Shown: positions 1-64,000 of the stretch, piece after piece
How the letters are laid out: the number at the start of each line of letters is the position of its first letter
How positions within the stretch are numbered: position 1 is the stretch's first letter
Source of the DNA: a virus
Taxonomy: Duplodnaviria > Caudoviricetes
Virus record (IMG/VR): IMGVR_UViG_3300000169_000002
Coordinates: 29,837 to 93,836 of that record
Strand: one strand, 5' to 3'
Length of the DNA stretch: 64,000 nt
The notes under the pieces: generated by a model
What the model was told of the DNA's origin: nothing
The model's database searches: none
Seen by the model: the letters and a program-made list of their open reading frames with translations, nothing else
Program-made: the position numbers and the translations under genes

Positions 1-13
1 AGGGGAATTTGAT

Positions 14-718
14 ATGTCCGCGGTTCCTATTTTTAAAGAGCCCGAAGATCATATAGTTTATAGAAATTCAAATAATGAGGTCGTCCCATCTGTGACAACC
101 ATTCTCAAAATAATAAATAAGGAAGAATTGCTGTATTGGGCAAACTCTTTGGGGTTTAAAAGAATTTCGATCAAAAATGAGCTTGAAGCCCATGCATATA
201 TAGGAACAGTTGTACATAAAACTATAGATCATTTTATTAAAAATAATAAGATTGATATAGAAGCATTTATGGACAAAAATCGAGTTGTTGAAAATATATG
301 TGCAAGAAAAGCTCTTATGTCATTTTCACAATACTATATTGAAAATAGAACTAATTTTAAGATAGTTTCTAATGAGAAATCAATTTCTGGTCAAAAATTT
401 GGTGGGACTTTGGACCTTTTAACCAAATATAAAGACCAGCTTATAATTTGTGACTTCAAAACAAGTAGCAATTTTTACCTATCCATGTTCCTTCAAATGG
501 CCGCCTATGATCTTCTTTTGAGGGAAACTGAAAATATTAAAGTTAAAGGATATATGGTAATTCTTCTTGATAAAAAGAATGGGACTAAAGCTAAGACAAA
601 ATTAATAGATGATAAAGATGAAATGAAAGCATATAGAGAGTGTTTTAAAAAATTGGTCGATTTTTATTATGATTATTATTATCTTAATCAAAAATATTGG
701 TCAAAAGAAATAATATAG
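14..718 (+). CDS. PD-(D/E)XK family nuclease (phage exonuclease/Cas4-like fold)
   Basis: Motifs VPSVTTIL, GTVVH, E...GGTLDLL, DFKTS and LQMAAY; GGGGA RBS upstream. Confidence 0.8.
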   Translation: MSAVPIFKEPEDHIVYRNSNNEVVPSVTTILKIINKEELLYWANSLGFKRISIKNELEAHAYIGTVVHKTIDHFIKNNKIDIEAFMDKNRVVENICARKALMSFSQYYIENRTNFKIVSNEKSISGQKFGGTLDLLTKYKDQLIICDFKTSSNFYLSMFLQMAAYDLLLRETENIKVKGYMVILLDKKNGTKAKTKLIDDKDEMKAYRECFKKLVDFYYDYYYLNQKYWSKEII

Positions 719-726
719 ATTAACAC

Positions 727-753
727 GCTAATGGGAGATTTCCTCCCATTAGC
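727..753. terminator. Probable bidirectional intrinsic terminator
   Basis: Hairpin GCTAATGGGAG-ATTTC-CTCCCATTAGC between convergent genes. Confidence 0.75.
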
Positions 754-772
754 AATTTTTATCGAATAATAG

Positions 773-1003
773 TTATTTATTTTTGTTAGAATAATCTACA
801 AGAGGCTTAATAACAAGGCCACCACATGAAAGATGTCTCCAAATTTGTTCACGGCCTTCATACGTAACAAATTTAAATCCAGTTGGATTAGAGCAAGAAC
901 ACCATTTTTCATTTTTTAAATCTAATTCTACATATTTAGAAGACTCAGCGACAAATGTTCCTTCGAGTAAAGAATGCAAGGATGATTTTATATGTTTATT
1001 CAT
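773..1003 (-). CDS. Small hypothetical protein with CxC...HxxC putative Zn ligands
   Basis: ORF track gives 773..1045; the ATG at 1003 follows a GGGGTG RBS and is the better start. Confidence 0.6.
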   Translation of the reverse strand: MNKHIKSSLHSLLEGTFVAESSKYVELDLKNEKWCSCSNPTGFKFVTYEGREQIWRHLSCGGLVIKPLVDYSNKNK

Positions 1004-1103
1004 AATTTCACCCCTTAGAGAACTGAGTCTATATCCAAGTGTCACATTTATGTATAAACAAAATTGTCATTTTTATCCAGTAAAAATGAAATGTATAAAA
1101 ATA

Positions 1104-1114
1104 TATATATTATT
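1104..1114 (+). promoter_or_regulatory. Phage early-type promoter motif TATATATTATT (first of 16 copies)
   Basis: Intergenic + strand copies start at 1104, 6906, 8840, 9067 (variant), 9637, 10274, 17699, 18917, 23385, 25995, 28624, 28732, 50376, 57761, 63010 and 63564; resembles the phiKZ early TATATTAC motif. Confidence 0.85.
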
Positions 1115-1170
1115 TAACTGGAATTAGTTATATCATGTTTTTGATTATAATAATGGGAGAGGGGAGTTAT

Positions 1171-2349
1171 ATGTCATATAGAGATAAAATAAGAATTGGT
1201 GTTCATAGTGGGGATATTCATATTGGTGTAAGAGCCATAACTGCTGATGAAATGAAATACCAACTTTATGAGCAATTTATCAAGCCAATTTCAAAGATGA
1301 TGTTTATTGATTTTATTACTCTTAATGGTGACATCTCAGACTGTCCTTTGTCATTTAATTCAAAAATGGCTGAAGTGTATTTGTGGCTTTTTGATTCTAT
1401 TGTAAATATTGCAAAGCAGAAAAATGCAGCTGTTATTGTTATTGAAGGTACAAAATCACACGATTGTGATCATTTGAATAACGTTAAGTTCTATGAAAAC
1501 GATAAAGATTTGGAAATTTATTTTGTACACGAACCAACTGAACTGGAAGTTAAAGGGATGAAAATCTACTGTCTTCCAGATATCTATATTAAAAGCGATA
1601 AAGAAGAAAAGGAAATTTATAAATATCCGGATAAATATTTTGACTACATTCTTGGACATGGGTCTGTAACCGAAACTCAATTTGTAAAACAGGAGACCGA
1701 ACATTCTATCTCCAAGAATATTGTATATGACAGCAAAGAACTTCTGAGAATGAGTAAAGGTCCTATTTTGTTTGGCCATATTCATCAAAATCTCAGATAT
1801 AGAGGAAGAATTTATTATATAAATTCTTTTACAAGATTTGCTCATGCTGAAGAAGAACCAAAAGGATTCATGGTCACAGCTTATGATAGAGAAACTTCCA
1901 AATATATCGCAGAACGAGTCGAGAATAAACTCGCTTTCAAATTCAATACATTCTTTATGAAACATAATGAATTTGAAAATACAGATATAGAAGATATTGT
2001 TAAGAAAATTGATAAATTTATTGAGAAAAATAATGTTGATAGACTTTGTCTTGATATTCAATATACGAACACCCAAGCAAATATTGCAAAAATTCAAATT
2101 CTTAGAAGCCATTATGGTAAAAGTAAAATTGTAAATAAGATGAAGTTTAAATCCATCTCTGTTAAAGAAGCAGAGATCATTGAACAAGCTGAACAAAAGC
2201 AGGGGAATTCTAAGGATTATCTCAGGGATAAATCTCTGAGATTTGATGAAAAGCTTCAGAGGTTTATTCAAGAAGAGTATGGAGAGTTTATCCCGATTGA
2301 AAAGCTCCAGATTTTGCTTATGAGCGATGAACTCCTCTCTAGAGATTAG
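1171..2349 (+). CDS. SbcD/Mre11-like metallophosphoesterase nuclease
   Basis: Motifs GDIHIG, LNGDISD, GTKSHD, GHG and FGHIH; start moved to the ATG after the GGGGAG RBS. Confidence 0.85.
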   Translation: MSYRDKIRIGVHSGDIHIGVRAITADEMKYQLYEQFIKPISKMMFIDFITLNGDISDCPLSFNSKMAEVYLWLFDSIVNIAKQKNAAVIVIEGTKSHDCDHLNNVKFYENDKDLEIYFVHEPTELEVKGMKIYCLPDIYIKSDKEEKEIYKYPDKYFDYILGHGSVTETQFVKQETEHSISKNIVYDSKELLRMSKGPILFGHIHQNLRYRGRIYYINSFTRFAHAEEEPKGFMVTAYDRETSKYIAERVENKLAFKFNTFFMKHNEFENTDIEDIVKKIDKFIEKNNVDRLCLDIQYTNTQANIAKIQILRSHYGKSKIVNKMKFKSISVKEAEIIEQAEQKQGNSKDYLRDKSLRFDEKLQRFIQEEYGEFIPIEKLQILLMSDELLSRD

Positions 2350-2379
2350 TAAATTATATATCGCTGAACTACTAAATGA

Positions 2380-4332
2380 TTGGTGAGAGAGGGGATGTTA
2401 GGATTGACAGTAGAATTGGATGAAGAGCGACTTCCCCATGAATATCCAGAGAATACATCAATTTCTATGGGGACGGCAGGAAATATAAGACCTAATACGG
2501 GAAGATATAAAAAGATTCCTATAAAGTTTGATATTGAAACTTTGGACTTGCTGCTTGCTTATGCATATGACGTAGATAATCAATTTATAACAAGATCAGC
2601 TCTTAATAATTTGTATAACTTGATAAGTTTATGCAATATGAATCTTTATAAAAATAATACTGCACTTAGGACTAGAATTGAACTTTTGTCTTATATGCTT
2701 GAGGCTCGATTACATATGGGCTTCGATAATAAAAAGATTCTCTTGAATTATGCTTTGGATAATTGTGAAAATAAGAATCTAATCAGAGAAGAAATTCTTC
2801 CTGAGTTCAATAAGATAAAGTTGAATTCAAGGATGACTCAATATCTGAACTCATATGTTGCGGATAGATTGATTTATGGATTCGTATTTTCATATAAAGA
2901 TGAATTGTTTGAGATTTTTGAAGATTTGGAGTCTCATAACTATAAAACTCTGAGAGATATAAATCAGAGAATTAAAGAGATAATTACGAATCTTCTATTT
3001 GATATTAGAAATGCTGAGAACTATGCACAAGATATTTCAACTTTGGATTTGACTGAAGGAAATTTTGAGAACATTGTTAAACAAATTGTGCAAAAATTGA
3101 GAGATCCGGGTAATAAACTTATTTCTGGCGTTCAAGCATTGAATATTATGCTTAACGGCGGTTTTGAAAGAAAAAGATCATACCTGTTTTTCGGTATGAC
3201 CGGTGTAGGAAAATCAGTTCTGCTTTTGAATCTTCTTATTTTTATCAAGAAATGCAACCGGGTCAAACCGAAAGACCCGTCTAAAAGACCCGCAGCATTG
3301 TATATTTCTCAAGAAAATACAATTGAAGAAACAGTTGAACGGATATTTAATATGGAGGTAACCGGAGATGATATCCGGAACTATACTCCATCTGAAGTAG
3401 TTAAACTTTTGAGAACTAAAGGTGAAATGACTCTCAATTCTGATGACGATATTGATATTATTATTAAGTATTATGACGATAAAGAAATTTCAACTCTGGA
3501 TTTGTATTCTATCGTTAGTGACATTGAAGACACTGGTCGGGAAGTTATTGTAGTAATTCATGATTATATTGAACGTATCAGGTCTTCAAAAGGTCTTCAA
3601 GAACTTCGTTTTGAACTTGCTGAAGTTGCTAACGATTATTCAGTCCTCGCAAAAAGATTGGAGATTCCAGTCATTGGAGCGGGTCAGTTTAATAGAAAAG
3701 CCGCCGATACGATCGAGACTAATGAGGGAAATAAATATGATATCGGTAGGCTTTTGGGCAAGGCACATATTTCTGAAGCTTATGCAATATTGAAGAACGT
3801 CGACTCGGCCATTGCGATTAATAAAGAAATTGATGATAAAGGCTATGAGTATATGACGTTCAAAGACATGAAGCAACGTTCGAATAAAAGAAAAAGAAAT
3901 AAATTTGCAGACTATTTTGCACACCCTATTGATCCCGAGAATGGCATAAAACTTATTCCAGATATTTATTTGGATGAGCCATTGTCAAGAGTCAGTCTTG
4001 ATGAACTTATAGAAGAAAATGATATTATCAGCAGACGAAAACCAAAGAAAAGACAAGTCAAAGAACTTCCCGTTCAAAAAGAAGAAAAACCGCAAACAAC
4101 TGAAATTATTTCTGGTGATACCATCAAAGATTTTAAATTTCTCGGAGAAATTATCAACGAGCGCAAAAATATTAAAGATAAAATTGAGAAAAGACTTCGT
4201 AATGTTGACGAAGAAAAACTTGATGATATTATGAAAAGTTATGGTTCTTATGTTAGAAACAGTAATGGATTCATAGTTATTAAAATGAACGAATCATTCT
4301 TCAAAAATAAAAAGGAATGGCAGGATTTTTGA
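2380..4332 (+). CDS. dnaB: DnaB-like replicative helicase with C-terminal extension
   Basis: Walker A GMTGVGKS, YISQEN, HDYI and GAGQFNR; the start may be slightly downstream. Confidence 0.85.
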   Translation: MVREGMLGLTVELDEERLPHEYPENTSISMGTAGNIRPNTGRYKKIPIKFDIETLDLLLAYAYDVDNQFITRSALNNLYNLISLCNMNLYKNNTALRTRIELLSYMLEARLHMGFDNKKILLNYALDNCENKNLIREEILPEFNKIKLNSRMTQYLNSYVADRLIYGFVFSYKDELFEIFEDLESHNYKTLRDINQRIKEIITNLLFDIRNAENYAQDISTLDLTEGNFENIVKQIVQKLRDPGNKLISGVQALNIMLNGGFERKRSYLFFGMTGVGKSVLLLNLLIFIKKCNRVKPKDPSKRPAALYISQENTIEETVERIFNMEVTGDDIRNYTPSEVVKLLRTKGEMTLNSDDDIDIIIKYYDDKEISTLDLYSIVSDIEDTGREVIVVIHDYIERIRSSKGLQELRFELAEVANDYSVLAKRLEIPVIGAGQFNRKAADTIETNEGNKYDIGRLLGKAHISEAYAILKNVDSAIAINKEIDDKGYEYMTFKDMKQRSNKRKRNKFADYFAHPIDPENGIKLIPDIYLDEPLSRVSLDELIEENDIISRRKPKKRQVKELPVQKEEKPQTTEIISGDTIKDFKFLGEIINERKNIKDKIEKRLRNVDEEKLDDIMKSYGSYVRNSNGFIVIKMNESFFKNKKEWQDF

Positions 4333-4348
4333 ACCTGCCATTCCTTAT

Positions 4349-4732
4349 TCAGATATTTCCTAATTTTTTCTCAAGATTAATAATGTCTTCGATCAGCGTT
4401 CTATCAGATCCCCTTAATACACGAATCTTTCTCGGTATAAAATTTTCTACAGTTGTATTATTCAATAAAAGTAAAAGATAGTAAAGATTTTCTGTATCAT
4501 ATAGAAATTTGGATAGAGCTTTAGGTTTATACATATATTTTTTTGTCTCTTCTTCGCTCAAAGTTATTTCTTCTGCATTATCTTTCAATATATCTAAATA
4601 TTTTTCAATCGCTATTGATGCCAAAAATTCAAAACCATCAAATTTTTCTATCTTACTCGCGTTTCTTAAATTAAAGAAGTCTTTTTTGACTGAATTTGCG
4701 TACTCTTGAAGCGTTTTATTCTTCGAAGCCAA
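4349..4732 (-). CDS. Probable baseplate wedge protein (T4 gp53/LysM-like)
   Basis: KPKALSKFLYDTENLYYLLLLLN resembles the gp53/LysM-type pattern; TTG start after AGGTG. Confidence 0.55.
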   Translation of the reverse strand: MASKNKTLQEYANSVKKDFFNLRNASKIEKFDGFEFLASIAIEKYLDILKDNAEEITLSEEETKKYMYKPKALSKFLYDTENLYYLLLLLNNTTVENFIPRKIRVLRGSDRTLIEDIINLEKKLGNI

Positions 4733-4748
4733 TTTCTTTCACCTCTCT

Positions 4749-5123
4749 TTAAATAAATGGCACGATAACTGCATCGTTTATATTTCTATTTGGTATAAAT
4801 ACAATCATCCGGCTTCCTTTTGGAAAATGAGGAGATGCCATATTATCATAGTTTAATGTTTTAAACGTCGCAATAAAGGACTTACTAACTTTAATAGAAA
4901 TATAATTATTGTTTGACACTGTAGTAGAGACAAAAATATTTTCTTTTGATTTAAAAATATTAGGGGGGATTGAAATATTTGTTGAGGTGCCGGACCCTTG
5001 GCGGTCCATCATTAATTCAGGGATGTAAAGTTTCATGGAGTTAACATTGTAATTGTAATTTTCAACCGTGTATCCGACCATAAAATCTTTTGGCTCTGGT
5101 TGAGAAAAGATGGACATAGCCAC
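4749..5123 (-). CDS. Possible baseplate hub/spike OB-fold protein
   Basis: MKLYIPELM...FPKGSRMIVFIP resembles gp5/gpV N-terminal OB domains; adjacent to the wedge-like gene. Confidence 0.4.
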   Translation of the reverse strand: MAMSIFSQPEPKDFMVGYTVENYNYNVNSMKLYIPELMMDRQGSGTSTNISIPPNIFKSKENIFVSTTVSNNNYISIKVSKSFIATFKTLNYDNMASPHFPKGSRMIVFIPNRNINDAVIVPFI

Positions 5124-5157
5124 ATCACCTATCCTTATCTACGAAGGGGTTTTGATT

Positions 5158-5652
5158 ATGAATCGAAAATATGTCCACATAAAAGAATATCAATTAACTA
5201 AATTAATTCTAGATTATATGAACGTGGACATGGAAGACGATGGCAAACTGTACCATGATGCTCTTCCATTGAAAAATAAGAGTAAATTTTTTACGCTGGT
5301 TCCTTATAAAGAAATGGGTAAGTTTAAAGACGATAATTTAACACCTATTAGACCATGTACTAATGTAAATCATTCTCAATATCTTATAAATTTGTTTTCG
5401 GAGATTAATGACTGTGAAAGTTTATTTGAATATAAGAATATGGAAGATAACGAATCCCTTCTTGAAGGAACTATGAAGTTGACTTATGGTAAAGAAGTAA
5501 AGAAAATTCATTTTTATGGAGTGAAAAATCTTAACACATTGATGGTAGGAGTTTTGTGTAAGATGGTCTTACCAAAAGATGTGTTTAAGAAAAATATAGG
5601 TAATATTTTGAAATTGGATCAAAAAATAACGGATTCTAAGAGGAAAGAATAA
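5158..5652 (+). CDS. Hypothetical protein
   Basis: ATG after a GAAGGGG RBS; stop overlaps the helicase start (TAATG). Confidence 0.7.
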   Translation: MNRKYVHIKEYQLTKLILDYMNVDMEDDGKLYHDALPLKNKSKFFTLVPYKEMGKFKDDNLTPIRPCTNVNHSQYLINLFSEINDCESLFEYKNMEDNESLLEGTMKLTYGKEVKKIHFYGVKNLNTLMVGVLCKMVLPKDVFKKNIGNILKLDQKITDSKRKE

Positions 5653-6857
5653 TGGCCAAAGATTATGAATGGACTAAAGATCAAAAAGAATGTATAAACG
5701 AGGCTGTTAAGTGGTATAAAAAACAGACAAAGCAAGTTTTTGAATATGCAGGTTGGGCAGGAGTTGGCAAAACAACCATCGTCCCACATATGATCAAAAA
5801 GATGGGTCTTGAAATGGATGAAGTCTTGGCTGTTGCGTTTACAGGAAAGGCTGCATCTAACCTGACCCTGAAAGGCATTCCAGCCACTTCAGCTCATGCA
5901 GGATTTATGGAACTAATTCAAGTTCCTAAAACTGATAAAGATGGTAATGTAATAAAAAAAGAAGGTAAAATTTTAAAAACATGGAAGTTTAAAAGAAAGG
6001 ATTCGATCCCAAGTCATATAAAACTTATTTTCATTGATGAAGCATATTTTCTGCCAAATGAGTTGGGGCAGATAGCCGAATCATTTGGTCTTCCAGTATG
6101 TGTTTGTGGAGATCCGGGACAACTTGGTCCAATCTACGGGAAACCAAGATACCTTTTAAAACCTGATTTCTTTATAAATGAAATTACGCGCCAAGGAAAA
6201 GAGTCAGGTATTATTGAACTTGCTACATTGATTAGAAATAATGAAGAACTTCCTTCGAAAAAGATGATTATAAAGAATGATGCTTTCATATTGCCAAAAA
6301 ATGAAGTTACAGATGAAATTCTTCTTAATGTAGATATTATTCTCTGCGGAAGAAATAAAACCAGAAATTATTTTAATAAAAGAATTAGAAATGACATTCT
6401 TGGAGTTAAATCAAAGCTTCCTGTGAAAGGCGATAAATTAATTTGCAGGCACAATTATTGGAATAGGACATTGGAAGATATACCTTTAACCAATGGGGTT
6501 ATCGGTACTGTGGTACACGATGTAGCAAAGTCATCTGTAGATTATAAATCTGGTGTAGTTAGGATAGATTTTATGCCAGATTACACTACAAAGAATTATT
6601 ATATGAATCTTCCTATAGATATAGATTATTTTCAAGAAGAATGTGGAATGCATGACGAGGAAGACGATTTTGAGTATGGTAAAAAATATGGAATAAAAAT
6701 GGAGCTTGCGAATGCAATAACAACTCATATTTCCCAAGGTTCAGATTTCCCCACAGTTTTATACTGGGATGAAGTTTATGGGGATCAAGATTTTATACGG
6801 AGATTAAGATACACGGGTTTAACCCGAGCAAGAAAAATCGCAATAATGGCTGTATAA
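5652..6857 (+). CDS. Dda/RecD-like SF1B DNA helicase
   Basis: Motifs GWAGVGKTT, IDEA, GDPGQLGP, AITTHISQGS and YTGLTRAR. Confidence 0.9.
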   Translation: MAKDYEWTKDQKECINEAVKWYKKQTKQVFEYAGWAGVGKTTIVPHMIKKMGLEMDEVLAVAFTGKAASNLTLKGIPATSAHAGFMELIQVPKTDKDGNVIKKEGKILKTWKFKRKDSIPSHIKLIFIDEAYFLPNELGQIAESFGLPVCVCGDPGQLGPIYGKPRYLLKPDFFINEITRQGKESGIIELATLIRNNEELPSKKMIIKNDAFILPKNEVTDEILLNVDIILCGRNKTRNYFNKRIRNDILGVKSKLPVKGDKLICRHNYWNRTLEDIPLTNGVIGTVVHDVAKSSVDYKSGVVRIDFMPDYTTKNYYMNLPIDIDYFQEECGMHDEEDDFEYGKKYGIKMELANAITTHISQGSDFPTVLYWDEVYGDQDFIRRLRYTGLTRARKIAIMAV

Positions 6858-6890
6858 ACTCCGTACCAGAAATTTATTCTGGTACGGAGT
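6858..6890 (+). terminator. Intrinsic terminator
   Basis: 13-bp stem ACTCCGTACCAGA/TCTGGTACGGAGT followed by a T-run. Confidence 0.85.
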
Positions 6891-6965
6891 GAATTTTTTC
6901 AAAATTATATATTATTATCATAGGATTAATTCTTTATCCATGAAAAGGAGTGCATAAAATAACAT

Positions 6966-7754
6966 ATGTGGATTATAAATAGCAATACTAGATATGGCGC
7001 TCTGGACTTTTTCACTATAAATTGTGTCGAAGAATGTTTAGAAATATTAAAAGATGATCTCGTTGATAAGGTCGTTGTGAATATAGTCCCATATACAAGG
7101 GCTGAATTTCTTATCGAGTGTGGAGGAGCTTCTCATAATACAAGAATTTTTAATAACAAATTTGATGCAACAAGACCTCCTAAGCTCCATGAAATTTTTT
7201 CTGAAGTAAATATATGTAATGATATCGAAAAACTTTTGGGAAGAAAACTATTTTTAAAATATTTCAAAAATAGATTTTTCACATTTATAGAATCTTTTGG
7301 CGTTGAAGTAAATGAATATTCGATGTTTACGATGTGTTTATTACATGAATTTGGCCATTGCAATTTGATGAAATTATTTTTACAGCTTGGGATGGAAAAA
7401 GAATATGACAACTTATATCATCTTTCTAAAGCTGTATCATATACGGTAAGTTCACATGTTACTGAAAAATTGTGGAATAAATATTATGGAATTTCTCTGA
7501 GACAAACTTCTGATCTGATGGAAAATAATGCAGATGCATACGCTTTTAAAAATTTTCCATACGTTTGGGAGCGTGTAAAAAAATTTATAAGACCTGAGTT
7601 GAAAAATAAAAGTGATTTGGTAATCACAAGATGTAGCGAAGGTATGAAAAGGACGAAGCTTTGGCTTGAATTTAAAAAATATCATATGACTCACATCCAA
7701 GGGGCTGCACAATATGATCAAAATCACGAAAAAGAATATCAATTCAAAATTTGA
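6966..7754 (+). CDS. HExxH zinc metallopeptidase-like protein (ImmA/IrrE-like), paralogue 1
   Basis: LLHEFGH plus a downstream ENNADAYA third-ligand motif. Confidence 0.6.
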   Translation: MWIINSNTRYGALDFFTINCVEECLEILKDDLVDKVVVNIVPYTRAEFLIECGGASHNTRIFNNKFDATRPPKLHEIFSEVNICNDIEKLLGRKLFLKYFKNRFFTFIESFGVEVNEYSMFTMCLLHEFGHCNLMKLFLQLGMEKEYDNLYHLSKAVSYTVSSHVTEKLWNKYYGISLRQTSDLMENNADAYAFKNFPYVWERVKKFIRPELKNKSDLVITRCSEGMKRTKLWLEFKKYHMTHIQGAAQYDQNHEKEYQFKI

Positions 7755-8331
7755 TTTTTTTAAAAAAATTTGTATTGAGGAATGTATAGATTATCTGAAA
7801 GACAAAATTCCTCCGGTTAAAGGAGTTCATGTTATCGAAAATGATGATAATGATAACTCCTTTCTGGATGATATCGGGGGAGCTTTGTGTACAGTTAAAT
7901 ATAATGATATTAATATCTATTGTGAAATATATATTTCAGGCGATATATTAGAATACTATAAAAAATATAAAGAACGAGATAGAAGGGAAAAATTCCTGAG
8001 ATCATTAGGAGTACCTGTTAACAAATACTCCTTGTTTTTAATAGTATTACTCCATGAATTTGGACACTCAAATTTAGTAAAAATGTTTTACGATGCAGGA
8101 ATCATAGATGACTATAATATATTTGATACTATTTCAGACTCACTCTCTTCTATTTTTGAAAAACGAGAGGAGACTCTTTTAAAATGGGAATTCCGTTACA
8201 AAAACAATGAACTTACAAATATCGTTAACGGGATAGAATCCCAAAGTGATATTTTTGCAAGGGATAATTTTCTTCCATTATGGAAGAAATTGAATAAAAT
8301 TTTAAGGTCTTACAAGTTAGACGAACTTTGA
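7714..8331 (+). CDS. HExxH zinc metallopeptidase-like protein, paralogue 2
   Basis: LLHEFGH plus ESQSDIFA; aligns by eye with the previous ORF. Confidence 0.6.
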   Translation: MIKITKKNINSKFDFFKKICIEECIDYLKDKIPPVKGVHVIENDDNDNSFLDDIGGALCTVKYNDINIYCEIYISGDILEYYKKYKERDRREKFLRSLGVPVNKYSLFLIVLLHEFGHSNLVKMFYDAGIIDDYNIFDTISDSLSSIFEKREETLLKWEFRYKNNELTNIVNGIESQSDIFARDNFLPLWKKLNKILRSYKLDEL

Positions 8332-8346
8332 AAGGGGCAATAAACA

Positions 8347-8816
8347 TGAGAGTACGGGTTAAGAGACAACCCCCTATCACGGACATAACCTTGTTTCAAA
8401 TGAAATGCATTGATAAGATTATTAAGAAATTTTATAACGATATTCCTGAAGAGATTGCTAGACAGCGTCTTTACATTTATCACTCAGAATATCTAAAATC
8501 TAAAGTTGAAAAAAGGGTTAAGAAGATATATAAGAAATTTTTAAAATCCATTGGTGTGAATCCATCCAAAGAATCTTTTTATCTTTTATATATGCTCCAG
8601 AAAGTTGGAGAAGATAAAGCAAATATTGAATTTTCATATAACCATGCCTTGTTTTCACAAATAAAAGCTATTTTTGGAAAGTTTAATAATATTTTAACTT
8701 CCAAAGATACCTATGAAATAGCGGTAAAACTCCTTAAAGATTCTACACCTTTGTTAAAGTCAATCATTTTTGCATTAAATGTATTTATTGAAATATGGGA
8801 GATTGTAGAAACATAA
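8347..8816 (+). CDS. Degenerate third paralogue of the metallopeptidase-like pair (no HExxH)
   Basis: KFLKSIGVNPSKESFYLLYMLQKVG aligns with FLRSLGVPVNKYSLFLIVLLHEFG; ATG after an AGGGG RBS. Confidence 0.5.
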
Positions 8817-8912
8817 CGCAAATTACAATTCTTTTGGAATATATATTATTGATTTGTGGGGTATGAGACCCCCAAACCAAAAATCAAACTAAAAATTAAA
8901 GGAGTGTTTTCT

Positions 8913-8975
8913 ATGGAAGTAAAGCTCAATTATTGTAACCGATACATGGATGAGCCACTCTACATATGGGCATAA
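8913..8975 (+). CDS. 20-aa small ORF (MEVKLNYCNRYMDEPLYIWA)
   Basis: Has its own early motif (8840), a 5' hairpin, an AAAGGAG RBS and a downstream terminator at 9009-9040. Confidence 0.5.
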   Translation: MEVKLNYCNRYMDEPLYIWA

Positions 8976-9105
8976 ATTCGTGATCGGGAAAATCGAATAA
9001 AATATAATGAAGGGGATGGATTATTAACCCATCCCCCTTCTCTATCCCCTTTATTTATTTTTGATATATATATTATAACTTTAAGAAAAGGAGAGGAGAT
9101 TGTTT

Positions 9106-9603
9106 ATGTTTAGTCATGATATTATCTTGATGGTCGGAATACCATTATCAGGTAAATCGACTCTCTCAAGACAAATCAGGAAAGATTATGGGCATGTTAT
9201 CATTTGCCCTGATAATGTTCGGCTTGCTATTCACGGAAATCAATTTATCCAGACAGCCGAACCATTTGTCTGGGCCGTGGTTGAAACTATGGTAAGAACA
9301 ATGCTTTTACAGGATGAAAAAATTATAATTGATGCGACAAACACACATTTTTCAGCTAGATCCAAATGGATAAGACTGGCAAAGGAAATGAAAAAATCTA
9401 TTGTTGCGTGTGTTTTTCAAACACCATATAGCGAATGTATTGAAAGAAATAAAAAAATTAAGAGATTGGATCAATCTGTTATTGACAGGATGATCAATCA
9501 GTTTAAACCCCCTACTTATGACGAGGGGTTCGATTCTATTTTCAACGTAACTTGCAGAAATTATAAATTTGATTTTGAATTGGTCGAACCTCAAGAAAAT
9601 TGA
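9106..9603 (+). CDS. P-loop kinase (AAA_33 / polynucleotide kinase-like)
   Basis: Motifs GIPLSGKST, ICPDNVR and IIDATN...R. Confidence 0.8.
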   Translation: MFSHDIILMVGIPLSGKSTLSRQIRKDYGHVIICPDNVRLAIHGNQFIQTAEPFVWAVVETMVRTMLLQDEKIIIDATNTHFSARSKWIRLAKEMKKSIVACVFQTPYSECIERNKKIKRLDQSVIDRMINQFKPPTYDEGFDSIFNVTCRNYKFDFELVEPQEN

Positions 9604-9694
9604 GATAATTTTTAATAAAATGAATAGAAAATAAAATATATATTATTATTTTGAACATGACAGTACATTAATAATTATGAAAGGGAGATGACCA

Positions 9695-10135
9695 ATGCCA
9701 AATCTGAAAAAGCAAATGAAGAAAATTCAAAGGGAGCAGGAGCGGCTTGAAGAAATCATCAGGCTCCAGCAATCGACCTGCCCTCACGTTTCCAAAAAGG
9801 GTAAGTCGAAATTGGTGGAGTTCCAGGATGGCGACGTTCTCAAAGGTCGCTGCAAACGGTGCGGCGACGTTGTCATTTTGGACAAGAATTACCTGGGGGA
9901 TAAAGAACTTCTCAAGTCCTCCACGGAAATCGTCAAAACGATGCTGGCCGAACTTCGTGCTGCGGCTCGGACTGGGAAAATCCGTATCGATGACGACACC
10001 CTCGGCCTGATCGTTAAATTTGACGCGGAAATTCTTCGCGACTTGCCGCAGACCTTCGAGGTCATCACCACCTCTGAAGGTGGCAAGGGTAAGAAGAAAA
10101 AGAAGAAGAAAAACAAACGGGAACGCTGGAGCTGA
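9695..10135 (+). CDS. Zn-ribbon protein with poly-lysine C-terminal tail, probably abundant and nucleic-acid binding
   Basis: CPH...CKRC; tail KGKKKKKKKNKRERWS; GC-rich codons; early (9637) and late (9654) promoter motifs upstream. Confidence 0.6.
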   Translation: MPNLKKQMKKIQREQERLEEIIRLQQSTCPHVSKKGKSKLVEFQDGDVLKGRCKRCGDVVILDKNYLGDKELLKSSTEIVKTMLAELRAAARTGKIRIDDDTLGLIVKFDAEILRDLPQTFEVITTSEGGKGKKKKKKKNKRERWS

Positions 10136-10148
10136 TTCACGGCGCCGG

Positions 10149-10192
10149 AGGGATGATGGGTCCAATATGGGCTCATCATCCCTTTATTTTTT
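10149..10192 (+). terminator. Intrinsic terminator
   Basis: Stem AGGGATGATGGG/CTCATCATCCCT followed by a T-run. Confidence 0.8.
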
Positions 10193-10316
10193 TGCCAAAA
10201 TATAAGTATCCCTATACTTAGGGACCATAAATTTAATTTATGATTAATCCGCCAACCATTTTATAAGGGAAAATATATATTATTAAAATGAATATGTTGA
10301 AAGGAATGATACTTAG

Positions 10317-12686
10317 GTGACCATCAGAATTTTATGGTACATGAGAAAAGACAAAGATGTATTTAAGTATACAGAAGATAAGATTACAGTAAACTACGAT
10401 GATAGGTCCAGAGTACGTCAATCACCAGAAGTTTATCTTCCCAGTACAGATCTTGAAGGGGCTATCCACCTGTTTGAAGAAATTTTCGCAAACAGCGCTG
10501 ATGAAGTCACAGCCCCTGAATCTTGTGGATCTGAAATCATCGTTACTATTGATGAAACAACTGGTGTTATCACCGTTCAGGATGATGGACGTGGTATACC
10601 ATTTGGAAAAATATTTGATCTTTGCGAGGTTCTCAGCTCATCTGGTAAGATGGGAACCAAAAATAGGGCGTATAACCATTCAACCGGCGCTTTCGGTATG
10701 GGTATGAAACTCGTGAACTTCCTGTCTGAGTATATGAAGATTCGGACGGAAAGAGATGGGAAGTTTATGGAGATTATTTACGAAGATGGCATTCGAAAGA
10801 ATGTCACTGAAGGTAAGTCGAAACACAGTGGGACCTATATCGAATGGAAAGTCGATAAAAGGTTCTTCTCTGATACCAATATCAAGTGTGAACATCTTTT
10901 GGATAAAATCCGAAAGAAGAGTTATGTTCTTGGTAAAACTACCATTATATTTAATGGTAAAAAGAAAAACGGAGAAGAAATTACTAAACAATTTAAGAAT
11001 GGTAAAATTCGAGATTATGTGACTCAATTTAAGATTTCTAGTCCAATTGCTGAATATAAAAATCAAGTTGGTAATAATAAAGTTGAATTTGTGTTCGGTT
11101 ACGACTTGGAAACTGAAGATGGACCCAATGTTATAGGGTTCACTAATGGCTCCTATAACAAATCTGGTGGATCTCATGTTAATGGTTTGATAGAAGGTTT
11201 GTCATCATTTATGAGAGCATATATGATGGATAGCTACCTCTCTGAAAAAGAGAAAAAAGATCTTAGAATCCTTACTGAGGATGTAAAGCAAGGTCTTGTT
11301 GGTATAGTTTCAGTATATGCCCTCAATCCAAATTATAAAGGTCAATATAAAGAAGGCCTTGAAGATAGTTCTTTGAAAAATTTTGTATTCAATTCTGTTC
11401 GTAAATATTTGAAGGACTGCGATAAAAGCGTTCTCAACAAATTCGCTCAAATTATCAAGGCAAATGCTAAAGCTCGCACAGCAGCTGAAAATACGAAGAA
11501 GAAAGTCAAGAAAGATATTGTCAATGCATTTTCTGCGGATAGGATTAGTGAGTATTTGCCAATCTCGAAATTTTCTAAGAGCAAATTTAGGGAATTGTGT
11601 ATTGTGGAGGGTCTTAGCGCTAAGGGCGGCTTTAAGGCTGTTCGCAATAAAGATGAGATGGCAATCCTTACAATCCGTGGTAAGGTTGAGAATATTTTTG
11701 ACCTCCCACCCGCTGAAGCTGTAAAATCTTCTAAGTTCCTGTCCAATCTTGTACAGATTTTCGAATGTGAAAACGAGAATATCAAAAACTTCGATATCAA
11801 TAAACTTCAGTTCACCAGAATCAATCTTATTACAGATGCTGATACAGACGGTGATGAAATCTCTTGTCAACTTGCTATGATTTTCGCAAGATTTTTTCCG
11901 AGTATTGTAACATCCGGCCGTCTCTATAAAGTTGTACCTCCATTGTATGAGGTCAAGATTAAAGGAGAGACTGTGTTCATTCCGACAATTCGGGATTATA
12001 TGAAATATACTCAGGAAAGCTTTGCGAAATCTCATAAACTTTATTTGAACGGAAAGGAAATGAAGCAAGAAGATCTGCTGGACTTCTTGGTTGAATTCCA
12101 CCGTTATAAAGATAATCTGAAGTATTTGGCGGATCAATATGTCTTGACCCCGGAGTTCGCCGAATTCCTTATCAGTAATCTCCATGTGGGGTTCGAGAAT
12201 GATAAAGTTGATCTTTGGAATAAAAAGATTCTTCCAAGTAAGTTCAGGTTCATGCGAGCATATGCCGGAGATAATGGATTTATACAAATCGAGGGTATGG
12301 TTGGAAGCGAATATAACTTCTTCGAATACACTGAAGAATTTATTGAGGACGTAACTCAACGATATCAAATCAATCCGAATGCTTACTTCTATGGGTATAC
12401 TGTCGACGATAAACCTATGAGTCTCTATGGTGTGATGACCGAAGTTTCCAGGTATGCACCTAAGATAGTGACTAGGTTTAAAGGTCTTGGCGAGATGCCA
12501 TCTGAAGACCTTGAAAGAACAGTTGTCGACAGAAGGGCTCGTCATAGCATTCGTTTGACTATGGAAGATATCGAGAGGGACTATGAGCGAATGGCTGTTA
12601 TGCACTCTAAGAAGCCACACTATTCTGAACGTCGTAAAGTTTTCATGAGAAACTTCAAGTTTGACATAATGGACATTGACACCTAA
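10317..12686 (+). CDS. gyrB: Type IIA topoisomerase subunit B (GyrB/ParE)
   Basis: GHKL motifs EIFANSADE, DDGRGIP and GAFGMG; TOPRIM motifs VEGLSA, IRGK and DADTDG; RFKGLGEM. Confidence 0.92.
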   Translation: MTIRILWYMRKDKDVFKYTEDKITVNYDDRSRVRQSPEVYLPSTDLEGAIHLFEEIFANSADEVTAPESCGSEIIVTIDETTGVITVQDDGRGIPFGKIFDLCEVLSSSGKMGTKNRAYNHSTGAFGMGMKLVNFLSEYMKIRTERDGKFMEIIYEDGIRKNVTEGKSKHSGTYIEWKVDKRFFSDTNIKCEHLLDKIRKKSYVLGKTTIIFNGKKKNGEEITKQFKNGKIRDYVTQFKISSPIAEYKNQVGNNKVEFVFGYDLETEDGPNVIGFTNGSYNKSGGSHVNGLIEGLSSFMRAYMMDSYLSEKEKKDLRILTEDVKQGLVGIVSVYALNPNYKGQYKEGLEDSSLKNFVFNSVRKYLKDCDKSVLNKFAQIIKANAKARTAAENTKKKVKKDIVNAFSADRISEYLPISKFSKSKFRELCIVEGLSAKGGFKAVRNKDEMAILTIRGKVENIFDLPPAEAVKSSKFLSNLVQIFECENENIKNFDINKLQFTRINLITDADTDGDEISCQLAMIFARFFPSIVTSGRLYKVVPPLYEVKIKGETVFIPTIRDYMKYTQESFAKSHKLYLNGKEMKQEDLLDFLVEFHRYKDNLKYLADQYVLTPEFAEFLISNLHVGFENDKVDLWNKKILPSKFRFMRAYAGDNGFIQIEGMVGSEYNFFEYTEEFIEDVTQRYQINPNAYFYGYTVDDKPMSLYGVMTEVSRYAPKIVTRFKGLGEMPSEDLERTVVDRRARHSIRLTMEDIERDYERMAVMHSKKPHYSERRKVFMRNFKFDIMDIDT

Positions 12687-12713
12687 TCTTATTTAGAAAG
12701 GACGGGGTGCCAC

Positions 12714-12998
12714 TTGGCCAACCGTAAACAATTTAGAATCAAATATTACAGCGCCGATGACTCTCAATTGTATACGATTATCCAGGTGGCGCCTACGTCA
12801 TTTGAAGCCATTACCAAAGCAGAAGAAAGAATTAGACGATCGACCGAAAATTTCCAAATTGTTCTTGTTGAGGATCTCAACTCTGATTTTTATATTAATC
12901 AGATTAGAGACATCCTGACAACCTCGATTCAAAGAGAAAAGGAAAGAGAGGCTGCAAAATGGGTAAATCCAAAAAAGGTAAAAAGAAAAATGGCATGA
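12714..12998 (+). CDS. Hypothetical protein
   Basis: TTG start after GGGGTG. Confidence 0.6.
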   Translation: MANRKQFRIKYYSADDSQLYTIIQVAPTSFEAITKAEERIRRSTENFQIVLVEDLNSDFYINQIRDILTTSIQREKEREAAKWVNPKKVKRKMA

Positions 12999-13177
12999 AG
13001 GAATTCGCTGTCACCTACTCGTTCAGGGGAATTCCTGGGACTGCCGTAGTCGAAGCTATCGACAAATACTTCGCAATCATGAAATTCAAAGAAACCAACC
13101 CCGGTGCGGTAATCAAAGACGTAAAAGAAATCATTCCACCAAAACCCGAAGATGACAGCCAAGTGAGTAACGGCTGA
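12995..13177 (+). CDS. Small hypothetical protein (60 aa)
   Basis: ATGA overlap with the upstream stop; GC-rich codons. Confidence 0.55.
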   Translation: MKEFAVTYSFRGIPGTAVVEAIDKYFAIMKFKETNPGAVIKDVKEIIPPKPEDDSQVSNG

Positions 13178-13197
13178 TAAATTCAGGAGGACTCATA

Positions 13198-15624
13198 ATG
13201 ACTATCAGAGTAAGACCAATACCGGGATTCTTCAATATGGAATATATTGAAGAAAAAAATATTGCAGAGTTTGACGAGCAGGGGATGGCTCTCCACGGGG
13301 TCAACCGGAACCTTCAGAGAAACATCGCCCTGTTTTATGATAACCTGAAGGTTGTCCATAGGCGTATTCTCTACGCCATGGCAACAATGGGACTCCGTCC
13401 GGATAGAAACTTTTCTAAAGCTGCTGGCGTTGTCGGCAGAATTATCGAGAAGTATCATCCGCATGGGGACTCAGCGACGTATGAAGCTTTGATTTTTATG
13501 GGGCAACCTTGGAGAAATATCATGCCTCTGGTTGAAGTTAAAGGTAACTACGGAAATGCCGAAGGTCCTGATGAATATGCTCAAATGCGGTATGTTGAAT
13601 GTCGCTTGAACAGTTTCGCCTGGGACTGCTTCTTCAGTGAATGGGATTTGAAATCTGATCTCGTTGATATGAGGCCCACGTTCAATGGAGAAGATGTGGA
13701 ACCGCTGTATCTTCCAGCAAAATATCCACTCTTTCTCATGAACTGGGGGAGCGGGATGGGATTCGGTCTCTCCACATCTAGTCCTGGGTTCCTTCCACAG
13801 GATGCAATGCAAGCTGTTATTGATCTTATCAAAGATCCGAAAGCAAATATTGTATTGTATCCTGAGGACCCGATGGGATGTACCATCATTGGGAAAAAAG
13901 TCTTCAAGAAATTTGTGGACCATAACTTCAATGAAAAAGATGACGAGAGCTTGAAGTTTAGGGTTCGGTCTGATTATGTGGTGGAAAACGGGATTATTAG
14001 AATCTTGAATACACCATTTGAGGTCAGTCCGAAGACGGTCTTTAATAAAATTGTAGAGCTTAAAAATAATAAGAAGATTGATGGAATTATAGATATGGAA
14101 GTTGAGCTGAAACCGGGTAAAATTCCGCAGCTCAAAGGTAAAGAAGATACTATGAATATCATTATTGAATATTCCAAGGGTGTCGACCCGCACATCCTTA
14201 TGGAGAAACTCTATAAACTTACTCAGCTTGAGACCACTTTCTCTCTGAATTGTGTTTACGTTGATATGAACAAGAACGTTAAATTCAATTTGAGAGAAAG
14301 CATCCTGTATTGGATTAAATTGAGGAGAAAGGTTCTCAAACGTATGTATAGGTCTCAGCTGAATGAAAAGTCGAAAAGAAATTATGTGCTGGATGCACTT
14401 ATTGACCTTTTCGACAAAAATCAAATTGATGCAGTTATCAATATCTTTAAGAAGAATAAGAGGTCTGATGTCGCAGAGATTCTCATAAAGAAGTATAACA
14501 TCAGCGACTATCAGGCAAAGAAGATCTCTGAAATGAGACTTAGTGATCTTTCTCCTGACGCATATGAGGAGTATGTGAAGGAGAGAAAAGAAAATGCTAA
14601 AAAGATCAGAGAACTTCAAGATATTCTGAAAAACAAAAAGACTCTTGATGAGATCATTATTCGCCAAATGGAAGAGGGTATTAAGAAATATTCTCGTCCG
14701 AGACAATCTAAAGTGATTGAGATGGCGAATGAAAATAAAGAAGAAGAATTTTTCGATATAGAAGTAATCAATACTGGTCATGTGAGAAAAATCAAACATG
14801 GTAATAATATCGAACTCAATACTGAAGATGCAGTTCTTGTTAGTAAATACGAAAATATTGGAGATACAAACAAATTGTTTGTGTTTACTAACACTGGACT
14901 GGTGTTTAGCGACTATATTTCTAATATCAGAGTTTCCAAAGATCAAAGTATTGGAAGCTTTCTTTCAAGGAGATATGAATCCGCAAAATATGCAGCGGTC
15001 GGGTCTCTGGTTGGGAAGGAATCTTCTTCGAGTAATGTGATTTGCGTCACTAAGCAAGGTATTGTGAAGAGCAGTAAATTCTCAGACTATTTCATCTCAT
15101 CCCAAGGAAGCTACGGAATCAAGCTTTCTAAGAATGATGAACTCGTAACTGTTTTGGAAGCCACCTCTAATGACATTAAATCTTCTAGAGTTCTCATTTA
15201 TACGAAAAATGGTAAATGTGTGATGTTCCCAGTGAACGATATCACTGTAACGTCCAGATTTACTATGGGCAACATGGGAATCAAGCTCGAAGAGGGAGAC
15301 TATGTCATTGGGGCAGAGATTGTTAAATCTTCTGATGAATATATCGTCACAATCTCTGAAAATGGGTACGTCAAAAAGTTCTCAATTGAAAATACGTTTA
15401 ACAATATTAGACGAGGATCTTACGGAGTATCTATAGTATCATCTGATGAAAATCTTCATAAGGTGGCTACTGTTAGCTCCAAAATCTCTACACTCAAGCT
15501 TATTTCCCTTCAAGGCGTAGAGGAGATTAAACTGGATGAACTTCAGGTTAAAACCAGGTTGTCGTCCGGAGATAAGCTTCTCAAAGCTAGAAGGAAGAAT
15601 GAAGTTATTGTGAAAGAAAAATAA
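13198..15624 (+). CDS. gyrA: Type IIA topoisomerase subunit A (GyrA/ParC) with beta-pinwheel C-terminal domain
   Basis: Motifs DNLKVVHRRILY, KYHPHGD and catalytic AQMRY; C-terminal T-x-x-G blade repeats. Confidence 0.92.
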   Translation: MTIRVRPIPGFFNMEYIEEKNIAEFDEQGMALHGVNRNLQRNIALFYDNLKVVHRRILYAMATMGLRPDRNFSKAAGVVGRIIEKYHPHGDSATYEALIFMGQPWRNIMPLVEVKGNYGNAEGPDEYAQMRYVECRLNSFAWDCFFSEWDLKSDLVDMRPTFNGEDVEPLYLPAKYPLFLMNWGSGMGFGLSTSSPGFLPQDAMQAVIDLIKDPKANIVLYPEDPMGCTIIGKKVFKKFVDHNFNEKDDESLKFRVRSDYVVENGIIRILNTPFEVSPKTVFNKIVELKNNKKIDGIIDMEVELKPGKIPQLKGKEDTMNIIIEYSKGVDPHILMEKLYKLTQLETTFSLNCVYVDMNKNVKFNLRESILYWIKLRRKVLKRMYRSQLNEKSKRNYVLDALIDLFDKNQIDAVINIFKKNKRSDVAEILIKKYNISDYQAKKISEMRLSDLSPDAYEEYVKERKENAKKIRELQDILKNKKTLDEIIIRQMEEGIKKYSRPRQSKVIEMANENKEEEFFDIEVINTGHVRKIKHGNNIELNTEDAVLVSKYENIGDTNKLFVFTNTGLVFSDYISNIRVSKDQSIGSFLSRRYESAKYAAVGSLVGKESSSSNVICVTKQGIVKSSKFSDYFISSQGSYGIKLSKNDELVTVLEATSNDIKSSRVLIYTKNGKCVMFPVNDITVTSRFTMGNMGIKLEEGDYVIGAEIVKSSDEYIVTISENGYVKKFSIENTFNNIRRGSYGVSIVSSDENLHKVATVSSKISTLKLISLQGVEEIKLDELQVKTRLSSGDKLLKARRKNEVIVKEK

Positions 15625-15626
15625 AC

Positions 15627-15667
15627 AATAAGGAAGGAGATACACTCCTTCCTTATTTTTTTTTTTT
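15627..15667 (+). terminator. Intrinsic terminator
   Basis: Stem AATAAGGAAGGAG/CTCCTTCCTTATT followed by a long T-run. Confidence 0.85.
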
Positions 15668-15700
15668 GAAATATGTAGACAAATTTATTTTACTCGCAGA

Positions 15701-15712
15701 AACACTCAGATA
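15701..15712 (+). promoter_or_regulatory. AR9-type late promoter motif AACA-N6-TA (representative copy)
   Basis: Intergenic + strand copies at 9654, 15701, 17683, 21982, 28247, 29584, 33529, 43177, 43974 and 49747; - strand copies at 33482-33493 and 38288-38299; many precede virion genes. Confidence 0.75.
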
Positions 15713-15740
15713 ATATACTTACTGAAAGGAATGATCTAAA

Positions 15741-16910
15741 TTGTCTGATACACTTATCATAGATACTTTATATCCAAGAGCTGCAGCAGCATTGAGTAAC
15801 CCATCTAATGTGGAAAAATTAAAACAATACTTATCTAAGTATTTTGATCGAAATTCACATATTCTTTTTTCATTGAATTTTACGGATAAATTGATTGTAT
15901 TCGACGCCGATAAGTCAGTTCTTTTTCAAGTATTGGGAATAAAAGAAAAAGAGATACAAGATGTTTTGAATAAATCTGAGTTTGGTAAAATTAAATGGGT
16001 ATTGAACCCCACCACAGTATCTCTTCTTTTATGTATTCTTTATTTTGATGAAAAGAAGATGGAAAAAGAATCTGAGATAGTCCAAATCTTTTTAACATGC
16101 TACTTCTATTCTGTATTACATCCTAAAATTTTCAAATTTCCTCCGAATGCCGCAATTATGGAATACACTTTGACTAAAAATCCAAAAGTCACTGGTAACT
16201 TTATTTTCAAAAGAGAAGGTTCTTTATTTGGAGCCTTTAAACATATGTCAAAAACCTCCCATGAAAACTATATTAAAGATCTGCGCGAGAAAAGAACCGA
16301 TAAACTAGTTAACGATTATGTAAGTTCAATAAGAACTAGATTAAACTCTCTTCTTAAGAATATCATGGAGCGGTTTCTTGAAGACCATAAAGCAGGTCAT
16401 TTCTTTAACAGGGAAGCCGATATTCACGACGATGAAACTTACAGATTAGCCGATAGTACATCTCTATATATATCTAAATTGGCAACTAAAACATCGATAA
16501 ATATTGTTAGCTATAGGTTTGATAAAACCCTCATAAAAAATATTGCAGCAACTGATGTTAATTTACATCCTGTAACTCTCGGAAATATTTTGAATACTGT
16601 GGTAGATCATTTTCGAAATGAAATTGATAAATTTGTTAGCACTATAATTGAGTTATATGTAATAGAGGGTAATAATAACGTTAAAACTATAAACTCATCT
16701 AAATTTATCAACGATTGTCTTTATCTCTATAAATCTAATTCCAGTAAACCAAGAGTAGTTTTCTTAAAAGAAACCTTGGATAAATGGATTGCAGAAGGAT
16801 CAAGGCTTAATGGAAAAAGATTTATTCGTGAAGCTACTATTTATGCATATAGAAAAGCCATTTTCTTGGCTTTTGTATATACTATTAACAAAGAAAGTAA
16901 GCCATCATAA
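15741..16910 (+). CDS. Late hypothetical protein, probably virion-associated, co-transcribed with the virion RNAP fragment
   Basis: 389-aa ORF, TTG start, late promoter upstream. Confidence 0.65.
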   Translation: MSDTLIIDTLYPRAAAALSNPSNVEKLKQYLSKYFDRNSHILFSLNFTDKLIVFDADKSVLFQVLGIKEKEIQDVLNKSEFGKIKWVLNPTTVSLLLCILYFDEKKMEKESEIVQIFLTCYFYSVLHPKIFKFPPNAAIMEYTLTKNPKVTGNFIFKREGSLFGAFKHMSKTSHENYIKDLREKRTDKLVNDYVSSIRTRLNSLLKNIMERFLEDHKAGHFFNREADIHDDETYRLADSTSLYISKLATKTSINIVSYRFDKTLIKNIAATDVNLHPVTLGNILNTVVDHFRNEIDKFVSTIIELYVIEGNNNVKTINSSKFINDCLYLYKSNSSKPRVVFLKETLDKWIAEGSRLNGKRFIREATIYAYRKAIFLAFVYTINKESKPS

Positions 16911-16927
16911 ATTAAGGAGGAATTAAT

Positions 16928-17665
16928 TTGGCTACCACCAAGAAGCATCAAAAGATTCTTGATTATATATATACATCAATTGACGCCATTGACCCTACAG
17001 GGAAGAATACTGAGCGTTATAAAGAGTATTTCGAACATATGTCCGATGAAGAGTTTCAAAAGTTCCTTAAAGAATTTCTTCAAGACGAAAAACATCATTT
17101 TACAGTGGAAATGGATCAATTTGAGCAGAATGTTACTATTGAACAAATTGCACATGCTGCTCAGGTTGCTAATGTCATATTGGAGGATTATTTGGTAAGA
17201 CCGGATATTAGCGACGACCCTGAAAATCCTTATGTTACTAACCATAAAGTTCTCCTTCTTTACTTGAACCAACGACGGGTTCAGCAAACACTTTCTGTTA
17301 AAAATCATGTATCCACATCTATTGATAAAAGAAATCCAAAAGTTGGTCAAGTTATTGATGATGATAAGAACTCGTCCACTTCTGCTTTGGAAATGTATCA
17401 ACTTGTATTCCAAGGAGCCCTTAACAAATTAAAAGAAGATTTCGGGCCTAAATCAGATAACCTTGTGGCTAAAAATGAAATGCTTTATCAGATTCAACGC
17501 AAAGGATCAGTCTCTCTTGAAGAACTTCCAAACTTGGTTAAAGATAGAGTTGCCCTTAACTATTTGAACTTTTTGTTATTGGCAGCAGGTTACAGTTCTG
17601 ATTTGATTAACGATAAAGATCTTCTTCCTATCGTAATTGAACGAGGAGGAAAATTGTACGATTAA
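16928..17665 (+). CDS. RNA polymerase beta-subunit C-terminal fragment, probably of the virion RNAP
   Basis: LEMYQLVFQGALNKLKEDFGPKSDN matches the RpoB C-terminus (GEMEvwAL.ayGA...LqE.lt.KSDD); lies in a late operon. Confidence 0.7.
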   Translation: MATTKKHQKILDYIYTSIDAIDPTGKNTERYKEYFEHMSDEEFQKFLKEFLQDEKHHFTVEMDQFEQNVTIEQIAHAAQVANVILEDYLVRPDISDDPENPYVTNHKVLLLYLNQRRVQQTLSVKNHVSTSIDKRNPKVGQVIDDDKNSSTSALEMYQLVFQGALNKLKEDFGPKSDNLVAKNEMLYQIQRKGSVSLEELPNLVKDRVALNYLNFLLLAAGYSSDLINDKDLLPIVIERGGKLYD

Positions 17666-17758
17666 TTATATATATAAATCTCAACATATTCATACAAATA
17701 TATATTATTCATATGTGGACTTTTGAAACTTTAAAAATTAGTTAGGAGGTGCTTTAAC

Positions 17759-17896
17759 ATGCAGCAAAATAATAACTCTAAACCTATTAAAAAACAACCA
17801 GAAATTCCTATCAAAGGCGGCCTCATTCAAGAAGTTGCTTTGGGCGAAATGATTGCCCAACAGCAACTCAATGAATCTCAAGTTAAGAAAAGCTAA
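17759..17896 (+). CDS. 45-aa small protein
   Basis: AGGAGG RBS; late and early motifs upstream; hairpin after the stop; absent from the ORF track. Confidence 0.65.
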   Translation: MQQNNNSKPIKKQPEIPIKGGLIQEVALGEMIAQQQLNESQVKKS

Positions 17897-18013
17897 AGCG
17901 CCTTGCTTTAGCTTACTTTTTATTAATCTCTAAAAATATCCAATAATTGTATCTAGATATTTTTAAAACTGTGATAATTTTTAGTTTAAACCAAATTTTA
18001 GGAGGTTAAAATT

Positions 18014-18886
18014 ATGTCTCTTTATACACCCACGATTGTTACTAACAATAAACGCTATAGAGTTACCAATCGAGCTAAATTTATTCTTTCTACGTCTATC
18101 ATGTTTATTACTTTCATCACAATTGCTTATGTAGCATTTTCATTTATTATCAGTGAAATTAATGAATATCGCCAAGAAAAAGCTTATGAAGCGTGGCAAC
18201 AAGAACTTGAAATTCTGAAGAAAAAATATTCCTTCACAATTGGTGAAATTGAAATTAGTGCTACAAGTGCCGATGAGGCTCTGACAAAACTTAAAGCTCA
18301 AACTGAAGCTATTTTGATCGAGAAAAATAGTTTGATCGATGAACAGCAACAGATCATTTCTGGTTTGGAGGAAAAGTATGTAAAAGATATTTATGAGATG
18401 AAACAAGTGACCAAAGAAGAAGTCAAACTTTATAATCAATACGCATACGCACTTGAATACCCAGAGTCAGATATGACTATTGATGATCTGAAAATGATCA
18501 AAGAGATAACAGATGAAGAAAATATTAATATGCACCTTTGGCTTAGTGTCGTTGAAGTAGAAAGCGGATATAGATCTTATGTCAGATCAAGTTTGTCAAC
18601 GGCAGCTGGCTGGGGGCAAGTTCTTAAAGGAACTGGCGAGTTCCTCTATGAAGACTCTCTTAAACTTGGAAAATACAACCATCAGAAAATGGGTACAGAT
18701 AAAGAAATTAATGCAAGAATGAGTATCCATTACTTGGCAATGCTGATCAAAGAAAAGGGTAGTATCGAAAAGGCTCTTATCAGTTACAACGGTAATGAGC
18801 TTGGTCAACGGTATGTTACTCTTGTAAATAATACCCTGAAAAAGAACACAGGTATGACACTAAATGATATCAGCATAGCCAATTAA
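18014..18886 (+). CDS. Membrane-anchored lytic transglycosylase (SLT domain)
   Basis: N-terminal TM helix and coiled coil; VEVESGY, AAGWGQV and ALISYNG. Confidence 0.8.
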   Translation: MSLYTPTIVTNNKRYRVTNRAKFILSTSIMFITFITIAYVAFSFIISEINEYRQEKAYEAWQQELEILKKKYSFTIGEIEISATSADEALTKLKAQTEAILIEKNSLIDEQQQIISGLEEKYVKDIYEMKQVTKEEVKLYNQYAYALEYPESDMTIDDLKMIKEITDEENINMHLWLSVVEVESGYRSYVRSSLSTAAGWGQVLKGTGEFLYEDSLKLGKYNHQKMGTDKEINARMSIHYLAMLIKEKGSIEKALISYNGNELGQRYVTLVNNTLKKNTGMTLNDISIAN

Positions 18887-18995
18887 TATAGATTCAAATC
18901 ATAACTTTGACAAAAATATATATTATTAATTTAGTGACGACTACTAATTAGTGGTCGTCACTTTTTAATACAAACTATTACTGGAGGTATTAGGA

Positions 18996-20192
18996 ATGAC
19001 CAATGAAATGAATGAAGCTGCAAAGATTTTGACCGAATCTCTGAAGGAGAACGTTTCGAAAATCCAAGCGAAAAAAGATCAACCGTTCCAAATGAAAATG
19101 AAAGCAAGCGTCATTGGTGTCGGCGCTGGCGGCGGAAATATTGCTCATCTTATGACGAAATATGGATACGATACCGCCGCGTTCAATACTACTCAAGCCG
19201 ATATGGTCGACTTGGATGTGAAACACAAGGTTGTGATCAAGGGCGTGAACGGGTCTGGCAAAGACCGCGCATTCTCGGCAACTGAGTTCAAGCGGTCGTA
19301 CAAGGCGTTCTTTGATCATGACGGAATCAAGCAACTTATGAAAAATGATCTGATCTTCATTGTCGGCACCGGTGGTGGCGGTACGGGAACGATCATTTCT
19401 GTTATGACCGCCGCTTATCTCAAATCCGAGTACCCCAACAAGACAATCGTCATGATTGGGATTCTCGGGTCTATCAAGGAAGATCTTATTTCTCAGAAAA
19501 ATATGCGTGAATTCATGTCCGATCTTGAAAACAAGCTGGAAGTTCCTTACCTGCTGTTTGACAACAACCGAGTGAAGAACAAGATCGGAGATGACGTTTA
19601 TGATCAAGTGAATAACGAGATCGTAAATGCTATCCGCATTTTGTCTAAAGAATTCTTTGTTGAAAACTCCAGGAGCAATATTGACGGTCGCGACTTCGCT
19701 CGGCTTACTTCTTTCAGGGGATTGATGTCAGTTGTGGCTATTGACAATCTGAATATCAGTGTGTCTGAGGAGCGGGTTGATTTGGTCAGCCGTGTTCGAA
19801 ATGCCATCGAAAATTCGACCGTTATTACCACCGAAGCTCCTGATGCTTATGGATTCTTTATGAATACAGATCCAGAGGTTTACAGCCTCATTGATATGAC
19901 GTTTGATGATGTGCAAAATGAAATCGCCGGTATTCCAACAAGCGGTCTCGTATTCCGGCATCTTCAAAACCGGTCCGGAGAAGGCCCTGAATTTGCAATG
20001 ATCATGACCGGCATGTCGGCACCGATTGCTCGGTTCAAAATGATTGAGCGTCGGATTGCTGAATATGAAAATGTGAAAGGAAAAGAAAGAATCCCTGTGG
20101 TTGAACGCGAATCGGAAGGCCCGCTGAGACTTGCCGGGGATGGGAAATCCGATGGCACTGGAAAAGGTGTATCGGCATTTGATAACTTCTGA
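18996..20192 (+). CDS. Tubulin/FtsZ-family GTPase (PhuZ/TubZ-like)
   Basis: Motifs GVGAGGGN, GSGKD, GGGGTGT signature, FDNN and T7-loop NIDGRDF. Confidence 0.9.
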   Translation: MTNEMNEAAKILTESLKENVSKIQAKKDQPFQMKMKASVIGVGAGGGNIAHLMTKYGYDTAAFNTTQADMVDLDVKHKVVIKGVNGSGKDRAFSATEFKRSYKAFFDHDGIKQLMKNDLIFIVGTGGGGTGTIISVMTAAYLKSEYPNKTIVMIGILGSIKEDLISQKNMREFMSDLENKLEVPYLLFDNNRVKNKIGDDVYDQVNNEIVNAIRILSKEFFVENSRSNIDGRDFARLTSFRGLMSVVAIDNLNISVSEERVDLVSRVRNAIENSTVITTEAPDAYGFFMNTDPEVYSLIDMTFDDVQNEIAGIPTSGLVFRHLQNRSGEGPEFAMIMTGMSAPIARFKMIERRIAEYENVKGKERIPVVERESEGPLRLAGDGKSDGTGKGVSAFDNF

Positions 20193-20209
20193 AGAAAGGC
20201 AGGAACCTT

Positions 20210-21157
20210 ATGAAAATTGAAATCAAAAATTATTCGAACAGGGAAGTTGGGCCGGTCGGTGATAGACCGGCCCGTTCCAAGAAACTCGAAAAAATTTATG
20301 AAACTCCTAAAAGCTTTCTAAAAGAGCCCCTGGAGGTGATTGAAATTTCCGTTCAAGAAAATCTTGAAACTCTCTTCAAGCACTATACGGACTGGCGGAG
20401 AGGGAATGGAAAGCGCCCTGAATATATATTCAACATGATTCAGGATTTTGCGTTCGTGTCCATTCTTCCTAAAATCGTTAGAAAGAATTATGATTTCATT
20501 ATTAAACATGGGGAAGAATTTAGCGAGATCATTTCCACTGCCGTTTCTGAATTGACAAAACATCGGAGAAATCGGTATAAAGAAATGATTTCGATTTACT
20601 CTAGCATTTATGAAGAGCTTAACGAGCGTCGTATTAAAAAGATTATGTCTTTGGATTTGAAAGACATTAATTGGGACGACGCTTTGAAACTCTGTATCGT
20701 TTCCCATGGCTCTCCGAGTCATACTATGAACAATACTTTGAAAATGATGTACAGCATTTTGAAATTTAATGATTACGAAAGTGTTAGAAAGCTTCTGGTT
20801 AAGCTGTATGGAAAAAAAGACATGCCGAAAGTTGCTGTCTATATTCTTCTCGAAAAGCGACCAGACTTTACTAAATCGAGTTGGATAGATTCCGAGCTGT
20901 ATTCGGTTCTCACGAGTATAGCTTTGGATGAAATAAATAAGCTTGATAAGAAAGAGATCAAGAAATTGTTGAAACTCTATTGCCATGAACGGAGAAAATC
21001 CGAATTTGAACAGTATATCCGAAGGAGAATTAGTCTCTCTTCAATTAATAAAGAAGATTACAAGAAAATTCGTAAAGTTATGAAGAAACTTGCAAAGAAA
21101 AATGAAATGTATAGAAATTTCCTTGATATGAACAATGTGAAAAAGAAAAATAAATAA
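20210..21157 (+). CDS. Basic helical hypothetical protein co-transcribed with tubulin
   Basis: 315-aa ORF 17 bp after the tubulin stop; shared terminator at 21160-21182. Confidence 0.7.
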   Translation: MKIEIKNYSNREVGPVGDRPARSKKLEKIYETPKSFLKEPLEVIEISVQENLETLFKHYTDWRRGNGKRPEYIFNMIQDFAFVSILPKIVRKNYDFIIKHGEEFSEIISTAVSELTKHRRNRYKEMISIYSSIYEELNERRIKKIMSLDLKDINWDDALKLCIVSHGSPSHTMNNTLKMMYSILKFNDYESVRKLLVKLYGKKDMPKVAVYILLEKRPDFTKSSWIDSELYSVLTSIALDEINKLDKKEIKKLLKLYCHERRKSEFEQYIRRRISLSSINKEDYKKIRKVMKKLAKKNEMYRNFLDMNNVKKKNK

Positions 21158-21251
21158 CCATGGAGGGGCTCATCCCCTCCATTTTATTTTTTCTTTATTA
21201 TTTTTATATTAACAAAATAGAAAGAATTTAATGAGAAAGGATAAGTGAGAT

Positions 21252-21923
21252 ATGTTAAGATTGTACAATCAAACTCCTGTATCGAGTGAAGTAACAGGTT
21301 GGGGAGTTTTTGCCACTCCTTCCAAAGATAAATCAAAGAAAAATTATCATATTGCCCTCAGAGGAACCGATAAAGGAATCAGACTCCCTATTGACAGGTA
21401 TAAATATGAAGAACTTACTATTGTAGATTCTGGAATGGTATTCCCTGACATAAATAAATTTACAAAACTTTATTCTGTTTGTATTGGAGAAAATAAATAT
21501 ATCCCAGTTGTAACTCTTGCAGAAAATGAAGAAGAGGATAGAAATATTCTTATGTATAACTATGAGACTGGACCTGGAGAAGTTCTTACAGACGTACAGC
21601 TTTTCAATATGCAAGTAATCACTAGCTATATTACGAATAAAGATTTTAGGACAAGAATCACTATTGCCGCCATTGATATTAATAATAAAGAGGACTTTGG
21701 GATTCAAATCAAATACGGATTTAATAATGGAAGAATTCTCCAAGTTGAAAAAATAATGTTTACAAGTTATCATACGATTAAAGAAACTAGTAAAAAATAT
21801 GGCAATAATAAACAAGTTGAATATTTCTATATCGATACATCTCATGAGCACGCAACTGAACCTATTTCTAAAAAGAATATTGAGGTTCCAAGAATTGATC
21901 TGTCTGAAATTTGCATTAATTAA
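21252..21923 (+). CDS. Hypothetical protein
   Basis: 223-aa ORF with terminator hairpin at 21932-21965. Confidence 0.7.
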   Translation: MLRLYNQTPVSSEVTGWGVFATPSKDKSKKNYHIALRGTDKGIRLPIDRYKYEELTIVDSGMVFPDINKFTKLYSVCIGENKYIPVVTLAENEEEDRNILMYNYETGPGEVLTDVQLFNMQVITSYITNKDFRTRITIAAIDINNKEDFGIQIKYGFNNGRILQVEKIMFTSYHTIKETSKKYGNNKQVEYFYIDTSHEHATEPISKKNIEVPRIDLSEICIN

Positions 21924-22001
21924 TAGATCAGATAAGAGATAGGAAGAAAGCTTCCTATCTCTTATTTATTATTTATTTTTTAACACAAATATACAATATG
22001 A

Positions 22002-23369
22002 ATGAGAGGAATGATAAATTTGGGTCTCCTCGAAATGATCCAAAAACAGCGTAAGGCTGAGAAAAAATTTGACGATATTGTAATTAATGAAATTAGCTAT
22101 CCTACAGGTTTGCTTCCTCTTGATTACGCAAATGGTGTAAGAATAACATCTTATGATGAAAATGATAGACCGATTGCAAAATTTGATTCTATCGGTATTG
22201 TTGGTGGGACATTTGTTACGACTATCGGGATTTCCGGAACAGGTAAAACAGCACTTGCTATTGATATTGCAGTTTGTGGTATTCACAAATTTGGAGAAAT
22301 GTCTGCCGTAGATCATTTCGATCTTGAGCTGGCATCCACTATGCAAAGACCTCTTACGATCACCAGAATAAAACCATCTCTTTTGAAGAAAACTTATGCA
22401 ATTTATCGTGATCGTGCCGCAGAGGATGTTGTAGATATCTTCAAAACACACTGTCAATTGAAGCTCGATAATAGAAAACTTTTCACATATAAAACAGGCA
22501 TTCGCAATATGTTTGGCGAAGAAATTGAAGAGCTTTATCCGTCATTTTCTTTGATCGATTCGTTTGCAATGTTCAAATCTGGAGAACTTGATTTGGGCAA
22601 AAAGAAAGTTGAGGATATTACGAATAATATGCAAGCGGCAACTTCCGCAAAGTTTAATAAAGCTATTCTCTCTCAAATGCTTGCATATGGAAAGAAAGCA
22701 AATGTTGGCATTATTGCCGTTAACCATATTAACCAAGACGTAAACACAGGCTTCTTACCAAAGCCGAGTCAACATATGTATTTATCCCAAGGAGAAACGA
22801 TGCCTGGCGGCACAGCATCTTTGTACCTTGCGAATAACATCATCAAATTGAAACTGATTAAGAAGTACAATATCGACAAACCGGATACCATGGAATATGG
22901 AATTCCTGGTTTCTTGGTTGAAGCGAAATTTATCAAATCTCGTACAAATGCATCGAACGTGCCAGTTGAACTGGTATTTGACCATCGCAGAGGCGGATTT
23001 TCCAAAATCTTGACTCTGTTTAATTATGCTGTGAAGAATGAACTTCTTCTCGGGAATAACAGGGGATACTATCTGCCTGGTCTTGAAAGTGTTAAATTCA
23101 CGAAGAAAACGTTTAAAGACGTTGTTATAAAATCTCCTGAAGTTCTTGAAGCTTTGTATGAAGCTTGCAAACCTCATCTTGAAACTATGCTTTCTACCGA
23201 TATTGGAAGATTGAGTTCGTCCGAATCTGAAACCCAAAAAATTGATGCAATGTATCTGGCCCTTGAAGAGCATGAAAAAGATATTGAATTCTATAGGGAT
23301 CAAGGTTGGACAGATTTCATTAACGGTAAAACAGATTTTAATCGTAAAAAATTCTGGTACAAAAAATGA
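22002..23369 (+). CDS. recA: RecA/UvsX-like recombinase
   Basis: Motifs PTG..PLD, GISGTGKT, LIDS, AVNHI and PGGTASLYLA; the start may be 22011 or 22020. Confidence 0.85.
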   Translation: MRGMINLGLLEMIQKQRKAEKKFDDIVINEISYPTGLLPLDYANGVRITSYDENDRPIAKFDSIGIVGGTFVTTIGISGTGKTALAIDIAVCGIHKFGEMSAVDHFDLELASTMQRPLTITRIKPSLLKKTYAIYRDRAAEDVVDIFKTHCQLKLDNRKLFTYKTGIRNMFGEEIEELYPSFSLIDSFAMFKSGELDLGKKKVEDITNNMQAATSAKFNKAILSQMLAYGKKANVGIIAVNHINQDVNTGFLPKPSQHMYLSQGETMPGGTASLYLANNIIKLKLIKKYNIDKPDTMEYGIPGFLVEAKFIKSRTNASNVPVELVFDHRRGGFSKILTLFNYAVKNELLLGNNRGYYLPGLESVKFTKKTFKDVVIKSPEVLEALYEACKPHLETMLSTDIGRLSSSESETQKIDAMYLALEEHEKDIEFYRDQGWTDFINGKTDFNRKKFWYKK

Positions 23370-23448
23370 TTTTACATCCTAAAATATATATTATTATCGT
23401 GGATAGGATTCGAGTTCCTATCCACGATAATGTATTTAGGGTGATAAA

Positions 23449-23808
23449 ATGTCTAAATTAAAGATTGATCAAATTGTAGAAGATTGTATACTTTTAAGCA
23501 CAAGCTTACCACAGATATCTGTGGCCGAGTGTATTGAATTGACAAAGATTGTTCATTCTCATAATTGTAGAGTATGCGATTACCCGGAATATCAAAGTAA
23601 ATTCATTCAACATCCTGAAGAAATTATTTTACATTTAAAATCAATTATCGTTAATAACGATTTTGAAGCAGTTATTTTTAATAAACGTGTAGCCGATAGG
23701 ACTTATAAAATAATTATTAAATTTATTCAATTAGATTCAAAAAATATGGCACAAATTTTGATATATAAAAGCGAACCTGACAGGAGGATTCCCGATGCTT
23801 CAACCTGA
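23449..23808 (+). CDS. Hypothetical protein
   Basis: Early promoter and AGGGTG RBS; overlaps the start of the RNAP gene. Confidence 0.6.
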   Translation: MSKLKIDQIVEDCILLSTSLPQISVAECIELTKIVHSHNCRVCDYPEYQSKFIQHPEEIILHLKSIIVNNDFEAVIFNKRVADRTYKIIIKFIQLDSKNMAQILIYKSEPDRRIPDAST

Positions 23809-25879
23809 GCAAATGGAAGAACTTGACCGAATTGCAAGTGAACTGAAAAACATTGACCATGCATATGGGAGCGGGTTATTCATCCCGTTGGGTAACAAAG
23901 TAAACTCTTCCCGTGCAGCTTTGGTTTATCAACAAATTGGCCAGTCTAAAAATTTGGAAAAGCCTGAAATTCCAAGAATCGTGACCGGCTATGAAAAAGC
24001 CTTTGGTGATAGATCCACGTCTTATCTCAAAGCTGATAGAAGATATGAAGTCGTCGAAAAGATTAGAAAATTCGATAATGATTATGTATATGCATTGGTA
24101 GTTAAAGAAGTAGGAAGAAACTATTATGACATTATTTTCAGAAATGAAGTTGAATCCTTCGCAGAATCTGCTGGTGTGCGAATGGATAATGAAAATATTG
24201 ATTCTAAGAAAGTTGGAGATATTATTGAGGAAGGAGAAATTCTCTATAAGTCCCGCTCCTATGATGAAAATATGAACTATCGCCTTGGTATCAATGCAAA
24301 AACCTTGTATCTCGTTGATCCGGCGATTGTTGAGGATGCATTTAGAATTTCTGATACACTTGCAAAAAGGTTGAAAACTACTGAAGTGAATACGTTCAAG
24401 ATCCCTAAAAATACTAACGATATTCTGCTTAACTTGTATGGGGATAATGAAGAATATAAAGCATTTCCGGATATCGGCGAAAAGGTAAAGAATAAAGTTC
24501 TGTGTGGGCGACGCAGAATTGACTATAACAATGCTCAATATATGCTGAAGAGCAAAAATCTTAGAAAAGAAATGTTTGGAGATACACTTTATTATACTGA
24601 AGGAACTGTCATCGATATTGACATCTTTTCGAACATCCCTATCGAAGAAGTTCCGAATGATAAAGTTAACAAACAAATTCTCAAGTATATGAAAATGATT
24701 AATAGATATTGGCAAGAGCTTAAGAGGGTATTGGGTCGAATCGTTGAAAATCCTGAAAACGAATATTCCGATCAGATCGGAATTACCTATGCCAGGGCTA
24801 AAGACGTGATGAGTATTGGTAAATATGTAAAATGGGATGACGACGGCTCGATTTTCGATAGCATGATTATCTATATTACTGTGGTGAATACAAAAAATGC
24901 TGTTATTGGAACGAAACTTGTGGGTCGCCATGGTAATAAAGGTGTCGTTTCAGAAATTGTTCCTGAAAAATATATGCCAAAGAGCGAAGATGGTGAACAT
25001 GCTGAAATTATTTTCAGTGCGCTCAGTGTAATTGGGCGACTTAATCCGTCTCAGCTTTATGAATTGGAATTGAACTGGATTGTTGATGAAATTCTATCTG
25101 GCGACGTTTCAAATAAAAAGAAATTTGAGGCTTTGTTGGATTTCCTCTCTATCTGTAATCCGGATCAGGAGAAACAAGTTAGAGAATTTTATGAATCTCT
25201 CAATAAAGAAGAGAAAGAAGAATTTCTTTCTCAAATAACTAAAGAATTCGTAGTATTTCAACCTCCGAGCATGTCTATTAGTTTTAAAAATTATGGTGAA
25301 CTGATCGAGAAATTCAAACCGAAAAAGAAGAAGTTCACCATTATGGACGAATCTGGTAAAGTGTTTAATATCCAAAGAAAACTTATTATGTCTGATACGT
25401 ATATTTATAGATTGAAACATGAACCGATTACAAAATTCTCGGTCAGATCTAAAGGTACGATCAATCCTAGAACTTTCCTTCCGATTAAATCTCATGCATA
25501 TAGCAGAGGGACTGCACTGTTTAACAATCAGGCAATACGGATTGGAAATATGGAAATGGATATTCTCAATTTGTGTAATGACCCTGCGGCTATTAACTAT
25601 TTCACGCGACTGTATTGCACATCTGTGATTGGGCGTCGCGAATTTGCACAGTTGTTGTATACAAACTTGTTTTCTGAAGATCTTGAAATTGAAATGGAGA
25701 ATCCAAAGTCCAGGGTTGTTGACCTGTTCAATGCTACATTTATGGTATGTGGTATGGCTTTGGAATTTGAATATGGAAAAACTAAGGATGTTGAGGAATT
25801 CTTCCTTGAAGAACTGAAACAGATGGACAAGAAAACAATCAAAGTAGTATTTGGTGGATGGGATAAATTAAGAGTATAA
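23795..25879 (+). CDS. RNA polymerase beta subunit, C-terminal half (probably non-virion RNAP)
   Basis: Motifs VEDAFRIS, GTKLVGRHGNKGVVS, SVIGRLN, YIYRLKH and IRIGNME; in an early operon. Confidence 0.9.
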   Translation: MLQPEQMEELDRIASELKNIDHAYGSGLFIPLGNKVNSSRAALVYQQIGQSKNLEKPEIPRIVTGYEKAFGDRSTSYLKADRRYEVVEKIRKFDNDYVYALVVKEVGRNYYDIIFRNEVESFAESAGVRMDNENIDSKKVGDIIEEGEILYKSRSYDENMNYRLGINAKTLYLVDPAIVEDAFRISDTLAKRLKTTEVNTFKIPKNTNDILLNLYGDNEEYKAFPDIGEKVKNKVLCGRRRIDYNNAQYMLKSKNLRKEMFGDTLYYTEGTVIDIDIFSNIPIEEVPNDKVNKQILKYMKMINRYWQELKRVLGRIVENPENEYSDQIGITYARAKDVMSIGKYVKWDDDGSIFDSMIIYITVVNTKNAVIGTKLVGRHGNKGVVSEIVPEKYMPKSEDGEHAEIIFSALSVIGRLNPSQLYELELNWIVDEILSGDVSNKKKFEALLDFLSICNPDQEKQVREFYESLNKEEKEEFLSQITKEFVVFQPPSMSISFKNYGELIEKFKPKKKKFTIMDESGKVFNIQRKLIMSDTYIYRLKHEPITKFSVRSKGTINPRTFLPIKSHAYSRGTALFNNQAIRIGNMEMDILNLCNDPAAINYFTRLYCTSVIGRREFAQLLYTNLFSEDLEIEMENPKSRVVDLFNATFMVCGMALEFEYGKTKDVEEFFLEELKQMDKKTIKVVFGGWDKLRV

Positions 25880-25938
25880 ATAAATACCGGAATATATTTC
25901 GGGGAGTAGTATCTTCGCTAAAACATTGATTGATTAAA

Positions 25939-25969
25939 AGTGTGCAGCCATTTCAAGTGGCTGCACACT
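25939..25969 (+). terminator. Terminator-like hairpin
   Basis: Stem AGTGTGCAGCCA/TGGCTGCACACT. Confidence 0.75.
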
Positions 25970-26042
25970 CAAATTCTTATTATTTTTTACAAAATATATA
26001 TTATTAATATAGTGATAAAAGATAAGGAGGACTAAGCAGTTA

Positions 26043-28241
26043 ATGTCTAAACTTTTAAAGAAGTCCAATAAACTTCTACGAAAAATCGAAGATGGAAAAT
26101 ATGTCTCAGCAGTTATTGGATTACAAGATCCAGATATTATTATGGATCTTCATGAAATAACTTTTAAGCCGGATAAATCTGTTACAAAAGAAGAGCTTGA
26201 GGCTGTTGAAAATATTCTTAAAGTAAGTAAAGCACTCTACGAACTTAATCAATATATGAGTGGATTTGTGTACAAACTTATGCCCGATGAAATGTATGAC
26301 AGGCTTATTGAGAAATATAAAAATATCACGGGCGGGAAAGAACCATTTCAATCTTTCATTCCATCTGGGATGAGAAGTGTGGAACAGGATTTTCCTGAAC
26401 TGTCTGGTACTTTGGATAAAGTTTATGAGATTTATGATACTACAAATAAACCTTCTTTGGAGAAGTGGCTCAGGAAAATAATGAAAGAACTTAATGTTAA
26501 AAAACTGAAGCTTCTTGTAACTCCGAAGTTTGATGGAACTTCCGTAACTGTAACTTATGACAAAAGTGAAAGTAAAAGCCATATTGTATATCCAGTAAAA
26601 GCATTGACTCGTGGAGATTTCGAAAGAAATCTTGGAGTTGATCTGTCTAACATTCTCAAAGGTGTGGATTCTGTTTATGTAACAAGTACCGATTTCTATA
26701 ACACTATTCCCAGAAGATTTGGGGTCCAGTATGAAGCAATGATTACTGAATATGGAAGGAAAAGACTTTCTGAGGTCGTAGGAATTAATTATTCTACAAG
26801 AAGGGCGGCAATTGCTTCAGCTCTTAAAAGATTGACAAATCCAAAAACAACTGTTGAGGAGGCAAAGGAAATCAATAAGTGTATAACCCTTGTCCCTCTT
26901 ATGGTTGACAATTATTTTATGCAGACATTCAGAAGAAAGATGAGTTTACACGATCTTATGATCGCAGTAAACTTTAATTTCTATATATGTGATGCTGAAA
27001 ACACACTTAGCTTTGAAATAAAGTCTATCCATGGAGATATTGATTATCTGCTTTCTAAATTTAAAGAAATAGTTGAGGACTATGTAAACAGAAGAAACAG
27101 TATGAACTATAGTATTGATGGATTGGTTCTGACTATTGACGATTATAATCATATAGCGAAACTTGGAAGATCCAGTAACAAGAATAAGTGGCAAATTGCA
27201 TATAAATTCGATGCCTTGACACAAAGAACGAGAATTACTGGAATCATTCCAACAATGGGAAAACAAGGTTTCATTGGAGCCAATATCACATTCGAACCAA
27301 TTGAATTTAATGGTGTTCGGTACGAGAAAGCTCCAGTGAATAATATTACAAGATTTCGTGAACTTGATCCTCATATTGGGGATGAAGTGATTGTATCCTA
27401 TAACGCTGATGTTATGGGGTATATTTATAAAGATGAAACATGTACGCCTAGTAAAAATGGGGAACCTCTTGAACTTCCAACCCATTGTATAAAATGTGGC
27501 GAACCACTAACTGTGGCTAAGGATATGTTGAAATGTGTGAATGATGACTGTCCTGGCCATAAAGTGGGAAAAATTCTTGAGACCATCCGTATATTTGACC
27601 TGGACTTTTTCGGCGAAGAAACTGCAAATGACCTCGTCGATAAAGCTGGAATCTCAGATACAATTGAGTTCATACAAATGAAATATGAAGACTTGGCTAA
27701 AGTCCTCAAAGGTCTTAATTTGGAAAAAGCCTGGGAAGAGTTTCAAAATAAAATTAAAGCCCCGATTGAATATCCCAAAGTAATTGACCTTTTGAGGATT
27801 CCAAGTCTTAGAACAAAAACTGCTGAAAAGATCCTTGAAGATATTCCTATAAACCAGCTCGAAGAATGGATGAAAACTGGTAATGTCAAAGAGTTATATT
27901 CCGCTCTGAAAAAAGTCAAAGGAATTGACAAAAAGGCAGATGAGTTTGCGATTGCATTGGTAAATGCATATGAGGAATTTTCACAACTCAAGAAACTTCT
28001 TAACTGTGTAGACTCTAGTGGTAAGGAATACAATAAAGTTATTTTGGTATCAGGTTTTAGAAGCAATTCCGAATTTGACTCTATCTGCAAAAAGTTAAAT
28101 TTTAAAGTAATTGAAACAGGTAGTAAATATGATTTATTGGTAGTAACTCCTGAGAGGCTCGATGGGAAGAAAGCATTACAGGCAAGAAAGAAAGGCATTC
28201 CTATAATGCTTCTTTCAGAGTTCATCAGGACATATTCTTAA
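26043..28241 (+). CDS. ligA: NAD-dependent DNA ligase
   Basis: Motifs KFDG, ALTRGD, IDGLV and IAYKF; C4 zinc finger; C-terminal BRCT-like region. Confidence 0.9.
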   Translation: MSKLLKKSNKLLRKIEDGKYVSAVIGLQDPDIIMDLHEITFKPDKSVTKEELEAVENILKVSKALYELNQYMSGFVYKLMPDEMYDRLIEKYKNITGGKEPFQSFIPSGMRSVEQDFPELSGTLDKVYEIYDTTNKPSLEKWLRKIMKELNVKKLKLLVTPKFDGTSVTVTYDKSESKSHIVYPVKALTRGDFERNLGVDLSNILKGVDSVYVTSTDFYNTIPRRFGVQYEAMITEYGRKRLSEVVGINYSTRRAAIASALKRLTNPKTTVEEAKEINKCITLVPLMVDNYFMQTFRRKMSLHDLMIAVNFNFYICDAENTLSFEIKSIHGDIDYLLSKFKEIVEDYVNRRNSMNYSIDGLVLTIDDYNHIAKLGRSSNKNKWQIAYKFDALTQRTRITGIIPTMGKQGFIGANITFEPIEFNGVRYEKAPVNNITRFRELDPHIGDEVIVSYNADVMGYIYKDETCTPSKNGEPLELPTHCIKCGEPLTVAKDMLKCVNDDCPGHKVGKILETIRIFDLDFFGEETANDLVDKAGISDTIEFIQMKYEDLAKVLKGLNLEKAWEEFQNKIKAPIEYPKVIDLLRIPSLRTKTAEKILEDIPINQLEEWMKTGNVKELYSALKKVKGIDKKADEFAIALVNAYEEFSQLKKLLNCVDSSGKEYNKVILVSGFRSNSEFDSICKKLNFKVIETGSKYDLLVVTPERLDGKKALQARKKGIPIMLLSEFIRTYS

Positions 28242-28257
28242 TTTAAAACAATATATT

Positions 28258-28555
28258 AGGATGCGGAAAAGTGTGATGAGTCATATTAAGCAAGGTTAAG
28301 GGGAACCGTCGAATCCGGCATTTGGTTCTTTTGAAAAACTGAGACTTCGAATTATCCCGCCTAATACGATAGGGATGATTATAGCAATCTTGCCTCGGAT
28401 TTTTCCGTCTGGGTTAATTAGCTGTGGGCTATTAACTGTCGCGGGAAGAGAAGAGAAACTTGCTGAAGTTCTCAGAAAAGAGCGGCAATGCTGGTAGATG
28501 GTAAATTGTTTGGTGGGGGTAAGTTAATAGACTCATTATCACACTCCGCTATCCT
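28258..28555 (+). ncRNA. Putative ~300-nt structured non-coding RNA of unknown class
   Basis: Late promoter at 28247-28258; 5' and 3' ends pair; more than 10 nested helices with G·U wobbles only in + orientation; 3' hairpin at 28565-28591; no credible ORF. Confidence 0.75.
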
Positions 28556-28564
28556 TAATATAGA

Positions 28565-28591
28565 GGCCAGGAGTCTTATAGACTCCTGGCC
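28565..28591 (+). terminator. Hairpin closing the ncRNA unit
   Basis: GGCCAGGAGTC-TTATA-GACTCCTGGCC; weak U-tract. Confidence 0.65.
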
Positions 28592-28812
28592 CAATCACTT
28601 TAAAATTTCAATTTTTAGAGAAGTATATATTATTGTATTGGTAAAGAAACATCTTTATCGAACTATAGTATTAATTATGGGGTGATGTTTATAGAAATAT
28701 AAGTGAATAAAATTCACTTACTTTTGGAAAATATATATTATTACATTGTGAAAGACACAATATTAGCAATAATATGTGTCTTTAAATATCAACAAATGGG
28801 AGGAAAAAAGAA

Positions 28813-29520
28813 ATGGCGAAAAAACTGATCGAGATCACCAACTCTGTTGCCAGCAAAGCATTTTATTGTGAAAAGGATGTCGGCGGCGAAGCCAAAAAGG
28901 CAGAGGTCGACATTGCGGTTCAATCCATTATCGATACCGGCATTTCGAATGCAATTCCGCGGACTCTCTATCTCATGATGGAACAAGATCCGCGGGAAGA
29001 AGTGCAGCTGGTCTTGGGGCCCTTCACGTATGGCCTCATTGCCAGGAAATCCGGCGAAGACGGCCTCTCGTTCAACCCCACGTTCAGCTTGACTGACGAA
29101 AAGAAACTTCTCAATGAACTGGAGCTTTTCGCCGACAAGCTGACCAACCGTGTTGGCATGATCGAAGAAATGGCCAACGCGATTGACAACGAAGTTTATC
29201 TGGAGACGGTCCTCCACACCTGCAGACTGGATGAATATGATCCGGTTGAAGGCGAATGGATCGAAAAGAAAGCCGACGCCGACAAGGGTGTTGAACTCGA
29301 CCAAACGGCAGCCAAGCTGTTCACGGCGCTGCACATTTCTGCAATTCTGCATGTTCTGGCCGACAAAAAGAATCCGGATGAAGTCTTCAAATATGAAGTT
29401 CCCGGCGAAGGAACTTACACCATTGAAAGAAAGAAAGACAAATGGGAAATCGGCTTCATCCCGTCCAAGGAATTCAAGCAAACCATCAAGAACGACCGGC
29501 TCATCGAAGCTCTTGTCTGA
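28813..29520 (+). CDS. Probably abundant DNA-binding protein with tandem HU/IHF-like halves
   Basis: EEVQLVLGPFTY...PTFSL and YEVPGEGTYTI...IGFIPSKEFKQTIK each resemble the HU core; GC-rich codons. Confidence 0.5.
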   Translation: MAKKLIEITNSVASKAFYCEKDVGGEAKKAEVDIAVQSIIDTGISNAIPRTLYLMMEQDPREEVQLVLGPFTYGLIARKSGEDGLSFNPTFSLTDEKKLLNELELFADKLTNRVGMIEEMANAIDNEVYLETVLHTCRLDEYDPVEGEWIEKKADADKGVELDQTAAKLFTALHISAILHVLADKKNPDEVFKYEVPGEGTYTIERKKDKWEIGFIPSKEFKQTIKNDRLIEALV

Positions 29521-29538
29521 TTCACGGCGCCTCAATAA

Positions 29539-29569
29539 ACCGAAACCGGAGTTATTCTCCGGTTTCGGT
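29539..29569 (+). terminator. Terminator-like hairpin
   Basis: Stem ACCGAAACCGGAG/CTCCGGTTTCGGT. Confidence 0.7.
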
Positions 29570-29631
29570 CCACCTATTATATGAACAATTTTTTACAGAA
29601 AATCATATAAGGAAGAAGGGGAAGATGGGGT

Positions 29632-31512
29632 TTGCCGAACTATGTTAGTCAATTGGTAGCTAAAATTTCTGATAAGATGGCTGTAGATGTTAATGATGAC
29701 CTGTTTGATAGAAGAAAAGGAAAACAAATCTGGGAGTTCATTGCAGATGATTTAAAGTCTATCGAAATGCTTCCAGGTATTTTCGTAAGGGATGTCGAAT
29801 ATATTAGAGACCCCTCGAAAATAGATGTCAGACTCAATATCAGAAATGTCAAGAATAAGAAAATTATAAAGAACCGAATAGAGAAGCTTATTCCGGTTCA
29901 ACCTGACGTTTTTGACGCGATCAAATTCACTGTGGATATAGTTGGAGAGAAGAAAGTTGAAAATATAATTCTTCTCCCAAAATATATAGATCGTTATCAT
30001 TTTATGATTTCAGGAAACAAAACTCTTGCAATGTTTCAAGTGGTTGATAATGCCACTTATAATCGAAAAGGTGAAGTTATCCTGAAGTCTAGAATACAGC
30101 TGAGACTTAGTAGAGAGGATAAGAGAAAAAGATACCATTTGATTTGTGTAGCGTCCGGGCAAGAATTTAAAATCAATAATCTTGTGGTCAATCTGTTCAA
30201 GAAAACTTTCAATCCTCTCTATTATTTTGCAGCCAAAAAAGGAATTCTCGGGACTATCGACTTTTTCGGTTATACGAAATTTCTTAATGTAGTGACCGAA
30301 GTCAAGAATCCTGATTTGTTCTATTATTTCAGGGCAAATTCCAACATTCTTCTCGAAGCAGAGAAAACCCTGTTTGAAGAGGATGGGTTCCTCAGAACGT
30401 TTACTGGAATGCTCTGTCAGATCTTTAATAGTAGAAACAAAATCGAAGATATTTATGATGAAGAGTTGTGGGTTAAAAGACTTGGTTCTCTTTTCACATC
30501 AGCCGCTAAAAATCAATTGAATAAAGGTTATGACGTTCTCAAATCATTTGTAAACGTTCTCGATTCTACGACTCAAAATGCCCTTCGTATTGATTACAAA
30601 GACAAAGCTGATATTTATTGTGTGCTTCGTTGGATGATGAGAGAGTTCAACGAACTTAGGAACATGGATAATAATTCTCTTCTGAATAAGAGAATTCGTA
30701 TAAACGAGTATATTGCTGCCTATTTTGGCCGATATCTCAAAGATAAAGTAAACTATGCTCTCAACTTGAAGCCGTATGATAAAGAAAAACTTGCAAAAAT
30801 CTTCAAGTTTGATGAACATATTCTTATCAAGTCTTTGTTCAGAGGAAAGAAACCATCTCCTCTATTTAGGTACAATATTGATATCAATGATCTTCAGGCT
30901 TTGAATGGTCTGAAATTCTCGTTTACAGGTATTCAAGGTCTCCCATCTGATAAAGTTAAAGATGAGCAACGGGATATTTATCCGAGCCATCTTGGGAGAT
31001 TTGAACTTAATGCTATTTCATCCAGCTCTCCTGGTATCTCCGGCATGCTTACTCCGTTCTGTAAGATTTATGATGGTGGGTACTTTGGAGAAGCGGAAGC
31101 TATTGAAAAGCCTTATGTCAAGAAGCTCTATAAGAGAATGGAAAAGATTAAAGAAAATGACCAGCTCTATGGAATGATCAAAGCTCACTATAAGAAAATT
31201 GAAGAGGAACATGAAAGACGCAAGTTCCTCATAAAATATCAAGATTTCAGAAACGAAAAAGGTTATATTCAGATTACAAAACCGAAATATGTGCGTAACG
31301 ATAAAGGATATATCCGCGTAGAAAGATTTGTTGACCCTTCAAGCTATATAAGAAATTCTAGAGGCTATATAGTTGTCAAACGCAGATTCCAGCTTATTAG
31401 GTTGAAAGTAAGATTAAAACCTGAATATATGTCTGGAACGTATATTCGCAACAATGATGGGTTTATTGAAATCAAAATTAATGAAGACGGCCCGTTTAGT
31501 AAAAAAAGATGA
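29632..31512 (+). CDS. RNA polymerase beta subunit, N-terminal half (probably non-virion RNAP), with repeat-bearing C-terminal tail
   Basis: Motifs HFMISGNK, LLNKRIRINE and RDIYPSHLGRF...SSSSPG (RpoB rifampicin-region homologue). Confidence 0.85.
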   Translation: MPNYVSQLVAKISDKMAVDVNDDLFDRRKGKQIWEFIADDLKSIEMLPGIFVRDVEYIRDPSKIDVRLNIRNVKNKKIIKNRIEKLIPVQPDVFDAIKFTVDIVGEKKVENIILLPKYIDRYHFMISGNKTLAMFQVVDNATYNRKGEVILKSRIQLRLSREDKRKRYHLICVASGQEFKINNLVVNLFKKTFNPLYYFAAKKGILGTIDFFGYTKFLNVVTEVKNPDLFYYFRANSNILLEAEKTLFEEDGFLRTFTGMLCQIFNSRNKIEDIYDEELWVKRLGSLFTSAAKNQLNKGYDVLKSFVNVLDSTTQNALRIDYKDKADIYCVLRWMMREFNELRNMDNNSLLNKRIRINEYIAAYFGRYLKDKVNYALNLKPYDKEKLAKIFKFDEHILIKSLFRGKKPSPLFRYNIDINDLQALNGLKFSFTGIQGLPSDKVKDEQRDIYPSHLGRFELNAISSSSPGISGMLTPFCKIYDGGYFGEAEAIEKPYVKKLYKRMEKIKENDQLYGMIKAHYKKIEEEHERRKFLIKYQDFRNEKGYIQITKPKYVRNDKGYIRVERFVDPSSYIRNSRGYIVVKRRFQLIRLKVRLKPEYMSGTYIRNNDGFIEIKINEDGPFSKKR

Positions 31513-31520
31513 AAATAAAT

Positions 31521-31558
31521 AAGCCAGGGAGATTTCCTCCCTGGCTTTATTTTTTTTT
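31521..31558 (+). terminator. Intrinsic terminator
   Basis: AAGCCAGGGAG-ATTTC-CTCCCTGGCTT followed by a T-run. Confidence 0.85.
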
Positions 31559-31560
31559 GC

Positions 31561-31749
31561 TTATTTTTCTGCATTTTGTACAGTTTCTTCAACCATATCC
31601 ATGTGTTTCTTTAATATATCAGAAATATCAATAGAAATACCGAGTAATATCCAGTAAAAATACATTCCCCTTTTTATGCTATCCGGGTCCTTAGTATTAC
31701 ATTCAGTCCTTTGGAATTGTTCAACCATTGATTTAGCCTCATTTGACAT
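31561..31749 (-). CDS. Possible small hypothetical protein
   Basis: 62-aa ORF filling the gap between two hairpins; weak RBS. Confidence 0.35.
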   Translation of the reverse strand: MSNEAKSMVEQFQRTECNTKDPDSIKRGMYFYWILLGISIDISDILKKHMDMVEETVQNAEK

Positions 31750-31823
31750 TCAAAATCATCTCATATATTTTTTTATATATAGTTAAAAGAATAAGAAGGG
31801 AGACCCTTCTTATTCTTTTTTGC

Positions 31824-32540
31824 TTATTCATAACGATGATAGAATCTACGAGCTTTATTAGCAAAGCCTTTGGAATTAAACCTATCAATAACTTCTTTGC
31901 GTTCGTTCTCGCCGTTTTCGAAAATACTAAGTTTAAGGTCAGTTGTACCAATAGGCATAGTGAGTTGATCATAATGTTTCAGTTTATTATATATGAAGAT
32001 TTTAATATCACATTCTGCCAAATCTAAAAATTGTTCAATAATTGATTCAGGTATTGTGGAGAATGATGGGTACATTAATTTGAATGTAATGTATACGTCA
32101 TAATCTCCGAAACCTTTTAGATAAATTCTATTTGGAGGTATATACCTGAAACTCCTGTAGCTATAATTTGATAATGAAGCAATATTTGTCGAAGCAGAGT
32201 TTATAAGAACATCTTCGATTGTTAACGCAAATGGTCTATATGAATCCATGAAAGCATTTCCTTCAACACCAGACCTTGCACGAACATCTGCAACCGAGAT
32301 TATTTTGAGATTGTTTGCTGTTATTTCTGGTATATTGATGTAATATTCATTTTCGACATCAGTTTTATTTTCGCTAGGGTTATAAAGATATCTTTTATAA
32401 TAAGGAAAATATTGAGAGAAGATTGGAAGAGTATTATTAAGAAGGTTTTTATGAATTTCCGGATATAAGTAATCCAGTTTATATTCAACAAGACCCAAAC
32501 GCTGGTTTAGGAGGATGTCCAGTATCGTATTTATATTCAT
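31824..32540 (-). CDS. Virion structural protein, possibly head-tail connector/neck
   Basis: In an operon with the prohead protease; GGAGGTG RBS; C-terminal region resembles neck proteins. Confidence 0.5.
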   Translation of the reverse strand: MNINTILDILLNQRLGLVEYKLDYLYPEIHKNLLNNTLPIFSQYFPYYKRYLYNPSENKTDVENEYYINIPEITANNLKIISVADVRARSGVEGNAFMDSYRPFALTIEDVLINSASTNIASLSNYSYRSFRYIPPNRIYLKGFGDYDVYITFKLMYPSFSTIPESIIEQFLDLAECDIKIFIYNKLKHYDQLTMPIGTTDLKLSIFENGENERKEVIDRFNSKGFANKARRFYHRYE

Positions 32541-32574
32541 GAAATCACCTCCAGCGTTTTATTGCATTAATTTA

Positions 32575-33447
32575 TTATTCATGCAAGCTGCGCAGAATAT
32601 TTTGATAATTACTCTTGATATAGGATTCAACCGGAACAAATACTTTTATAGAAGTTCCAAGATAAGATCCTTCAAGAATAATTTGGCCTTTATCATTGAA
32701 GACTCCTTGAGATTCCTGGAGCCCAAACAATTCTTTTGCAATTTTAACGTTATCGGATTTCTGAAGAACAAAATTGGTAATTTCTTGCTGAATATTTCTA
32801 GTGTCAATTTTGTAGTTTAAGGAGCACTCTTGAAGGAACTTGTCACTATATTCATTTGCAGCAACGACATTTTCTGGTTTAGCGTATGCTTCTTTATGAG
32901 ATGGGCGGTTGACTTGATCATAGGTGATAATGGTGAGAGGCCAGATCGCTACGTTATTAGAATCGGTAGCTCCGAATGCACGGAGAGAAAAACCCCATGG
33001 GCGACCAGCCATCAGTTTATTATACATATGAATACCGTAACCAAATGGAGCAGTAGTTACATGACCTTTTAAAAGCCTCCCATCTTGCCAATATTTATCA
33101 ATGTAATGGGAGACGAATGGGTCCAATACTTGGGATTGCCGAACGATGTCTTTGCTATCGGGATGGCACCATTCTCCTGCCCATTGTTTCATTTTAATAT
33201 CGTTTTGAATCTTGGGGTTTTCATTGAGGCCCCTCATAACGACTTTGGCAGGATAGGTGCGCCCATTCCAGTTGATTACTTCGAAGCTTTGCAGTACAGC
33301 TTCAGCCGTAACTGTTTTTACTTTTTCACCCGTTGCCGTTTCCACCACATTTTCCCGGATGATATTAGTTTTAATATCTTCCGGGTTAACAGCGGCTTCT
33401 ACAATATAGTAGATTGGGAATTCCTTTCGTTCCTTAGTAACAAACAT
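32575..33447 (-). CDS. Prohead maturation protease (T4 gp21-like)
   Basis: Motifs NWNGRTYP, GEWCHP, VSHYI, GFSLRAFG and YDQVNRPSH; late promoter at 33482-33493. Confidence 0.88.
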   Translation of the reverse strand: MFVTKERKEFPIYYIVEAAVNPEDIKTNIIRENVVETATGEKVKTVTAEAVLQSFEVINWNGRTYPAKVVMRGLNENPKIQNDIKMKQWAGEWCHPDSKDIVRQSQVLDPFVSHYIDKYWQDGRLLKGHVTTAPFGYGIHMYNKLMAGRPWGFSLRAFGATDSNNVAIWPLTIITYDQVNRPSHKEAYAKPENVVAANEYSDKFLQECSLNYKIDTRNIQQEITNFVLQKSDNVKIAKELFGLQESQGVFNDKGQIILEGSYLGTSIKVFVPVESYIKSNYQNILRSLHE

Positions 33448-33568
33448 ATTCGATCATATCCTTTCCTATTAATTATACTATTAATGTAGTGTTTAGATAT
33501 CTAACCGCTGTACATTTCTATATTTGGGAACATCTGATTAATCTATATAATATAAAGAGGTGTTCTGA

Positions 33569-34255
33569 ATGGGTGTCGATGTATATAAAGAATTGTATAA
33601 TAAAAATTTTCTATCACAATATAAATCTCAATTATTTGAAAATTTAAAAGAAAATGACCCCGCTCAAGAATTTAATATTAATAATGATCTGGCTTTGGAG
33701 GTTATGATTATTACTCTTACTGAAATTCTTGAAGAGGCAAACTCTCAGCTTTCGGGTCCAATTAATGAAGGTGTAGGTAGTGTTATGAGGAAGGCAAGTG
33801 ATGCAATGTCTAAAGCTGCGGTTAAGGTAACGTTAGCTGACAGACAGCTTTCTGAAAGAATTAATGATAAATTTAATAGATATCTTAAACTCTATAGAGA
33901 AAGTAAAAGAAACGCTGCATATGATACGGTTGTAAAAAGGGCAATTGATCTTTCAAGAATATTGAAAAATGTTATCATGTCTTCTATTGTGGGTCTTTTG
34001 GTTCCAGGTACTGCAGCAGTTAAACTTGTAAGTGCTATAATTGCTATATTGGTAAAAACCGCTATTGATAAAAGAACCGACGCTAAATACAAAAATCTCA
34101 TATTCAATGATTTGAAACTTGAATTGAAAATTGTTCAAGAGAAAATTAAAGATGCTGATGCTCGTGGTGACATTAAAGCAAAATATAAACTTATGAGAAT
34201 TGAAAATGAACTTGGACGAGCAATGAATCGTATTCAATTTAATTTGAGAGATTGA
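33569..34255 (+). CDS. Probable internal head protein
   Basis: Late promoter at 33529; N-terminal L/I-x-E sites; lies in the head cluster. Confidence 0.55.
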   Translation: MGVDVYKELYNKNFLSQYKSQLFENLKENDPAQEFNINNDLALEVMIITLTEILEEANSQLSGPINEGVGSVMRKASDAMSKAAVKVTLADRQLSERINDKFNRYLKLYRESKRNAAYDTVVKRAIDLSRILKNVIMSSIVGLLVPGTAAVKLVSAIIAILVKTAIDKRTDAKYKNLIFNDLKLELKIVQEKIKDADARGDIKAKYKLMRIENELGRAMNRIQFNLRD

Positions 34256-34270
34256 TAGGAGGGGGATTAA

Positions 34271-34969
34271 ATGTCAAATATTAAAGATAAATTGAAAATG
34301 ATTTTGGAAGGAAATACAGATATTTTACTTGAGGCCGAAGAAGATAAATATGATCTTGAAGATAATGCCCAACCTGATCAAGGAGATCAATCTTCTGACG
34401 AAGAACAAAATACCCCTGCTACTTCAGATACGCAAGAAGATCAGGATCAGAGTAATGAAGATGATTCTGGAGAGCAAGATAATCAGTCAGATGACCAAAA
34501 TGAAGATGATGGTTTTACAAATTATGGATTAGAAGATGATAATACAGATGATTCTGATGATCAAGATCAATCTTCTGAAGATACTGACTCTGATTCAAAC
34601 GAGGTAGATTCGGAGCAACAAGAACCTGAAGTTAAAGAAGAAAAAATTCTTGATATAGATCAAAATGCAAGGGCTATACTTGCATTCAAAAATTTTAAAA
34701 AGTATAGAGAGCTAAGAGATGATGTTAATCAGATTATATCGGAATTAATTGAACTTGTTCCCACTGATGATCAAACCAGAAAATATATAATGGTAGCTAT
34801 TGAAAAAGGAACTGATCTCGTTCAAAAATTAAATGACTACATTTTATATAAATATGAAACGAATTCTTATGAGATCAACTATAAAAACTTTATGAATTTT
34901 TTACTGGAAAAACATTATTTAAACGAATTATATCAAAATATCGTTAAGATGACCGTCAAAGAAAAATAA
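34271..34969 (+). CDS. Probable scaffolding/prohead core protein
   Basis: Long D/E/Q low-complexity tract and ILE/LLE sites; directly upstream of the capsid gene. Confidence 0.6.
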   Translation: MSNIKDKLKMILEGNTDILLEAEEDKYDLEDNAQPDQGDQSSDEEQNTPATSDTQEDQDQSNEDDSGEQDNQSDDQNEDDGFTNYGLEDDNTDDSDDQDQSSEDTDSDSNEVDSEQQEPEVKEEKILDIDQNARAILAFKNFKKYRELRDDVNQIISELIELVPTDDQTRKYIMVAIEKGTDLVQKLNDYILYKYETNSYEINYKNFMNFLLEKHYLNELYQNIVKMTVKEK

Positions 34970-35064
34970 AAAATTAGTTTTTGAGAAAACAACATAAAAT
35001 CGAGGTTTTCAAAAAACCAACAAAAAATAAATATTTTTTACTTACTCTAAAAGGAGGAATTGCA

Positions 35065-36708
35065 ATGTCGGTAAATGGAGATTACCTTGAGCTCACTCTG
35101 GGTATGTCCACTTCGCACGACGAGCAAGTGGCTAACTTCTATAGCCGCCTGTTCGAGTCGTATGGACATAACCTGTCCGGCGATCTGGCGAGTATTTTCA
35201 AAAGCCGGGAGAGCGCACAAGCCTTCTTGGAAACCGTCAACCAAATTCTGGAGGATCAGCAATACGAAGGCAGCGGCCTGCGCGATGCTGTTCTCCGGGA
35301 AGACGCCGCCGCTCGTGCCATTGCTATGCAAAACGTGGTCAACGAGCTGCTGACTGAGTCCACCCAACAAGGACTCGCCGCACTGAAGCCGATCTCCCTG
35401 ACCTCGTTCGGCTTCCAAATCCGGTCCTATGTCAAGGCCGTGATGCACCGTGCGGTCAAAACCATTCAGGCCGAAAAACCGGTCTTCAAGATCACGGAGC
35501 GCAAGCAATACGTGATCGACGTGCAAGGCAACAAGCACTACTTCGTCGACGCCTTCAACCGGAACTCGAACCTGGTGAACAACATTCATCAACGGTTCGA
35601 ATTCACGGTGAACGTCCCGTCCCAGGCCTATGACATCTTCACCCAGAATTCGATCGACAGCCGGAACAAACTGGCCATCGACATTTCCGTGAAAGCATTC
35701 ACGGCGGTTGATGAAAATGGAGATCCGATCAGTACCGACAAACTGAAAATCGTTGGCCGCAGCCGTCAAATTGACATCGAAACTGGTCGCTTCAGCGTCG
35801 ATGTTGTATTTGGCGACGATGAAACGAAGGCTACGATCATGGGCGAAATCGATTTCGAAAATGCGATGGTGACCAGCATCGGCGCAACGTCGGCGCAAAT
35901 CAAAACGGTTACCTTCGCTGCCCGCCTGTCGTCCGAAACCCATCTGAAGGCGCTGGTGACCGGCTTCGAACACAAGCACACCAACGTCGCAATTCCGGAC
36001 GGCGCTCATATCGAAGTGAATCCGTCGGTTGAGTTCATCGATGATGTGAGCCGTATGCTCGGCGTCAACGTCCTCGAAGAATACACCAACCAGATGGGTC
36101 AACTGGTGGAGCAACTCGAAGACCGCTCCATCTACGAATACCTGAAGTCCCTGGAAGGCGAAGCAATTCTGACGAAAGAATTCGACATCACGCCGGATTC
36201 TGGATTCGCACTCGGTCGTGAAGAATGGCTGCGCCGCGAATTCCATCCGTTCATCGAACGGATCTGCATCCGCCTGAAAGCGGAACTGCAACTGGATGAT
36301 TGCCACTTCCGTGTTGTTGGCAACCCGATCGACATTCGTGTGCCGAACTCCTCCGGCGAACAATACATCTTCCGCCGGAACCAAGACATGACCGGCAACT
36401 CGCAAGTCAACTATGACTTTGCGGTGACGACGACCGGCAACACGATCTTCTACCTGTCGACGGACCGGGTGCCACCGGGTAAGATCTATGTGAACTTGAT
36501 CCCGAACAGCATCCAAAACAACATGATCACCATCAACCACTATCGTTATGCAAACTATGTCTCCAACAAATATCGCAGCAGTGTGAACCCGGCGCTGCCT
36601 GCCATCATGGTGTCCAGCCGTTATCAAACGAAGGAATACTATCCTGTGATGGCTGTCATCAACATGAAGAACAACTACAACGACTATTACACTGGTTTCT
36701 ACAAGTAA
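35065..36708 (+). CDS. Major capsid protein
   Basis: 547 aa; very GC-rich codons; AAGGAGG RBS; propeptide-like N-terminus with LxE sites; position after protease and scaffold. Confidence 0.8.
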   Translation: MSVNGDYLELTLGMSTSHDEQVANFYSRLFESYGHNLSGDLASIFKSRESAQAFLETVNQILEDQQYEGSGLRDAVLREDAAARAIAMQNVVNELLTESTQQGLAALKPISLTSFGFQIRSYVKAVMHRAVKTIQAEKPVFKITERKQYVIDVQGNKHYFVDAFNRNSNLVNNIHQRFEFTVNVPSQAYDIFTQNSIDSRNKLAIDISVKAFTAVDENGDPISTDKLKIVGRSRQIDIETGRFSVDVVFGDDETKATIMGEIDFENAMVTSIGATSAQIKTVTFAARLSSETHLKALVTGFEHKHTNVAIPDGAHIEVNPSVEFIDDVSRMLGVNVLEEYTNQMGQLVEQLEDRSIYEYLKSLEGEAILTKEFDITPDSGFALGREEWLRREFHPFIERICIRLKAELQLDDCHFRVVGNPIDIRVPNSSGEQYIFRRNQDMTGNSQVNYDFAVTTTGNTIFYLSTDRVPPGKIYVNLIPNSIQNNMITINHYRYANYVSNKYRSSVNPALPAIMVSSRYQTKEYYPVMAVINMKNNYNDYYTGFYK

Positions 36709-36735
36709 TCATTCTGATCATCTTCTTTGACAGGA

Positions 36736-36761
36736 CCCCAGTGGATTTAAATCCACTGGGG
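36736..36761 (+). terminator. Terminator/stabilising hairpin after the capsid gene
   Basis: Perfect palindrome CCCCAGTGGATTTAAATCCACTGGGG. Confidence 0.75.
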
Positions 36762-36826
36762 ATTCTATTTGTATTTAAATTTCAGAACTTATTATAAATT
36801 TCAATATTTGCAGAGGAGGAACTACT

Positions 36827-38017
36827 GTGAATAAATTTGTGTTTGATTTTTTGGCGGCGACGTTTGATCAATTGAAAACCAACAAGGATGAAACCAACAA
36901 ATACCTTCTTGAAATCAAAAATATATTAAATAAAGAAATTTCTATCCCATGTGTCAATGTGGTAATTAACAATTCAACAGCTGCTCAAACGTTTTATGGT
37001 ATGATCGTATTTCCAAAAACTATTCTTTCTGAAAATAAAGGGATCGAAATCAAGAGTTATGCAGTTGAGATCCAAGAAAGTCTCCTCAAACTTCTTACGG
37101 GCAAACAACTTGCTGCATTACTTATTCATGATCTCTCCCATAACGTTTTAACTTATACTGCAATTGAAAGATTTAAAGCAGCAATTTTCCATGCCTGCAA
37201 AATGTCTAATATGAAAGTTATTGAAGTGCTCTATAACTTGGATAGTAAATGTAGAGATCTTGCATTGCTGGATATCGCTAACAGGACTTATAAAGATCCT
37301 GTCTTGCCTGATATTGAAATTTATGAAGCAGACAGGATTCTCATCGATATGGATATTTATGAATACTTCAACTCTGCTATTCAAGTTATTCGAAATAATG
37401 TAGAAGAATTTGATCTTTCAAATCCTGAGCATCAAAACATTGCAGACAATTATATTGCTACCGTGATGATTAAAATTGTAATGGAGAAAGCGAAAGGCAT
37501 TGTCCGTCAATATAATTGGCATAGAACCTATGTGGAAAAAACTTATGACACAAAAATTTTCAAACTTTTCCCAAATATTGAAATCGAAGTTCGTGAAGAA
37601 TTATTCGGACAAAAGGTTAGCGAAATCGAATATCTCAAACCATATGAACTTTCAATGTTGCACGAGTCGGTAATTCAGACTATTAAGCAAAAACAGGGTA
37701 CTGACGAAGCATCTGTAATTATTGAAGGTGCCATTAAAGGCAAACGTCCAAGTCTTACTGCTTTACAAAAAGAATATGATATTATCACCTTCAAGATGCA
37801 AAGCATGTCCTCGAACTACGAGAGACTCGCCCTTCTTGACAGGGTCTATGATAATATCTTCCTTATTGAAAAATATCTTGAAAAGAATCCCGATGATGAG
37901 CCTGTCAAACAATATCTTGCGAAATTTGTTGAACTTCCAAAAATTATGAAAGATCTTAAGCCTAGTAAGAAAAGATATGATGTATACGTTGAATATCCTG
38001 CAGGATATGAAGGGTAA
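36827..38017 (+). CDS. Probable virion protein with degenerate zincin-like motif
   Basis: LAALLIHDLSH...EADR; lies in the head cluster; GTG start after GGAGG. Confidence 0.55.
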   Translation: MNKFVFDFLAATFDQLKTNKDETNKYLLEIKNILNKEISIPCVNVVINNSTAAQTFYGMIVFPKTILSENKGIEIKSYAVEIQESLLKLLTGKQLAALLIHDLSHNVLTYTAIERFKAAIFHACKMSNMKVIEVLYNLDSKCRDLALLDIANRTYKDPVLPDIEIYEADRILIDMDIYEYFNSAIQVIRNNVEEFDLSNPEHQNIADNYIATVMIKIVMEKAKGIVRQYNWHRTYVEKTYDTKIFKLFPNIEIEVREELFGQKVSEIEYLKPYELSMLHESVIQTIKQKQGTDEASVIIEGAIKGKRPSLTALQKEYDIITFKMQSMSSNYERLALLDRVYDNIFLIEKYLEKNPDDEPVKQYLAKFVELPKIMKDLKPSKKRYDVYVEYPAGYEG

Positions 38018-38057
38018 AATTTTCTATGTTCCTAAAAAAATAAAGCCCAAGGGTTGA

Positions 38058-38261
38058 TCAACCCTTGGGCAGTTTTTGTTCTTCATTAAGAATATATTTC
38101 ATATCTTGGACATCAGGATCGTCCGGGTTTTCCATAAAAGCTTTTATTAAACAACTTTTATGGAAAAATACATCATTTTCTTCATCGAAGTACAATCTTT
38201 CGTATTCATCATCCGATTCGCAAAAGATACATCCCCCATCAGAGCGGGATCCTCTTGCCAT
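38058..38261 (-). CDS. Small Zn-binding late protein
   Basis: CIFC...HKSC; GAGGTG RBS; late motif at 38288-38299; its stop lies inside the palindrome at 38045-38070. Confidence 0.65.
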   Translation of the reverse strand: MARGSRSDGGCIFCESDDEYERLYFDEENDVFFHKSCLIKAFMENPDDPDVQDMKYILNEEQKLPKG

Positions 38262-38420
38262 GTAATCACCTCAATATATTTTAGATACATAATTTTGTTA
38301 AATGTATAATTCATATTTATTTAAAATAAGGCTTTTTATAAATTAAAACTATTAATAAATCTTTATATCATACGTGGGTATTTATAATATATAAAGTCCA
38401 TTAAAAAGGAAGGTGACAAA

Positions 38421-40598
38421 ATGCTTAAACGCCCTTATAGTAAACACGAAGAAAAATATCATATACATTGGGAAACCTCAAATGTGAGTTTCTTAAAAGT
38501 GGCTCTTCTTTTGAAGAAAATGGGAATAGAAAATTATTATTTCATGCTCAAGTTATATGATGAAGATTTGAAGCATATCGATCCTTATGACCCGAATATT
38601 ACTCCTGAGCAAATGGCTAAAGTTTTGTTTGAAGTTTCTCGTAACTATTATTATTTTCTCAGAGAAGTTGCAAGGGTGCCTGAAGAAGGTGCTCCGACTG
38701 AGATTGGTGGAGGTAGTCCATTCCAACTCCATCGTGGTAACCTTGCACAAGCATTCTGTTTTGAGCATAATATAAGTCACTATTTGGAGCTCCCACGTCA
38801 GTTCGGTAAAACCACCGGGGCTTATCAGAGATATTTATGGCAATTCTCCTATGGAACTACCTCATCTACTACTATCTTTATGAACATGGATCACAAAGCG
38901 GCTATTGCGAACTTAGACCGATTGAAAAACGCTCGGTCGCTTCTTCCTGAATATATGCAAATGGTATTTACTCTTGATGAGAAAACTGGTCAACTTAAGA
39001 AAGATGTTGACAACGTCTACGAAATCAAAAATAAGAAGCTTAAAAATACTATTATCACCAGAGCTGGTGCCCGAAACGTCCAATCCGCCGAACGTGTCGG
39101 TCGCGGTCTTTCGGTTCCGTCTATATGGTTTGACGAGTTTAACTTTATGCTTCTCAACGAGACGATTCATGCTGCTGCTGTCCCTGCATTCTCCAAAGCA
39201 TCTGAAAACGCTGCCAAAAACGGAAAACCATATGCTATTTGTATAACTAGTACTCCTGGTGATCTTGGGACGGCTCACGGAGCATATGGTTTTGACTTGA
39301 AACAAAAAGCAGCCAGGTTTACTGAATCCTTATATGACATGGACCCGGATGAAATACAAACCTGGTTGCAAAAGAACTCTAGTAATGGAATGATTTATAT
39401 AACATTCTCTTTCTTGCAACTTGGCAAGGGTAGAGAATGGTTTGAAGAACAATGTAAACTGATGAACCATAACTGGATGAAGATCCGCCGGGAACTTCTT
39501 CTCCAGTGGAACAAAGCATCTAACAATTCCCCATTTAGCCCTGAAGATATAGATGAGCTTGATACTATGGCAATTCCTGCAATTGACACAATTAAAATCA
39601 ATAAATATTACGAAGTTCTTTTATATAGAAAAGTAGATCCTTACAAACGATACTTAATAGGTGTCGACGTATCTAAAGGTATTGGTAAAGATGCGACGGC
39701 TGTAGCTATAGTTGATTCACAAACCTTAGAAATAGTTGGCCTCTTTATCAATAATACAATTAGGTCCAAAGAATTAAAACGTTTCTTGTTAACATTGGTC
39801 TTGGACCATTTCCCGAATTCGGTGCTGATTATAGAAAATAACAGCATCGGGGATGCATTAATTGAAGATCTGAAACAAACTGCTCTTAAACACCATCTGT
39901 ATTTCGATTATGCTGTAAGACTTGCTGAAGAAACTCGCAAAGATGGTATAATCGAAAAGAAAAAGAAAAACAGAGTCATCTATGGTCACGAGGTAACGTC
40001 TGCTACTCGTCCTAAGATGATGGAACTTCTGCTTCAATTTGTTTCTAAACATAAGCAGAAAATTAATGCTAAAGAACTTGTTGACCAAATTAGACATCTT
40101 GAGTATAAAAATGAAAATAGAATCGAGCATGCCAGTGGTCAACATGACGACGCAGTATTTGCATATCTGGCATGTATCTACATCATGTTTTATGGGAAAA
40201 ATCTCCCAAGATTTGGATTATTTAATGCGTATAACTTTGATGGCGACTCCATTGAAGAGAAATCTACAGGCAAGAAGCACGTACTTACCAATACATTTAA
40301 GAATAAACGTATTGTTGAATTGGTTGAATCTAATCCATACTTTTCTGGTCTGTTTGAGGATTTGCTATTCGTTGAAGATGAGGATAAACAAGTATGGCAA
40401 GAGATTAAAGAGCTCGAAGACGACGATAATGATGGAATCAGCACTCTTTACAGAGCAGATGGATTTGCTGCGGCTAAGATTAAGAAGAATGCTTTTAGAG
40501 AACTTAATCAACGAGCTATGGGAAGAATTTATGGCGAAGGAACTAAAAATTCTATATTTGGGGTGTCGGATAGATATTCCGGAAGCACATGGTGGTGA
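38421..40598 (+). CDS. terL: Terminase large subunit
   Basis: Walker A LPRQFGKTT, Walker B WFDEF, ITSTP; nuclease motifs GVDVSKG, IENN and HDDAVFA. Confidence 0.92.
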   Translation: MLKRPYSKHEEKYHIHWETSNVSFLKVALLLKKMGIENYYFMLKLYDEDLKHIDPYDPNITPEQMAKVLFEVSRNYYYFLREVARVPEEGAPTEIGGGSPFQLHRGNLAQAFCFEHNISHYLELPRQFGKTTGAYQRYLWQFSYGTTSSTTIFMNMDHKAAIANLDRLKNARSLLPEYMQMVFTLDEKTGQLKKDVDNVYEIKNKKLKNTIITRAGARNVQSAERVGRGLSVPSIWFDEFNFMLLNETIHAAAVPAFSKASENAAKNGKPYAICITSTPGDLGTAHGAYGFDLKQKAARFTESLYDMDPDEIQTWLQKNSSNGMIYITFSFLQLGKGREWFEEQCKLMNHNWMKIRRELLLQWNKASNNSPFSPEDIDELDTMAIPAIDTIKINKYYEVLLYRKVDPYKRYLIGVDVSKGIGKDATAVAIVDSQTLEIVGLFINNTIRSKELKRFLLTLVLDHFPNSVLIIENNSIGDALIEDLKQTALKHHLYFDYAVRLAEETRKDGIIEKKKKNRVIYGHEVTSATRPKMMELLLQFVSKHKQKINAKELVDQIRHLEYKNENRIEHASGQHDDAVFAYLACIYIMFYGKNLPRFGLFNAYNFDGDSIEEKSTGKKHVLTNTFKNKRIVELVESNPYFSGLFEDLLFVEDEDKQVWQEIKELEDDDNDGISTLYRADGFAAAKIKKNAFRELNQRAMGRIYGEGTKNSIFGVSDRYSGSTWW

Positions 40599-40711
40599 CA
40601 TTTTAATAAGTTTGGTCCAGGTAAATTCCTGGACCAAATTTTTTACATAGAAAAAAATTATCAATAGACCATAAAATTAGTAGACAAATCAAAATATGGA
40701 GGACGATATAA

Positions 40712-41491
40712 ATGGAAGACATCTTGGAATTTGATGACGGCCCTCAGAATAGCACAAATGTTCGTACTATTCTTGAGTATATAGACAATGAATTCTATTC
40801 TGAGGCAATCAAAGAACAAATTTTTAGCGGGCTTGACTGCAACAATGTTGACTACATTGATCAATTTAGGATGAAAATTGAAGAAATTTCTCAAAAATAT
40901 GATGAAGATGATTATCAGTCTATCATTGATTTTGAACAGCAATTGTATAGAGATCTTATTGGGTGGATTGAAGAAAGGTATAATATCGAAATTGAATATG
41001 ATGAAGATTCCCTGCACGCAGTTGCATATGATATGTATAAATTTTTCGTTGTTGATCTTAAAGATATTACAACCTCTTTCTTATTGAATTACATTATCGA
41101 AAATTATAAACCTCTTGTAGAAGGAATTTCTGAAGAATTTTTGAATATTCCAGCAATTGAAAATATTGAATCAGAACAAGATAAGTATCAGTTTATAGCC
41201 GTTAGCAATGTAAATGAATTGATTAAACAAGTTTCTTATCTCGATATTGATTTTGAAACATTTGTTAGATATGCATCTCGTTCTGGGGATATTGAATCTA
41301 TTAATAATAAAGTAGATGAAGATGGAAGCGTTTCTTTGTCCTGGGGATTTATAGATGAGGGAGATTTGGTTCACAGTATTTTGAATCAAATTGCCCATGG
41401 TGAATACGATAGAAATATCATTTTGTCTATTACTGACAATTTGATTAGTTCCTTTGATATTAGAATTAAGCTGGATGAAGAAAATGGATAA
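40712..41491 (+). CDS. Acidic hypothetical protein
   Basis: 259-aa ORF, GGAGG RBS. Confidence 0.75.
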   Translation: MEDILEFDDGPQNSTNVRTILEYIDNEFYSEAIKEQIFSGLDCNNVDYIDQFRMKIEEISQKYDEDDYQSIIDFEQQLYRDLIGWIEERYNIEIEYDEDSLHAVAYDMYKFFVVDLKDITTSFLLNYIIENYKPLVEGISEEFLNIPAIENIESEQDKYQFIAVSNVNELIKQVSYLDIDFETFVRYASRSGDIESINNKVDEDGSVSLSWGFIDEGDLVHSILNQIAHGEYDRNIILSITDNLISSFDIRIKLDEENG

Positions 41492-41613
41492 TAGTTATCT
41501 TAAACTGTAATTAAATAAAATTGATCAGATGATTTAATTTTGGAATACCACACCATCAGTGATATAATCACATTTTATAATAACGAAATTAAGTTTGGTA
41601 AGGAGAATGAGTA

Positions 41614-43110
41614 ATGGCGGAAAAAAGAAAAAGAAAAAATAATGTAGTAACCATCAATGATGGGTCCACGAAATTAAACGACGAAATCGGGATTCAGAAA
41701 AATTCTGCTGAACATAAAGAACCTGTTGAACTTAAAGTTATTGGAAATCAGGAGCCGACCCCTATTAAAGCCTTCACTGAGGAAGGCGATATTTTCGCCG
41801 GTAAAACGAAAGAAGATATTCTCGAAGAGCTTGGAAAAACCGGTGTTGAGTCTGAAGAAGTTACCGGCGTAGTTGTCAAAGATGATATTACCGGGGAAGA
41901 AATCCCAGGGACTGCAAAGCAATTACCGGATGCTAAATTTCTTCAAGACCTGGAACCAGAAAATCTGAAGAAATTTTTCCATAGTATCGTAAAACAAAGT
42001 CTCTCATTCATTCTTCCAGAGGACTTTACTGAAGAGCAACAAGATGAACTTATTAAATCTATTGAGGAAAAACTCGTTAAACTTGATAAAAAAGATATTA
42101 AAGCAATGGGAATTAATGAAATTAAAGAAATTTATGGTGCTAAAGTTTATAGTGAAATTAAGAAATTACACCCCCAAGATCATTTCAGATTGGCTAAAAG
42201 AATTCTTATTGATTTTAAAGACGGCCTTGTTGAATATCAAGGGGTCATTGATTCTTCTGAAGAAATTAACAGGCACATGAAATTCTTCCAACAGCTTGAT
42301 ATTGAAAATGTAGAGAAAAATATTCGTGAGAAAATCAAAGAAAATGGCGAAAAGTTTAAAACTAGTCTCCATGAATATAAAAGATATCTTGAGCTGTATC
42401 TCGAATTTTTGGAAAATAAAGAAGAATATAAAGATAATCCATTCATGGAAAAAGAAAAAGAAGTTACCAAATCAAAGATTGAAGCTGTGGATGAAGCCCT
42501 CTCTTTTAAATATATTTATAAAAAATGTGAAGGCGGGAAAGAAAAAATTCTTAAAGACTTTAAAAATCAACAAGTTTTGAATAAAGCAATTTTTGACTTC
42601 ATGGGAAAATTGAACAATGATTCTACGATAAATATTCCATTCCCGGTTCCTAAAAATTTTGAAGTTAAAACAAATGTTAATGAAATTCTTACTACTATAT
42701 GGATTACTTTCTTGGAAATGGCTATCGCTAGAACTAAATTTGATAACATCAAAAATCTTTCGACCACTGAATATGTGGAAATGACCCAAATTCTCAGAGG
42801 ACAAGAACCTAAAAAATCTAAGAAAGATAAAGAAGTAGAAGTTGTATCTCCTGAAAATAAAATCGATCTTAAAGAATTTATTAAAGAAAATAATATTACA
42901 TTTAAGGATATTGACGAATGCAGAAAAGCGTCTATTGCTATTACTTACATTATCGCCAGAGCCTTCAAACCATCTATTTTGAATAGCAGTAATCATCTGA
43001 AATATGTACTTTCTTATACAATGCAACTTCTTACTCAATCGATTTACAACGATGAATGCAACAGTATGTTGAATGAGTTGGTTGAAGGCGTTCGTGTCAG
43101 ACTTGCTTAA
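41614..43110 (+). CDS. Hypothetical helical protein
   Basis: 498-aa ORF, AAGGAG RBS, terminator at 43117-43146. Confidence 0.75.
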   Translation: MAEKRKRKNNVVTINDGSTKLNDEIGIQKNSAEHKEPVELKVIGNQEPTPIKAFTEEGDIFAGKTKEDILEELGKTGVESEEVTGVVVKDDITGEEIPGTAKQLPDAKFLQDLEPENLKKFFHSIVKQSLSFILPEDFTEEQQDELIKSIEEKLVKLDKKDIKAMGINEIKEIYGAKVYSEIKKLHPQDHFRLAKRILIDFKDGLVEYQGVIDSSEEINRHMKFFQQLDIENVEKNIREKIKENGEKFKTSLHEYKRYLELYLEFLENKEEYKDNPFMEKEKEVTKSKIEAVDEALSFKYIYKKCEGGKEKILKDFKNQQVLNKAIFDFMGKLNNDSTINIPFPVPKNFEVKTNVNEILTTIWITFLEMAIARTKFDNIKNLSTTEYVEMTQILRGQEPKKSKKDKEVEVVSPENKIDLKEFIKENNITFKDIDECRKASIAITYIIARAFKPSILNSSNHLKYVLSYTMQLLTQSIYNDECNSMLNELVEGVRVRLA

Positions 43111-43214
43111 TTCAATAAACCGTAACTGGGAAACCAGTTACGGTTTTATTTTTTTTTTCTTAGAATTTGTTTTTGAAACACTTCAATAATAGTTACATAG
43201 AAAGGAGGATACCA

Positions 43215-43949
43215 ATGAGTATCTTAGATAAAAATTATTTCAAACAAGATGGTTCATCTATTATTTTAGACACGTTCAAATGTGAAATATTTGTCCCTGA
43301 TGCATATTTCGATTCAAAATTGGCAGTGCAGGATGGAGAAATCTATAACCTTTTTTTTATCGTAAAATATAAATTATATCATAGTGAAAATGATTCTGGC
43401 AGAAAAAATTATGGGGATTTTCTGTTCCCATCCATCGTGACTACCAAACCAGATGATGTAAGAGTAGAGGAACTAGATATTTATGGGGACATGGAGAGGT
43501 TCCATGTATTTACTTATTATAAAGGATCTCCTATTATCAATAATAGATTTATTGTCAAATCTTCTATTATGGTAGAAAGGTTTGTCAACCTTAGAAACGA
43601 TGGAAAAATTAGAGTATTTTATGGAAAACTTCCTGAAATTGAAAATAAAGTACAAAAAATTCATGACACTAAATTAGGAGTCCCTCAATATATACAACAA
43701 CTTACAATTTCTGAAGTTTATAGGGATAGTACGGATTATTCCAGGCCAGCTAGATTGGTAATGACCTCTTCTGATAAAGATAATACTAAGGTTAAAGCTC
43801 TTAATATGAGAGAAAATTCTGCATTTACTTCGACTTTGGCAGGTATCAATTTTGAAGATGTTAAAGCCATGCTTACCGTTGCAGATAATCGGGATGATAA
43901 AGACTCTAAAGTGATAAGCCCGATAGAAAAAGTAATAAAAGGCCTTTAA
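43215..43949 (+). CDS. Late hypothetical protein, probably virion-associated
   Basis: Late motif at 43177; AAGGAGG RBS. The C-terminus (SAFTSTLAGINFEDVKAML...SPIEKVIKG) loosely recalls the RpoC C-terminus, so it may be a small virion RNAP beta' fragment. Confidence 0.5.
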   Translation: MSILDKNYFKQDGSSIILDTFKCEIFVPDAYFDSKLAVQDGEIYNLFFIVKYKLYHSENDSGRKNYGDFLFPSIVTTKPDDVRVEELDIYGDMERFHVFTYYKGSPIINNRFIVKSSIMVERFVNLRNDGKIRVFYGKLPEIENKVQKIHDTKLGVPQYIQQLTISEVYRDSTDYSRPARLVMTSSDKDNTKVKALNMRENSAFTSTLAGINFEDVKAMLTVADNRDDKDSKVISPIEKVIKGL

Positions 43950-44024
43950 CAACATAAGAAAGAGGCATATTTCAACAATGAATTAAATATTAAATTACTC
44001 ACTCAAAGAGGAGGTTTTAGGCAG

Positions 44025-45800
44025 ATGTTCGATAAAATTGTGATTGTGGACCAGTCGACCTACACCCCTGCGACTCCGGTCACGGTCTCGCCTGACAGGC
44101 CTCGGGCATTCATTCCGATCTTTTCGCCGAAAGGATTTGGAAAAGATGACGAGGTCAAACTTTTTGAAGCTTATACTCATGGTACGCTCGTAAAGAACTA
44201 CGGTACTCCTAATATGCTTACTACTCTTGCTCCTCTCTACTATGCTTATGAATTCCTTCGCGGTGGTGGCGATGTCTATGTTCGCCGCATCGTGTCCAAA
44301 ACTGCTGGTCATGCTCACGTGGTAATTGTCGCAAAAGTCAATTTTCCCGCGGACACTGGCAAAGCAGAAGTCAAATTCGAAAATCGTATTTTGGACACTG
44401 CAACTGACCTCGAAACCATGATTTCGGACGCAGAAGCCCTTCTGAATCTGACTCCGGACGCAGACGGCTTCGTTGACTACCCGATTGCTCTGGTCGGTGT
44501 CAAATGGGCTGGGGCGGAAGGTAATAAATTTACTTTCCGGCTGCTGCCGAATACGTCTTTGGATAAACAAATCGACCAAAAGGCATACAGCCTTGAGGCT
44601 CGTGAATCTTCTTCCTCGTCGCCGAAAAATTATGGTTTCACGATGGACGAAAATGCTATCCTGGACGGCCAAAGCATATATGCTAATGATATTTTTGAAG
44701 AACAATCTTCGGATATCTATTTCAACGTTCTCAGCACTTACAATCAATTTGTGGCTGCAATTGCAAGCTATCTGCCTGCATCTGAAAGAGAACGGCCTGA
44801 TATTTTCTTTGGTAAAGATAAATCGGGCGTAGCATATCCGAACTATACCATTCTTGAAACCTCTGTTGATTATACTGCTCCTGGTGGTATTGCTCTCGGC
44901 GGTGGTGACGATGGTGATTTTGCCATGAACAACCCGGACCGTGAAGACAATATGATGGAACGGTATGTCGAATCGTTCAACGAACTGCCAACTCAAATGC
45001 TGGAAAATGAATATAAATATTTCATCGACTATGTATTCGATTTTGGTGGAAATCAAGACGTTAAAGATGCGCTTGTCGCATTTGCTCAACGTCGTTTGAC
45101 CACCAAAGCAATCATCGATACTGGTCGTTCCAATAAGACTGTAACTTCTATCGTCAATGCACGTACTACCGGCGGTATCACCTATAGCAATGAAAAAGTT
45201 GTCATTGTCGGCGGTGTCGGTACGTATCGTGATCCGTTTACCAACAAGAAGGTTGTTATGCCTCTGTCTTTCTTTGAAGCATTTTCTATTGCAAACCATG
45301 TTGCAAACTATGAAGGTGGTGCTAGGCCGTTTGCCGGTGCTGGCTACACCTATAACAACATGCTTGCTGGTTCTTATCAACCGATCGTCTATGATGAAAA
45401 TAGCGATGCTGCTCGTAGCCTTACCGATAATCAAATTAACTTCGCTGTTGAAGATATCAATGGTTATCAAGCGTTCCATCAATATACTTCTCTGAAGACC
45501 AAATCTCTTGGACTCGGTGAGCGGAACAACGTTCATCTGTTGCATCTGATGATTCGTTCCTGCTTGCTTGAAGCTAAAGCTGAACGCTGGAATTTCCTTG
45601 AAGATTCTGATATTGAACGTTACGGTGCCCGTATCCAGCAACGTTTGGAAATTGAGATGGCCGGTAAAGTCGGCGAACTCAGTGTTCAAGTTGAACGTGC
45701 TGGACAATATGGCGAAGACCGGAACCGTGTAAATGTTGCTATCACGGTTCGCTTCAAGAACATCAATAAAGGCACCACGTTCACCTTTACGATTATTTAA
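44025..45800 (+). CDS. Contractile tail sheath protein
   Basis: 591 aa; FLRGGGDVYVRRIV, LGGGDDG, PFAG and LTDNQIN; sheath-type C-terminus; late promoter at 43974. Confidence 0.85.
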   Translation: MFDKIVIVDQSTYTPATPVTVSPDRPRAFIPIFSPKGFGKDDEVKLFEAYTHGTLVKNYGTPNMLTTLAPLYYAYEFLRGGGDVYVRRIVSKTAGHAHVVIVAKVNFPADTGKAEVKFENRILDTATDLETMISDAEALLNLTPDADGFVDYPIALVGVKWAGAEGNKFTFRLLPNTSLDKQIDQKAYSLEARESSSSSPKNYGFTMDENAILDGQSIYANDIFEEQSSDIYFNVLSTYNQFVAAIASYLPASERERPDIFFGKDKSGVAYPNYTILETSVDYTAPGGIALGGGDDGDFAMNNPDREDNMMERYVESFNELPTQMLENEYKYFIDYVFDFGGNQDVKDALVAFAQRRLTTKAIIDTGRSNKTVTSIVNARTTGGITYSNEKVVIVGGVGTYRDPFTNKKVVMPLSFFEAFSIANHVANYEGGARPFAGAGYTYNNMLAGSYQPIVYDENSDAARSLTDNQINFAVEDINGYQAFHQYTSLKTKSLGLGERNNVHLLHLMIRSCLLEAKAERWNFLEDSDIERYGARIQQRLEIEMAGKVGELSVQVERAGQYGEDRNRVNVAITVRFKNINKGTTFTFTII

Positions 45801-45824
45801 TAAACAGAAAGGGAGGAGAAACAA

Positions 45825-46637
45825 ATGGCGGAAATTCTCGAATCCTACCCGCTCTGGTTAGGTGTGCCTAACCTGAGCAAGGATCAACTCCGGAATTTTG
45901 ACCCTGCATATACTGGATATGTCCATCTCTTCGTAGTTCGCACGCCTCCAGTGTTGCAATATCATGACCAAAAATTTGGAACTTCTCACAATAAAAACTT
46001 TAAAGCTGTTTTCGAACGGACTATGACCAGCTTCACCGGCCTGCCTGAAATTACTGTGAACTATCAAGAACAAGTTCACGGTTTTGCGGACCGGAAAGTT
46101 CCTCATGCAACGAACATCGAAAGCAACTTTGATACTTTCACGATTCGTTGCTTGGAATTCAAGAAGCTGCCAACGTATACTCTGATCCAAGACTGGATTT
46201 ATCTGGTCGGCGGTGACGAGATCTCCAAGATTAAAGACTATAAAGGAATGGCCTCTATGATCAACGGCGGCTATTCTCTGGAAAACCATACGGCTTCGTT
46301 CATCGTATGTACGTCCAACCCTGAAATGACGGACATTCAAGGGCGTGCACACTATATCACGGTTGCGACGCCCATTTCCCTGACTCGGGACATTTACCAC
46401 ATGAATGCTGGTGAAATTTCCATCGTTGATGGTATCGATATCAGCATGCGTGGTGTCCTGCGGTACGGTCCGGAAATCGACAACAAGGCTCGTCAATTGC
46501 TCAGGGAACGCAAGACCGTCATTAACTATTACGCTACGGCAAGTGTTGGTACAAACGGCGCCGTTCGGGAAAATCCGTTCCATCCTGGAGGTTCTCTCAA
46601 CGGCGAGACCATCACTCCTCAAACGACTATCATCTAA
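45825..46637 (+). CDS. Tail tube protein
   Basis: Directly follows the sheath gene; 270 aa; beta-rich; GC-rich codons. Confidence 0.7.
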   Translation: MAEILESYPLWLGVPNLSKDQLRNFDPAYTGYVHLFVVRTPPVLQYHDQKFGTSHNKNFKAVFERTMTSFTGLPEITVNYQEQVHGFADRKVPHATNIESNFDTFTIRCLEFKKLPTYTLIQDWIYLVGGDEISKIKDYKGMASMINGGYSLENHTASFIVCTSNPEMTDIQGRAHYITVATPISLTRDIYHMNAGEISIVDGIDISMRGVLRYGPEIDNKARQLLRERKTVINYYATASVGTNGAVRENPFHPGGSLNGETITPQTTII

Positions 46638-46649
46638 TCAAAATGAAAT

Positions 46650-46680
46650 TCCCCATACTCCTTATCAAGGAGTATGGGGA
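46650..46680. terminator. Probable bidirectional terminator
   Basis: Stem TCCCCATACTCCTT/AAGGAGTATGGGGA between convergent genes. Confidence 0.8.
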
Positions 46681-46687
46681 GTTGTTT

Positions 46688-48970
46688 TTAAACTTCTGAA
46701 GAATCTTCAGATTGAGAATTGGTATCTTTAATTTTTTGCGCGAGATTAAGCTCGATTGTCTTTTCTTTAACTCTTTCAATCATAGAATCAATTTCAGTCC
46801 AGTCATATGTTACGTTTTCTCTTACAAATTCTTTCACAAACAGTTTTCTGAGATTTTCATCCTCTTCAACTATATTAATTTCAGCCATGGATTGTCCAAG
46901 GTCTTTTACAGTATTCATAAGTTCATTGGTTATTTGCATTAACATGCTTCTGGATGGAATAAGTCTGGCATGGATTGATTCAATTTCTTCCTTAGTAAGA
47001 TCGAGTTCGTATGCCATGACATATCGAATTAATTTAGTGAGAGGTTCATTAAGTTCAGCTTGGGCGTGTGCACTGGACGAAGCAATATCCAGGTTAGCCA
47101 TTGAAAGAGTTTTGGCAAAATCAACCTCATCGGTATAATCAACAATAACCGATGGTACGTTGAAAGAGAGTATAATTGATTTAATGAGGAATTGAAGGAA
47201 CTGCTCATCCATTTCAACTTGTTGACCAGATACAACTTCTGGACGGATCGGTTGTTCTCCATCCCCTTGAGGTATAAACAAATCAACAATTGAACCTACA
47301 GATCCGATAATTCCGCTAATAGTGCCAATATCAGACCATCTAATCTGTGATTGTTGAACTGCTTCAATTGCTTCGATAACAGCTCCTTCAACATCATTTG
47401 AAAGACCGGTCGCGACATACCACACGGTTCTATCGGAGCCTCTACGAACTTTAGTAAGAATATTGCTGAGAAGTAGCAAGAGATATAGTTTAAGGAAGAA
47501 CAATGCATTTTTCATGATCGATCCCTGCTGACGTTTAAATTCAATAACGTCATCAGGATGCAGAATGATTATATCCCTTGCTTCTTTATGAATTTGGCGG
47601 TCCCTCAAAAATTCATAGAAGACATCCATATTATCAAAGTTTGCCTCTAAGAATTTTGGAGAGATATTTGCAAGTACAGCATTTCCAATATTTCTAATAA
47701 TCTGGTTTTCAATAGCTTTCATTGTATAATCTCTATAATCTGCAGACGCGGTTCTATAAAATGAAAATTGATGTTGGAAGTTATTTCTAAGATTCATTCT
47801 CAAAGAGTCATCTCTTCGCTCTTCAATATAAATATAAGCAACAACTGTATCTTTAATTCTTAAAGGCCATGTTCTAGCCGGGTCGAGGCGCTCAATTTTG
47901 CAGCCCAAGATTTGGATTTTATCATAATCACTATTAGATCTTCCAGATGTTTGAATAAGACCTTCTGATGCCGTTTTATCAGAGTTTATAGTATTAGATT
48001 TAACAACTTTATCTATCATTTCATCATAAGAAGACTCAATTAACACTTTCCCTTCATCAGAAACTGCTTCAATAAAAGCAGCATCATATGCCATCTTTTT
48101 ATTAGATTTATAAACTTTGATTTGACTGAGATAATTATTTACCTCCTCGTTAAGTTTCTTTATGAAATTTTTCTTTTCTTCATTACTGACTTTTCGGAAA
48201 TTTTCTTTTAATTCATCATGAAAAGCATCAAGGATTGTTGATTCGTTAAGAATCAAATTATCCTTAGAAGGTTGTATCAGAGCAGATTCCTTTATAATAG
48301 AGGCTCTGCTCTTCGTTCCAAGACCATCTCTTTTGATAGCCTCAACAATTGACCTATATGGAACTACAGTTATATATTCTTCACCGATAACTAAATAGTT
48401 CTCAACGATAGTTTTAACTTTCTTATTAAGATCATATTTTTTCTTAATATTTTTAGCCGCTGCTTTCTTGGAATCATCATGAATATTATATTCGATATTG
48501 AAAATTTCAGAAGTTATAGCTTCTGGTGTGATAATACTATTGATTAAAAGATCTATAACTCTTGCTACTTGAGGAATTGCCCTTCTAAAGATTTCATAAT
48601 CTGCAAGAGTTTCATAAAATCTTTCGTTCATCATTATTTGATTCTTGAGTTCCATAAAAATATTTTTATTTTCGGCAACTATATCAAAAACACTTTCATT
48701 TTTCTTATTATCAATTCTAGATCCAGAAGCCAAGCCAAATGAATTTAACCTGGCATTGTTATAAATACTTCCTCTTACAGAAGATCTTAAAGATTCTTCA
48801 TCCTGTTTAGTTAATTGGTTCAATGTATTCAACATTTTTTCAGTGGAATAAAGATCTTTAGATATTCCGTAAGTGGAGAAGTTTGTGAGTCTGGTAAGCT
48901 TAGAAATATTGTCCAAAATAGAATTTGAATTGGTTGTTAAAGAACGTTGATCTTTTTTCTTATCAGCCAA
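46688..48970 (-). CDS. Portal protein
   Basis: IPQVARVIDLLINSII, YLVIGEEY, KVRRGSDRTVWYV and ILSFNVP resemble T4 gp20-type portals. Confidence 0.75.
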   Translation of the reverse strand: MADKKKDQRSLTTNSNSILDNISKLTRLTNFSTYGISKDLYSTEKMLNTLNQLTKQDEESLRSSVRGSIYNNARLNSFGLASGSRIDNKKNESVFDIVAENKNIFMELKNQIMMNERFYETLADYEIFRRAIPQVARVIDLLINSIITPEAITSEIFNIEYNIHDDSKKAAAKNIKKKYDLNKKVKTIVENYLVIGEEYITVVPYRSIVEAIKRDGLGTKSRASIIKESALIQPSKDNLILNESTILDAFHDELKENFRKVSNEEKKNFIKKLNEEVNNYLSQIKVYKSNKKMAYDAAFIEAVSDEGKVLIESSYDEMIDKVVKSNTINSDKTASEGLIQTSGRSNSDYDKIQILGCKIERLDPARTWPLRIKDTVVAYIYIEERRDDSLRMNLRNNFQHQFSFYRTASADYRDYTMKAIENQIIRNIGNAVLANISPKFLEANFDNMDVFYEFLRDRQIHKEARDIIILHPDDVIEFKRQQGSIMKNALFFLKLYLLLLLSNILTKVRRGSDRTVWYVATGLSNDVEGAVIEAIEAVQQSQIRWSDIGTISGIIGSVGSIVDLFIPQGDGEQPIRPEVVSGQQVEMDEQFLQFLIKSIILSFNVPSVIVDYTDEVDFAKTLSMANLDIASSSAHAQAELNEPLTKLIRYVMAYELDLTKEEIESIHARLIPSRSMLMQITNELMNTVKDLGQSMAEINIVEEDENLRKLFVKEFVRENVTYDWTEIDSMIERVKEKTIELNLAQKIKDTNSQSEDSSEV

Positions 48971-48972
48971 CT

Positions 48973-49683
48973 TTAGTCATCTCCTTCTAACAAGTATAGT
49001 ACGTTGAACATATTGATTATTTGATAATCTGGTTTATTGACTGTCGTTACAGTTAAAAATATTAACGACCTATCATCTTTATAAGGAATACATTTTATTG
49101 TAGCAACATCTCCCTTAGTGACATTTTGAAACGTTGACTTAGATAGCCTCATAAAAAATTTATCATCTTCAATTGTTATCGGAAGTTCCGATTTATTAAT
49201 TTCTTTATAAATATCAATTTTGAATTCTTTTGAATTTTCAAAATCCAAATTTTTAACTGAATTTAAAATAGACAGGATCTTCTCATTAAGTTCAGTCTTT
49301 TGAATATCAAGTTTTATACAATAAAAATTATCTTTTTTATAAATAAGACCCATTACTTTCTTGAAATTAGCATCATTATACAATTCTTTAGGGCTACTAC
49401 AAGTATACATAAATTCAATCTTGTCTTTTGAGAAAATGATATCTTTTATTTCGAAAAATTTTGCAGCCACTTTAAATACATCAGGAACAATATCAAATTT
49501 GAAAGGATACATATCCAAAACATCTTTTTCTATTTTCTCAGAAAAAGTAATGAACGATGCAATTCCTTCCTCATATGAGGAGAATACGCCTTTTGAAAAA
49601 TTAAATCTTTCTGCCTTAAACTTACTCAATGTGCCTACAATTTTCATAAAAGATTTATAAAAGGTATTAATGTTCATATTCAT
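48973..49683 (-). CDS. Hypothetical protein
   Basis: 236-aa ORF coupled to the portal gene. Confidence 0.7.
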   Translation of the reverse strand: MNMNINTFYKSFMKIVGTLSKFKAERFNFSKGVFSSYEEGIASFITFSEKIEKDVLDMYPFKFDIVPDVFKVAAKFFEIKDIIFSKDKIEFMYTCSSPKELYNDANFKKVMGLIYKKDNFYCIKLDIQKTELNEKILSILNSVKNLDFENSKEFKIDIYKEINKSELPITIEDDKFFMRLSKSTFQNVTKGDVATIKCIPYKDDRSLIFLTVTTVNKPDYQIINMFNVLYLLEGDD

Positions 49684-49797
49684 TACCGCCTTTTCTTTTT
49701 ATCATCTATTAGTGGTTTTATGATTTATACATTAAAATTATGGTTTAACAGAATATTAAGGAAAAATATTGACTACTCTTAGTGAGGAGGAACTAAA

Positions 49798-50325
49798 ATG
49801 GCTGATACTCTTAAGGATAGGCTGAGAGCCTTCCTCGAAGGAACGCATGAAGTCGCCGTCAAAACAAATGACAATGTCGCCGATGATCAGGAACCTATCG
49901 GCGAAGATTGTGTCACTGAAGATATGAAAGCGGAAGCTACTATTGCCTCTATTGTTGAAATGGCGCAAAACTATGCACTTGAATTGGCAGCAGAATTTAT
50001 CAAAGAAAACGCACATATCCTGGTTCGTGACGGCCTGTTGACGGAAAACGTGGCCGGCCAATCGTTTGTCGTCTTATCCCGCGAATCTCAACGCAGTAAA
50101 GCAGAACGTCTTCTTCGGATGCAAATGGCCAAAAAAGCTGGCGACCCTCGCTATTTCAAAATTGCCGCACTTCGCCGTCGTATCAAGCAACTGACGAAAG
50201 AAATCCATAACGACTCCCGTTACAGTGAGGCGCGGTCCATCGTTATGAAGCGCGAACTGCGCAAAATGCCGAACGCTGCTCAGCTGTCGGCAAAAGGTAC
50301 ATTCGGTTCTCGTAAACTGGTCTAA
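49798..50325 (+). CDS. Probable abundant internal head protein (acidic propeptide, basic mature part)
   Basis: Late promoter at 49747; GC-rich codons; several hydrophobic-x-E sites before an Arg/Lys-rich C-terminal half. Confidence 0.6.
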   Translation: MADTLKDRLRAFLEGTHEVAVKTNDNVADDQEPIGEDCVTEDMKAEATIASIVEMAQNYALELAAEFIKENAHILVRDGLLTENVAGQSFVVLSRESQRSKAERLLRMQMAKKAGDPRYFKIAALRRRIKQLTKEIHNDSRYSEARSIVMKRELRKMPNAAQLSAKGTFGSRKLV

Positions 50326-50432
50326 TTTGAAAATTGATGATGGCTAGCATTAGTCATCATCAGTTTTCTTTCAAATATATATTATTATATTGTGCGTCAT
50401 GAATCACTTTATAATAAGAAAGGGAGACCGAA

Positions 50433-52529
50433 ATGGGCAAGAAAAAAATCAAGATGAAAAAGAAATTTAACGACTCCAATAGCAATTTCAAAAGTTGGGC
50501 ATTTAATCTTGCTAAAATTGAAGAGAAAATTCGAGAGCAAGATGAAAATGGTGTATTCCCATTTAAATGGCATAGAATATATCCAGTGATAAATGAATTT
50601 GATTCCATTGAAGAATATGATACTTATATCGAAGCGTTGATTAAAGGAACTAAAAATCTTCTGTCCGAATCTAAAGATGAATTGAGCAAATTGACTATAG
50701 CATTTAAGTTTAACTCTGATGATGATTTCTATGAAATGAACTTTATCAAATTTCTTTTCAATATTATCATGTGGAGACCGTTTATTGTATCTGGTATCCC
50801 GGTAACTGAAAAAGATGTGTTTAACGCTGAAGTGTTTCACAATAAAAAATATGAAGAATATTTTAACAATTTTGCAGACAAGTATAGAAATAATTTTACT
50901 ATGCCTGAATTTTCTGAAATTCTGTTTGACATCCAGGTATACTTTAACAAGATTGCCGTGGAACTCGGTCCTCTGTTCGGCAATTCCATATCTATTTATG
51001 ATATGGTAAAGATGGCTAAAAGGAATAACGAGATTAATGCAATAATGAACACTGAAATCGACCTGAAAAACTTCAAAGTTGATGAGGTTGAGAAATTCCT
51101 CATTAAAGAGACTGACAGATTCTTTCAAATTCTTATGAATGAATCTGATAAAAATAATCCGTTGAAGCCTCTTATTCGAGCAAATGTGGGTGTGAATAAA
51201 CGTCAAGTTCAAGAAATTTTTATTCATCTTGGTTTTAAACCTGATTTGACTGGTTCTACAATTCCTCTCACTACAAACAGTAACTTCACTACTTATGGAC
51301 TGAAAGATGCAAAAGCATTGTATATAGATGCACAAGGTGCAAGAAAAGCTGCAATTATGCAGCTTGCTGTCAGTGATTCGGGCTATTATGGAAGACATCA
51401 AAGCTTTGTGACTTCAAATGTCACTCTCCATGAAGATCCGAAATATTCTTGCAATACAAAGAATCTTCTCAATGTAAAGATTGAATCTTCTCTTGACTTG
51501 GAGCTGTTTGAAGGAAGATTCTATAAAGTTGGAGAAAAACGCTATAAGGTTATTACAACTAAAGATACGCATCTCATAGGAAAAACTTTGCAAATCAGAA
51601 GTCCTATAACTTGCGCTAATAAACATAATAAAATTTGTAAAGCATGTTATGGGACTCTTTATAATGTAAACTATGGAATGCATGCTGGTCTGTTTGCAGC
51701 GATTGACTCTAATGAAAGTAAAACTCAACGTCAGTTGTCTGCAAGGCATGCCCTCGCAACAACAAGTGCTTCTATCAACCTTATTGATGACAAGATGTTC
51801 TTGATCAATCAAAATGGTTGGCTGTTCAGCTTGAATGGGGATATTGATAGAAGTAAATATTCTGTGGTGTTCAATGCTTCTGATGTACTGATGGAAAACC
51901 CGTATAACTATGATCAAGTTGATAATTATTACGTTAACAAACTGGTCTTTAAGAATATCAAGACTGGAGAGAAATTTGAAGTTTATGAAGAGCAGAATAC
52001 TCAGATGTATATCAGTAAGCAGGTATATAATGCTCTTCGGGATAGAAAATTCTTTAATATGGATGGAGATGAAACTGTAGAAATTCCTTTGGATGAATTT
52101 GAAGTCGACGAACCGTTTGCGTTCCTTCGTATTTCGAATGCGGAGCTCGCAAAGCCTCTGAAAGAGTTGGCAGGGTTTATTCAGAAAGGCAAGAAACAAC
52201 TTGAAGGTGTCTCTGACTATCATGAATTTGCTGCCAAACTTAACAGGCTCTATAGATATGGTGGTATGAACATCCCATCTGTTCACATTGAAATGCTTAT
52301 CAGAAACCTTATCAGGAGAGTAGACAATGAACTGGAAATTCCGGACTGGACAGTCGAACAAACTCCTGATATGTATAAATTGATGTCTCTTAATGACTCT
52401 ATCATTCACTCCAACTCTGTAACTCTTGGACTGATGTTTGAGAAAGTTAGGAGGCAACTGAAGATGCCAAGCACGTATAGAAAACGCGGAACGTCTATAT
52501 ACAGCATCCTGTTTATCAACGAACAATAA
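50433..52529 (+). CDS. RNA polymerase beta' subunit, C-terminal half (probably non-virion RNAP)
   Basis: GARKA...SDSGYYGR (bridge helix), RSPITC...ICKACYG, TQRQLSARH (trigger loop) and HIEMLIR; early promoter at 50376. Confidence 0.88.
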   Translation: MGKKKIKMKKKFNDSNSNFKSWAFNLAKIEEKIREQDENGVFPFKWHRIYPVINEFDSIEEYDTYIEALIKGTKNLLSESKDELSKLTIAFKFNSDDDFYEMNFIKFLFNIIMWRPFIVSGIPVTEKDVFNAEVFHNKKYEEYFNNFADKYRNNFTMPEFSEILFDIQVYFNKIAVELGPLFGNSISIYDMVKMAKRNNEINAIMNTEIDLKNFKVDEVEKFLIKETDRFFQILMNESDKNNPLKPLIRANVGVNKRQVQEIFIHLGFKPDLTGSTIPLTTNSNFTTYGLKDAKALYIDAQGARKAAIMQLAVSDSGYYGRHQSFVTSNVTLHEDPKYSCNTKNLLNVKIESSLDLELFEGRFYKVGEKRYKVITTKDTHLIGKTLQIRSPITCANKHNKICKACYGTLYNVNYGMHAGLFAAIDSNESKTQRQLSARHALATTSASINLIDDKMFLINQNGWLFSLNGDIDRSKYSVVFNASDVLMENPYNYDQVDNYYVNKLVFKNIKTGEKFEVYEEQNTQMYISKQVYNALRDRKFFNMDGDETVEIPLDEFEVDEPFAFLRISNAELAKPLKELAGFIQKGKKQLEGVSDYHEFAAKLNRLYRYGGMNIPSVHIEMLIRNLIRRVDNELEIPDWTVEQTPDMYKLMSLNDSIIHSNSVTLGLMFEKVRRQLKMPSTYRKRGTSIYSILFINEQ

Positions 52530-52586
52530 TTTTAAGGGGGAGGTTCGCCCTCCCCTATAATTATTATACCGAAGGAGTGAATTTAA

Positions 52587-52817
52587 ATGGATCTTACTGC
52601 GGACGATATTATCCCTGGAAAAGAGTATGTATTGAAACGGGATTTTATTCAATCCCCTCAAATTCGTCATAATTTTGGAACTATTGTAGTTGCTCTTAAA
52701 CGTAAATCAAATAATAGAGAAAAAGTCATGGTTAAAATAAAAGGTTCCAAAAATGGCGGATTCATGGTTCCTATTTCTATTTTAGCCAGGAAGAGTGAGT
52801 TGATTAATGAACAATGA
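52587..52817 (+). CDS. Small SH3-like hypothetical protein
   Basis: AAGGAG RBS; beta-rich, 76 aa. Confidence 0.6.
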   Translation: MDLTADDIIPGKEYVLKRDFIQSPQIRHNFGTIVVALKRKSNNREKVMVKIKGSKNGGFMVPISILARKSELINEQ

Positions 52818-53379
52818 TCAAAAATATTACAAAGAATATATTCTTGAAGAAAAATTTGATGGGCTTGATATAACAGGGAAAAATGTTTCATTTGAAAAAG
52901 GGTTTAAAATTATTGTATCTGAAATTGTAAATAATTTGGTTAAAATTGAAGATATACATGTTCCAAAAGGTTATGAAGTTTCTGATTGGAAACATAAATT
53001 CATAGGATCAATTTTTCCGAAAAAGTACTTTAATAAAAAATCAAAAGAGCCTATTTTCTCTGTCAATTTAACTAATATTACAGGAGTTAATGATATATAT
53101 GCTTTGAACTATGAAACTTTAATTGAATTGCGTCGGTTATTTAAAAATAAAAACTTAAAATCTGAGGTTATATTCCATAAAACATTTTACAATGAAAATA
53201 TATGCTTTGAAATACTTATCGACTTTTCTCAATATTCTTCTATGAAAATAATGAACGAGCGTATTTCAAACAAAGTATTTGATCAGTTTGAATATCTAAA
53301 GGTAATTTTTGATAAAACAGGAATAGTGTCTGTTGGGGAAGAATTAAGAATCCTTGAACGACAAGTGAGAAATATTTAA
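52807..53379 (+). CDS. Hypothetical protein (intact paralogue of 53396-53934)
   Basis: Its two halves align by eye with the next two ORFs. Confidence 0.7.
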   Translation: MNNDQKYYKEYILEEKFDGLDITGKNVSFEKGFKIIVSEIVNNLVKIEDIHVPKGYEVSDWKHKFIGSIFPKKYFNKKSKEPIFSVNLTNITGVNDIYALNYETLIELRRLFKNKNLKSEVIFHKTFYNENICFEILIDFSQYSSMKIMNERISNKVFDQFEYLKVIFDKTGIVSVGEELRILERQVRNI

Positions 53380-53395
53380 AAGCGGGAGTATCCAC

Positions 53396-53934
53396 ATGTT
53401 CGGCTGTGAAAAAGTTTACGTTATCGACTCGGATTTACCAATATACAATGACGAACTTGATGAATGGGATACTATACCAGGTGGAACTAAAATTGAGTGT
53501 ATTGTGACTGTAAATAATATGGTACGTATTGAAAAGATCGCTACACCCACTTCTGATAAAAAATATGAAAAATACATTGGTCAATACTTGCCAGAAATAT
53601 ACTTTGAGAAACATGCAGGGAACTCATTTTCAGTGTTGGCTTGACCAGTGAAGATGGAATAAAAGAAGAATATATCACAAATTATGACCAGCTTTGTAAT
53701 TTGAAACACCATTTTTATAATAAATTTAAAGTTAGAGCGTCCATTTATAAAAATAAATATATCGATTGGTACAGGTATTATGAAATTATCATTGATTTTT
53801 CAAAGTATGTTAAAATAGAAGTTAAATACACTGATAGTGATGTTAGAAAAAAAGTTTATTCTAATCATAGTTGTCATATAATCTTTAATAAGATAGGAAT
53901 TATAGAAAAATCTATGTTATACGAGAAAGATTAA
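53396..53934 (+). pseudogene. Frameshifted paralogue of 52807..53379 (ORFs 53396..53644 and 53641..53934)
   Basis: Removing one GT from GTGT at 53633-53636 fuses the ORFs, giving FSVGLTSEDG versus FSVNLTNITG in the paralogue. Confidence 0.6.
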
Positions 53935-53962
53935 AATTTTCTGAAAGAAAGGGAAATTGTTT

Positions 53963-54631
53963 ATGTTCAAAAAGATAAAAAAATTGTTTGAGGTGAGCCA
54001 AAAGGTAGACAACCTTCAATCCGCGGTTGATAAAATGGCTGAGCAATTAAGTGTATTGGTAAATAGAAAACCTGTAAGATATAAAGAAATTGCTCTTACA
54101 GGTGATATAACAGATTACGAACAACTGCGTATTTTGTTTGAAGAAAAATATTACAAAGATGCCATTGATAAATATGCAGGAATAAAAGATAATCTTCAAG
54201 AATGCATTATTCAATATGATAAAGTTTTGTATTTCAATAAAGTATCTATAAATTTTGTAGAGGCAATATCAAAATTATACGAGCTTTTCACATTAAGTTC
54301 TTATATATTAAATATTCTTTTCAAGGATTCTACAGTAAATTCTTTTGGATTTTATGCTGTAAATAATAGAATTTTCTATGAAAGTTCTGTAGATATTCCT
54401 TATATTGATAGAGATAAAATTAATCTTTTAGATTATGAAGATGATGTTGATGAAGACCATTATATTATAATCAATATGCTTAAAGATAAAATAGTTATTG
54501 TTACTCCTCATGAAGATTTTGAAATAGAAAACCGATATCGGAAAACAGTAATCAGGGTCTTGTACTCAATTTATGCTGAAAAATATTATCTGTATCATCT
54601 TGCCCATAAGAATGAATCTCATCACATATAA
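53963..54631 (+). CDS. Hypothetical protein
   Basis: ORF with N-terminal coiled coil; terminator at 54635-54672. Confidence 0.7.
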   Translation: MFKKIKKLFEVSQKVDNLQSAVDKMAEQLSVLVNRKPVRYKEIALTGDITDYEQLRILFEEKYYKDAIDKYAGIKDNLQECIIQYDKVLYFNKVSINFVEAISKLYELFTLSSYILNILFKDSTVNSFGFYAVNNRIFYESSVDIPYIDRDKINLLDYEDDVDEDHYIIINMLKDKIVIVTPHEDFEIENRYRKTVIRVLYSIYAEKYYLYHLAHKNESHHI

Positions 54632-54733
54632 TGAAATAAGGCGCAGTTTAATTACTGCGCCTTATTTTTTTTAATCTTAAAAAATAAATTATATGAAGAC
54701 CTAAAATAAAAATAAATAGAAAGGTGTGCTAAG

Positions 54734-55936
54734 ATGGAGCTTCTTGTACTGGGTTCGACAAAACAAGGGTACAATATTGCAATTGATGACGCGCTAAAAT
54801 TTTCTTCATACGCAGCTGGAGTATGTTATATGAAAGAAGATGTTGAAGATATTTTGAACGAAGATATCGAAAAAACTAAAAAAAGAATCGATCTCACATT
54901 GAATAACGGACATCACTCCGTATTCCAGCATGTCCATTATTCTTTGGTATTCAAAGATATTCCAAAAATCGTTGCCATGCTCATCAATAATGAACGTCCA
55001 TACACGACTTCTGAGAAGTCTGCAAGATACACTGTCATGGATAAAGTCCCTGACAAAGAACGTCAGAGATATAATAAATGGAGATCTATTTTCAAAGAAC
55101 TTATTGCGGCCGAATATCCTCTTCTGGATAAACGTCATGTGGATAAACTTGCAATGGAAAATGCAAGGTATATGATTAGTGTATTTACTCCAACTACTAT
55201 GGTATATACCACAAACTTGTGTCAGATTAATTATATTATAGAAATGCTTGTAGCATTTGTTCAAAAGACTTTTTCATATGAAAATCATCCATTTATGGAT
55301 CGTCTTAGAGAAAGTATTTATGATTTTCTTCAAGTTCTGAAGCCTTTCGAAATCGAAGGAATGAATAGAAAAAATAAAAATGTTGACCTCTCTATGATTA
55401 AATTTAGATATCATGAAGGAGAGTTTAATCATTATTTTGGAGATGTTTATGATACCTATTATTGGGCCTCATTTGCACAACTTGCTCAGGCTCATCGCCA
55501 TAGAACTCTCCATTATAATATTTTCCTCAATAATCTTGAGGGTATGAATGATAAAACTGAATTGTACGTGCCAAGAATTATTCAAGATACAAGCTATAAA
55601 GATGAATGGTTGAACGATTTGAGAACTCTTCCTGTAGATTCATATCCGCAAGCTACTAAAGTAATTGTTCGCGAAAGAGGTCTCTATGAACATTTTATTC
55701 TTAAATGCCACGAAAGACTTTGTTGCCAAGCTCAAAATGAGATTATGACACAAACTGCTGAAACATTTAAACTATATAAAAAACATCTTGAGCAAACTGA
55801 TCCCGATCATCGGATGCATATTGATTTTCAGCATGTTAATCCTGACAATCTTTCTAAAACACAATTCAAAGGTATGTGGTGTGCAGGGAAATGTAATAAT
55901 TTTGGTCGTCGATATGCATTGAACAGAAAAGCATAA
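54734..55936 (+). CDS. thyX: Flavin-dependent thymidylate synthase-like protein (tandem ThyX domains)
   Basis: GHHSVFQH, SEKSARY and ENARY in the N-terminal half; AQAHRHR and ERLCCQAQNEI in the C-terminal half. Confidence 0.75.
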   Translation: MELLVLGSTKQGYNIAIDDALKFSSYAAGVCYMKEDVEDILNEDIEKTKKRIDLTLNNGHHSVFQHVHYSLVFKDIPKIVAMLINNERPYTTSEKSARYTVMDKVPDKERQRYNKWRSIFKELIAAEYPLLDKRHVDKLAMENARYMISVFTPTTMVYTTNLCQINYIIEMLVAFVQKTFSYENHPFMDRLRESIYDFLQVLKPFEIEGMNRKNKNVDLSMIKFRYHEGEFNHYFGDVYDTYYWASFAQLAQAHRHRTLHYNIFLNNLEGMNDKTELYVPRIIQDTSYKDEWLNDLRTLPVDSYPQATKVIVRERGLYEHFILKCHERLCCQAQNEIMTQTAETFKLYKKHLEQTDPDHRMHIDFQHVNPDNLSKTQFKGMWCAGKCNNFGRRYALNRKA

Positions 55937-56167
55937 ATTTGTAAGAAACACCTGTTTTTCGGGTGTTTCTTTTTTATTTTTACTTGAACTATATGATGAT
56001 AAATTTTTATTTACCAAGGAGGTCTAATATGCCCACATTAAAATTTAAAAGACATATCATCTGTGATATTTTAATTGTATAACTTTTGTACATGGTTTTC
56101 GGATTGGTGGTACTTAAATCTATCGATTAAGATAGATTAAATATAAACAAAGAAAGACGGGTGCCAA

Positions 56168-57745
56168 ATGGACACCATAGTGGCAAACTTCTCATATTAT
56201 TCAATACCAAATTTCAAAAAAGAAAACTTAAAAGAATTGACCACTTTGGAAAAAAGGCTTAGTGTTTATGAAAAGCGCATTTTCAAATATGTGCCTATCG
56301 GTTATTATTATAATAAAGATACCAATGAATTGAGAATACCAAGAGGATATCCGCATAAGGATATTCTCCGTTATTTTAACTTCGAAAGAAAGATAGTAAC
56401 AAATTTTAAACCTCAAGAATATGATAAAATTGATATAAAGCTTTATCAGCAGCCAAGGGAAACACTTCAAGTTGAAATGATTTCATTTCTTTGCGGTCTT
56501 GGAAAGCATTCTTATACCGAAAAATATTCCCAAGTATTCTGCGATCTTCATACAGGTAAGGGTAAAACGTATTGTTCAGTTGCCGCGTTATCATATTTTA
56601 AAACTAAAGCCGTTATATTCATTCCTTCAAAATTGAGTAAACTTATTGATCAGTGGAAAGAAGCTTTTATATCATATACAAATAAAAAAGAAAGTGATAT
56701 CCTTGTCGTAAGAGGATCTGAGATGTGCGAAGATATAAGGAATGGTAAATATCCGAATAAGGAAATTTTTATTATAACTAAAGGAACGGTTTTATCCTAT
56801 GCAAACAGCCATGGATGGGATAAATTCCAAGAAATGATTGAAAAGACGAGAGCTGGAGTTAAGATTATAGATGAGGCGCATATGGATCTTAGAACCAATG
56901 TGCTTATTGATTGTCATACAAATGTGAAGAAAAATATATATCTTACAGCCTCTGCTTATAGAGGAGACAGATTTGAGAATCAAATTTTCAAAAAGATTTT
57001 TTATGAAGTTCCTATTTATGGAAAAGAGCTTGTAAGTCCAGATGAGAATTATATTATTATGCTCATATATCAATTCAAACATAAGCCATCAGTTAAACAA
57101 CGTGCCGCATGTAAAGTCAAAGAAGGACTATCTGCTGTAAAATATTCTGAATATCTTGTATCTAAAGAAGGTGCGAGATATCAATTTTTTACAGCTTTAA
57201 ATAGAGCTATTCGAGACATATTCGTTCGGAATAGAGAAAAGATAGATTACGTCAACCTCGAAAAAATTGAGAATGGTAATTACGTAAGAAATAAAAATGG
57301 GTTTATCACCATAAATAGAAATGAAAGATTTAAAGGAAAATTATTGATACTTGGTGCAACTATTGATTTCCTCAAAACCATACGAAAATTTCTTGAAGTT
57401 AATTTTCCTGAGTATAGTGTTGGGCTGTATTCAAGTGAAATAAAAGATATCAAAGAACGCGAAGCTGAACTTAATAAAGATATTATTTTGGCCACAGAAA
57501 AAGGAATAGGAACAGGCGCGAATGTTCCTAACCTTCAGGTAATGATAAACTTAATACCATATAGCAATCCAGTATATGCAAACCAGCTTCCGGGGCGGTG
57601 CAGGCAGATTCCCGGAAAGAATGTATATTACATCGAAATAGTTAATATAGATTTTGATGAAGCAGCTGCTCAATATACTAGACGAAGTAAATATCTTGTT
57701 GAGAAAGCAAAAGGAAATAAACTCATTACAGTATTAATTACCTAG
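56168..57745 (+). CDS. SF2 DNA helicase (UvsW/XPB-like)
   Basis: Motifs HTGKGKT, IIDEAH, LTAS, GTGANVP and QLPGRCR. Confidence 0.88.
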   Translation: MDTIVANFSYYSIPNFKKENLKELTTLEKRLSVYEKRIFKYVPIGYYYNKDTNELRIPRGYPHKDILRYFNFERKIVTNFKPQEYDKIDIKLYQQPRETLQVEMISFLCGLGKHSYTEKYSQVFCDLHTGKGKTYCSVAALSYFKTKAVIFIPSKLSKLIDQWKEAFISYTNKKESDILVVRGSEMCEDIRNGKYPNKEIFIITKGTVLSYANSHGWDKFQEMIEKTRAGVKIIDEAHMDLRTNVLIDCHTNVKKNIYLTASAYRGDRFENQIFKKIFYEVPIYGKELVSPDENYIIMLIYQFKHKPSVKQRAACKVKEGLSAVKYSEYLVSKEGARYQFFTALNRAIRDIFVRNREKIDYVNLEKIENGNYVRNKNGFITINRNERFKGKLLILGATIDFLKTIRKFLEVNFPEYSVGLYSSEIKDIKEREAELNKDIILATEKGIGTGANVPNLQVMINLIPYSNPVYANQLPGRCRQIPGKNVYYIEIVNIDFDEAAAQYTRRSKYLVEKAKGNKLITVLIT

Positions 57746-57802
57746 CATTTTTGCTATAAATATATATTATTTACTTGTAACATGGGAGGGGAGGATTAAT
57801 GT

Positions 57803-58066
57803 ATGCCTATTAAAAAGTCGAAACCAAATCACAATAAACTTTTTCTAAGATTCCCGGATATTGTATTGACGATACGGTTTGAAAACGATAAAATCAATCT
57901 TGTGAAAGGAGATTGTATTAAACTTATTATTGGGCCAAAGATATCTATTTTGGCGAAATTGGTCTCTGATATTGAACCTGATGAAACTCGTCAAAATGCA
58001 TATAAAGTCGACGTTGAGGAAGTTCAAAATGAAGATACAGAAGTAAAGGAAGTGTTCACTATTTGA
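57803..58066 (+). CDS. Hypothetical early protein
   Basis: Early motif at 57761; GGAGG RBS. Confidence 0.65.
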   Translation: MPIKKSKPNHNKLFLRFPDIVLTIRFENDKINLVKGDCIKLIIGPKISILAKLVSDIEPDETRQNAYKVDVEEVQNEDTEVKEVFTI

Positions 58067-58075
58067 GGATTTATT

Positions 58076-58837
58076 ATGATTAAAGTAACTAAAAAAGAAC
58101 TTGTGGATGTTATAAGCATCCCAATAATGAAACTTAACAACAACGTCATTTTGTATCACAAAGTGAAGTTGGCACAGCAAGACAAATTCGGAAATAGAGA
58201 TTATTATCATAAAGAATTTAGTTATCAGTCAAGATATAAAGACCATAATAGGGTTTCAACTTTAAGGTTAACCCATTCTTCAATACTTTCGATACAATTT
58301 AAGGATGAAATATATTCAGATTCTCTTATACTGAATATAACTAATCGTGATTTCTTTTGTAAGTATCTTAAGAAAATAAACAAGATTTTGAAGAAAGACG
58401 ATTTGATAATTAAAGTGGGCGATACTTATAAGATAAATAGCCAATATACTTCTAACGATATAGTTGAATTCTATAAAGATAAGTTTATAACCGTAAATCC
58501 AATTTTGGTTATGAACGAAGAATATGGTGAACCAGAAGTCATGATCCAATTATGTTTGGACTATAAAAATTCTACTTATGTAGATATCAAAGAAGATCGA
58601 TTTAAAACTATGATGAAATTTATAAAGAAATTTGATTTTCATCTTTCAGGTTTGATAGCGATAACCTATTTACAGAGTGCAGATATAGGAAAATTTGAGT
58701 ATGAACTATCAAGAACTTTATTAGAAGACTTTGATGAACATCGACCGCCAGAAATTAGACTAGATAATACTGAACATACGGGGATGGAAAAATTAAAAAC
58801 ACAAAGTCCTTCGTTTAGTAAAACAAAGGGCTGGTAA
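58076..58837 (+). CDS. Hypothetical protein
   Basis: 253-aa ORF in an operon. Confidence 0.7.
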   Translation: MIKVTKKELVDVISIPIMKLNNNVILYHKVKLAQQDKFGNRDYYHKEFSYQSRYKDHNRVSTLRLTHSSILSIQFKDEIYSDSLILNITNRDFFCKYLKKINKILKKDDLIIKVGDTYKINSQYTSNDIVEFYKDKFITVNPILVMNEEYGEPEVMIQLCLDYKNSTYVDIKEDRFKTMMKFIKKFDFHLSGLIAITYLQSADIGKFEYELSRTLLEDFDEHRPPEIRLDNTEHTGMEKLKTQSPSFSKTKGW

Positions 58838-58856
58838 AAGGAAGGGTTGAGCGGGC

Positions 58857-59648
58857 ATGTCTTTCATTGATATCGACTTCGATATCGAAAACGAAGACTT
58901 TGGGGATAAAAAATTCGGTTTGAATATTCAAAGCCTCTCCAATAAAATTATCAAAATTGGAGACTATATGTATAGAGTTTATAAGTTTAAAGATGTTGAG
59001 GAACTGGAACTTGGAAATGCTTATATTTTCGGAGGTACTAAAGGAAATCTTTCAATAAGTTATCCATATGTGTTTCCTTTCATGGGTAAGTACAAGAAAG
59101 GATCTCTGGAACCAGGGATCTATCTCGATAAAAATGATAAAATTGTTGTTGTTTATCCGAGGAATGATAGGGAAAGGAAGATCTACCATATTTCTCGGAT
59201 ATTTGAAATAACTCCGGATACTATTAGAGAAAAACTTAACGAATATCTTAATGAAGTGACTGTAGAAGAATTGAAAAGTGCAGGGAATGTATTTGAGCCC
59301 GAAATTAAAGAAGAAGATGATACTGGTATTAAAGCAGTTAGGCTTGCACTTATTGCAAAACAGATTGATCTCCATCAATATCTCAATCGATTGGAGAAAA
59401 ACTGGGATAGAGCAAATACAAAGAAAGCCCTTGAAAAAGGAAGTACTCTGACTTTCTTTAAACTTGATGAATATTCGAGACTATTTGATTTCAACTATGG
59501 TATTTTGATATTTGATAAATCTACAGCAAAAGATCCTATCTCCAAAGACGGGAAGGCTATCCTTGTATTCAACGATGAGTATTTCCCGATCAATGATGAG
59601 AATATTGAAGTTATCACGACTCCAGAAGACCTTAAGAAACTCTGGTAA
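58857..59648 (+). CDS. Hypothetical protein
   Basis: 263-aa ORF followed by a hairpin at about 59655-59687. Confidence 0.7.
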   Translation: MSFIDIDFDIENEDFGDKKFGLNIQSLSNKIIKIGDYMYRVYKFKDVEELELGNAYIFGGTKGNLSISYPYVFPFMGKYKKGSLEPGIYLDKNDKIVVVYPRNDRERKIYHISRIFEITPDTIREKLNEYLNEVTVEELKSAGNVFEPEIKEEDDTGIKAVRLALIAKQIDLHQYLNRLEKNWDRANTKKALEKGSTLTFFKLDEYSRLFDFNYGILIFDKSTAKDPISKDGKAILVFNDEYFPINDENIEVITTPEDLKKLW

Positions 59649-59730
59649 ATTTAGGAAGGCTATGGTTTATTTATACCATAGCCTTCTATTATACCCTTAT
59701 AAGAGACGAATCAGAAAAAGGAGGAATAAA

Positions 59731-61233
59731 ATGTCGTTTGAAAGTTCCTTTGTAGATTCTCTTTTACTCCTTGTAAGAGAAAAAGTAAAAGAAAAATATC
59801 GTTTGAATATAAAACGACATCAAGTTATTTCGTTTTTTGTTTATGACCCTACAATTATCAAACAAATTCTGAAAGCTTGTAAATTTAAGGATATTGGAAA
59901 TGTCTATGATTATCCTAAAATCTTTTCCACATCTCGGACTATAAATGGCCACGATTTTGCTCATAATTTTGAAAATTTCCAAAGAATTGGTGTATCTAAG
60001 AAATTGAATGCAGCTGTTATTTATACTTTTTATGAATATTCATATCATTGCATGATTGTAATCGATACGAAAAAGCTTAAAAAGTTTTCTAAAATTATTA
60101 AACCCATTATCAGTCAAGATCTTTCGCAGATTAATATCTTTGATGGAATTGATTTTGAATGCAAAGCTGGTCAATACATTGAAATTTCAAAATCTATGGG
60201 AAATTCCCCTAAGCCAGTTGATACAGTTAAAAAGAAAGTTGCTGATGAGAAACTCGTCTTTGAAGAAAAATCCGTTCTTAAAGAAGTTATTGAAGATATC
60301 ACATCATTTTTCTCAGATGAAACTAAAGAATTTTATAGGAAAATGGAGATTCCATATAAGAGAGGAGTTATCTTGTATGGACCTCCTGGTACAGGAAAAT
60401 CTGCTCTGATTAGAGAACTTATTCGAAGAATTGATAGTCGTGTAATAAAAATTGTTATTAATCCAAATATTTCATTTAATATTACATCTGTATTGTCTTC
60501 TCTTCTTAGATCACTGAACGGGAAATCAGCTATTATTTTCATTGAAGATATGGATTCCCTTATTTCATATGAAAATCGTTCAGAATTTCTGAATCTGCTT
60601 GATGGTATAGATGTTAAATCCGGTTCTTACATAATCGGAACTACAAACTATCCAGAAAGAATTGATCCTGCATTCGTAAACAGAGCAGGGAGGTTTGATA
60701 GAGCTTATAAAATTGAAAACCCGTCCTATAAAACTAGAAAGATGTTCTTTGAAAGTAAAAATCTTAATGAAATTTTTAATTATGATAAAAATATAAATAA
60801 CCTTTTCGCAAAGTATACTGATGGTTTGCCAATGGCATCACTTAAAGAAGTTATTACTGCTACAAAATATACTCTTGCATCCAATCCTGATATATCTATA
60901 GAAGATGCAATTAAAATTGCCACAAGTAGATTGAAAAATGACAAAGAAGCACATATAGAATCTATAAGGAATTATAATAAATTTAAAAGGAATAAGCATA
61001 TGCGGAATCATCCTTATCATAAAAATAATAATTATGTTAGAGAATTTGATCTTCCAATGGGTGATTTTGATCCTGATTATCCTGGTGAAAATGGATCTTT
61101 TGATATTGATATGATTACTATGAATAATGATGAACTTGAAGAGAAATCTGTTTCTGAATTTATTGGATGTATGAAAATTGTTCCAAAAGAAGATGCTGAA
61201 ATTAAGTTCACATCGTTTTATTCGTATAAATAA
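59731..61233 (+). CDS. Classic-clade AAA+ ATPase
   Basis: RGVILYGPPGTGKS, IFIEDMD, LNLLDG, TTNYPERIDPAFVNRAGRFD; start moved to the ATG after AAGGAGG. Confidence 0.9.
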   Translation: MSFESSFVDSLLLLVREKVKEKYRLNIKRHQVISFFVYDPTIIKQILKACKFKDIGNVYDYPKIFSTSRTINGHDFAHNFENFQRIGVSKKLNAAVIYTFYEYSYHCMIVIDTKKLKKFSKIIKPIISQDLSQINIFDGIDFECKAGQYIEISKSMGNSPKPVDTVKKKVADEKLVFEEKSVLKEVIEDITSFFSDETKEFYRKMEIPYKRGVILYGPPGTGKSALIRELIRRIDSRVIKIVINPNISFNITSVLSSLLRSLNGKSAIIFIEDMDSLISYENRSEFLNLLDGIDVKSGSYIIGTTNYPERIDPAFVNRAGRFDRAYKIENPSYKTRKMFFESKNLNEIFNYDKNINNLFAKYTDGLPMASLKEVITATKYTLASNPDISIEDAIKIATSRLKNDKEAHIESIRNYNKFKRNKHMRNHPYHKNNNYVREFDLPMGDFDPDYPGENGSFDIDMITMNNDELEEKSVSEFIGCMKIVPKEDAEIKFTSFYSYK

Positions 61234-61621
61234 TTTCATTAATATGGATACAAAATCCATCTAAAGAAATTCAAATGGCTGCTATAGACAAAAATGCAAT
61301 GGCAATTGGTTATATCGACAACCCTGATGATGAGGTGCAAATCGCTGCGGTAAAAAATGGCCAGATGTCATTGCAGCAATTAAAAATCAGTGCAAGGAAG
61401 CACAACTTATTGCAGTACAAAGCGGTTATAAATATGCTGCATATATTATTAACCCTGATAAAGAAGTTCAAATGGAAGCTGTTAAAAATGATATAAGAGC
61501 TATCGGTCTTCTTCAAAAAATCGATCCAGAAGTAATGGAATATGTATATACTGAAATATTGAAAATCAAATTATCCGTACAAACGAAAAAACATATTGAA
61601 GAGGAACAAAGGGGAGAATAA
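61230..61621 (+). pseudogene. 5'-truncated, frameshifted repeat-protein gene (DUF4116-like)
   Basis: IxNPxxExQxxAV repeats continue in the -1 frame after the A6 run at 61352-61357; no RBS or start. Confidence 0.65.
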
Positions 61622-61622
61622 A

Positions 61623-62435
61623 ATGAGTTTTAATATGGAAGAGGCGATCTCCACTATTAACGGTGGAGATCGCCATAAAATTGAAAAACTTTTAGAGAGT
61701 CACCCATTTCTTATTGCATTTATTGATAATCCTGATGAGGAGCTTCAGCTTATTGCAACTAAAGCCAGAGGAGAGGTTATAAAATATATTAAAAATCCAA
61801 GTAAAAAGGTTCAATTAAATGCTATTGAAAATGGATGGCTTATTCTAGATCATATTAATGATCCTGATGAAGATATTATATGGGCTGCTATTCAGAAATC
61901 TGGTACAAATATAGCATGTATTAAAAATCCGACTAAAGAAATGCAATTAGCTGCCGTGCGTCAATGCGGTCAAGCTATTTTGTTTATAGATAATCCCGAT
62001 AAAGATGTTCAATTAGAAGCTGTGAAGCAAGATGGTTCTGTGATTGGATTCATCGAAGATCCTGATGAAGATGTGAAGACTGAAGCTATTATGAATTATC
62101 CTTATGCTATACAGTTTATTAAAAATCCTAGTAAAAAACTTCAGAAACTCGCGGTAGAAAAATGCGGCGATGCCATCAAATTCATTATAGATCCAGATGA
62201 GGAGATTCAATTGGCTGCTGTTAAGTCGGACCCCTATTCTATAATGCATATAAGTGATCCGACTAAAGCAGTACAATTGGCTGCTGTTGAACAAATAGCT
62301 AGTGTTATTATGTTTATTCAAAACCCAGATAAAGAAGTTCAGTTTAAGATAATTGAAATGGATATAAATATGGTTCAATCTATAAGGAATATACATCCTG
62401 AAGTAACTTCCTATTTGAGAAAAAAATTCAGGTGA
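61623..62435 (+). CDS. Helical repeat protein (~22-aa IxNPxxExQLxAV repeats, DUF4116-like)
   Basis: About 11 tandem repeats; GGGGAG RBS before the ATG at 61623. Confidence 0.8.
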   Translation: MSFNMEEAISTINGGDRHKIEKLLESHPFLIAFIDNPDEELQLIATKARGEVIKYIKNPSKKVQLNAIENGWLILDHINDPDEDIIWAAIQKSGTNIACIKNPTKEMQLAAVRQCGQAILFIDNPDKDVQLEAVKQDGSVIGFIEDPDEDVKTEAIMNYPYAIQFIKNPSKKLQKLAVEKCGDAIKFIIDPDEEIQLAAVKSDPYSIMHISDPTKAVQLAAVEQIASVIMFIQNPDKEVQFKIIEMDINMVQSIRNIHPEVTSYLRKKFR

Positions 62436-62451
62436 CAAGGGAGGAAACCAA

Positions 62452-62877
62452 ATTACTGTTACTCTTGAGGAATTACTAGGCATTGGCCAGGAATATGAAA
62501 ATTTTAATTTTAAACAAGTGATCTCCACTATTAATAGTGGAGATCACAATAAAATTAAAGATCTTTTGAAGACATTCCCATATCTTATTGCGCTCATTGA
62601 TGATCCGGATGAAGATATACAGTTATTAGCTGTCAAGAAAGATTTAATGTCGATAGAATTTATTTATAAACCTACAAAAGAAGTTGAAATGTATGTGGTA
62701 AAGACTAAAAGTAATTTGATAAAATATATTACAATTCCTGATAAGGATATTCAATTGGTAGCAGTAAAAGATGATCCAAACAATATTGAATTTATTAGGA
62801 ATTCGCACCCTGAAGTTATTGATTATCTTAAAGAAAATTTTAAAGTAAAGAAGAGCCGTAAAAAACAAATTTGTTGA
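62452..62877 (+). CDS. Shorter paralogous repeat protein
   Basis: Same repeats; homology extends upstream of the GTG at 62518; GGAGG lies 7 nt before an in-frame ATT. Confidence 0.65.
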   Translation: MTVTLEELLGIGQEYENFNFKQVISTINSGDHNKIKDLLKTFPYLIALIDDPDEDIQLLAVKKDLMSIEFIYKPTKEVEMYVVKTKSNLIKYITIPDKDIQLVAVKDDPNNIEFIRNSHPEVIDYLKENFKVKKSRKKQIC

Positions 62878-63070
62878 AGGCGATAATTAGTATAATTAAA
62901 ACTGCAAAATTTTTATATAGAAAGTTATGTGAAAGATTAGGATAAATAAAAAAAAGGGGTGTAGTATCCCCCGTTTGTTTTTTTTACTGTAAGTAGGGAT
63001 TATATTGAATATATATTATTGCAGTGAAAGCAGTAGGAACTGCTTAATATTTTAAAGGAGGAAAATAAAA

Positions 63071-63376
63071 ATGGAAATGGTAAAAACCGTGGTAAAAAAC
63101 GCATATCTTCATTTCGATTATGTCATCTTGACAATTCTCGGGTTTCTGATTATCTTCAACCAATTCCAACCCTTTGACGATCATTTCGCGCGATCGCTTG
63201 TTGCAATCATTCTTGGAATTGAAGTGTTCATTATTGCTTTTGTGGAACTCGGAAAAGAAGATTCTTTTTGGGTCAGATTCTTCAGACGGTTCTCCAGGTT
63301 TGATGTCGTATTCTGTACGCTTCTTCTCGTATTTTATGTAGCGGCGTGCAACAATTGGTTCTACCTTGCATATTGA
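63071..63376 (+). CDS. Small early membrane protein (3 predicted TM helices)
   Basis: Early motif at 63010; AAGGAGG RBS; hydrophobic segments. Confidence 0.7.
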   Translation: MEMVKTVVKNAYLHFDYVILTILGFLIIFNQFQPFDDHFARSLVAIILGIEVFIIAFVELGKEDSFWVRFFRRFSRFDVVFCTLLLVFYVAACNNWFYLAY

Positions 63377-63609
63377 TTTACAGTTAATACATATTTAGAA
63401 ATTTTACATGAAAATATTGTTACTAAAAAAGAAATTGGTACTTGTGCTGCTTCGATGAAGAGACTTATTTCTATTGTAAACGGAATAGCAATAACGAGGG
63501 GATATTTATTCCCCTCGTTATTTTTTTTTTCTTTTTTTAATTTTCCTGAATATCTATATAAAATATATATTATTACTATGAATAACTCTCAAAGGAGAAA
63601 TAAAAAAAA

Positions 63610-63948
63610 ATGAGTGAAGAAAATATAATAATTTCTTTCAACGGTATTCGATATAAAATACAAAAAACTGAAAATATCGATGGTGTTATTGAATACCAAT
63701 GTATAGATGAATACGGTAAATTTCCTGTGTTCATAAGAACAAATGAGTATAATATTTATAATTATAAAATTGGCGATGGATTAACTGAAGATGAAGAATG
63801 GAGATGTGTTCATTCAAGAGATAAATTAATAGATGATTTTGTTGATGAATGTTGTGAAATGGATATAGTTGACGGAAATGATATAGTTAACAATTGGACT
63901 AGAAGTGCTGAAGCATTATTGAATTATATAGGATGGGGGAATTTTTGA
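63610..63948 (+). CDS. Hypothetical early protein
   Basis: Early motif at 63564; AAGGAG RBS; terminator hairpin at about 63955-63989. Confidence 0.7.
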   Translation: MSEENIIISFNGIRYKIQKTENIDGVIEYQCIDEYGKFPVFIRTNEYNIYNYKIGDGLTEDEEWRCVHSRDKLIDDFVDECCEMDIVDGNDIVNNWTRSAEALLNYIGWGNF

Positions 63949-64000
63949 AATAAAAAAGAGGGAATAGCATCATCGGCTATTCCCTCTTTGAAAAAAAAAA

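Follow-up and report, generated by a model that had tools for sequence, protein, structure and literature searches.

Several described RNAs share features with the ~300-nt rod-shaped RNA reported here. Ms1 and 6S RNA are, like this RNA, stand-alone and probably abundant non-coding RNAs that form a long irregular rod through pairing of their 5' and 3' ends, and they likewise belong to genomes with multisubunit RNA polymerases of their own. Ms1 is in addition a rod of ~300 nt with paired termini, although this is a resemblance in shape only. The RNA described here differs from both in that it is located in a phage, matches none of their Rfam models and has no conserved central bubble. Besides, it carries a conserved apical three-way junction, which is missing in 6S RNA. 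The packaging RNA (pRNA) of phi29 is also phage-encoded, also combines a terminal helix with a three-way junction and also retains its secondary structure while the sequence diverges fast. However, the rod RNA has about twice the length of pRNA, lacks loops that interlock, belongs to another phage type and is presumably made late, whereas pRNA is made early. To our knowledge, pRNA occurs exclusively in small phages of the phi29 type.

Two further comparisons are useful. Adenovirus VA RNA I, a rod RNA of viral origin, inhibits a dsRNA sensor of the host. It shares with the RNA studied here the viral origin, a highly base-paired rod with paired termini and a terminal stem, and a domain of complex structure in the centre or at the apex; the phage RNA, too, could conceivably act as a decoy. 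In contrast, VA RNA I comes from a eukaryotic virus, is ~160 nt long and is made by Pol III, which limits the comparison to the possible mode of action. GOLLD and ROOL are, in turn, conserved and covarying phage-borne non-coding RNAs of unknown function that were found by comparative genomics. They differ in being ornate, multi-domain, cage-forming RNAs of 580-800 nt with Rfam entries, whereas the present RNA is a 300-nt rod with no match to their models.

In jumbo phages that encode RNA polymerases of their own, transcription follows a programme that is independent of the host, and we know of no RNA regulator of this programme. For the jumbo phage AR9, 94 late start sites were mapped to the motif AACA-(6N)-TA/G, the last base of which is the start (Lavysh et al., PMC5312081). 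An AR9-type motif of this kind stands at the foot of the rod RNA.

Source phage and gene neighbourhood

The window, by which we mean the whole stretch of 64,000 nt that was analysed, belongs to an IMG/VR viral contig of 93.8 kb with an estimated completeness of 44%. Two sequencing runs are listed with DNA of this phage, both of them manure metagenomes from one study, whereas the search for runs with its RNA gave no match. The closest cultured phages are AR9/PBS1-like, with a ligase identity of only ~27%. The product of 23795-25879 shows 38% identity to AR9 g089, which corresponds to the C-terminal half of beta in the non-virion RNA polymerase, and the product of 29632-31512 matches the N-terminal part of beta in Staphylococcus jumbo phages. 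The beta subunit is encoded by a split gene in the window phage, and the gene of the rod RNA lies between the beta-C and beta-N halves. Further products of the window are a prohead protease of T4 type and a major head protein. For the early-promoter core of AR9, ATATATTAT, 19 copies were counted against 2.8 expected; 17 of these are on the + strand before genes, and the sites include 25996, 28625 and 28733. This excess before genes indicates that the clade shares the early promoter of AR9 as well as the late one. Together with the split polymerase, the T4-type head genes and the low ligase identity, it identifies the source as an uncultivated, distant AR9-like jumbo phage.

The locus is composed of the following features:

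26043-28241, + strand: NAD-dependent DNA ligase gene (ligA), identified by a Pfam match; conserved upstream neighbour with synteny in 14 loci
28247-28258, + strand: AR9-type late promoter motif AACA-N6-TA (AACAATATATTA) after the AR9 consensus (PMC5312081); predicted +1 at A28258
28258-28555, + strand: rod-shaped RNA proper, ~298 nt, with paired 5' and 3' ends in the minimum-energy fold
28565-28591, + strand: GC-rich hairpin of 12 bp (28565-28576 with 28580-28591), putative terminator or 3' protective hairpin
28625-28633, + strand: first AR9-type early promoter core ATATATTAT, which serves the downstream gene and not the rod RNA
28733-28741, + strand: second AR9-type early promoter core, belonging to the downstream gene and located after the hairpin
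28813-29520, + strand: gene of a conserved acidic 235-aa protein with a possible single-chain HU/IHF-like fold; conserved downstream neighbour of the rod RNA

A first-pass annotation of this DNA had placed the tract between ligA and an HU-like gene. While the ligase is confirmed by Pfam, the HU-like assignment holds as a possibility only. The 235-aa protein has no match in Pfam, PHROGs or tblastn and no clear Foldseek match in the PDB. Its AF2 model (pLDDT 89.5) gave middling scores in a wide structural search, with a Z of 6.4 for single-chain IHF and of ~4 for HU, and the best structural matches, at a Z of 8.6, are microtubule inner proteins, which are unrelated. The GC content of its gene is 0.47-0.54, compared to ~0.33 in the surroundings. 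In many relatives, the protein is present as two paralogues in tandem, one conserved and one divergent. In locus L004, a short ORF after the RNA (6840-6950) has a start that by eye resembles the N-terminus of the HU-like protein, and a full-length copy follows at 7368-8072. As the 235-aa protein is acidic and driven by early promoters, it is not an obvious partner of the rod RNA.

Two other gaps of the window caught our attention. A GC-richer gap of 511 nt between the large genes 10317-12686 and 13198-15624, which by eye look like topoisomerase subunits, contains two small ORFs (12714-12998 and 12959-13177, + strand; 94 and 72 aa) and no structured RNA. The gap 31513-31823 (- strand), which leads from the polymerase beta-N gene to a virion protein gene, gives a good minus-strand fold, with a z of -8.0 against simple shuffles.

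The transcription unit

The late promoter that had been proposed at the start of the tract is present: AACAATATATTA at 28247-28258 conforms to the AR9 consensus, and AACA-N6-T(A/G) is found at the rod foot in 13 of the 14 related loci (12 by scan and L168 by eye, with L169 as the exception). In all 14 homologues, pairing of the rod begins within 1-6 nt of the predicted +1, in most cases at this very base. Since the total count of AACA-N6-TA in the window is not above chance, the signal is carried by the position of the motif. Additional copies lie 30-40 nt upstream of start codons at 33482-33493 (-), 33529-33540 (+), 15701, 21982, 29584 and 43974 (+); the minus-strand motif at 33493-33482 precedes the head protease gene, and another one precedes the gene at 33569, both of them late genes. 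By analogy to AR9, the promoter at the rod foot would be used late in the window phage.

On the 3' side, a hairpin follows the rod at the same place in all homologues, separated from the rod end by a linker of 9 nt in the window. It had been described with 11 bp; the hairpin itself stands, but it comprises 12 bp. A clear U-run after the hairpin is found in L004, L006 and L007. As a scan of the window detected no U-run directly after 28565-28591, the 3' end of the transcript in the window phage is uncertain.

This arrangement bears on the possibility that the rod is a cis-acting mRNA element: it could stabilise the ligA mRNA as its 3' UTR, or it could act on the HU-like and beta-N genes as a late leader or attenuator. 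The rod has the same orientation as both neighbours, is always located upstream of the HU-like gene(s) and is not separated from ligA by a terminator in the window, and the missing U-run makes read-through beyond the hairpin plausible. Early ligA transcripts in the window probably run into the rod, which could then also serve as a 3' UTR. However, a conserved promoter at the foot belongs to the rod itself, and early promoters located behind the hairpin serve the downstream gene. In L004, a separate hairpin terminator and an AT-rich spacer of ~150 nt lie between ligA and the promoter of the RNA (6240-6430), which argues that the RNA is not merely the 3' UTR of ligA, and an extra ORF is inserted between ligA and the rod in L169 and L170. 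Moreover, hairpin and rod do not overlap, and consequently there is no switch-like alternative pairing, and a sequence-conserved three-way junction of ~115 nt exceeds the needs of a stabiliser. Based on our data, we consider an exclusively cis-acting element unlikely.

Fold, conservation and covariation of the rod

RNAfold predicts a minimum free energy of -135.3 kcal/mol for 28247-28600 on the + strand, compared to -90.4 +/- 5.4 kcal/mol for shuffled sequences (z -8.3; none of 100 shuffles as good). Every nested helix that had been listed by eye is contained in this minimum-energy structure, in which the base-paired rod extends over roughly 85-100 nt per strand. With a z of -11.3, the intergenic gap 28242-28812 far exceeds all others of the window in structure (+1.2 to -8.0). 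The description of the tract as relatively GC-rich also applies, its GC content rising to 0.44-0.45 versus ~0.33 in the flanks. From foot to tip, the rod consists of:

28258-28289, + strand: 5' strand of the closing stem, pairing with 28524-28555; 48-62% identity to the homologues, with pairing retained in each
28524-28555, + strand: 3' strand of the closing stem, from the fold and from pairing in the homologues
28290-28304, + strand: 5' side of an A/U-rich, weakly paired zone opposite 28503-28523 in the fold; not a conserved large bubble
28305-28502, + strand: conserved core of upper rod and three-way junction, covered by the covariance models R1 and R2 (185.4 bits with R1)
28305-28348 with 28465-28502, + strand: upper rod, from the fold
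28333-28338, + strand: GAAAAA asymmetric internal loop in the upper rod, the only unpaired motif retained (as GAAAAN) in all seven family members
28350-28380, + strand: apical arm A, a 9-bp hairpin with a 13-nt loop; compensatory changes in seven of eight pairs (helix 4 of the covariation test)
28383-28464, + strand: apical arm B with a conserved purine-rich 4x4 internal loop (helices 5-8 of the covariation test)

A protein search with the ligase yielded six IMG/VR loci, four of them distinct (62-66% identity), and in each an alignable RNA is located just 3' of the ligase gene; a ligase profile search gave the same six loci. For a MAFFT alignment of five sequences, RNAalifold reported 66 pairs, 26 of which show compensatory double changes. 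Using the covariance model R1, which represents the 198-nt core, the family could be extended. R1 scored 176-186 bits in four relatives. Lower scores were obtained for L163 (45.8 bits) and L167 (20.5 bits), two contigs that were reached via more distant ligases. The resulting alignment of seven sequences was fitted to the model and therefore leans towards pairing: 48 of its 65 pairs are changed on both sides, and 91.3% of the cells are paired compared to 72.4% in shuffles. None of 500 shuffles reached any of the measures, and sliding of the partner strand lowered pairing to 42-51%. The unfitted, MAFFT-based result with five sequences agrees in direction. Thus, both the comparison with shuffles and the covariation among ligA-adjacent homologues, which the first-pass annotation had suggested as checks together with an Rfam search, came out in favour of a structured RNA.

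At the nucleotide level, the core (67-69% identity) is as conserved as the protein genes on either side, and the outer stems (48-68%) are still paired in every homologue. Invariant bases are concentrated in the upper rod and in the three-way junction. In the 4x4 loop of arm B, GGAU is opposite AGAA in the window and opposite UGAA in the four closest relatives; judged from these bases, the loop could form tandem sheared G.A pairs.

In total, the family is small: seven members are detectable by the model (the window and six relatives), and the syntenic loci amount to 14. Seven more distant contigs, with ligases that are 42-50% identical, have a non-coding gap of 380-590 nt in the same slot after the ligase gene. 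Each of these gaps folds into a rod of 200-340 nt with a multi-branch tip (three-way junction), followed by a GC hairpin. Neither R1 nor the broader R2 detected the rods of the distant relatives L164-L171, apart from L167 with its 20.5 bits in R1. Within subgroups, compensatory changes were found in 25 of 65 pairs (L165/L166/L168) and in 8 of 39 pairs (L164/L169). From position, promoter and shape, we infer that the seven distant rods are fast-diverging homologues.

The search for described relatives gave a consistently negative picture. A gathering-score scan of the whole window with Rfam 15 returned no family match to the rod RNA, including the GOLLD and ROOL models, and at E<=10 the region 28100-28850 gave only chance matches on the minus strand at the hairpin. 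The models of 6S, Ms1 and pRNA had no match in either scan. Y RNA and YrlA likewise had no Rfam match, and genes for their partner Ro60 (TROVE), for dsRBD proteins or for L7Ae are absent in the related complete phage genomes. ARAGORN found no tRNA or tmRNA, in line with the absence of such hallmarks noted before. DNA searches in the INPHARED collection of cultured phages gave no match, R1 has none in AR9 and BpSp, and according to the gene maps the gap after the ligase gene does not exist in AR9 and in the Staphylococcus phage PALS_2. A loose pattern scan of viral contigs produced false positives only, among the matches listed, and a tight three-block pattern applied to viral contigs and metagenomes produced known contigs and false positives only. 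In a pattern scan of 185,579 bacterial species genomes, no cellular homologue appeared. A reverse transcriptase (RVT_1) has no match in the genomes G000, G001 and G002, which argues against a retron or DRT. Antisense targets in the window are at chance level, with 12 exact 11-mers against ~9 expected. Finally, our literature search found no published description of a post-ligase rod RNA.

Two candidates were discarded. The pattern match in L132 is coding sequence and not a rod RNA. In AR9 (L152), a late start site with its promoter motif between g090 and g091 (1180-1500, - strand) leads into a 16-bp hairpin and then into sequence antisense to g090; this is not a rod and is unrelated.

A large central bubble had been described for the RNA, along with a stem-bubble-stem layout recalling 6S RNA. 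The weakly paired zone does exist in the window, but the bubble is not a property of the family: a loop of 10+10 nt or larger is formed in only one of the 14 folds (L006, 13+13), the other 13 having loops of 8+8 nt or smaller, or none. For a 6S-type mimic of an open promoter, the bubble would have to display the template strand of the late promoter (UGUU etc.) and thereby trap the non-virion polymerase. This idea draws on the loosely paired A/U-rich zone of the rod (28290-28304 with 28503-28523), in which UGGUAAAUUGUU is found in the window, and on the AR9 non-virion polymerase, for which the promoter is read in the template strand with its uracils (PMC5449584, PMC9209446). However, UGGUAAAUUGUU is the complement of the non-consensus AACA-N6-CA. 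UGUU with the appropriate spacing is absent from the entire RNA in L003, L165, L169 and L170, and in the remaining homologues it occurs at non-equivalent, mostly paired positions. With conserved nucleotides in the upper rod and apical junction instead of the bubble, and with 6S and Ms1 models that do not match, the analogy to 6S RNA is not supported, and we regard such a mimic as very unlikely.

Nor did the alternative offered at that stage, a packaging RNA, fare better. Such an RNA would resemble phi29 pRNA and multimerise on the portal, or it would accompany the packaged virion polymerase. The presumed late expression would suit a virion component, the three-way junction resembles that of pRNA, and fast sequence change with retained structure is common to both. 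On the other hand, the apical loops show no conserved complementarity: the best complement between loop A and loop B measures 2-5 nt, at positions that differ from sequence to sequence. The Rfam model of pRNA does not match, and the genome that carries the rod RNA is that of an AR9-like jumbo phage with T4-type head genes, unlike the carriers of pRNA. We assign this function a slight probability, marginally below that of the promoter mimic.

The strand on which the structure is selected can be read from the G.U pairs. In the window folds there are 17 G.U pairs on the + strand and 2 on the minus strand, and a similar one-sided bias to the + strand is present in 10 of the 14 homologues (e.g. 16:2, 13:2, 14:6, 16:6, 13:3, 16:7 and 18:5). 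As G.U pairs of the + strand are A.C mismatches on the other strand, the structure appears to be selected in RNA and not in DNA, which upholds the initial argument for a + strand RNA. An incidental RNA fold of a DNA-level element (replication origin, cruciform or mobile palindrome) would be compatible with a long imperfect inverted repeat beside replication genes and with a minus strand that also folds well, although worse than the + strand (-106.3 kcal/mol, z -6.35). However, the rod occurs in one copy per genome, also in genomes of 207 kb and 247 kb that are estimated to be complete, and it is framed by a promoter at its foot and a hairpin after its end. One-sided G.U pairs and single copy together argue for selection on the + strand transcript and against a DNA palindrome or a mobile repeat, an explanation that we consider highly improbable. 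Least probable of all is a small protein encoded by the 40-aa ORF at 28375-28497. Similar peptides are readable in the window, L004 and L007, but the ORF has no ribosome-binding site, is broken in two of the four closest homologues (19 aa in L006, absent in L003) and has no counterpart common to the more distant homologues, and substitutions track base pairing; in this sense the tract is ORF-free, as first described.

Proposed function of the rod RNA

The structure of the RNA, its conservation and its coding strand are directly evident or strongly supported by these data. Covariation, strand asymmetry, the conserved promoter at the foot and the missing Rfam match are all in agreement with the original proposal of a new stand-alone phage RNA, and we are highly confident that the locus represents an independent gene for a non-coding RNA.

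As to function, our preferred reading is that the RNA is stable, is made late and uses its conserved apical domain to bind a protein, either as a decoy or as a scaffold. This reading is tentative, and we give it somewhat less than an even chance. Judging from AR9, the non-virion RNA polymerase would start at A28258 from the AACA-N6-TA late promoter, and transcription would run for ~300 nt and end at or after the hairpin 28565-28591. The triphosphate-bearing 5' end would be base-paired to the 3' end, and the GC hairpin would cap the 3' side and add to stability. Bacterial RNA decay proceeds via established 5'-end-dependent and 3' exonucleolytic routes. Given these routes, a paired triphosphate 5' end and a 3' hairpin suggest a long-lived RNA, which may accumulate late in infection. 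The proposal of protein binding derives from the distribution of conservation, as a stem that drifts but stays paired and a loop-rich tip that is conserved in sequence point to a specific binding platform on a structural handle. The platform would include i) the GAAAAN loop, ii) the purine-rich 4x4 loop and iii) the invariant bases of the junction, with the lower stem as the handle. There, the RNA may bind its protein as a decoy or scaffold.

Among possible partners, one of the multisubunit RNA polymerases of the phage is the leading candidate because the RNA gene is located between the halves of the non-virion beta gene; its probability is nevertheless low, as this position is the sole link and a weak pointer, the RNA gene being part of a conserved core block anyway. 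A host nuclease or defence sensor comes second, at a slightly lower probability, followed by another phage protein or a virion component, which we rate a little lower again; a small remainder is not assigned to any partner. If a polymerase were the partner, the RNA might bind the virion polymerase and keep it silent until packaging, or it might bind the non-virion polymerase and tune late transcription. It would then be the first RNA known to regulate a multisubunit RNA polymerase of phage origin, acting via an apical junction and not via a 6S-type bubble, an outcome that we judge as improbable as the polymerase partnership on which it depends.

Independent of the partner, the large structured phage RNAs, a short list so far, are joined by a well-supported orphan family, and the design of the rod RNA with paired termini could be a natural stable RNA scaffold. 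The distant loci further indicate that structured phage RNAs can outrun detection by covariance models and yet retain slot, promoter and shape. For the AR9-like jumbo phages, a covarying RNA of 300 nt between the halves of the polymerase beta gene provides a concrete candidate for a regulator of the phage transcription programme.

Follow-up and report, generated by a model that had tools for sequence, protein, structure and literature searches.

A Portable Peptide Tag on Nucleic-Acid Enzymes of AR9-Related Jumbo Phages and Its Predicted Docking on an Acidic Protein

We describe a short peptide tag that recurs on unrelated nucleic-acid enzymes of AR9-related jumbo phages, and we lean, with moderate confidence, toward the reading that it is a portable β-hairpin which docks these enzymes on a hub protein, referred to here as X; no experiment bears on this reading, and both the binding and the function are predicted. 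The existence of the tag, its statistics, its conservation at the protein level, its portability, its restriction to one clade, the action of its carriers on nucleic acids wherever a function can be assigned, and its co-occurrence and synteny with X are all established by the comparison of genomes presented below. The hairpin shape of the tag and its interface with X come from structure prediction, and it is by inference alone that docking would recruit or co-localize the enzymes, and that X itself would be attached to phage DNA, to a factory, or to nothing.

Hub-and-motif recruitment, as by PCNA and the PIP box, by the SSB tip, and by the T4 clamp tails, organizes cellular replication and that of model phages. 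To our knowledge, there is no comparable system described for the AR9/PBS1-related jumbo phages, and a hub-and-tag recruitment system in these phages would be new, as a prediction and not as a demonstrated fact. These phages have multisubunit RNA polymerases of their own and no chimallin nucleus. A transferable tag of 11–20 residues with a predicted receptor is a testable handle on how late transcription, the replicative helicase, and repair enzymes are united, on how the selfish elements of phage genomes reach that machinery, and on the role of X, which represents a new family without a Pfam entry. As a minimal peptide, the tag could in addition be put to use in directing cargo to the phage machinery, and where it is present it could help to annotate proteins of these phages that act on DNA but belong to no known family.

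The Tag and Its Copies

The 93.8-kb contig that contains the window (the whole stretch of 64,000 nucleotides analyzed here) harbors six instances of the pattern Y[VI]RNxxG[FY]Ix[IV], with four copies in the N-terminal half of the RNA polymerase β subunit (β-N), one in a DnaB-like helicase, and one in an SF2 helicase (Table 1); a scan of all frames of the whole contig yielded no further copy. Six copies in three unrelated enzymes is also what a sequence-only reading of the window had claimed, including the four copies in the β-N tail, all of which we recover in frame with the β-N gene at the positions given there. That reading had itself named, among others, an observation that would undo it, namely that the motif should be as frequent in shuffled proteins, and this does not hold: 2000 shuffles of the contig proteome produced no copy at all, and an HMM of the motif run against seven proteomes gave 52 matches of at least 4 bits, versus 2.8 in shuffled and 2 in reversed sequences. 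We note that 31 of these 52 matches are the HMM's own seeds, leaving 21 that are new.

The copies are similar as peptides and not as DNA. In the four tail copies, Arg is encoded in turn by AGA, CGT, AGA, and CGC, and Gly by GGT, GGA, GGC, and GGG, with a third-position identity between copies of 0.18–0.45, and at the invariant positions of 36 copies all six Arg, both Asn, all four Gly, and all three Ile codons occur. Because codons and third positions differ in this way, the motif is not a DNA repeat, and a DNA repeat can be ruled out as the origin of the copies; conservation at the protein level, likewise proposed at the outset, stands.

Alignment of 31 tag copies gives the consensus [YF][VI]R[ND]xxG[FY]Ix[ILV], the core often being followed by a basic or an NExxF stretch. 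Together with their flanks, the tags carry a mean net charge of +2.8, and runs of K/R are frequent downstream. The two helicase copies and the last copy of the polymerase tail (copy 4), which is the tail copy most like the single helicase copies, have in common an extended pattern of 17–20 residues, G.Y[VI]RN..GFI.I..NE.F. In keeping with the initial impression that this is not a described motif, a search with the 120-residue tail returned only noise from Pfam (E 0.19) and nothing from PHROGs, and the full carrier proteins match Pfam and PHROG families through their catalytic cores only. Resemblances to NUMOD4, GIY-YIG, YD repeats, cold-shock RNP1, HU arms, and LIR motifs were discarded, as the spacing in each differs from that of the tag.

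The identities first assigned to the three carriers were borne out as well. Residues 76–487 of β-N match AR9 gp105 (PDB 7S00, chain c; E 2.9e-48), and tblastn likewise finds AR9 g105, the locus of which is annotated as a non-virion RNA polymerase subunit, and the "non-viral RNAP beta N-terminal" protein of Machias. Directly after the matching region begins a C-terminal extension of ∼140 residues, which is absent in AR9 and in Staphylococcus jumbo phages; the AR9 and Machias β-N proteins contain no motif and both end in short acidic tails. In the AF2 model of the 150-residue tail, only the helical linker is confident, forming two helices at residues ∼488–535 (pLDDT ∼78) in a stretch that is conserved in orthologues. 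Each tag copy is predicted as a hairpin with its turn at NxxG, at a pLDDT below 50, and the tail is otherwise unpacked, with no sheet between copies. A terminator-like hairpin closes the β-N transcription unit. In the DnaB-like protein, the tag lies downstream of a charged linker. In the SF2 helicase, the full copy, YVRNKNGFITI, starts at position 57281 (residue 372 of 525), immediately before the RecA2 strand KLLILG, and a degenerate seventh copy (FVRNREKIDYVNL) lies in the same insertion, 20 residues upstream.

Table 1. Features of the window considered in this work (positions are those of the window, residues those of the encoded protein).
Feature	Position	Strand	Basis
DnaB-like replicative helicase, 650 aa	2380..4332	+	PF20307 divDNAB 4.9e-19, PF03796, phrog_19
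DnaB tail tag YVRNSNGFIVI, YVRNSNGFIVIKMNESF, residues 624–640	4249..4299	+	32 bits
SLT-domain protein	18014–18886
Protein X, 235 aa, pI 4.8, directly upstream of β-N	28813..29520	+	AF2, phyletic pattern
Non-virion RNA polymerase β subunit, N-terminal half (β-N), 626 aa	29632..31512	+	phrog_2943; AR9 gp105 orthologue
Helical hairpin linker from RpoB-homologous core to tag array, ∼residues 488–535	31093..31236	+	AF2, orthologues
Tag copy 1 DFRNEKGYIQI, residues 538–548	31243..31275	+	23 bits with HMM m2
Tag copy 2 YVRNDKGYIRV, residues 553–563	31288..31320	+	predicted hairpin (AF2), turn at NDKG, low pLDDT
Tag copy 3 YIRNSRGYIVV, residues 572–582	31345..31377	+	predicted hairpin (AF2)
Tag copy 4 YIRNNDGFIEI with extension, YIRNNDGFIEIKINEDGPF, residues 604–622	31441..31491	+	motif match
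Intrinsic-terminator-like hairpin (GCCAGGGAG/CTCCCTGGC) with T run	31523..31558	+	read from sequence
396-aa protein	36827–38017
SF2 (ResIII/DEAD-type) helicase, 525 aa	56168..57745	+	PF04851 1.3e-10, PF00271, phrog_16
SF2 insertion of ∼30 aa between RecA-like domains, with degenerate and full tag (YVRNKNGFITINRNERF, residues 372–388)	57221..57331	+

Conservation and Carriers in Related Genomes

Three to four copies of the tag are kept in the tails of β-N orthologues at 54–84% identity, copy 1 being retained as [FL]RNxxG[YF]IxI in all of them, and in relatives at 27–42% identity the copies are of variant form, for example R[DN]x[DE]GFIxL; conservation among orthologues reaches down to about 28% identity. 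The DnaB tag occupies the same place in the orthologues of genomes G001–G004, with a variant, RDEDGFIMLIP, in G006. By alignment, the SF2 insertion is present in G000–G002 and absent in the orthologues of G003, G004, and G005, and the G006 orthologue has its tag at the N-terminus instead. As the position of the tag in the SF2 helicase thus varies by clade (internal, absent, or N-terminal), we regard it as a portable module.

In the complete relatives, the tag is also found at the termini of NAD ligase (in the G006/G007 clade only), PC4-like ssDNA-binding proteins, HNH endonucleases, a reverse transcriptase, and a Bro-N/KilAC protein. A scan of the proteome and its relatives for enrichment in DNA-acting proteins had been suggested as a check on the motif, and the outcome is clear insofar as functions can be assigned: every such carrier acts on DNA or RNA. 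Several carriers are without annotation, and no tagged protein could be annotated as structural. In the PC4-like proteins of G003 and G006, the tag sits at the C-terminal tip, past an acidic linker; in G005, a relative without tags, the tip is instead of the classical acidic kind. The variant tags of G006 and G007 have an acidic turn (RDEDG, RDDDG).

The tag is confined to this lineage as far as we could search. A strict codon-level pattern, which takes in only copies using TAT and AGA codons, retrieved from IMG/VR this clade alone together with ∼5 chance matches, and neither AR9, Machias, nor G005 gave matches above a reversed-pattern control. Even within the window clade, the tag is absent from the ligase, topoisomerase II, UvsX, and the other RNA polymerase subunits; that only three enzymes are tagged implies that an enzyme need not be docked to act on phage DNA. 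Phages of this lineage encode a PhuZ/TubZ-like tubulin. The sequencing runs that contain the sequence are manure and compost metagenomes, with no RNA run listed.

Protein X and the Predicted Complex

Protein X occurs in the tagged genomes G001–G004 and G006, besides the window's own, and is absent from the untagged G005. Only two further gene families are likewise represented throughout G001–G004 and G006 and missing from G005. A later profile search found X also in G007, which proved to carry variant tags, and in none of G005, AR9, and Machias. The gene order ligase–X–β-N is kept across clades. We note that this comparison comprises about ten genomes, which are not independent. The other two families with the same phyletic pattern, a 396-residue protein and an SLT-domain protein (Table 1), were dropped as candidate hubs on context alone, as lying beside the capsid gene or being lysin-like, and no binding prediction was performed for either.

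The AF2 model of X is a two-lobed α/β structure (pLDDT 88.9, pTM 0.87). The protein is acidic in all 19 relatives (pI 4.4–5.0), with both sheet regions net negative. Its sequence has no match in Pfam, PHROG, or the PDB (the last searched with both the single sequence and a profile), none by tblastn among GenBank phages, and ten distant relatives fall in no Pfam family either; in public data, the family comprises ∼65 protein-length clusters at 50% identity. By structure, Foldseek returned nothing from the PDB at E ≤ 0.001, BFVD gave two uncharacterized phage proteins only, and the ESM Atlas gave nothing usable. VIA-align scored X at Z 8–9 against ciliary microtubule inner proteins, which are unrelated, at Z 6.5 against single-chain IHF (2iif; rmsd 4.0 over 127 residues), and at Z 3.5–3.7 against HU, IHF, and Hbb monomers. 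Judged from these models, X is possibly a single-chain HU/IHF-like pseudodimer. Nevertheless, PF00216 does not match X (the same family search found AR9 g103, and nothing in G001, G005, G006, and G007), hhalign of X against the AR9 HU protein is not significant (probability 0.5%), and with a pI of 4.4–5.0 in 19 members, X does not qualify as a basic protein with DNA-binding arms. As X is acidic, and has neither a PF00216 match nor profile similarity to AR9 HU, DNA binding by it is doubtful. No attachment of X to DNA or to any structure has been demonstrated, which, together with its acidity, counts against the hub reading, as nothing identifies what the enzymes would be recruited to.

The case for X as the receptor rests, besides the co-occurrence and synteny described above, on a predicted complex with tag copy 4, which scored an ipSAE of 0.88, 0.88, and 0.89, versus 0.01 for the best of three controls; the same peptide on an unrelated protein scored 0.00. 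Among solved complexes, 58 of 80 attain the mark set for this score, as do 2 of 110 mismatched pairs. The runs agreed in at least 86% of their contacts, and the pLDDT of the tag was at least 68 in the complex, compared to below 50 in the free tail. The modeled interface is the motif itself (β-N residues 599–607, 609–617, and 620–622), with the lowest expected error at F611, I612, I614, K615, and I616. The partners are also complementary in charge, the acidic X (pI 4.4–5.0 in 19 relatives) facing tags that, with their flanks, average +2.8. These values should be taken with caution, as the alignments were shallow (19 and 7 rows), the score expresses the confidence of the model, and the prediction covered a single tag and a single candidate hub. 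Furthermore, conservation does not single out the interface of X: its residues have a mean entropy of 1.34, versus 0.93 for the remainder of the protein, a difference that is not significant and overall in the wrong direction, although the core positions F17, C19, E20, D33, G159, L162, and D163 are more conserved.

The sequence-only reading had proposed a docking tag to a common hub such as a clamp, SSB, scaffold, or replication compartment. The first part of that proposal is supported, by comparison and by prediction only, since neither binding nor localization has been measured; as for the second, the hub predicted here is none of those it had offered as examples.

Proposed Mechanism, Alternatives, and Known Systems

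Taking these limitations into account, we propose that one lineage of AR9-related jumbo phages equips enzymes that handle its DNA with a β-hairpin tag of ∼11–20 residues, at a terminus or in a surface loop. Alone, the tag would be disordered or marginally folded; on X, its second strand (G-F-I-x-I) and its first strand would insert into a groove formed by a small hairpin (residues 17–29) and the conserved loop DADKGVELD (residues 153–163). Since the tag is predicted to insert in this groove, X would be the common hub for the tagged enzymes; it would bring together the replicative and SF2 helicases with the non-virion RNA polymerase of late transcription, and in relatives it would also take up the ligase, the selfish-element enzymes, and the ssDNA-binding protein. 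With three to four tags in tandem, the polymerase would then be attached multivalently and with high avidity. A bolder extension, which we regard as speculative and on present evidence unlikely, is that tag and X form a virus-specific addressing system, in which X marks or nucleates a replication–transcription factory, whether on the phage DNA itself or in the form of an acidic scaffold or condensate. Were this true, any protein gaining the tag would be admitted, including such selfish-element proteins as homing endonucleases, a reverse transcriptase, and anti-repressor-like proteins, and jumbo phages without chimallin would possess a linear "localization signal" and a late transcription physically coupled to the replisome.

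The comparative evidence on the tag would fit equally well if the tag did dock or address its carriers and the receptor were not X, being instead another phage or host protein, or a compartment or condensate. This is an unlikely alternative that nonetheless has to be taken seriously, as two other clade-specific genes match the phyletic pattern of X, the phages encode the PhuZ/TubZ-like tubulin, and the carriers resemble the helicase, ligase, nvRNAP, and homing endonuclease reported as cargo of the chimallivirus nucleus (PMC13282480). It is weakened by the X–tag model, which passes by wide margins where the unrelated protein scores 0.00, by the lack of a tag on most replication enzymes of the window clade, and by the lack of any sign of a shell to enter: AR9-like phages are reported to be without chimallin, and we found no homologue of chimallin or PicA when searching with phiKZ gp54 and gp69 by phmmer and tblastn in six complete relatives and the window contig (best E 0.45, at the sequence level only). 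A different explanation, that the hairpin is a small nucleic-acid-binding arm whose aromatic and Arg face and basic flank add nonspecific affinity for DNA or ssDNA, appears to us distinctly improbable. It accommodates the fact that all function-assignable carriers bind nucleic acids, the net charge of ∼+2.8 with its downstream K/R runs, and, as an inference only, a surface resembling a β-ribbon or RNP; a generic DNA anchor, however, would not be expected in one lineage and in step with one accessory gene, the acidic turns of G006 and G007 are unfavorable for DNA contact, and the tip of the PC4-like proteins past an acidic linker is a classical position for protein interaction.

The same tag on these PC4-like tips and on enzymes that could be recruited to ssDNA also invites the suggestion that tags pair with each other as homotypic β-zippers, co-assembling tagged enzymes and tagged ssDNA-binding protein without any hub, for which the tandem polymerase copies would permit multivalency. 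We give this little credence: AF2 packs none of the four tandem copies together (pLDDT below 50), and the co-occurrence of X would be left unexplained. Finally, the tail could be an element internal to the RNA polymerase, joining the split β halves or contacting the template, with the helicase copies as unrelated look-alikes. Its location at the split point, directly after a conserved segment resembling the fork loop or region D, makes an inter-subunit contact plausible. Yet the helicase copies have the 17–20-residue pattern in common with copy 4 and are conserved in orthologues, and so are not chance, and the AR9 nvRNAP assembles without such a tail, making this hardly credible.

Docking on X, our preferred reading, has counterparts in several known systems. 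Sliding clamps are bound through the PIP box (PCNA), QL[SD]LF (bacterial β-clamp), and the C-terminal tails of T4 gp43, gp33, and gp55 (gp45 clamp). As there, a short portable peptide lies on the termini and loops of many unrelated DNA enzymes and would point to one hub, and the single T4 hub serves both replication and late transcription. The tag sequence is, however, unrelated, is predicted to be a hairpin and not a peptide in extended or 3-10 conformation, and in 31 copies lacks both the Q anchor and the FF or LF pair of the clamp-binding consensus (Qxx[ILM]xx[FY][FY], QL[SD]LF, or T4-type tail). The predicted hub, an acidic protein of 235 residues, has no similarity to the clamp fold, and here an RNA polymerase core subunit bears up to four tandem copies. 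In five complete relatives, PF02768 (β clamp) and PF02916 (T4 gp45) found nothing, which does not exclude a divergent or host clamp.

The acidic tip of SSB ends in IPF. In T7, the DNA polymerase is bound by acidic C-terminal tails on the gp4 helicase and the gp2.5 SSB. The present system is similar in that a replicative helicase and an ssDNA-binding protein have a tail motif in common, past a flexible charged linker, and in the relatives the tag is exactly at the C-terminal tip of the PC4-like proteins, past an acidic linker. It differs in that the tag, predicted to form a hairpin, ranges from neutral to basic, so that an acidic C-terminal tail with a hydrophobic or aromatic end is not what we find (mean +2.8 with flanks). 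As enzymes and the SSB-like protein bear the same tag, both would be clients of a third protein and not partners for one another. Phages also possess HU/IHF-type DNA-binding proteins, such as SPO1 TF1, and X recalls these by location, adjoining β-N much as the AR9 HU gene (g103) lies two genes upstream of g105; X differs in being acidic (pI 4.8) and not basic, and in having no PF00216 match.

Import into the chimallivirus nucleus, through the ChmA shell and PicA/Imp1, concerns similar clients in a family related by its multisubunit RNA polymerases, with tubulin encoded. Whereas that import is reported not to proceed via terminal linear signals (PMC13282480), the tag described here is a linear and transferable motif.

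The tailed polymerase subunit and its repeated motif

The source contig comes from a jumbo phage distantly related to the AR9/PBS1 group. Its tailed protein is orthologous to AR9 gp105, which makes up the N-terminal half of the beta subunit (beta-N) of the non-virion RNA polymerase (RNAP), and matches PDB 7S00 chain c over residues 76-487 (E 2.9e-48). The sequence-only reading had placed four copies of a Y[VI]RNxxG[FY]Ix[IV]-type peptide (the tag) on its tail, with one each in the DnaB tail and an SF2 helicase, and translation of the ORFs bears out all of these positions; a six-frame scan of the entire 93.8-kb contig found no tag copy beyond them. The SF2 copy lies in a ~30-aa insertion immediately ahead of the strand that opens the second RecA-like domain, alongside one degenerate copy. 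In the window clade (G000-G002), the DnaB gene ends, past the tag, in another conserved segment, FF.[NK]K.EW.[DE]F (window 4282-4332, +), which may be a separate interaction element.

As had also been proposed, the tag is conserved at the protein level, since Arg, Gly and Ile codons vary among copies and third-position identity between copies is only 0.18-0.45. Neither of two findings that would have spoken against a docking tag was obtained: the strict pattern is not as frequent in shuffled proteins (6 occurrences in the real proteome vs 0 in 2000 shuffles), and the beta-N tail matches no family in Pfam or PHROGs. The beta-N proteins of AR9 and Staphylococcus phage Machias end soon after the core in short, acidic, motif-free tails, so that the ~140-residue extension is lineage-specific. 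Three or four tag copies are retained in 14 orthologous beta-N proteins (54-84% identity); in relatives at 27-42% identity the copies retained are variants, for example R[DN]x[DE]GFIxL or xxGK[FY]VI.

Features of the window (+ strand where given)
Feature	Position	Strand	Remarks
Beta-N ORF	29632-31512	+	626 aa; four motif copies at its end
Tag copies 1-4, beta-N tail	31243, 31288, 31345, 31441	+	read from translated ORF
DnaB-like helicase	2380-4332	+	650 aa; PF20307/PF03796; one tag copy, residue 624
SF2 helicase	56168-57745	+	525 aa; ResIII/Helicase_C; one tag copy, residue 372
Protein X	28813-29520	+	235 aa; directly upstream of beta-N gene
Two more multisubunit-RNAP subunit genes	23795-25879; 50433-52529	+	phrog_3295, phrog_3015; both untagged
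Topoisomerase II	10317-12686, 13198-15624		
UvsX	22002-23369		
NAD ligase	26043-28241		
Dda-like helicase	5652-6857		
Major capsid protein	34981-36708		
Terminase	38421-40598		

Tag carriers in related genomes

Scanning the proteomes of six complete relatives (among G001-G007, without gaps, 207-256 kb) with a motif HMM gave 52 matches of at least 4 bits, of which 31 are the seeds that built the HMM itself. Shuffled proteins gave 2.8 such matches and reversed ones 2. Throughout the window clade the identical three enzymes are tagged at identical places, one genome adding a 125-aa HNH-endonuclease-like protein. In G003 and G004, the tag is present in three copies on beta-N, on the DnaB tail, on a number of coiled-coil and small proteins, and on a PC4-like ssDNA-binding protein, of which it forms the C-terminal tip. 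Their SF2 helicase is without the tag-bearing insertion. The G006 clade (30% identity) has ~16 proteins with a variant tag followed by proline, among them NAD ligase (N-terminus), DnaB (tail), SF2 helicase (N-terminus), beta-N, an HNH endonuclease, a reverse transcriptase, a Bro-N/KilAC protein and a PC4-like protein. The tag is thus, judging from these sequences, portable, its position in one orthologous helicase shifting between clades (internal, absent or N-terminal). No copies rise above background in AR9, Machias or the relative G005, and a codon-level pattern scan of IMG/VR returned this clade only, plus ~5 matches consistent with chance.

Two G006 carriers deserve separate mention. The reverse transcriptase (L095:1492-2799, +; PF00078, phrog_1423 7e-84), encoded in a jumbo-phage genome, bears two C-terminal tag copies. 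In the SF2 helicase orthologue (L092:9276-11300, -; 674 aa), a Hint/homing-endonuclease match too weak for Pfam's cut-off (PF05203, E 8.3e-4) is accompanied by PHROG matches of terminase and primase type, which suggests an intein within the helicase.

Protein X as a candidate receptor

Three gene families occur in each of the five tagged genomes that were compared (G001-G004 and G006) and are missing from G005, and protein X is one of them. A profile search finds X in G007 and not in G005, AR9 or Machias; G007, at first taken as untagged, proved on inspection to have tags of variant form, on beta-N among other proteins, which is an unplanned successful prediction. The genes for ligase, X and beta-N follow one another in this order in the G006 and G007 clades too, as they do in two more metagenomic lineages. 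In public data, family members of protein length form ~65 clusters at 50% identity, and X has no match in Pfam, PHROG, PDB or GenBank phages. A gene-free gap of 355 nt (window 28247-28601) separates the ligase gene from X, its position being occupied in G002-G004 by an X paralogue. In these three genomes X has one or two tandem paralogues immediately upstream, all acidic (loci in relatives: L104:8425-9042, L074:15233-16000, L064:12706-13470). In a lineage further removed that also has X, the gene directly downstream of beta-N encodes an Acb2/Tad1-hairpin domain, of the anti-CBASS/anti-Thoeris sponge family (L147:2934-3242 / L148:2861-3247, +).

AF2 yields a confident two-lobed alpha/beta model of X (pLDDT 88.9), resembling single-chain IHF (Z 6.5) and HU monomers (Z 3.5-3.7). 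Every relative of X is acidic as well (pI 4.4-5.0), so that X is not an established member of the HU family and it is doubtful whether it binds DNA. Among solved structures, the highest-scoring matches are ciliary microtubule inner proteins (Z 8-9), a curious likeness for a phage encoding a tubulin/FtsZ-family GTPase (window 18996-20192, +; PF00091 1.7e-07, weak PhuZ PHROG match), a gene kept in all seven related genomes, untagged G005 included. A ThyX (Thy1, PF02511) domain in a 400-aa protein (window 54734-55936, +) would be unexpected if this AR9-like phage swaps thymine for uracil.

Folding X (19-row alignment) with 37 residues around tag copy 4 gave scores of 0.88, 0.88 and 0.89. Of the three controls, two paired X with unrelated peptides and one paired the tag with an unrelated protein; they scored 0.01 at best. 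In calibration, 58 of 80 solved complexes and 2 of 110 mismatched pairs attained the mark, which is only roughly valid here because our own alignments were used as input. The runs share at least 86% of contacts, with partner pLDDT of at least 68. On the tag side, the predicted interface is the motif itself (YMSGTYIRN, DGFIEIKIN, GPF), and on X residues 15-24, 27-40, 111-118, 138 and 155-169, including the conserved F17-x-C19-E20 and a near-invariant loop, DADKGVELD; overall, conservation of X is no higher at the interface than elsewhere in the protein.

Proposed docking onto X and competing explanations

The best-supported explanation, predicted and without binding data, is a hub-and-tag system in which a portable hairpin peptide docks enzymes on acidic X. 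The tag would bring the replicative helicase, the SF2 helicase and, by multivalent attachment, the late RNA polymerase onto X and, in relatives, also the ligase, ssDNA-binding protein and selfish-element enzymes. The earlier suggestion of a docking tag that recruits transcription and replication enzymes to a common hub is thereby supported on comparative and predictive grounds, and the proteome scan agrees with it: all carriers with an assignable function act on DNA or RNA, and none can be annotated as structural, several being unannotated.

Several rivals, given here from the more to the less likely, have to be weighed against docking on X. The tag could have another receptor or be a compartment signal. 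Sequence searches for a hub turned up no chimallin or PicA homologue in this lineage's genomes and, with the PF02768 and PF02916 profiles, no clamp in five complete relatives, which leaves a divergent or host clamp possible. It could also bind nucleic acid directly, tags and flanks being basic on average, or the tags could pair homotypically; the AF2 model of the extension has a helical hairpin (pLDDT ~78) followed by hairpins each centred on an NxxG turn, at pLDDT <50 and not packed against one another. Finally, the tail could have an RNAP-internal role. A point against the docking account as a general one is that in the window clade only some enzymes are tagged, the other RNAP subunits being without the tag, as are ligase, topoisomerase II and UvsX. 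Docking on X could easily be put to the test with peptides and a single recombinant protein. The proposed system would work like recruitment by the PIP-box/PCNA, SSB-tip and T4 gp45-tail families, but belongs to none of them.
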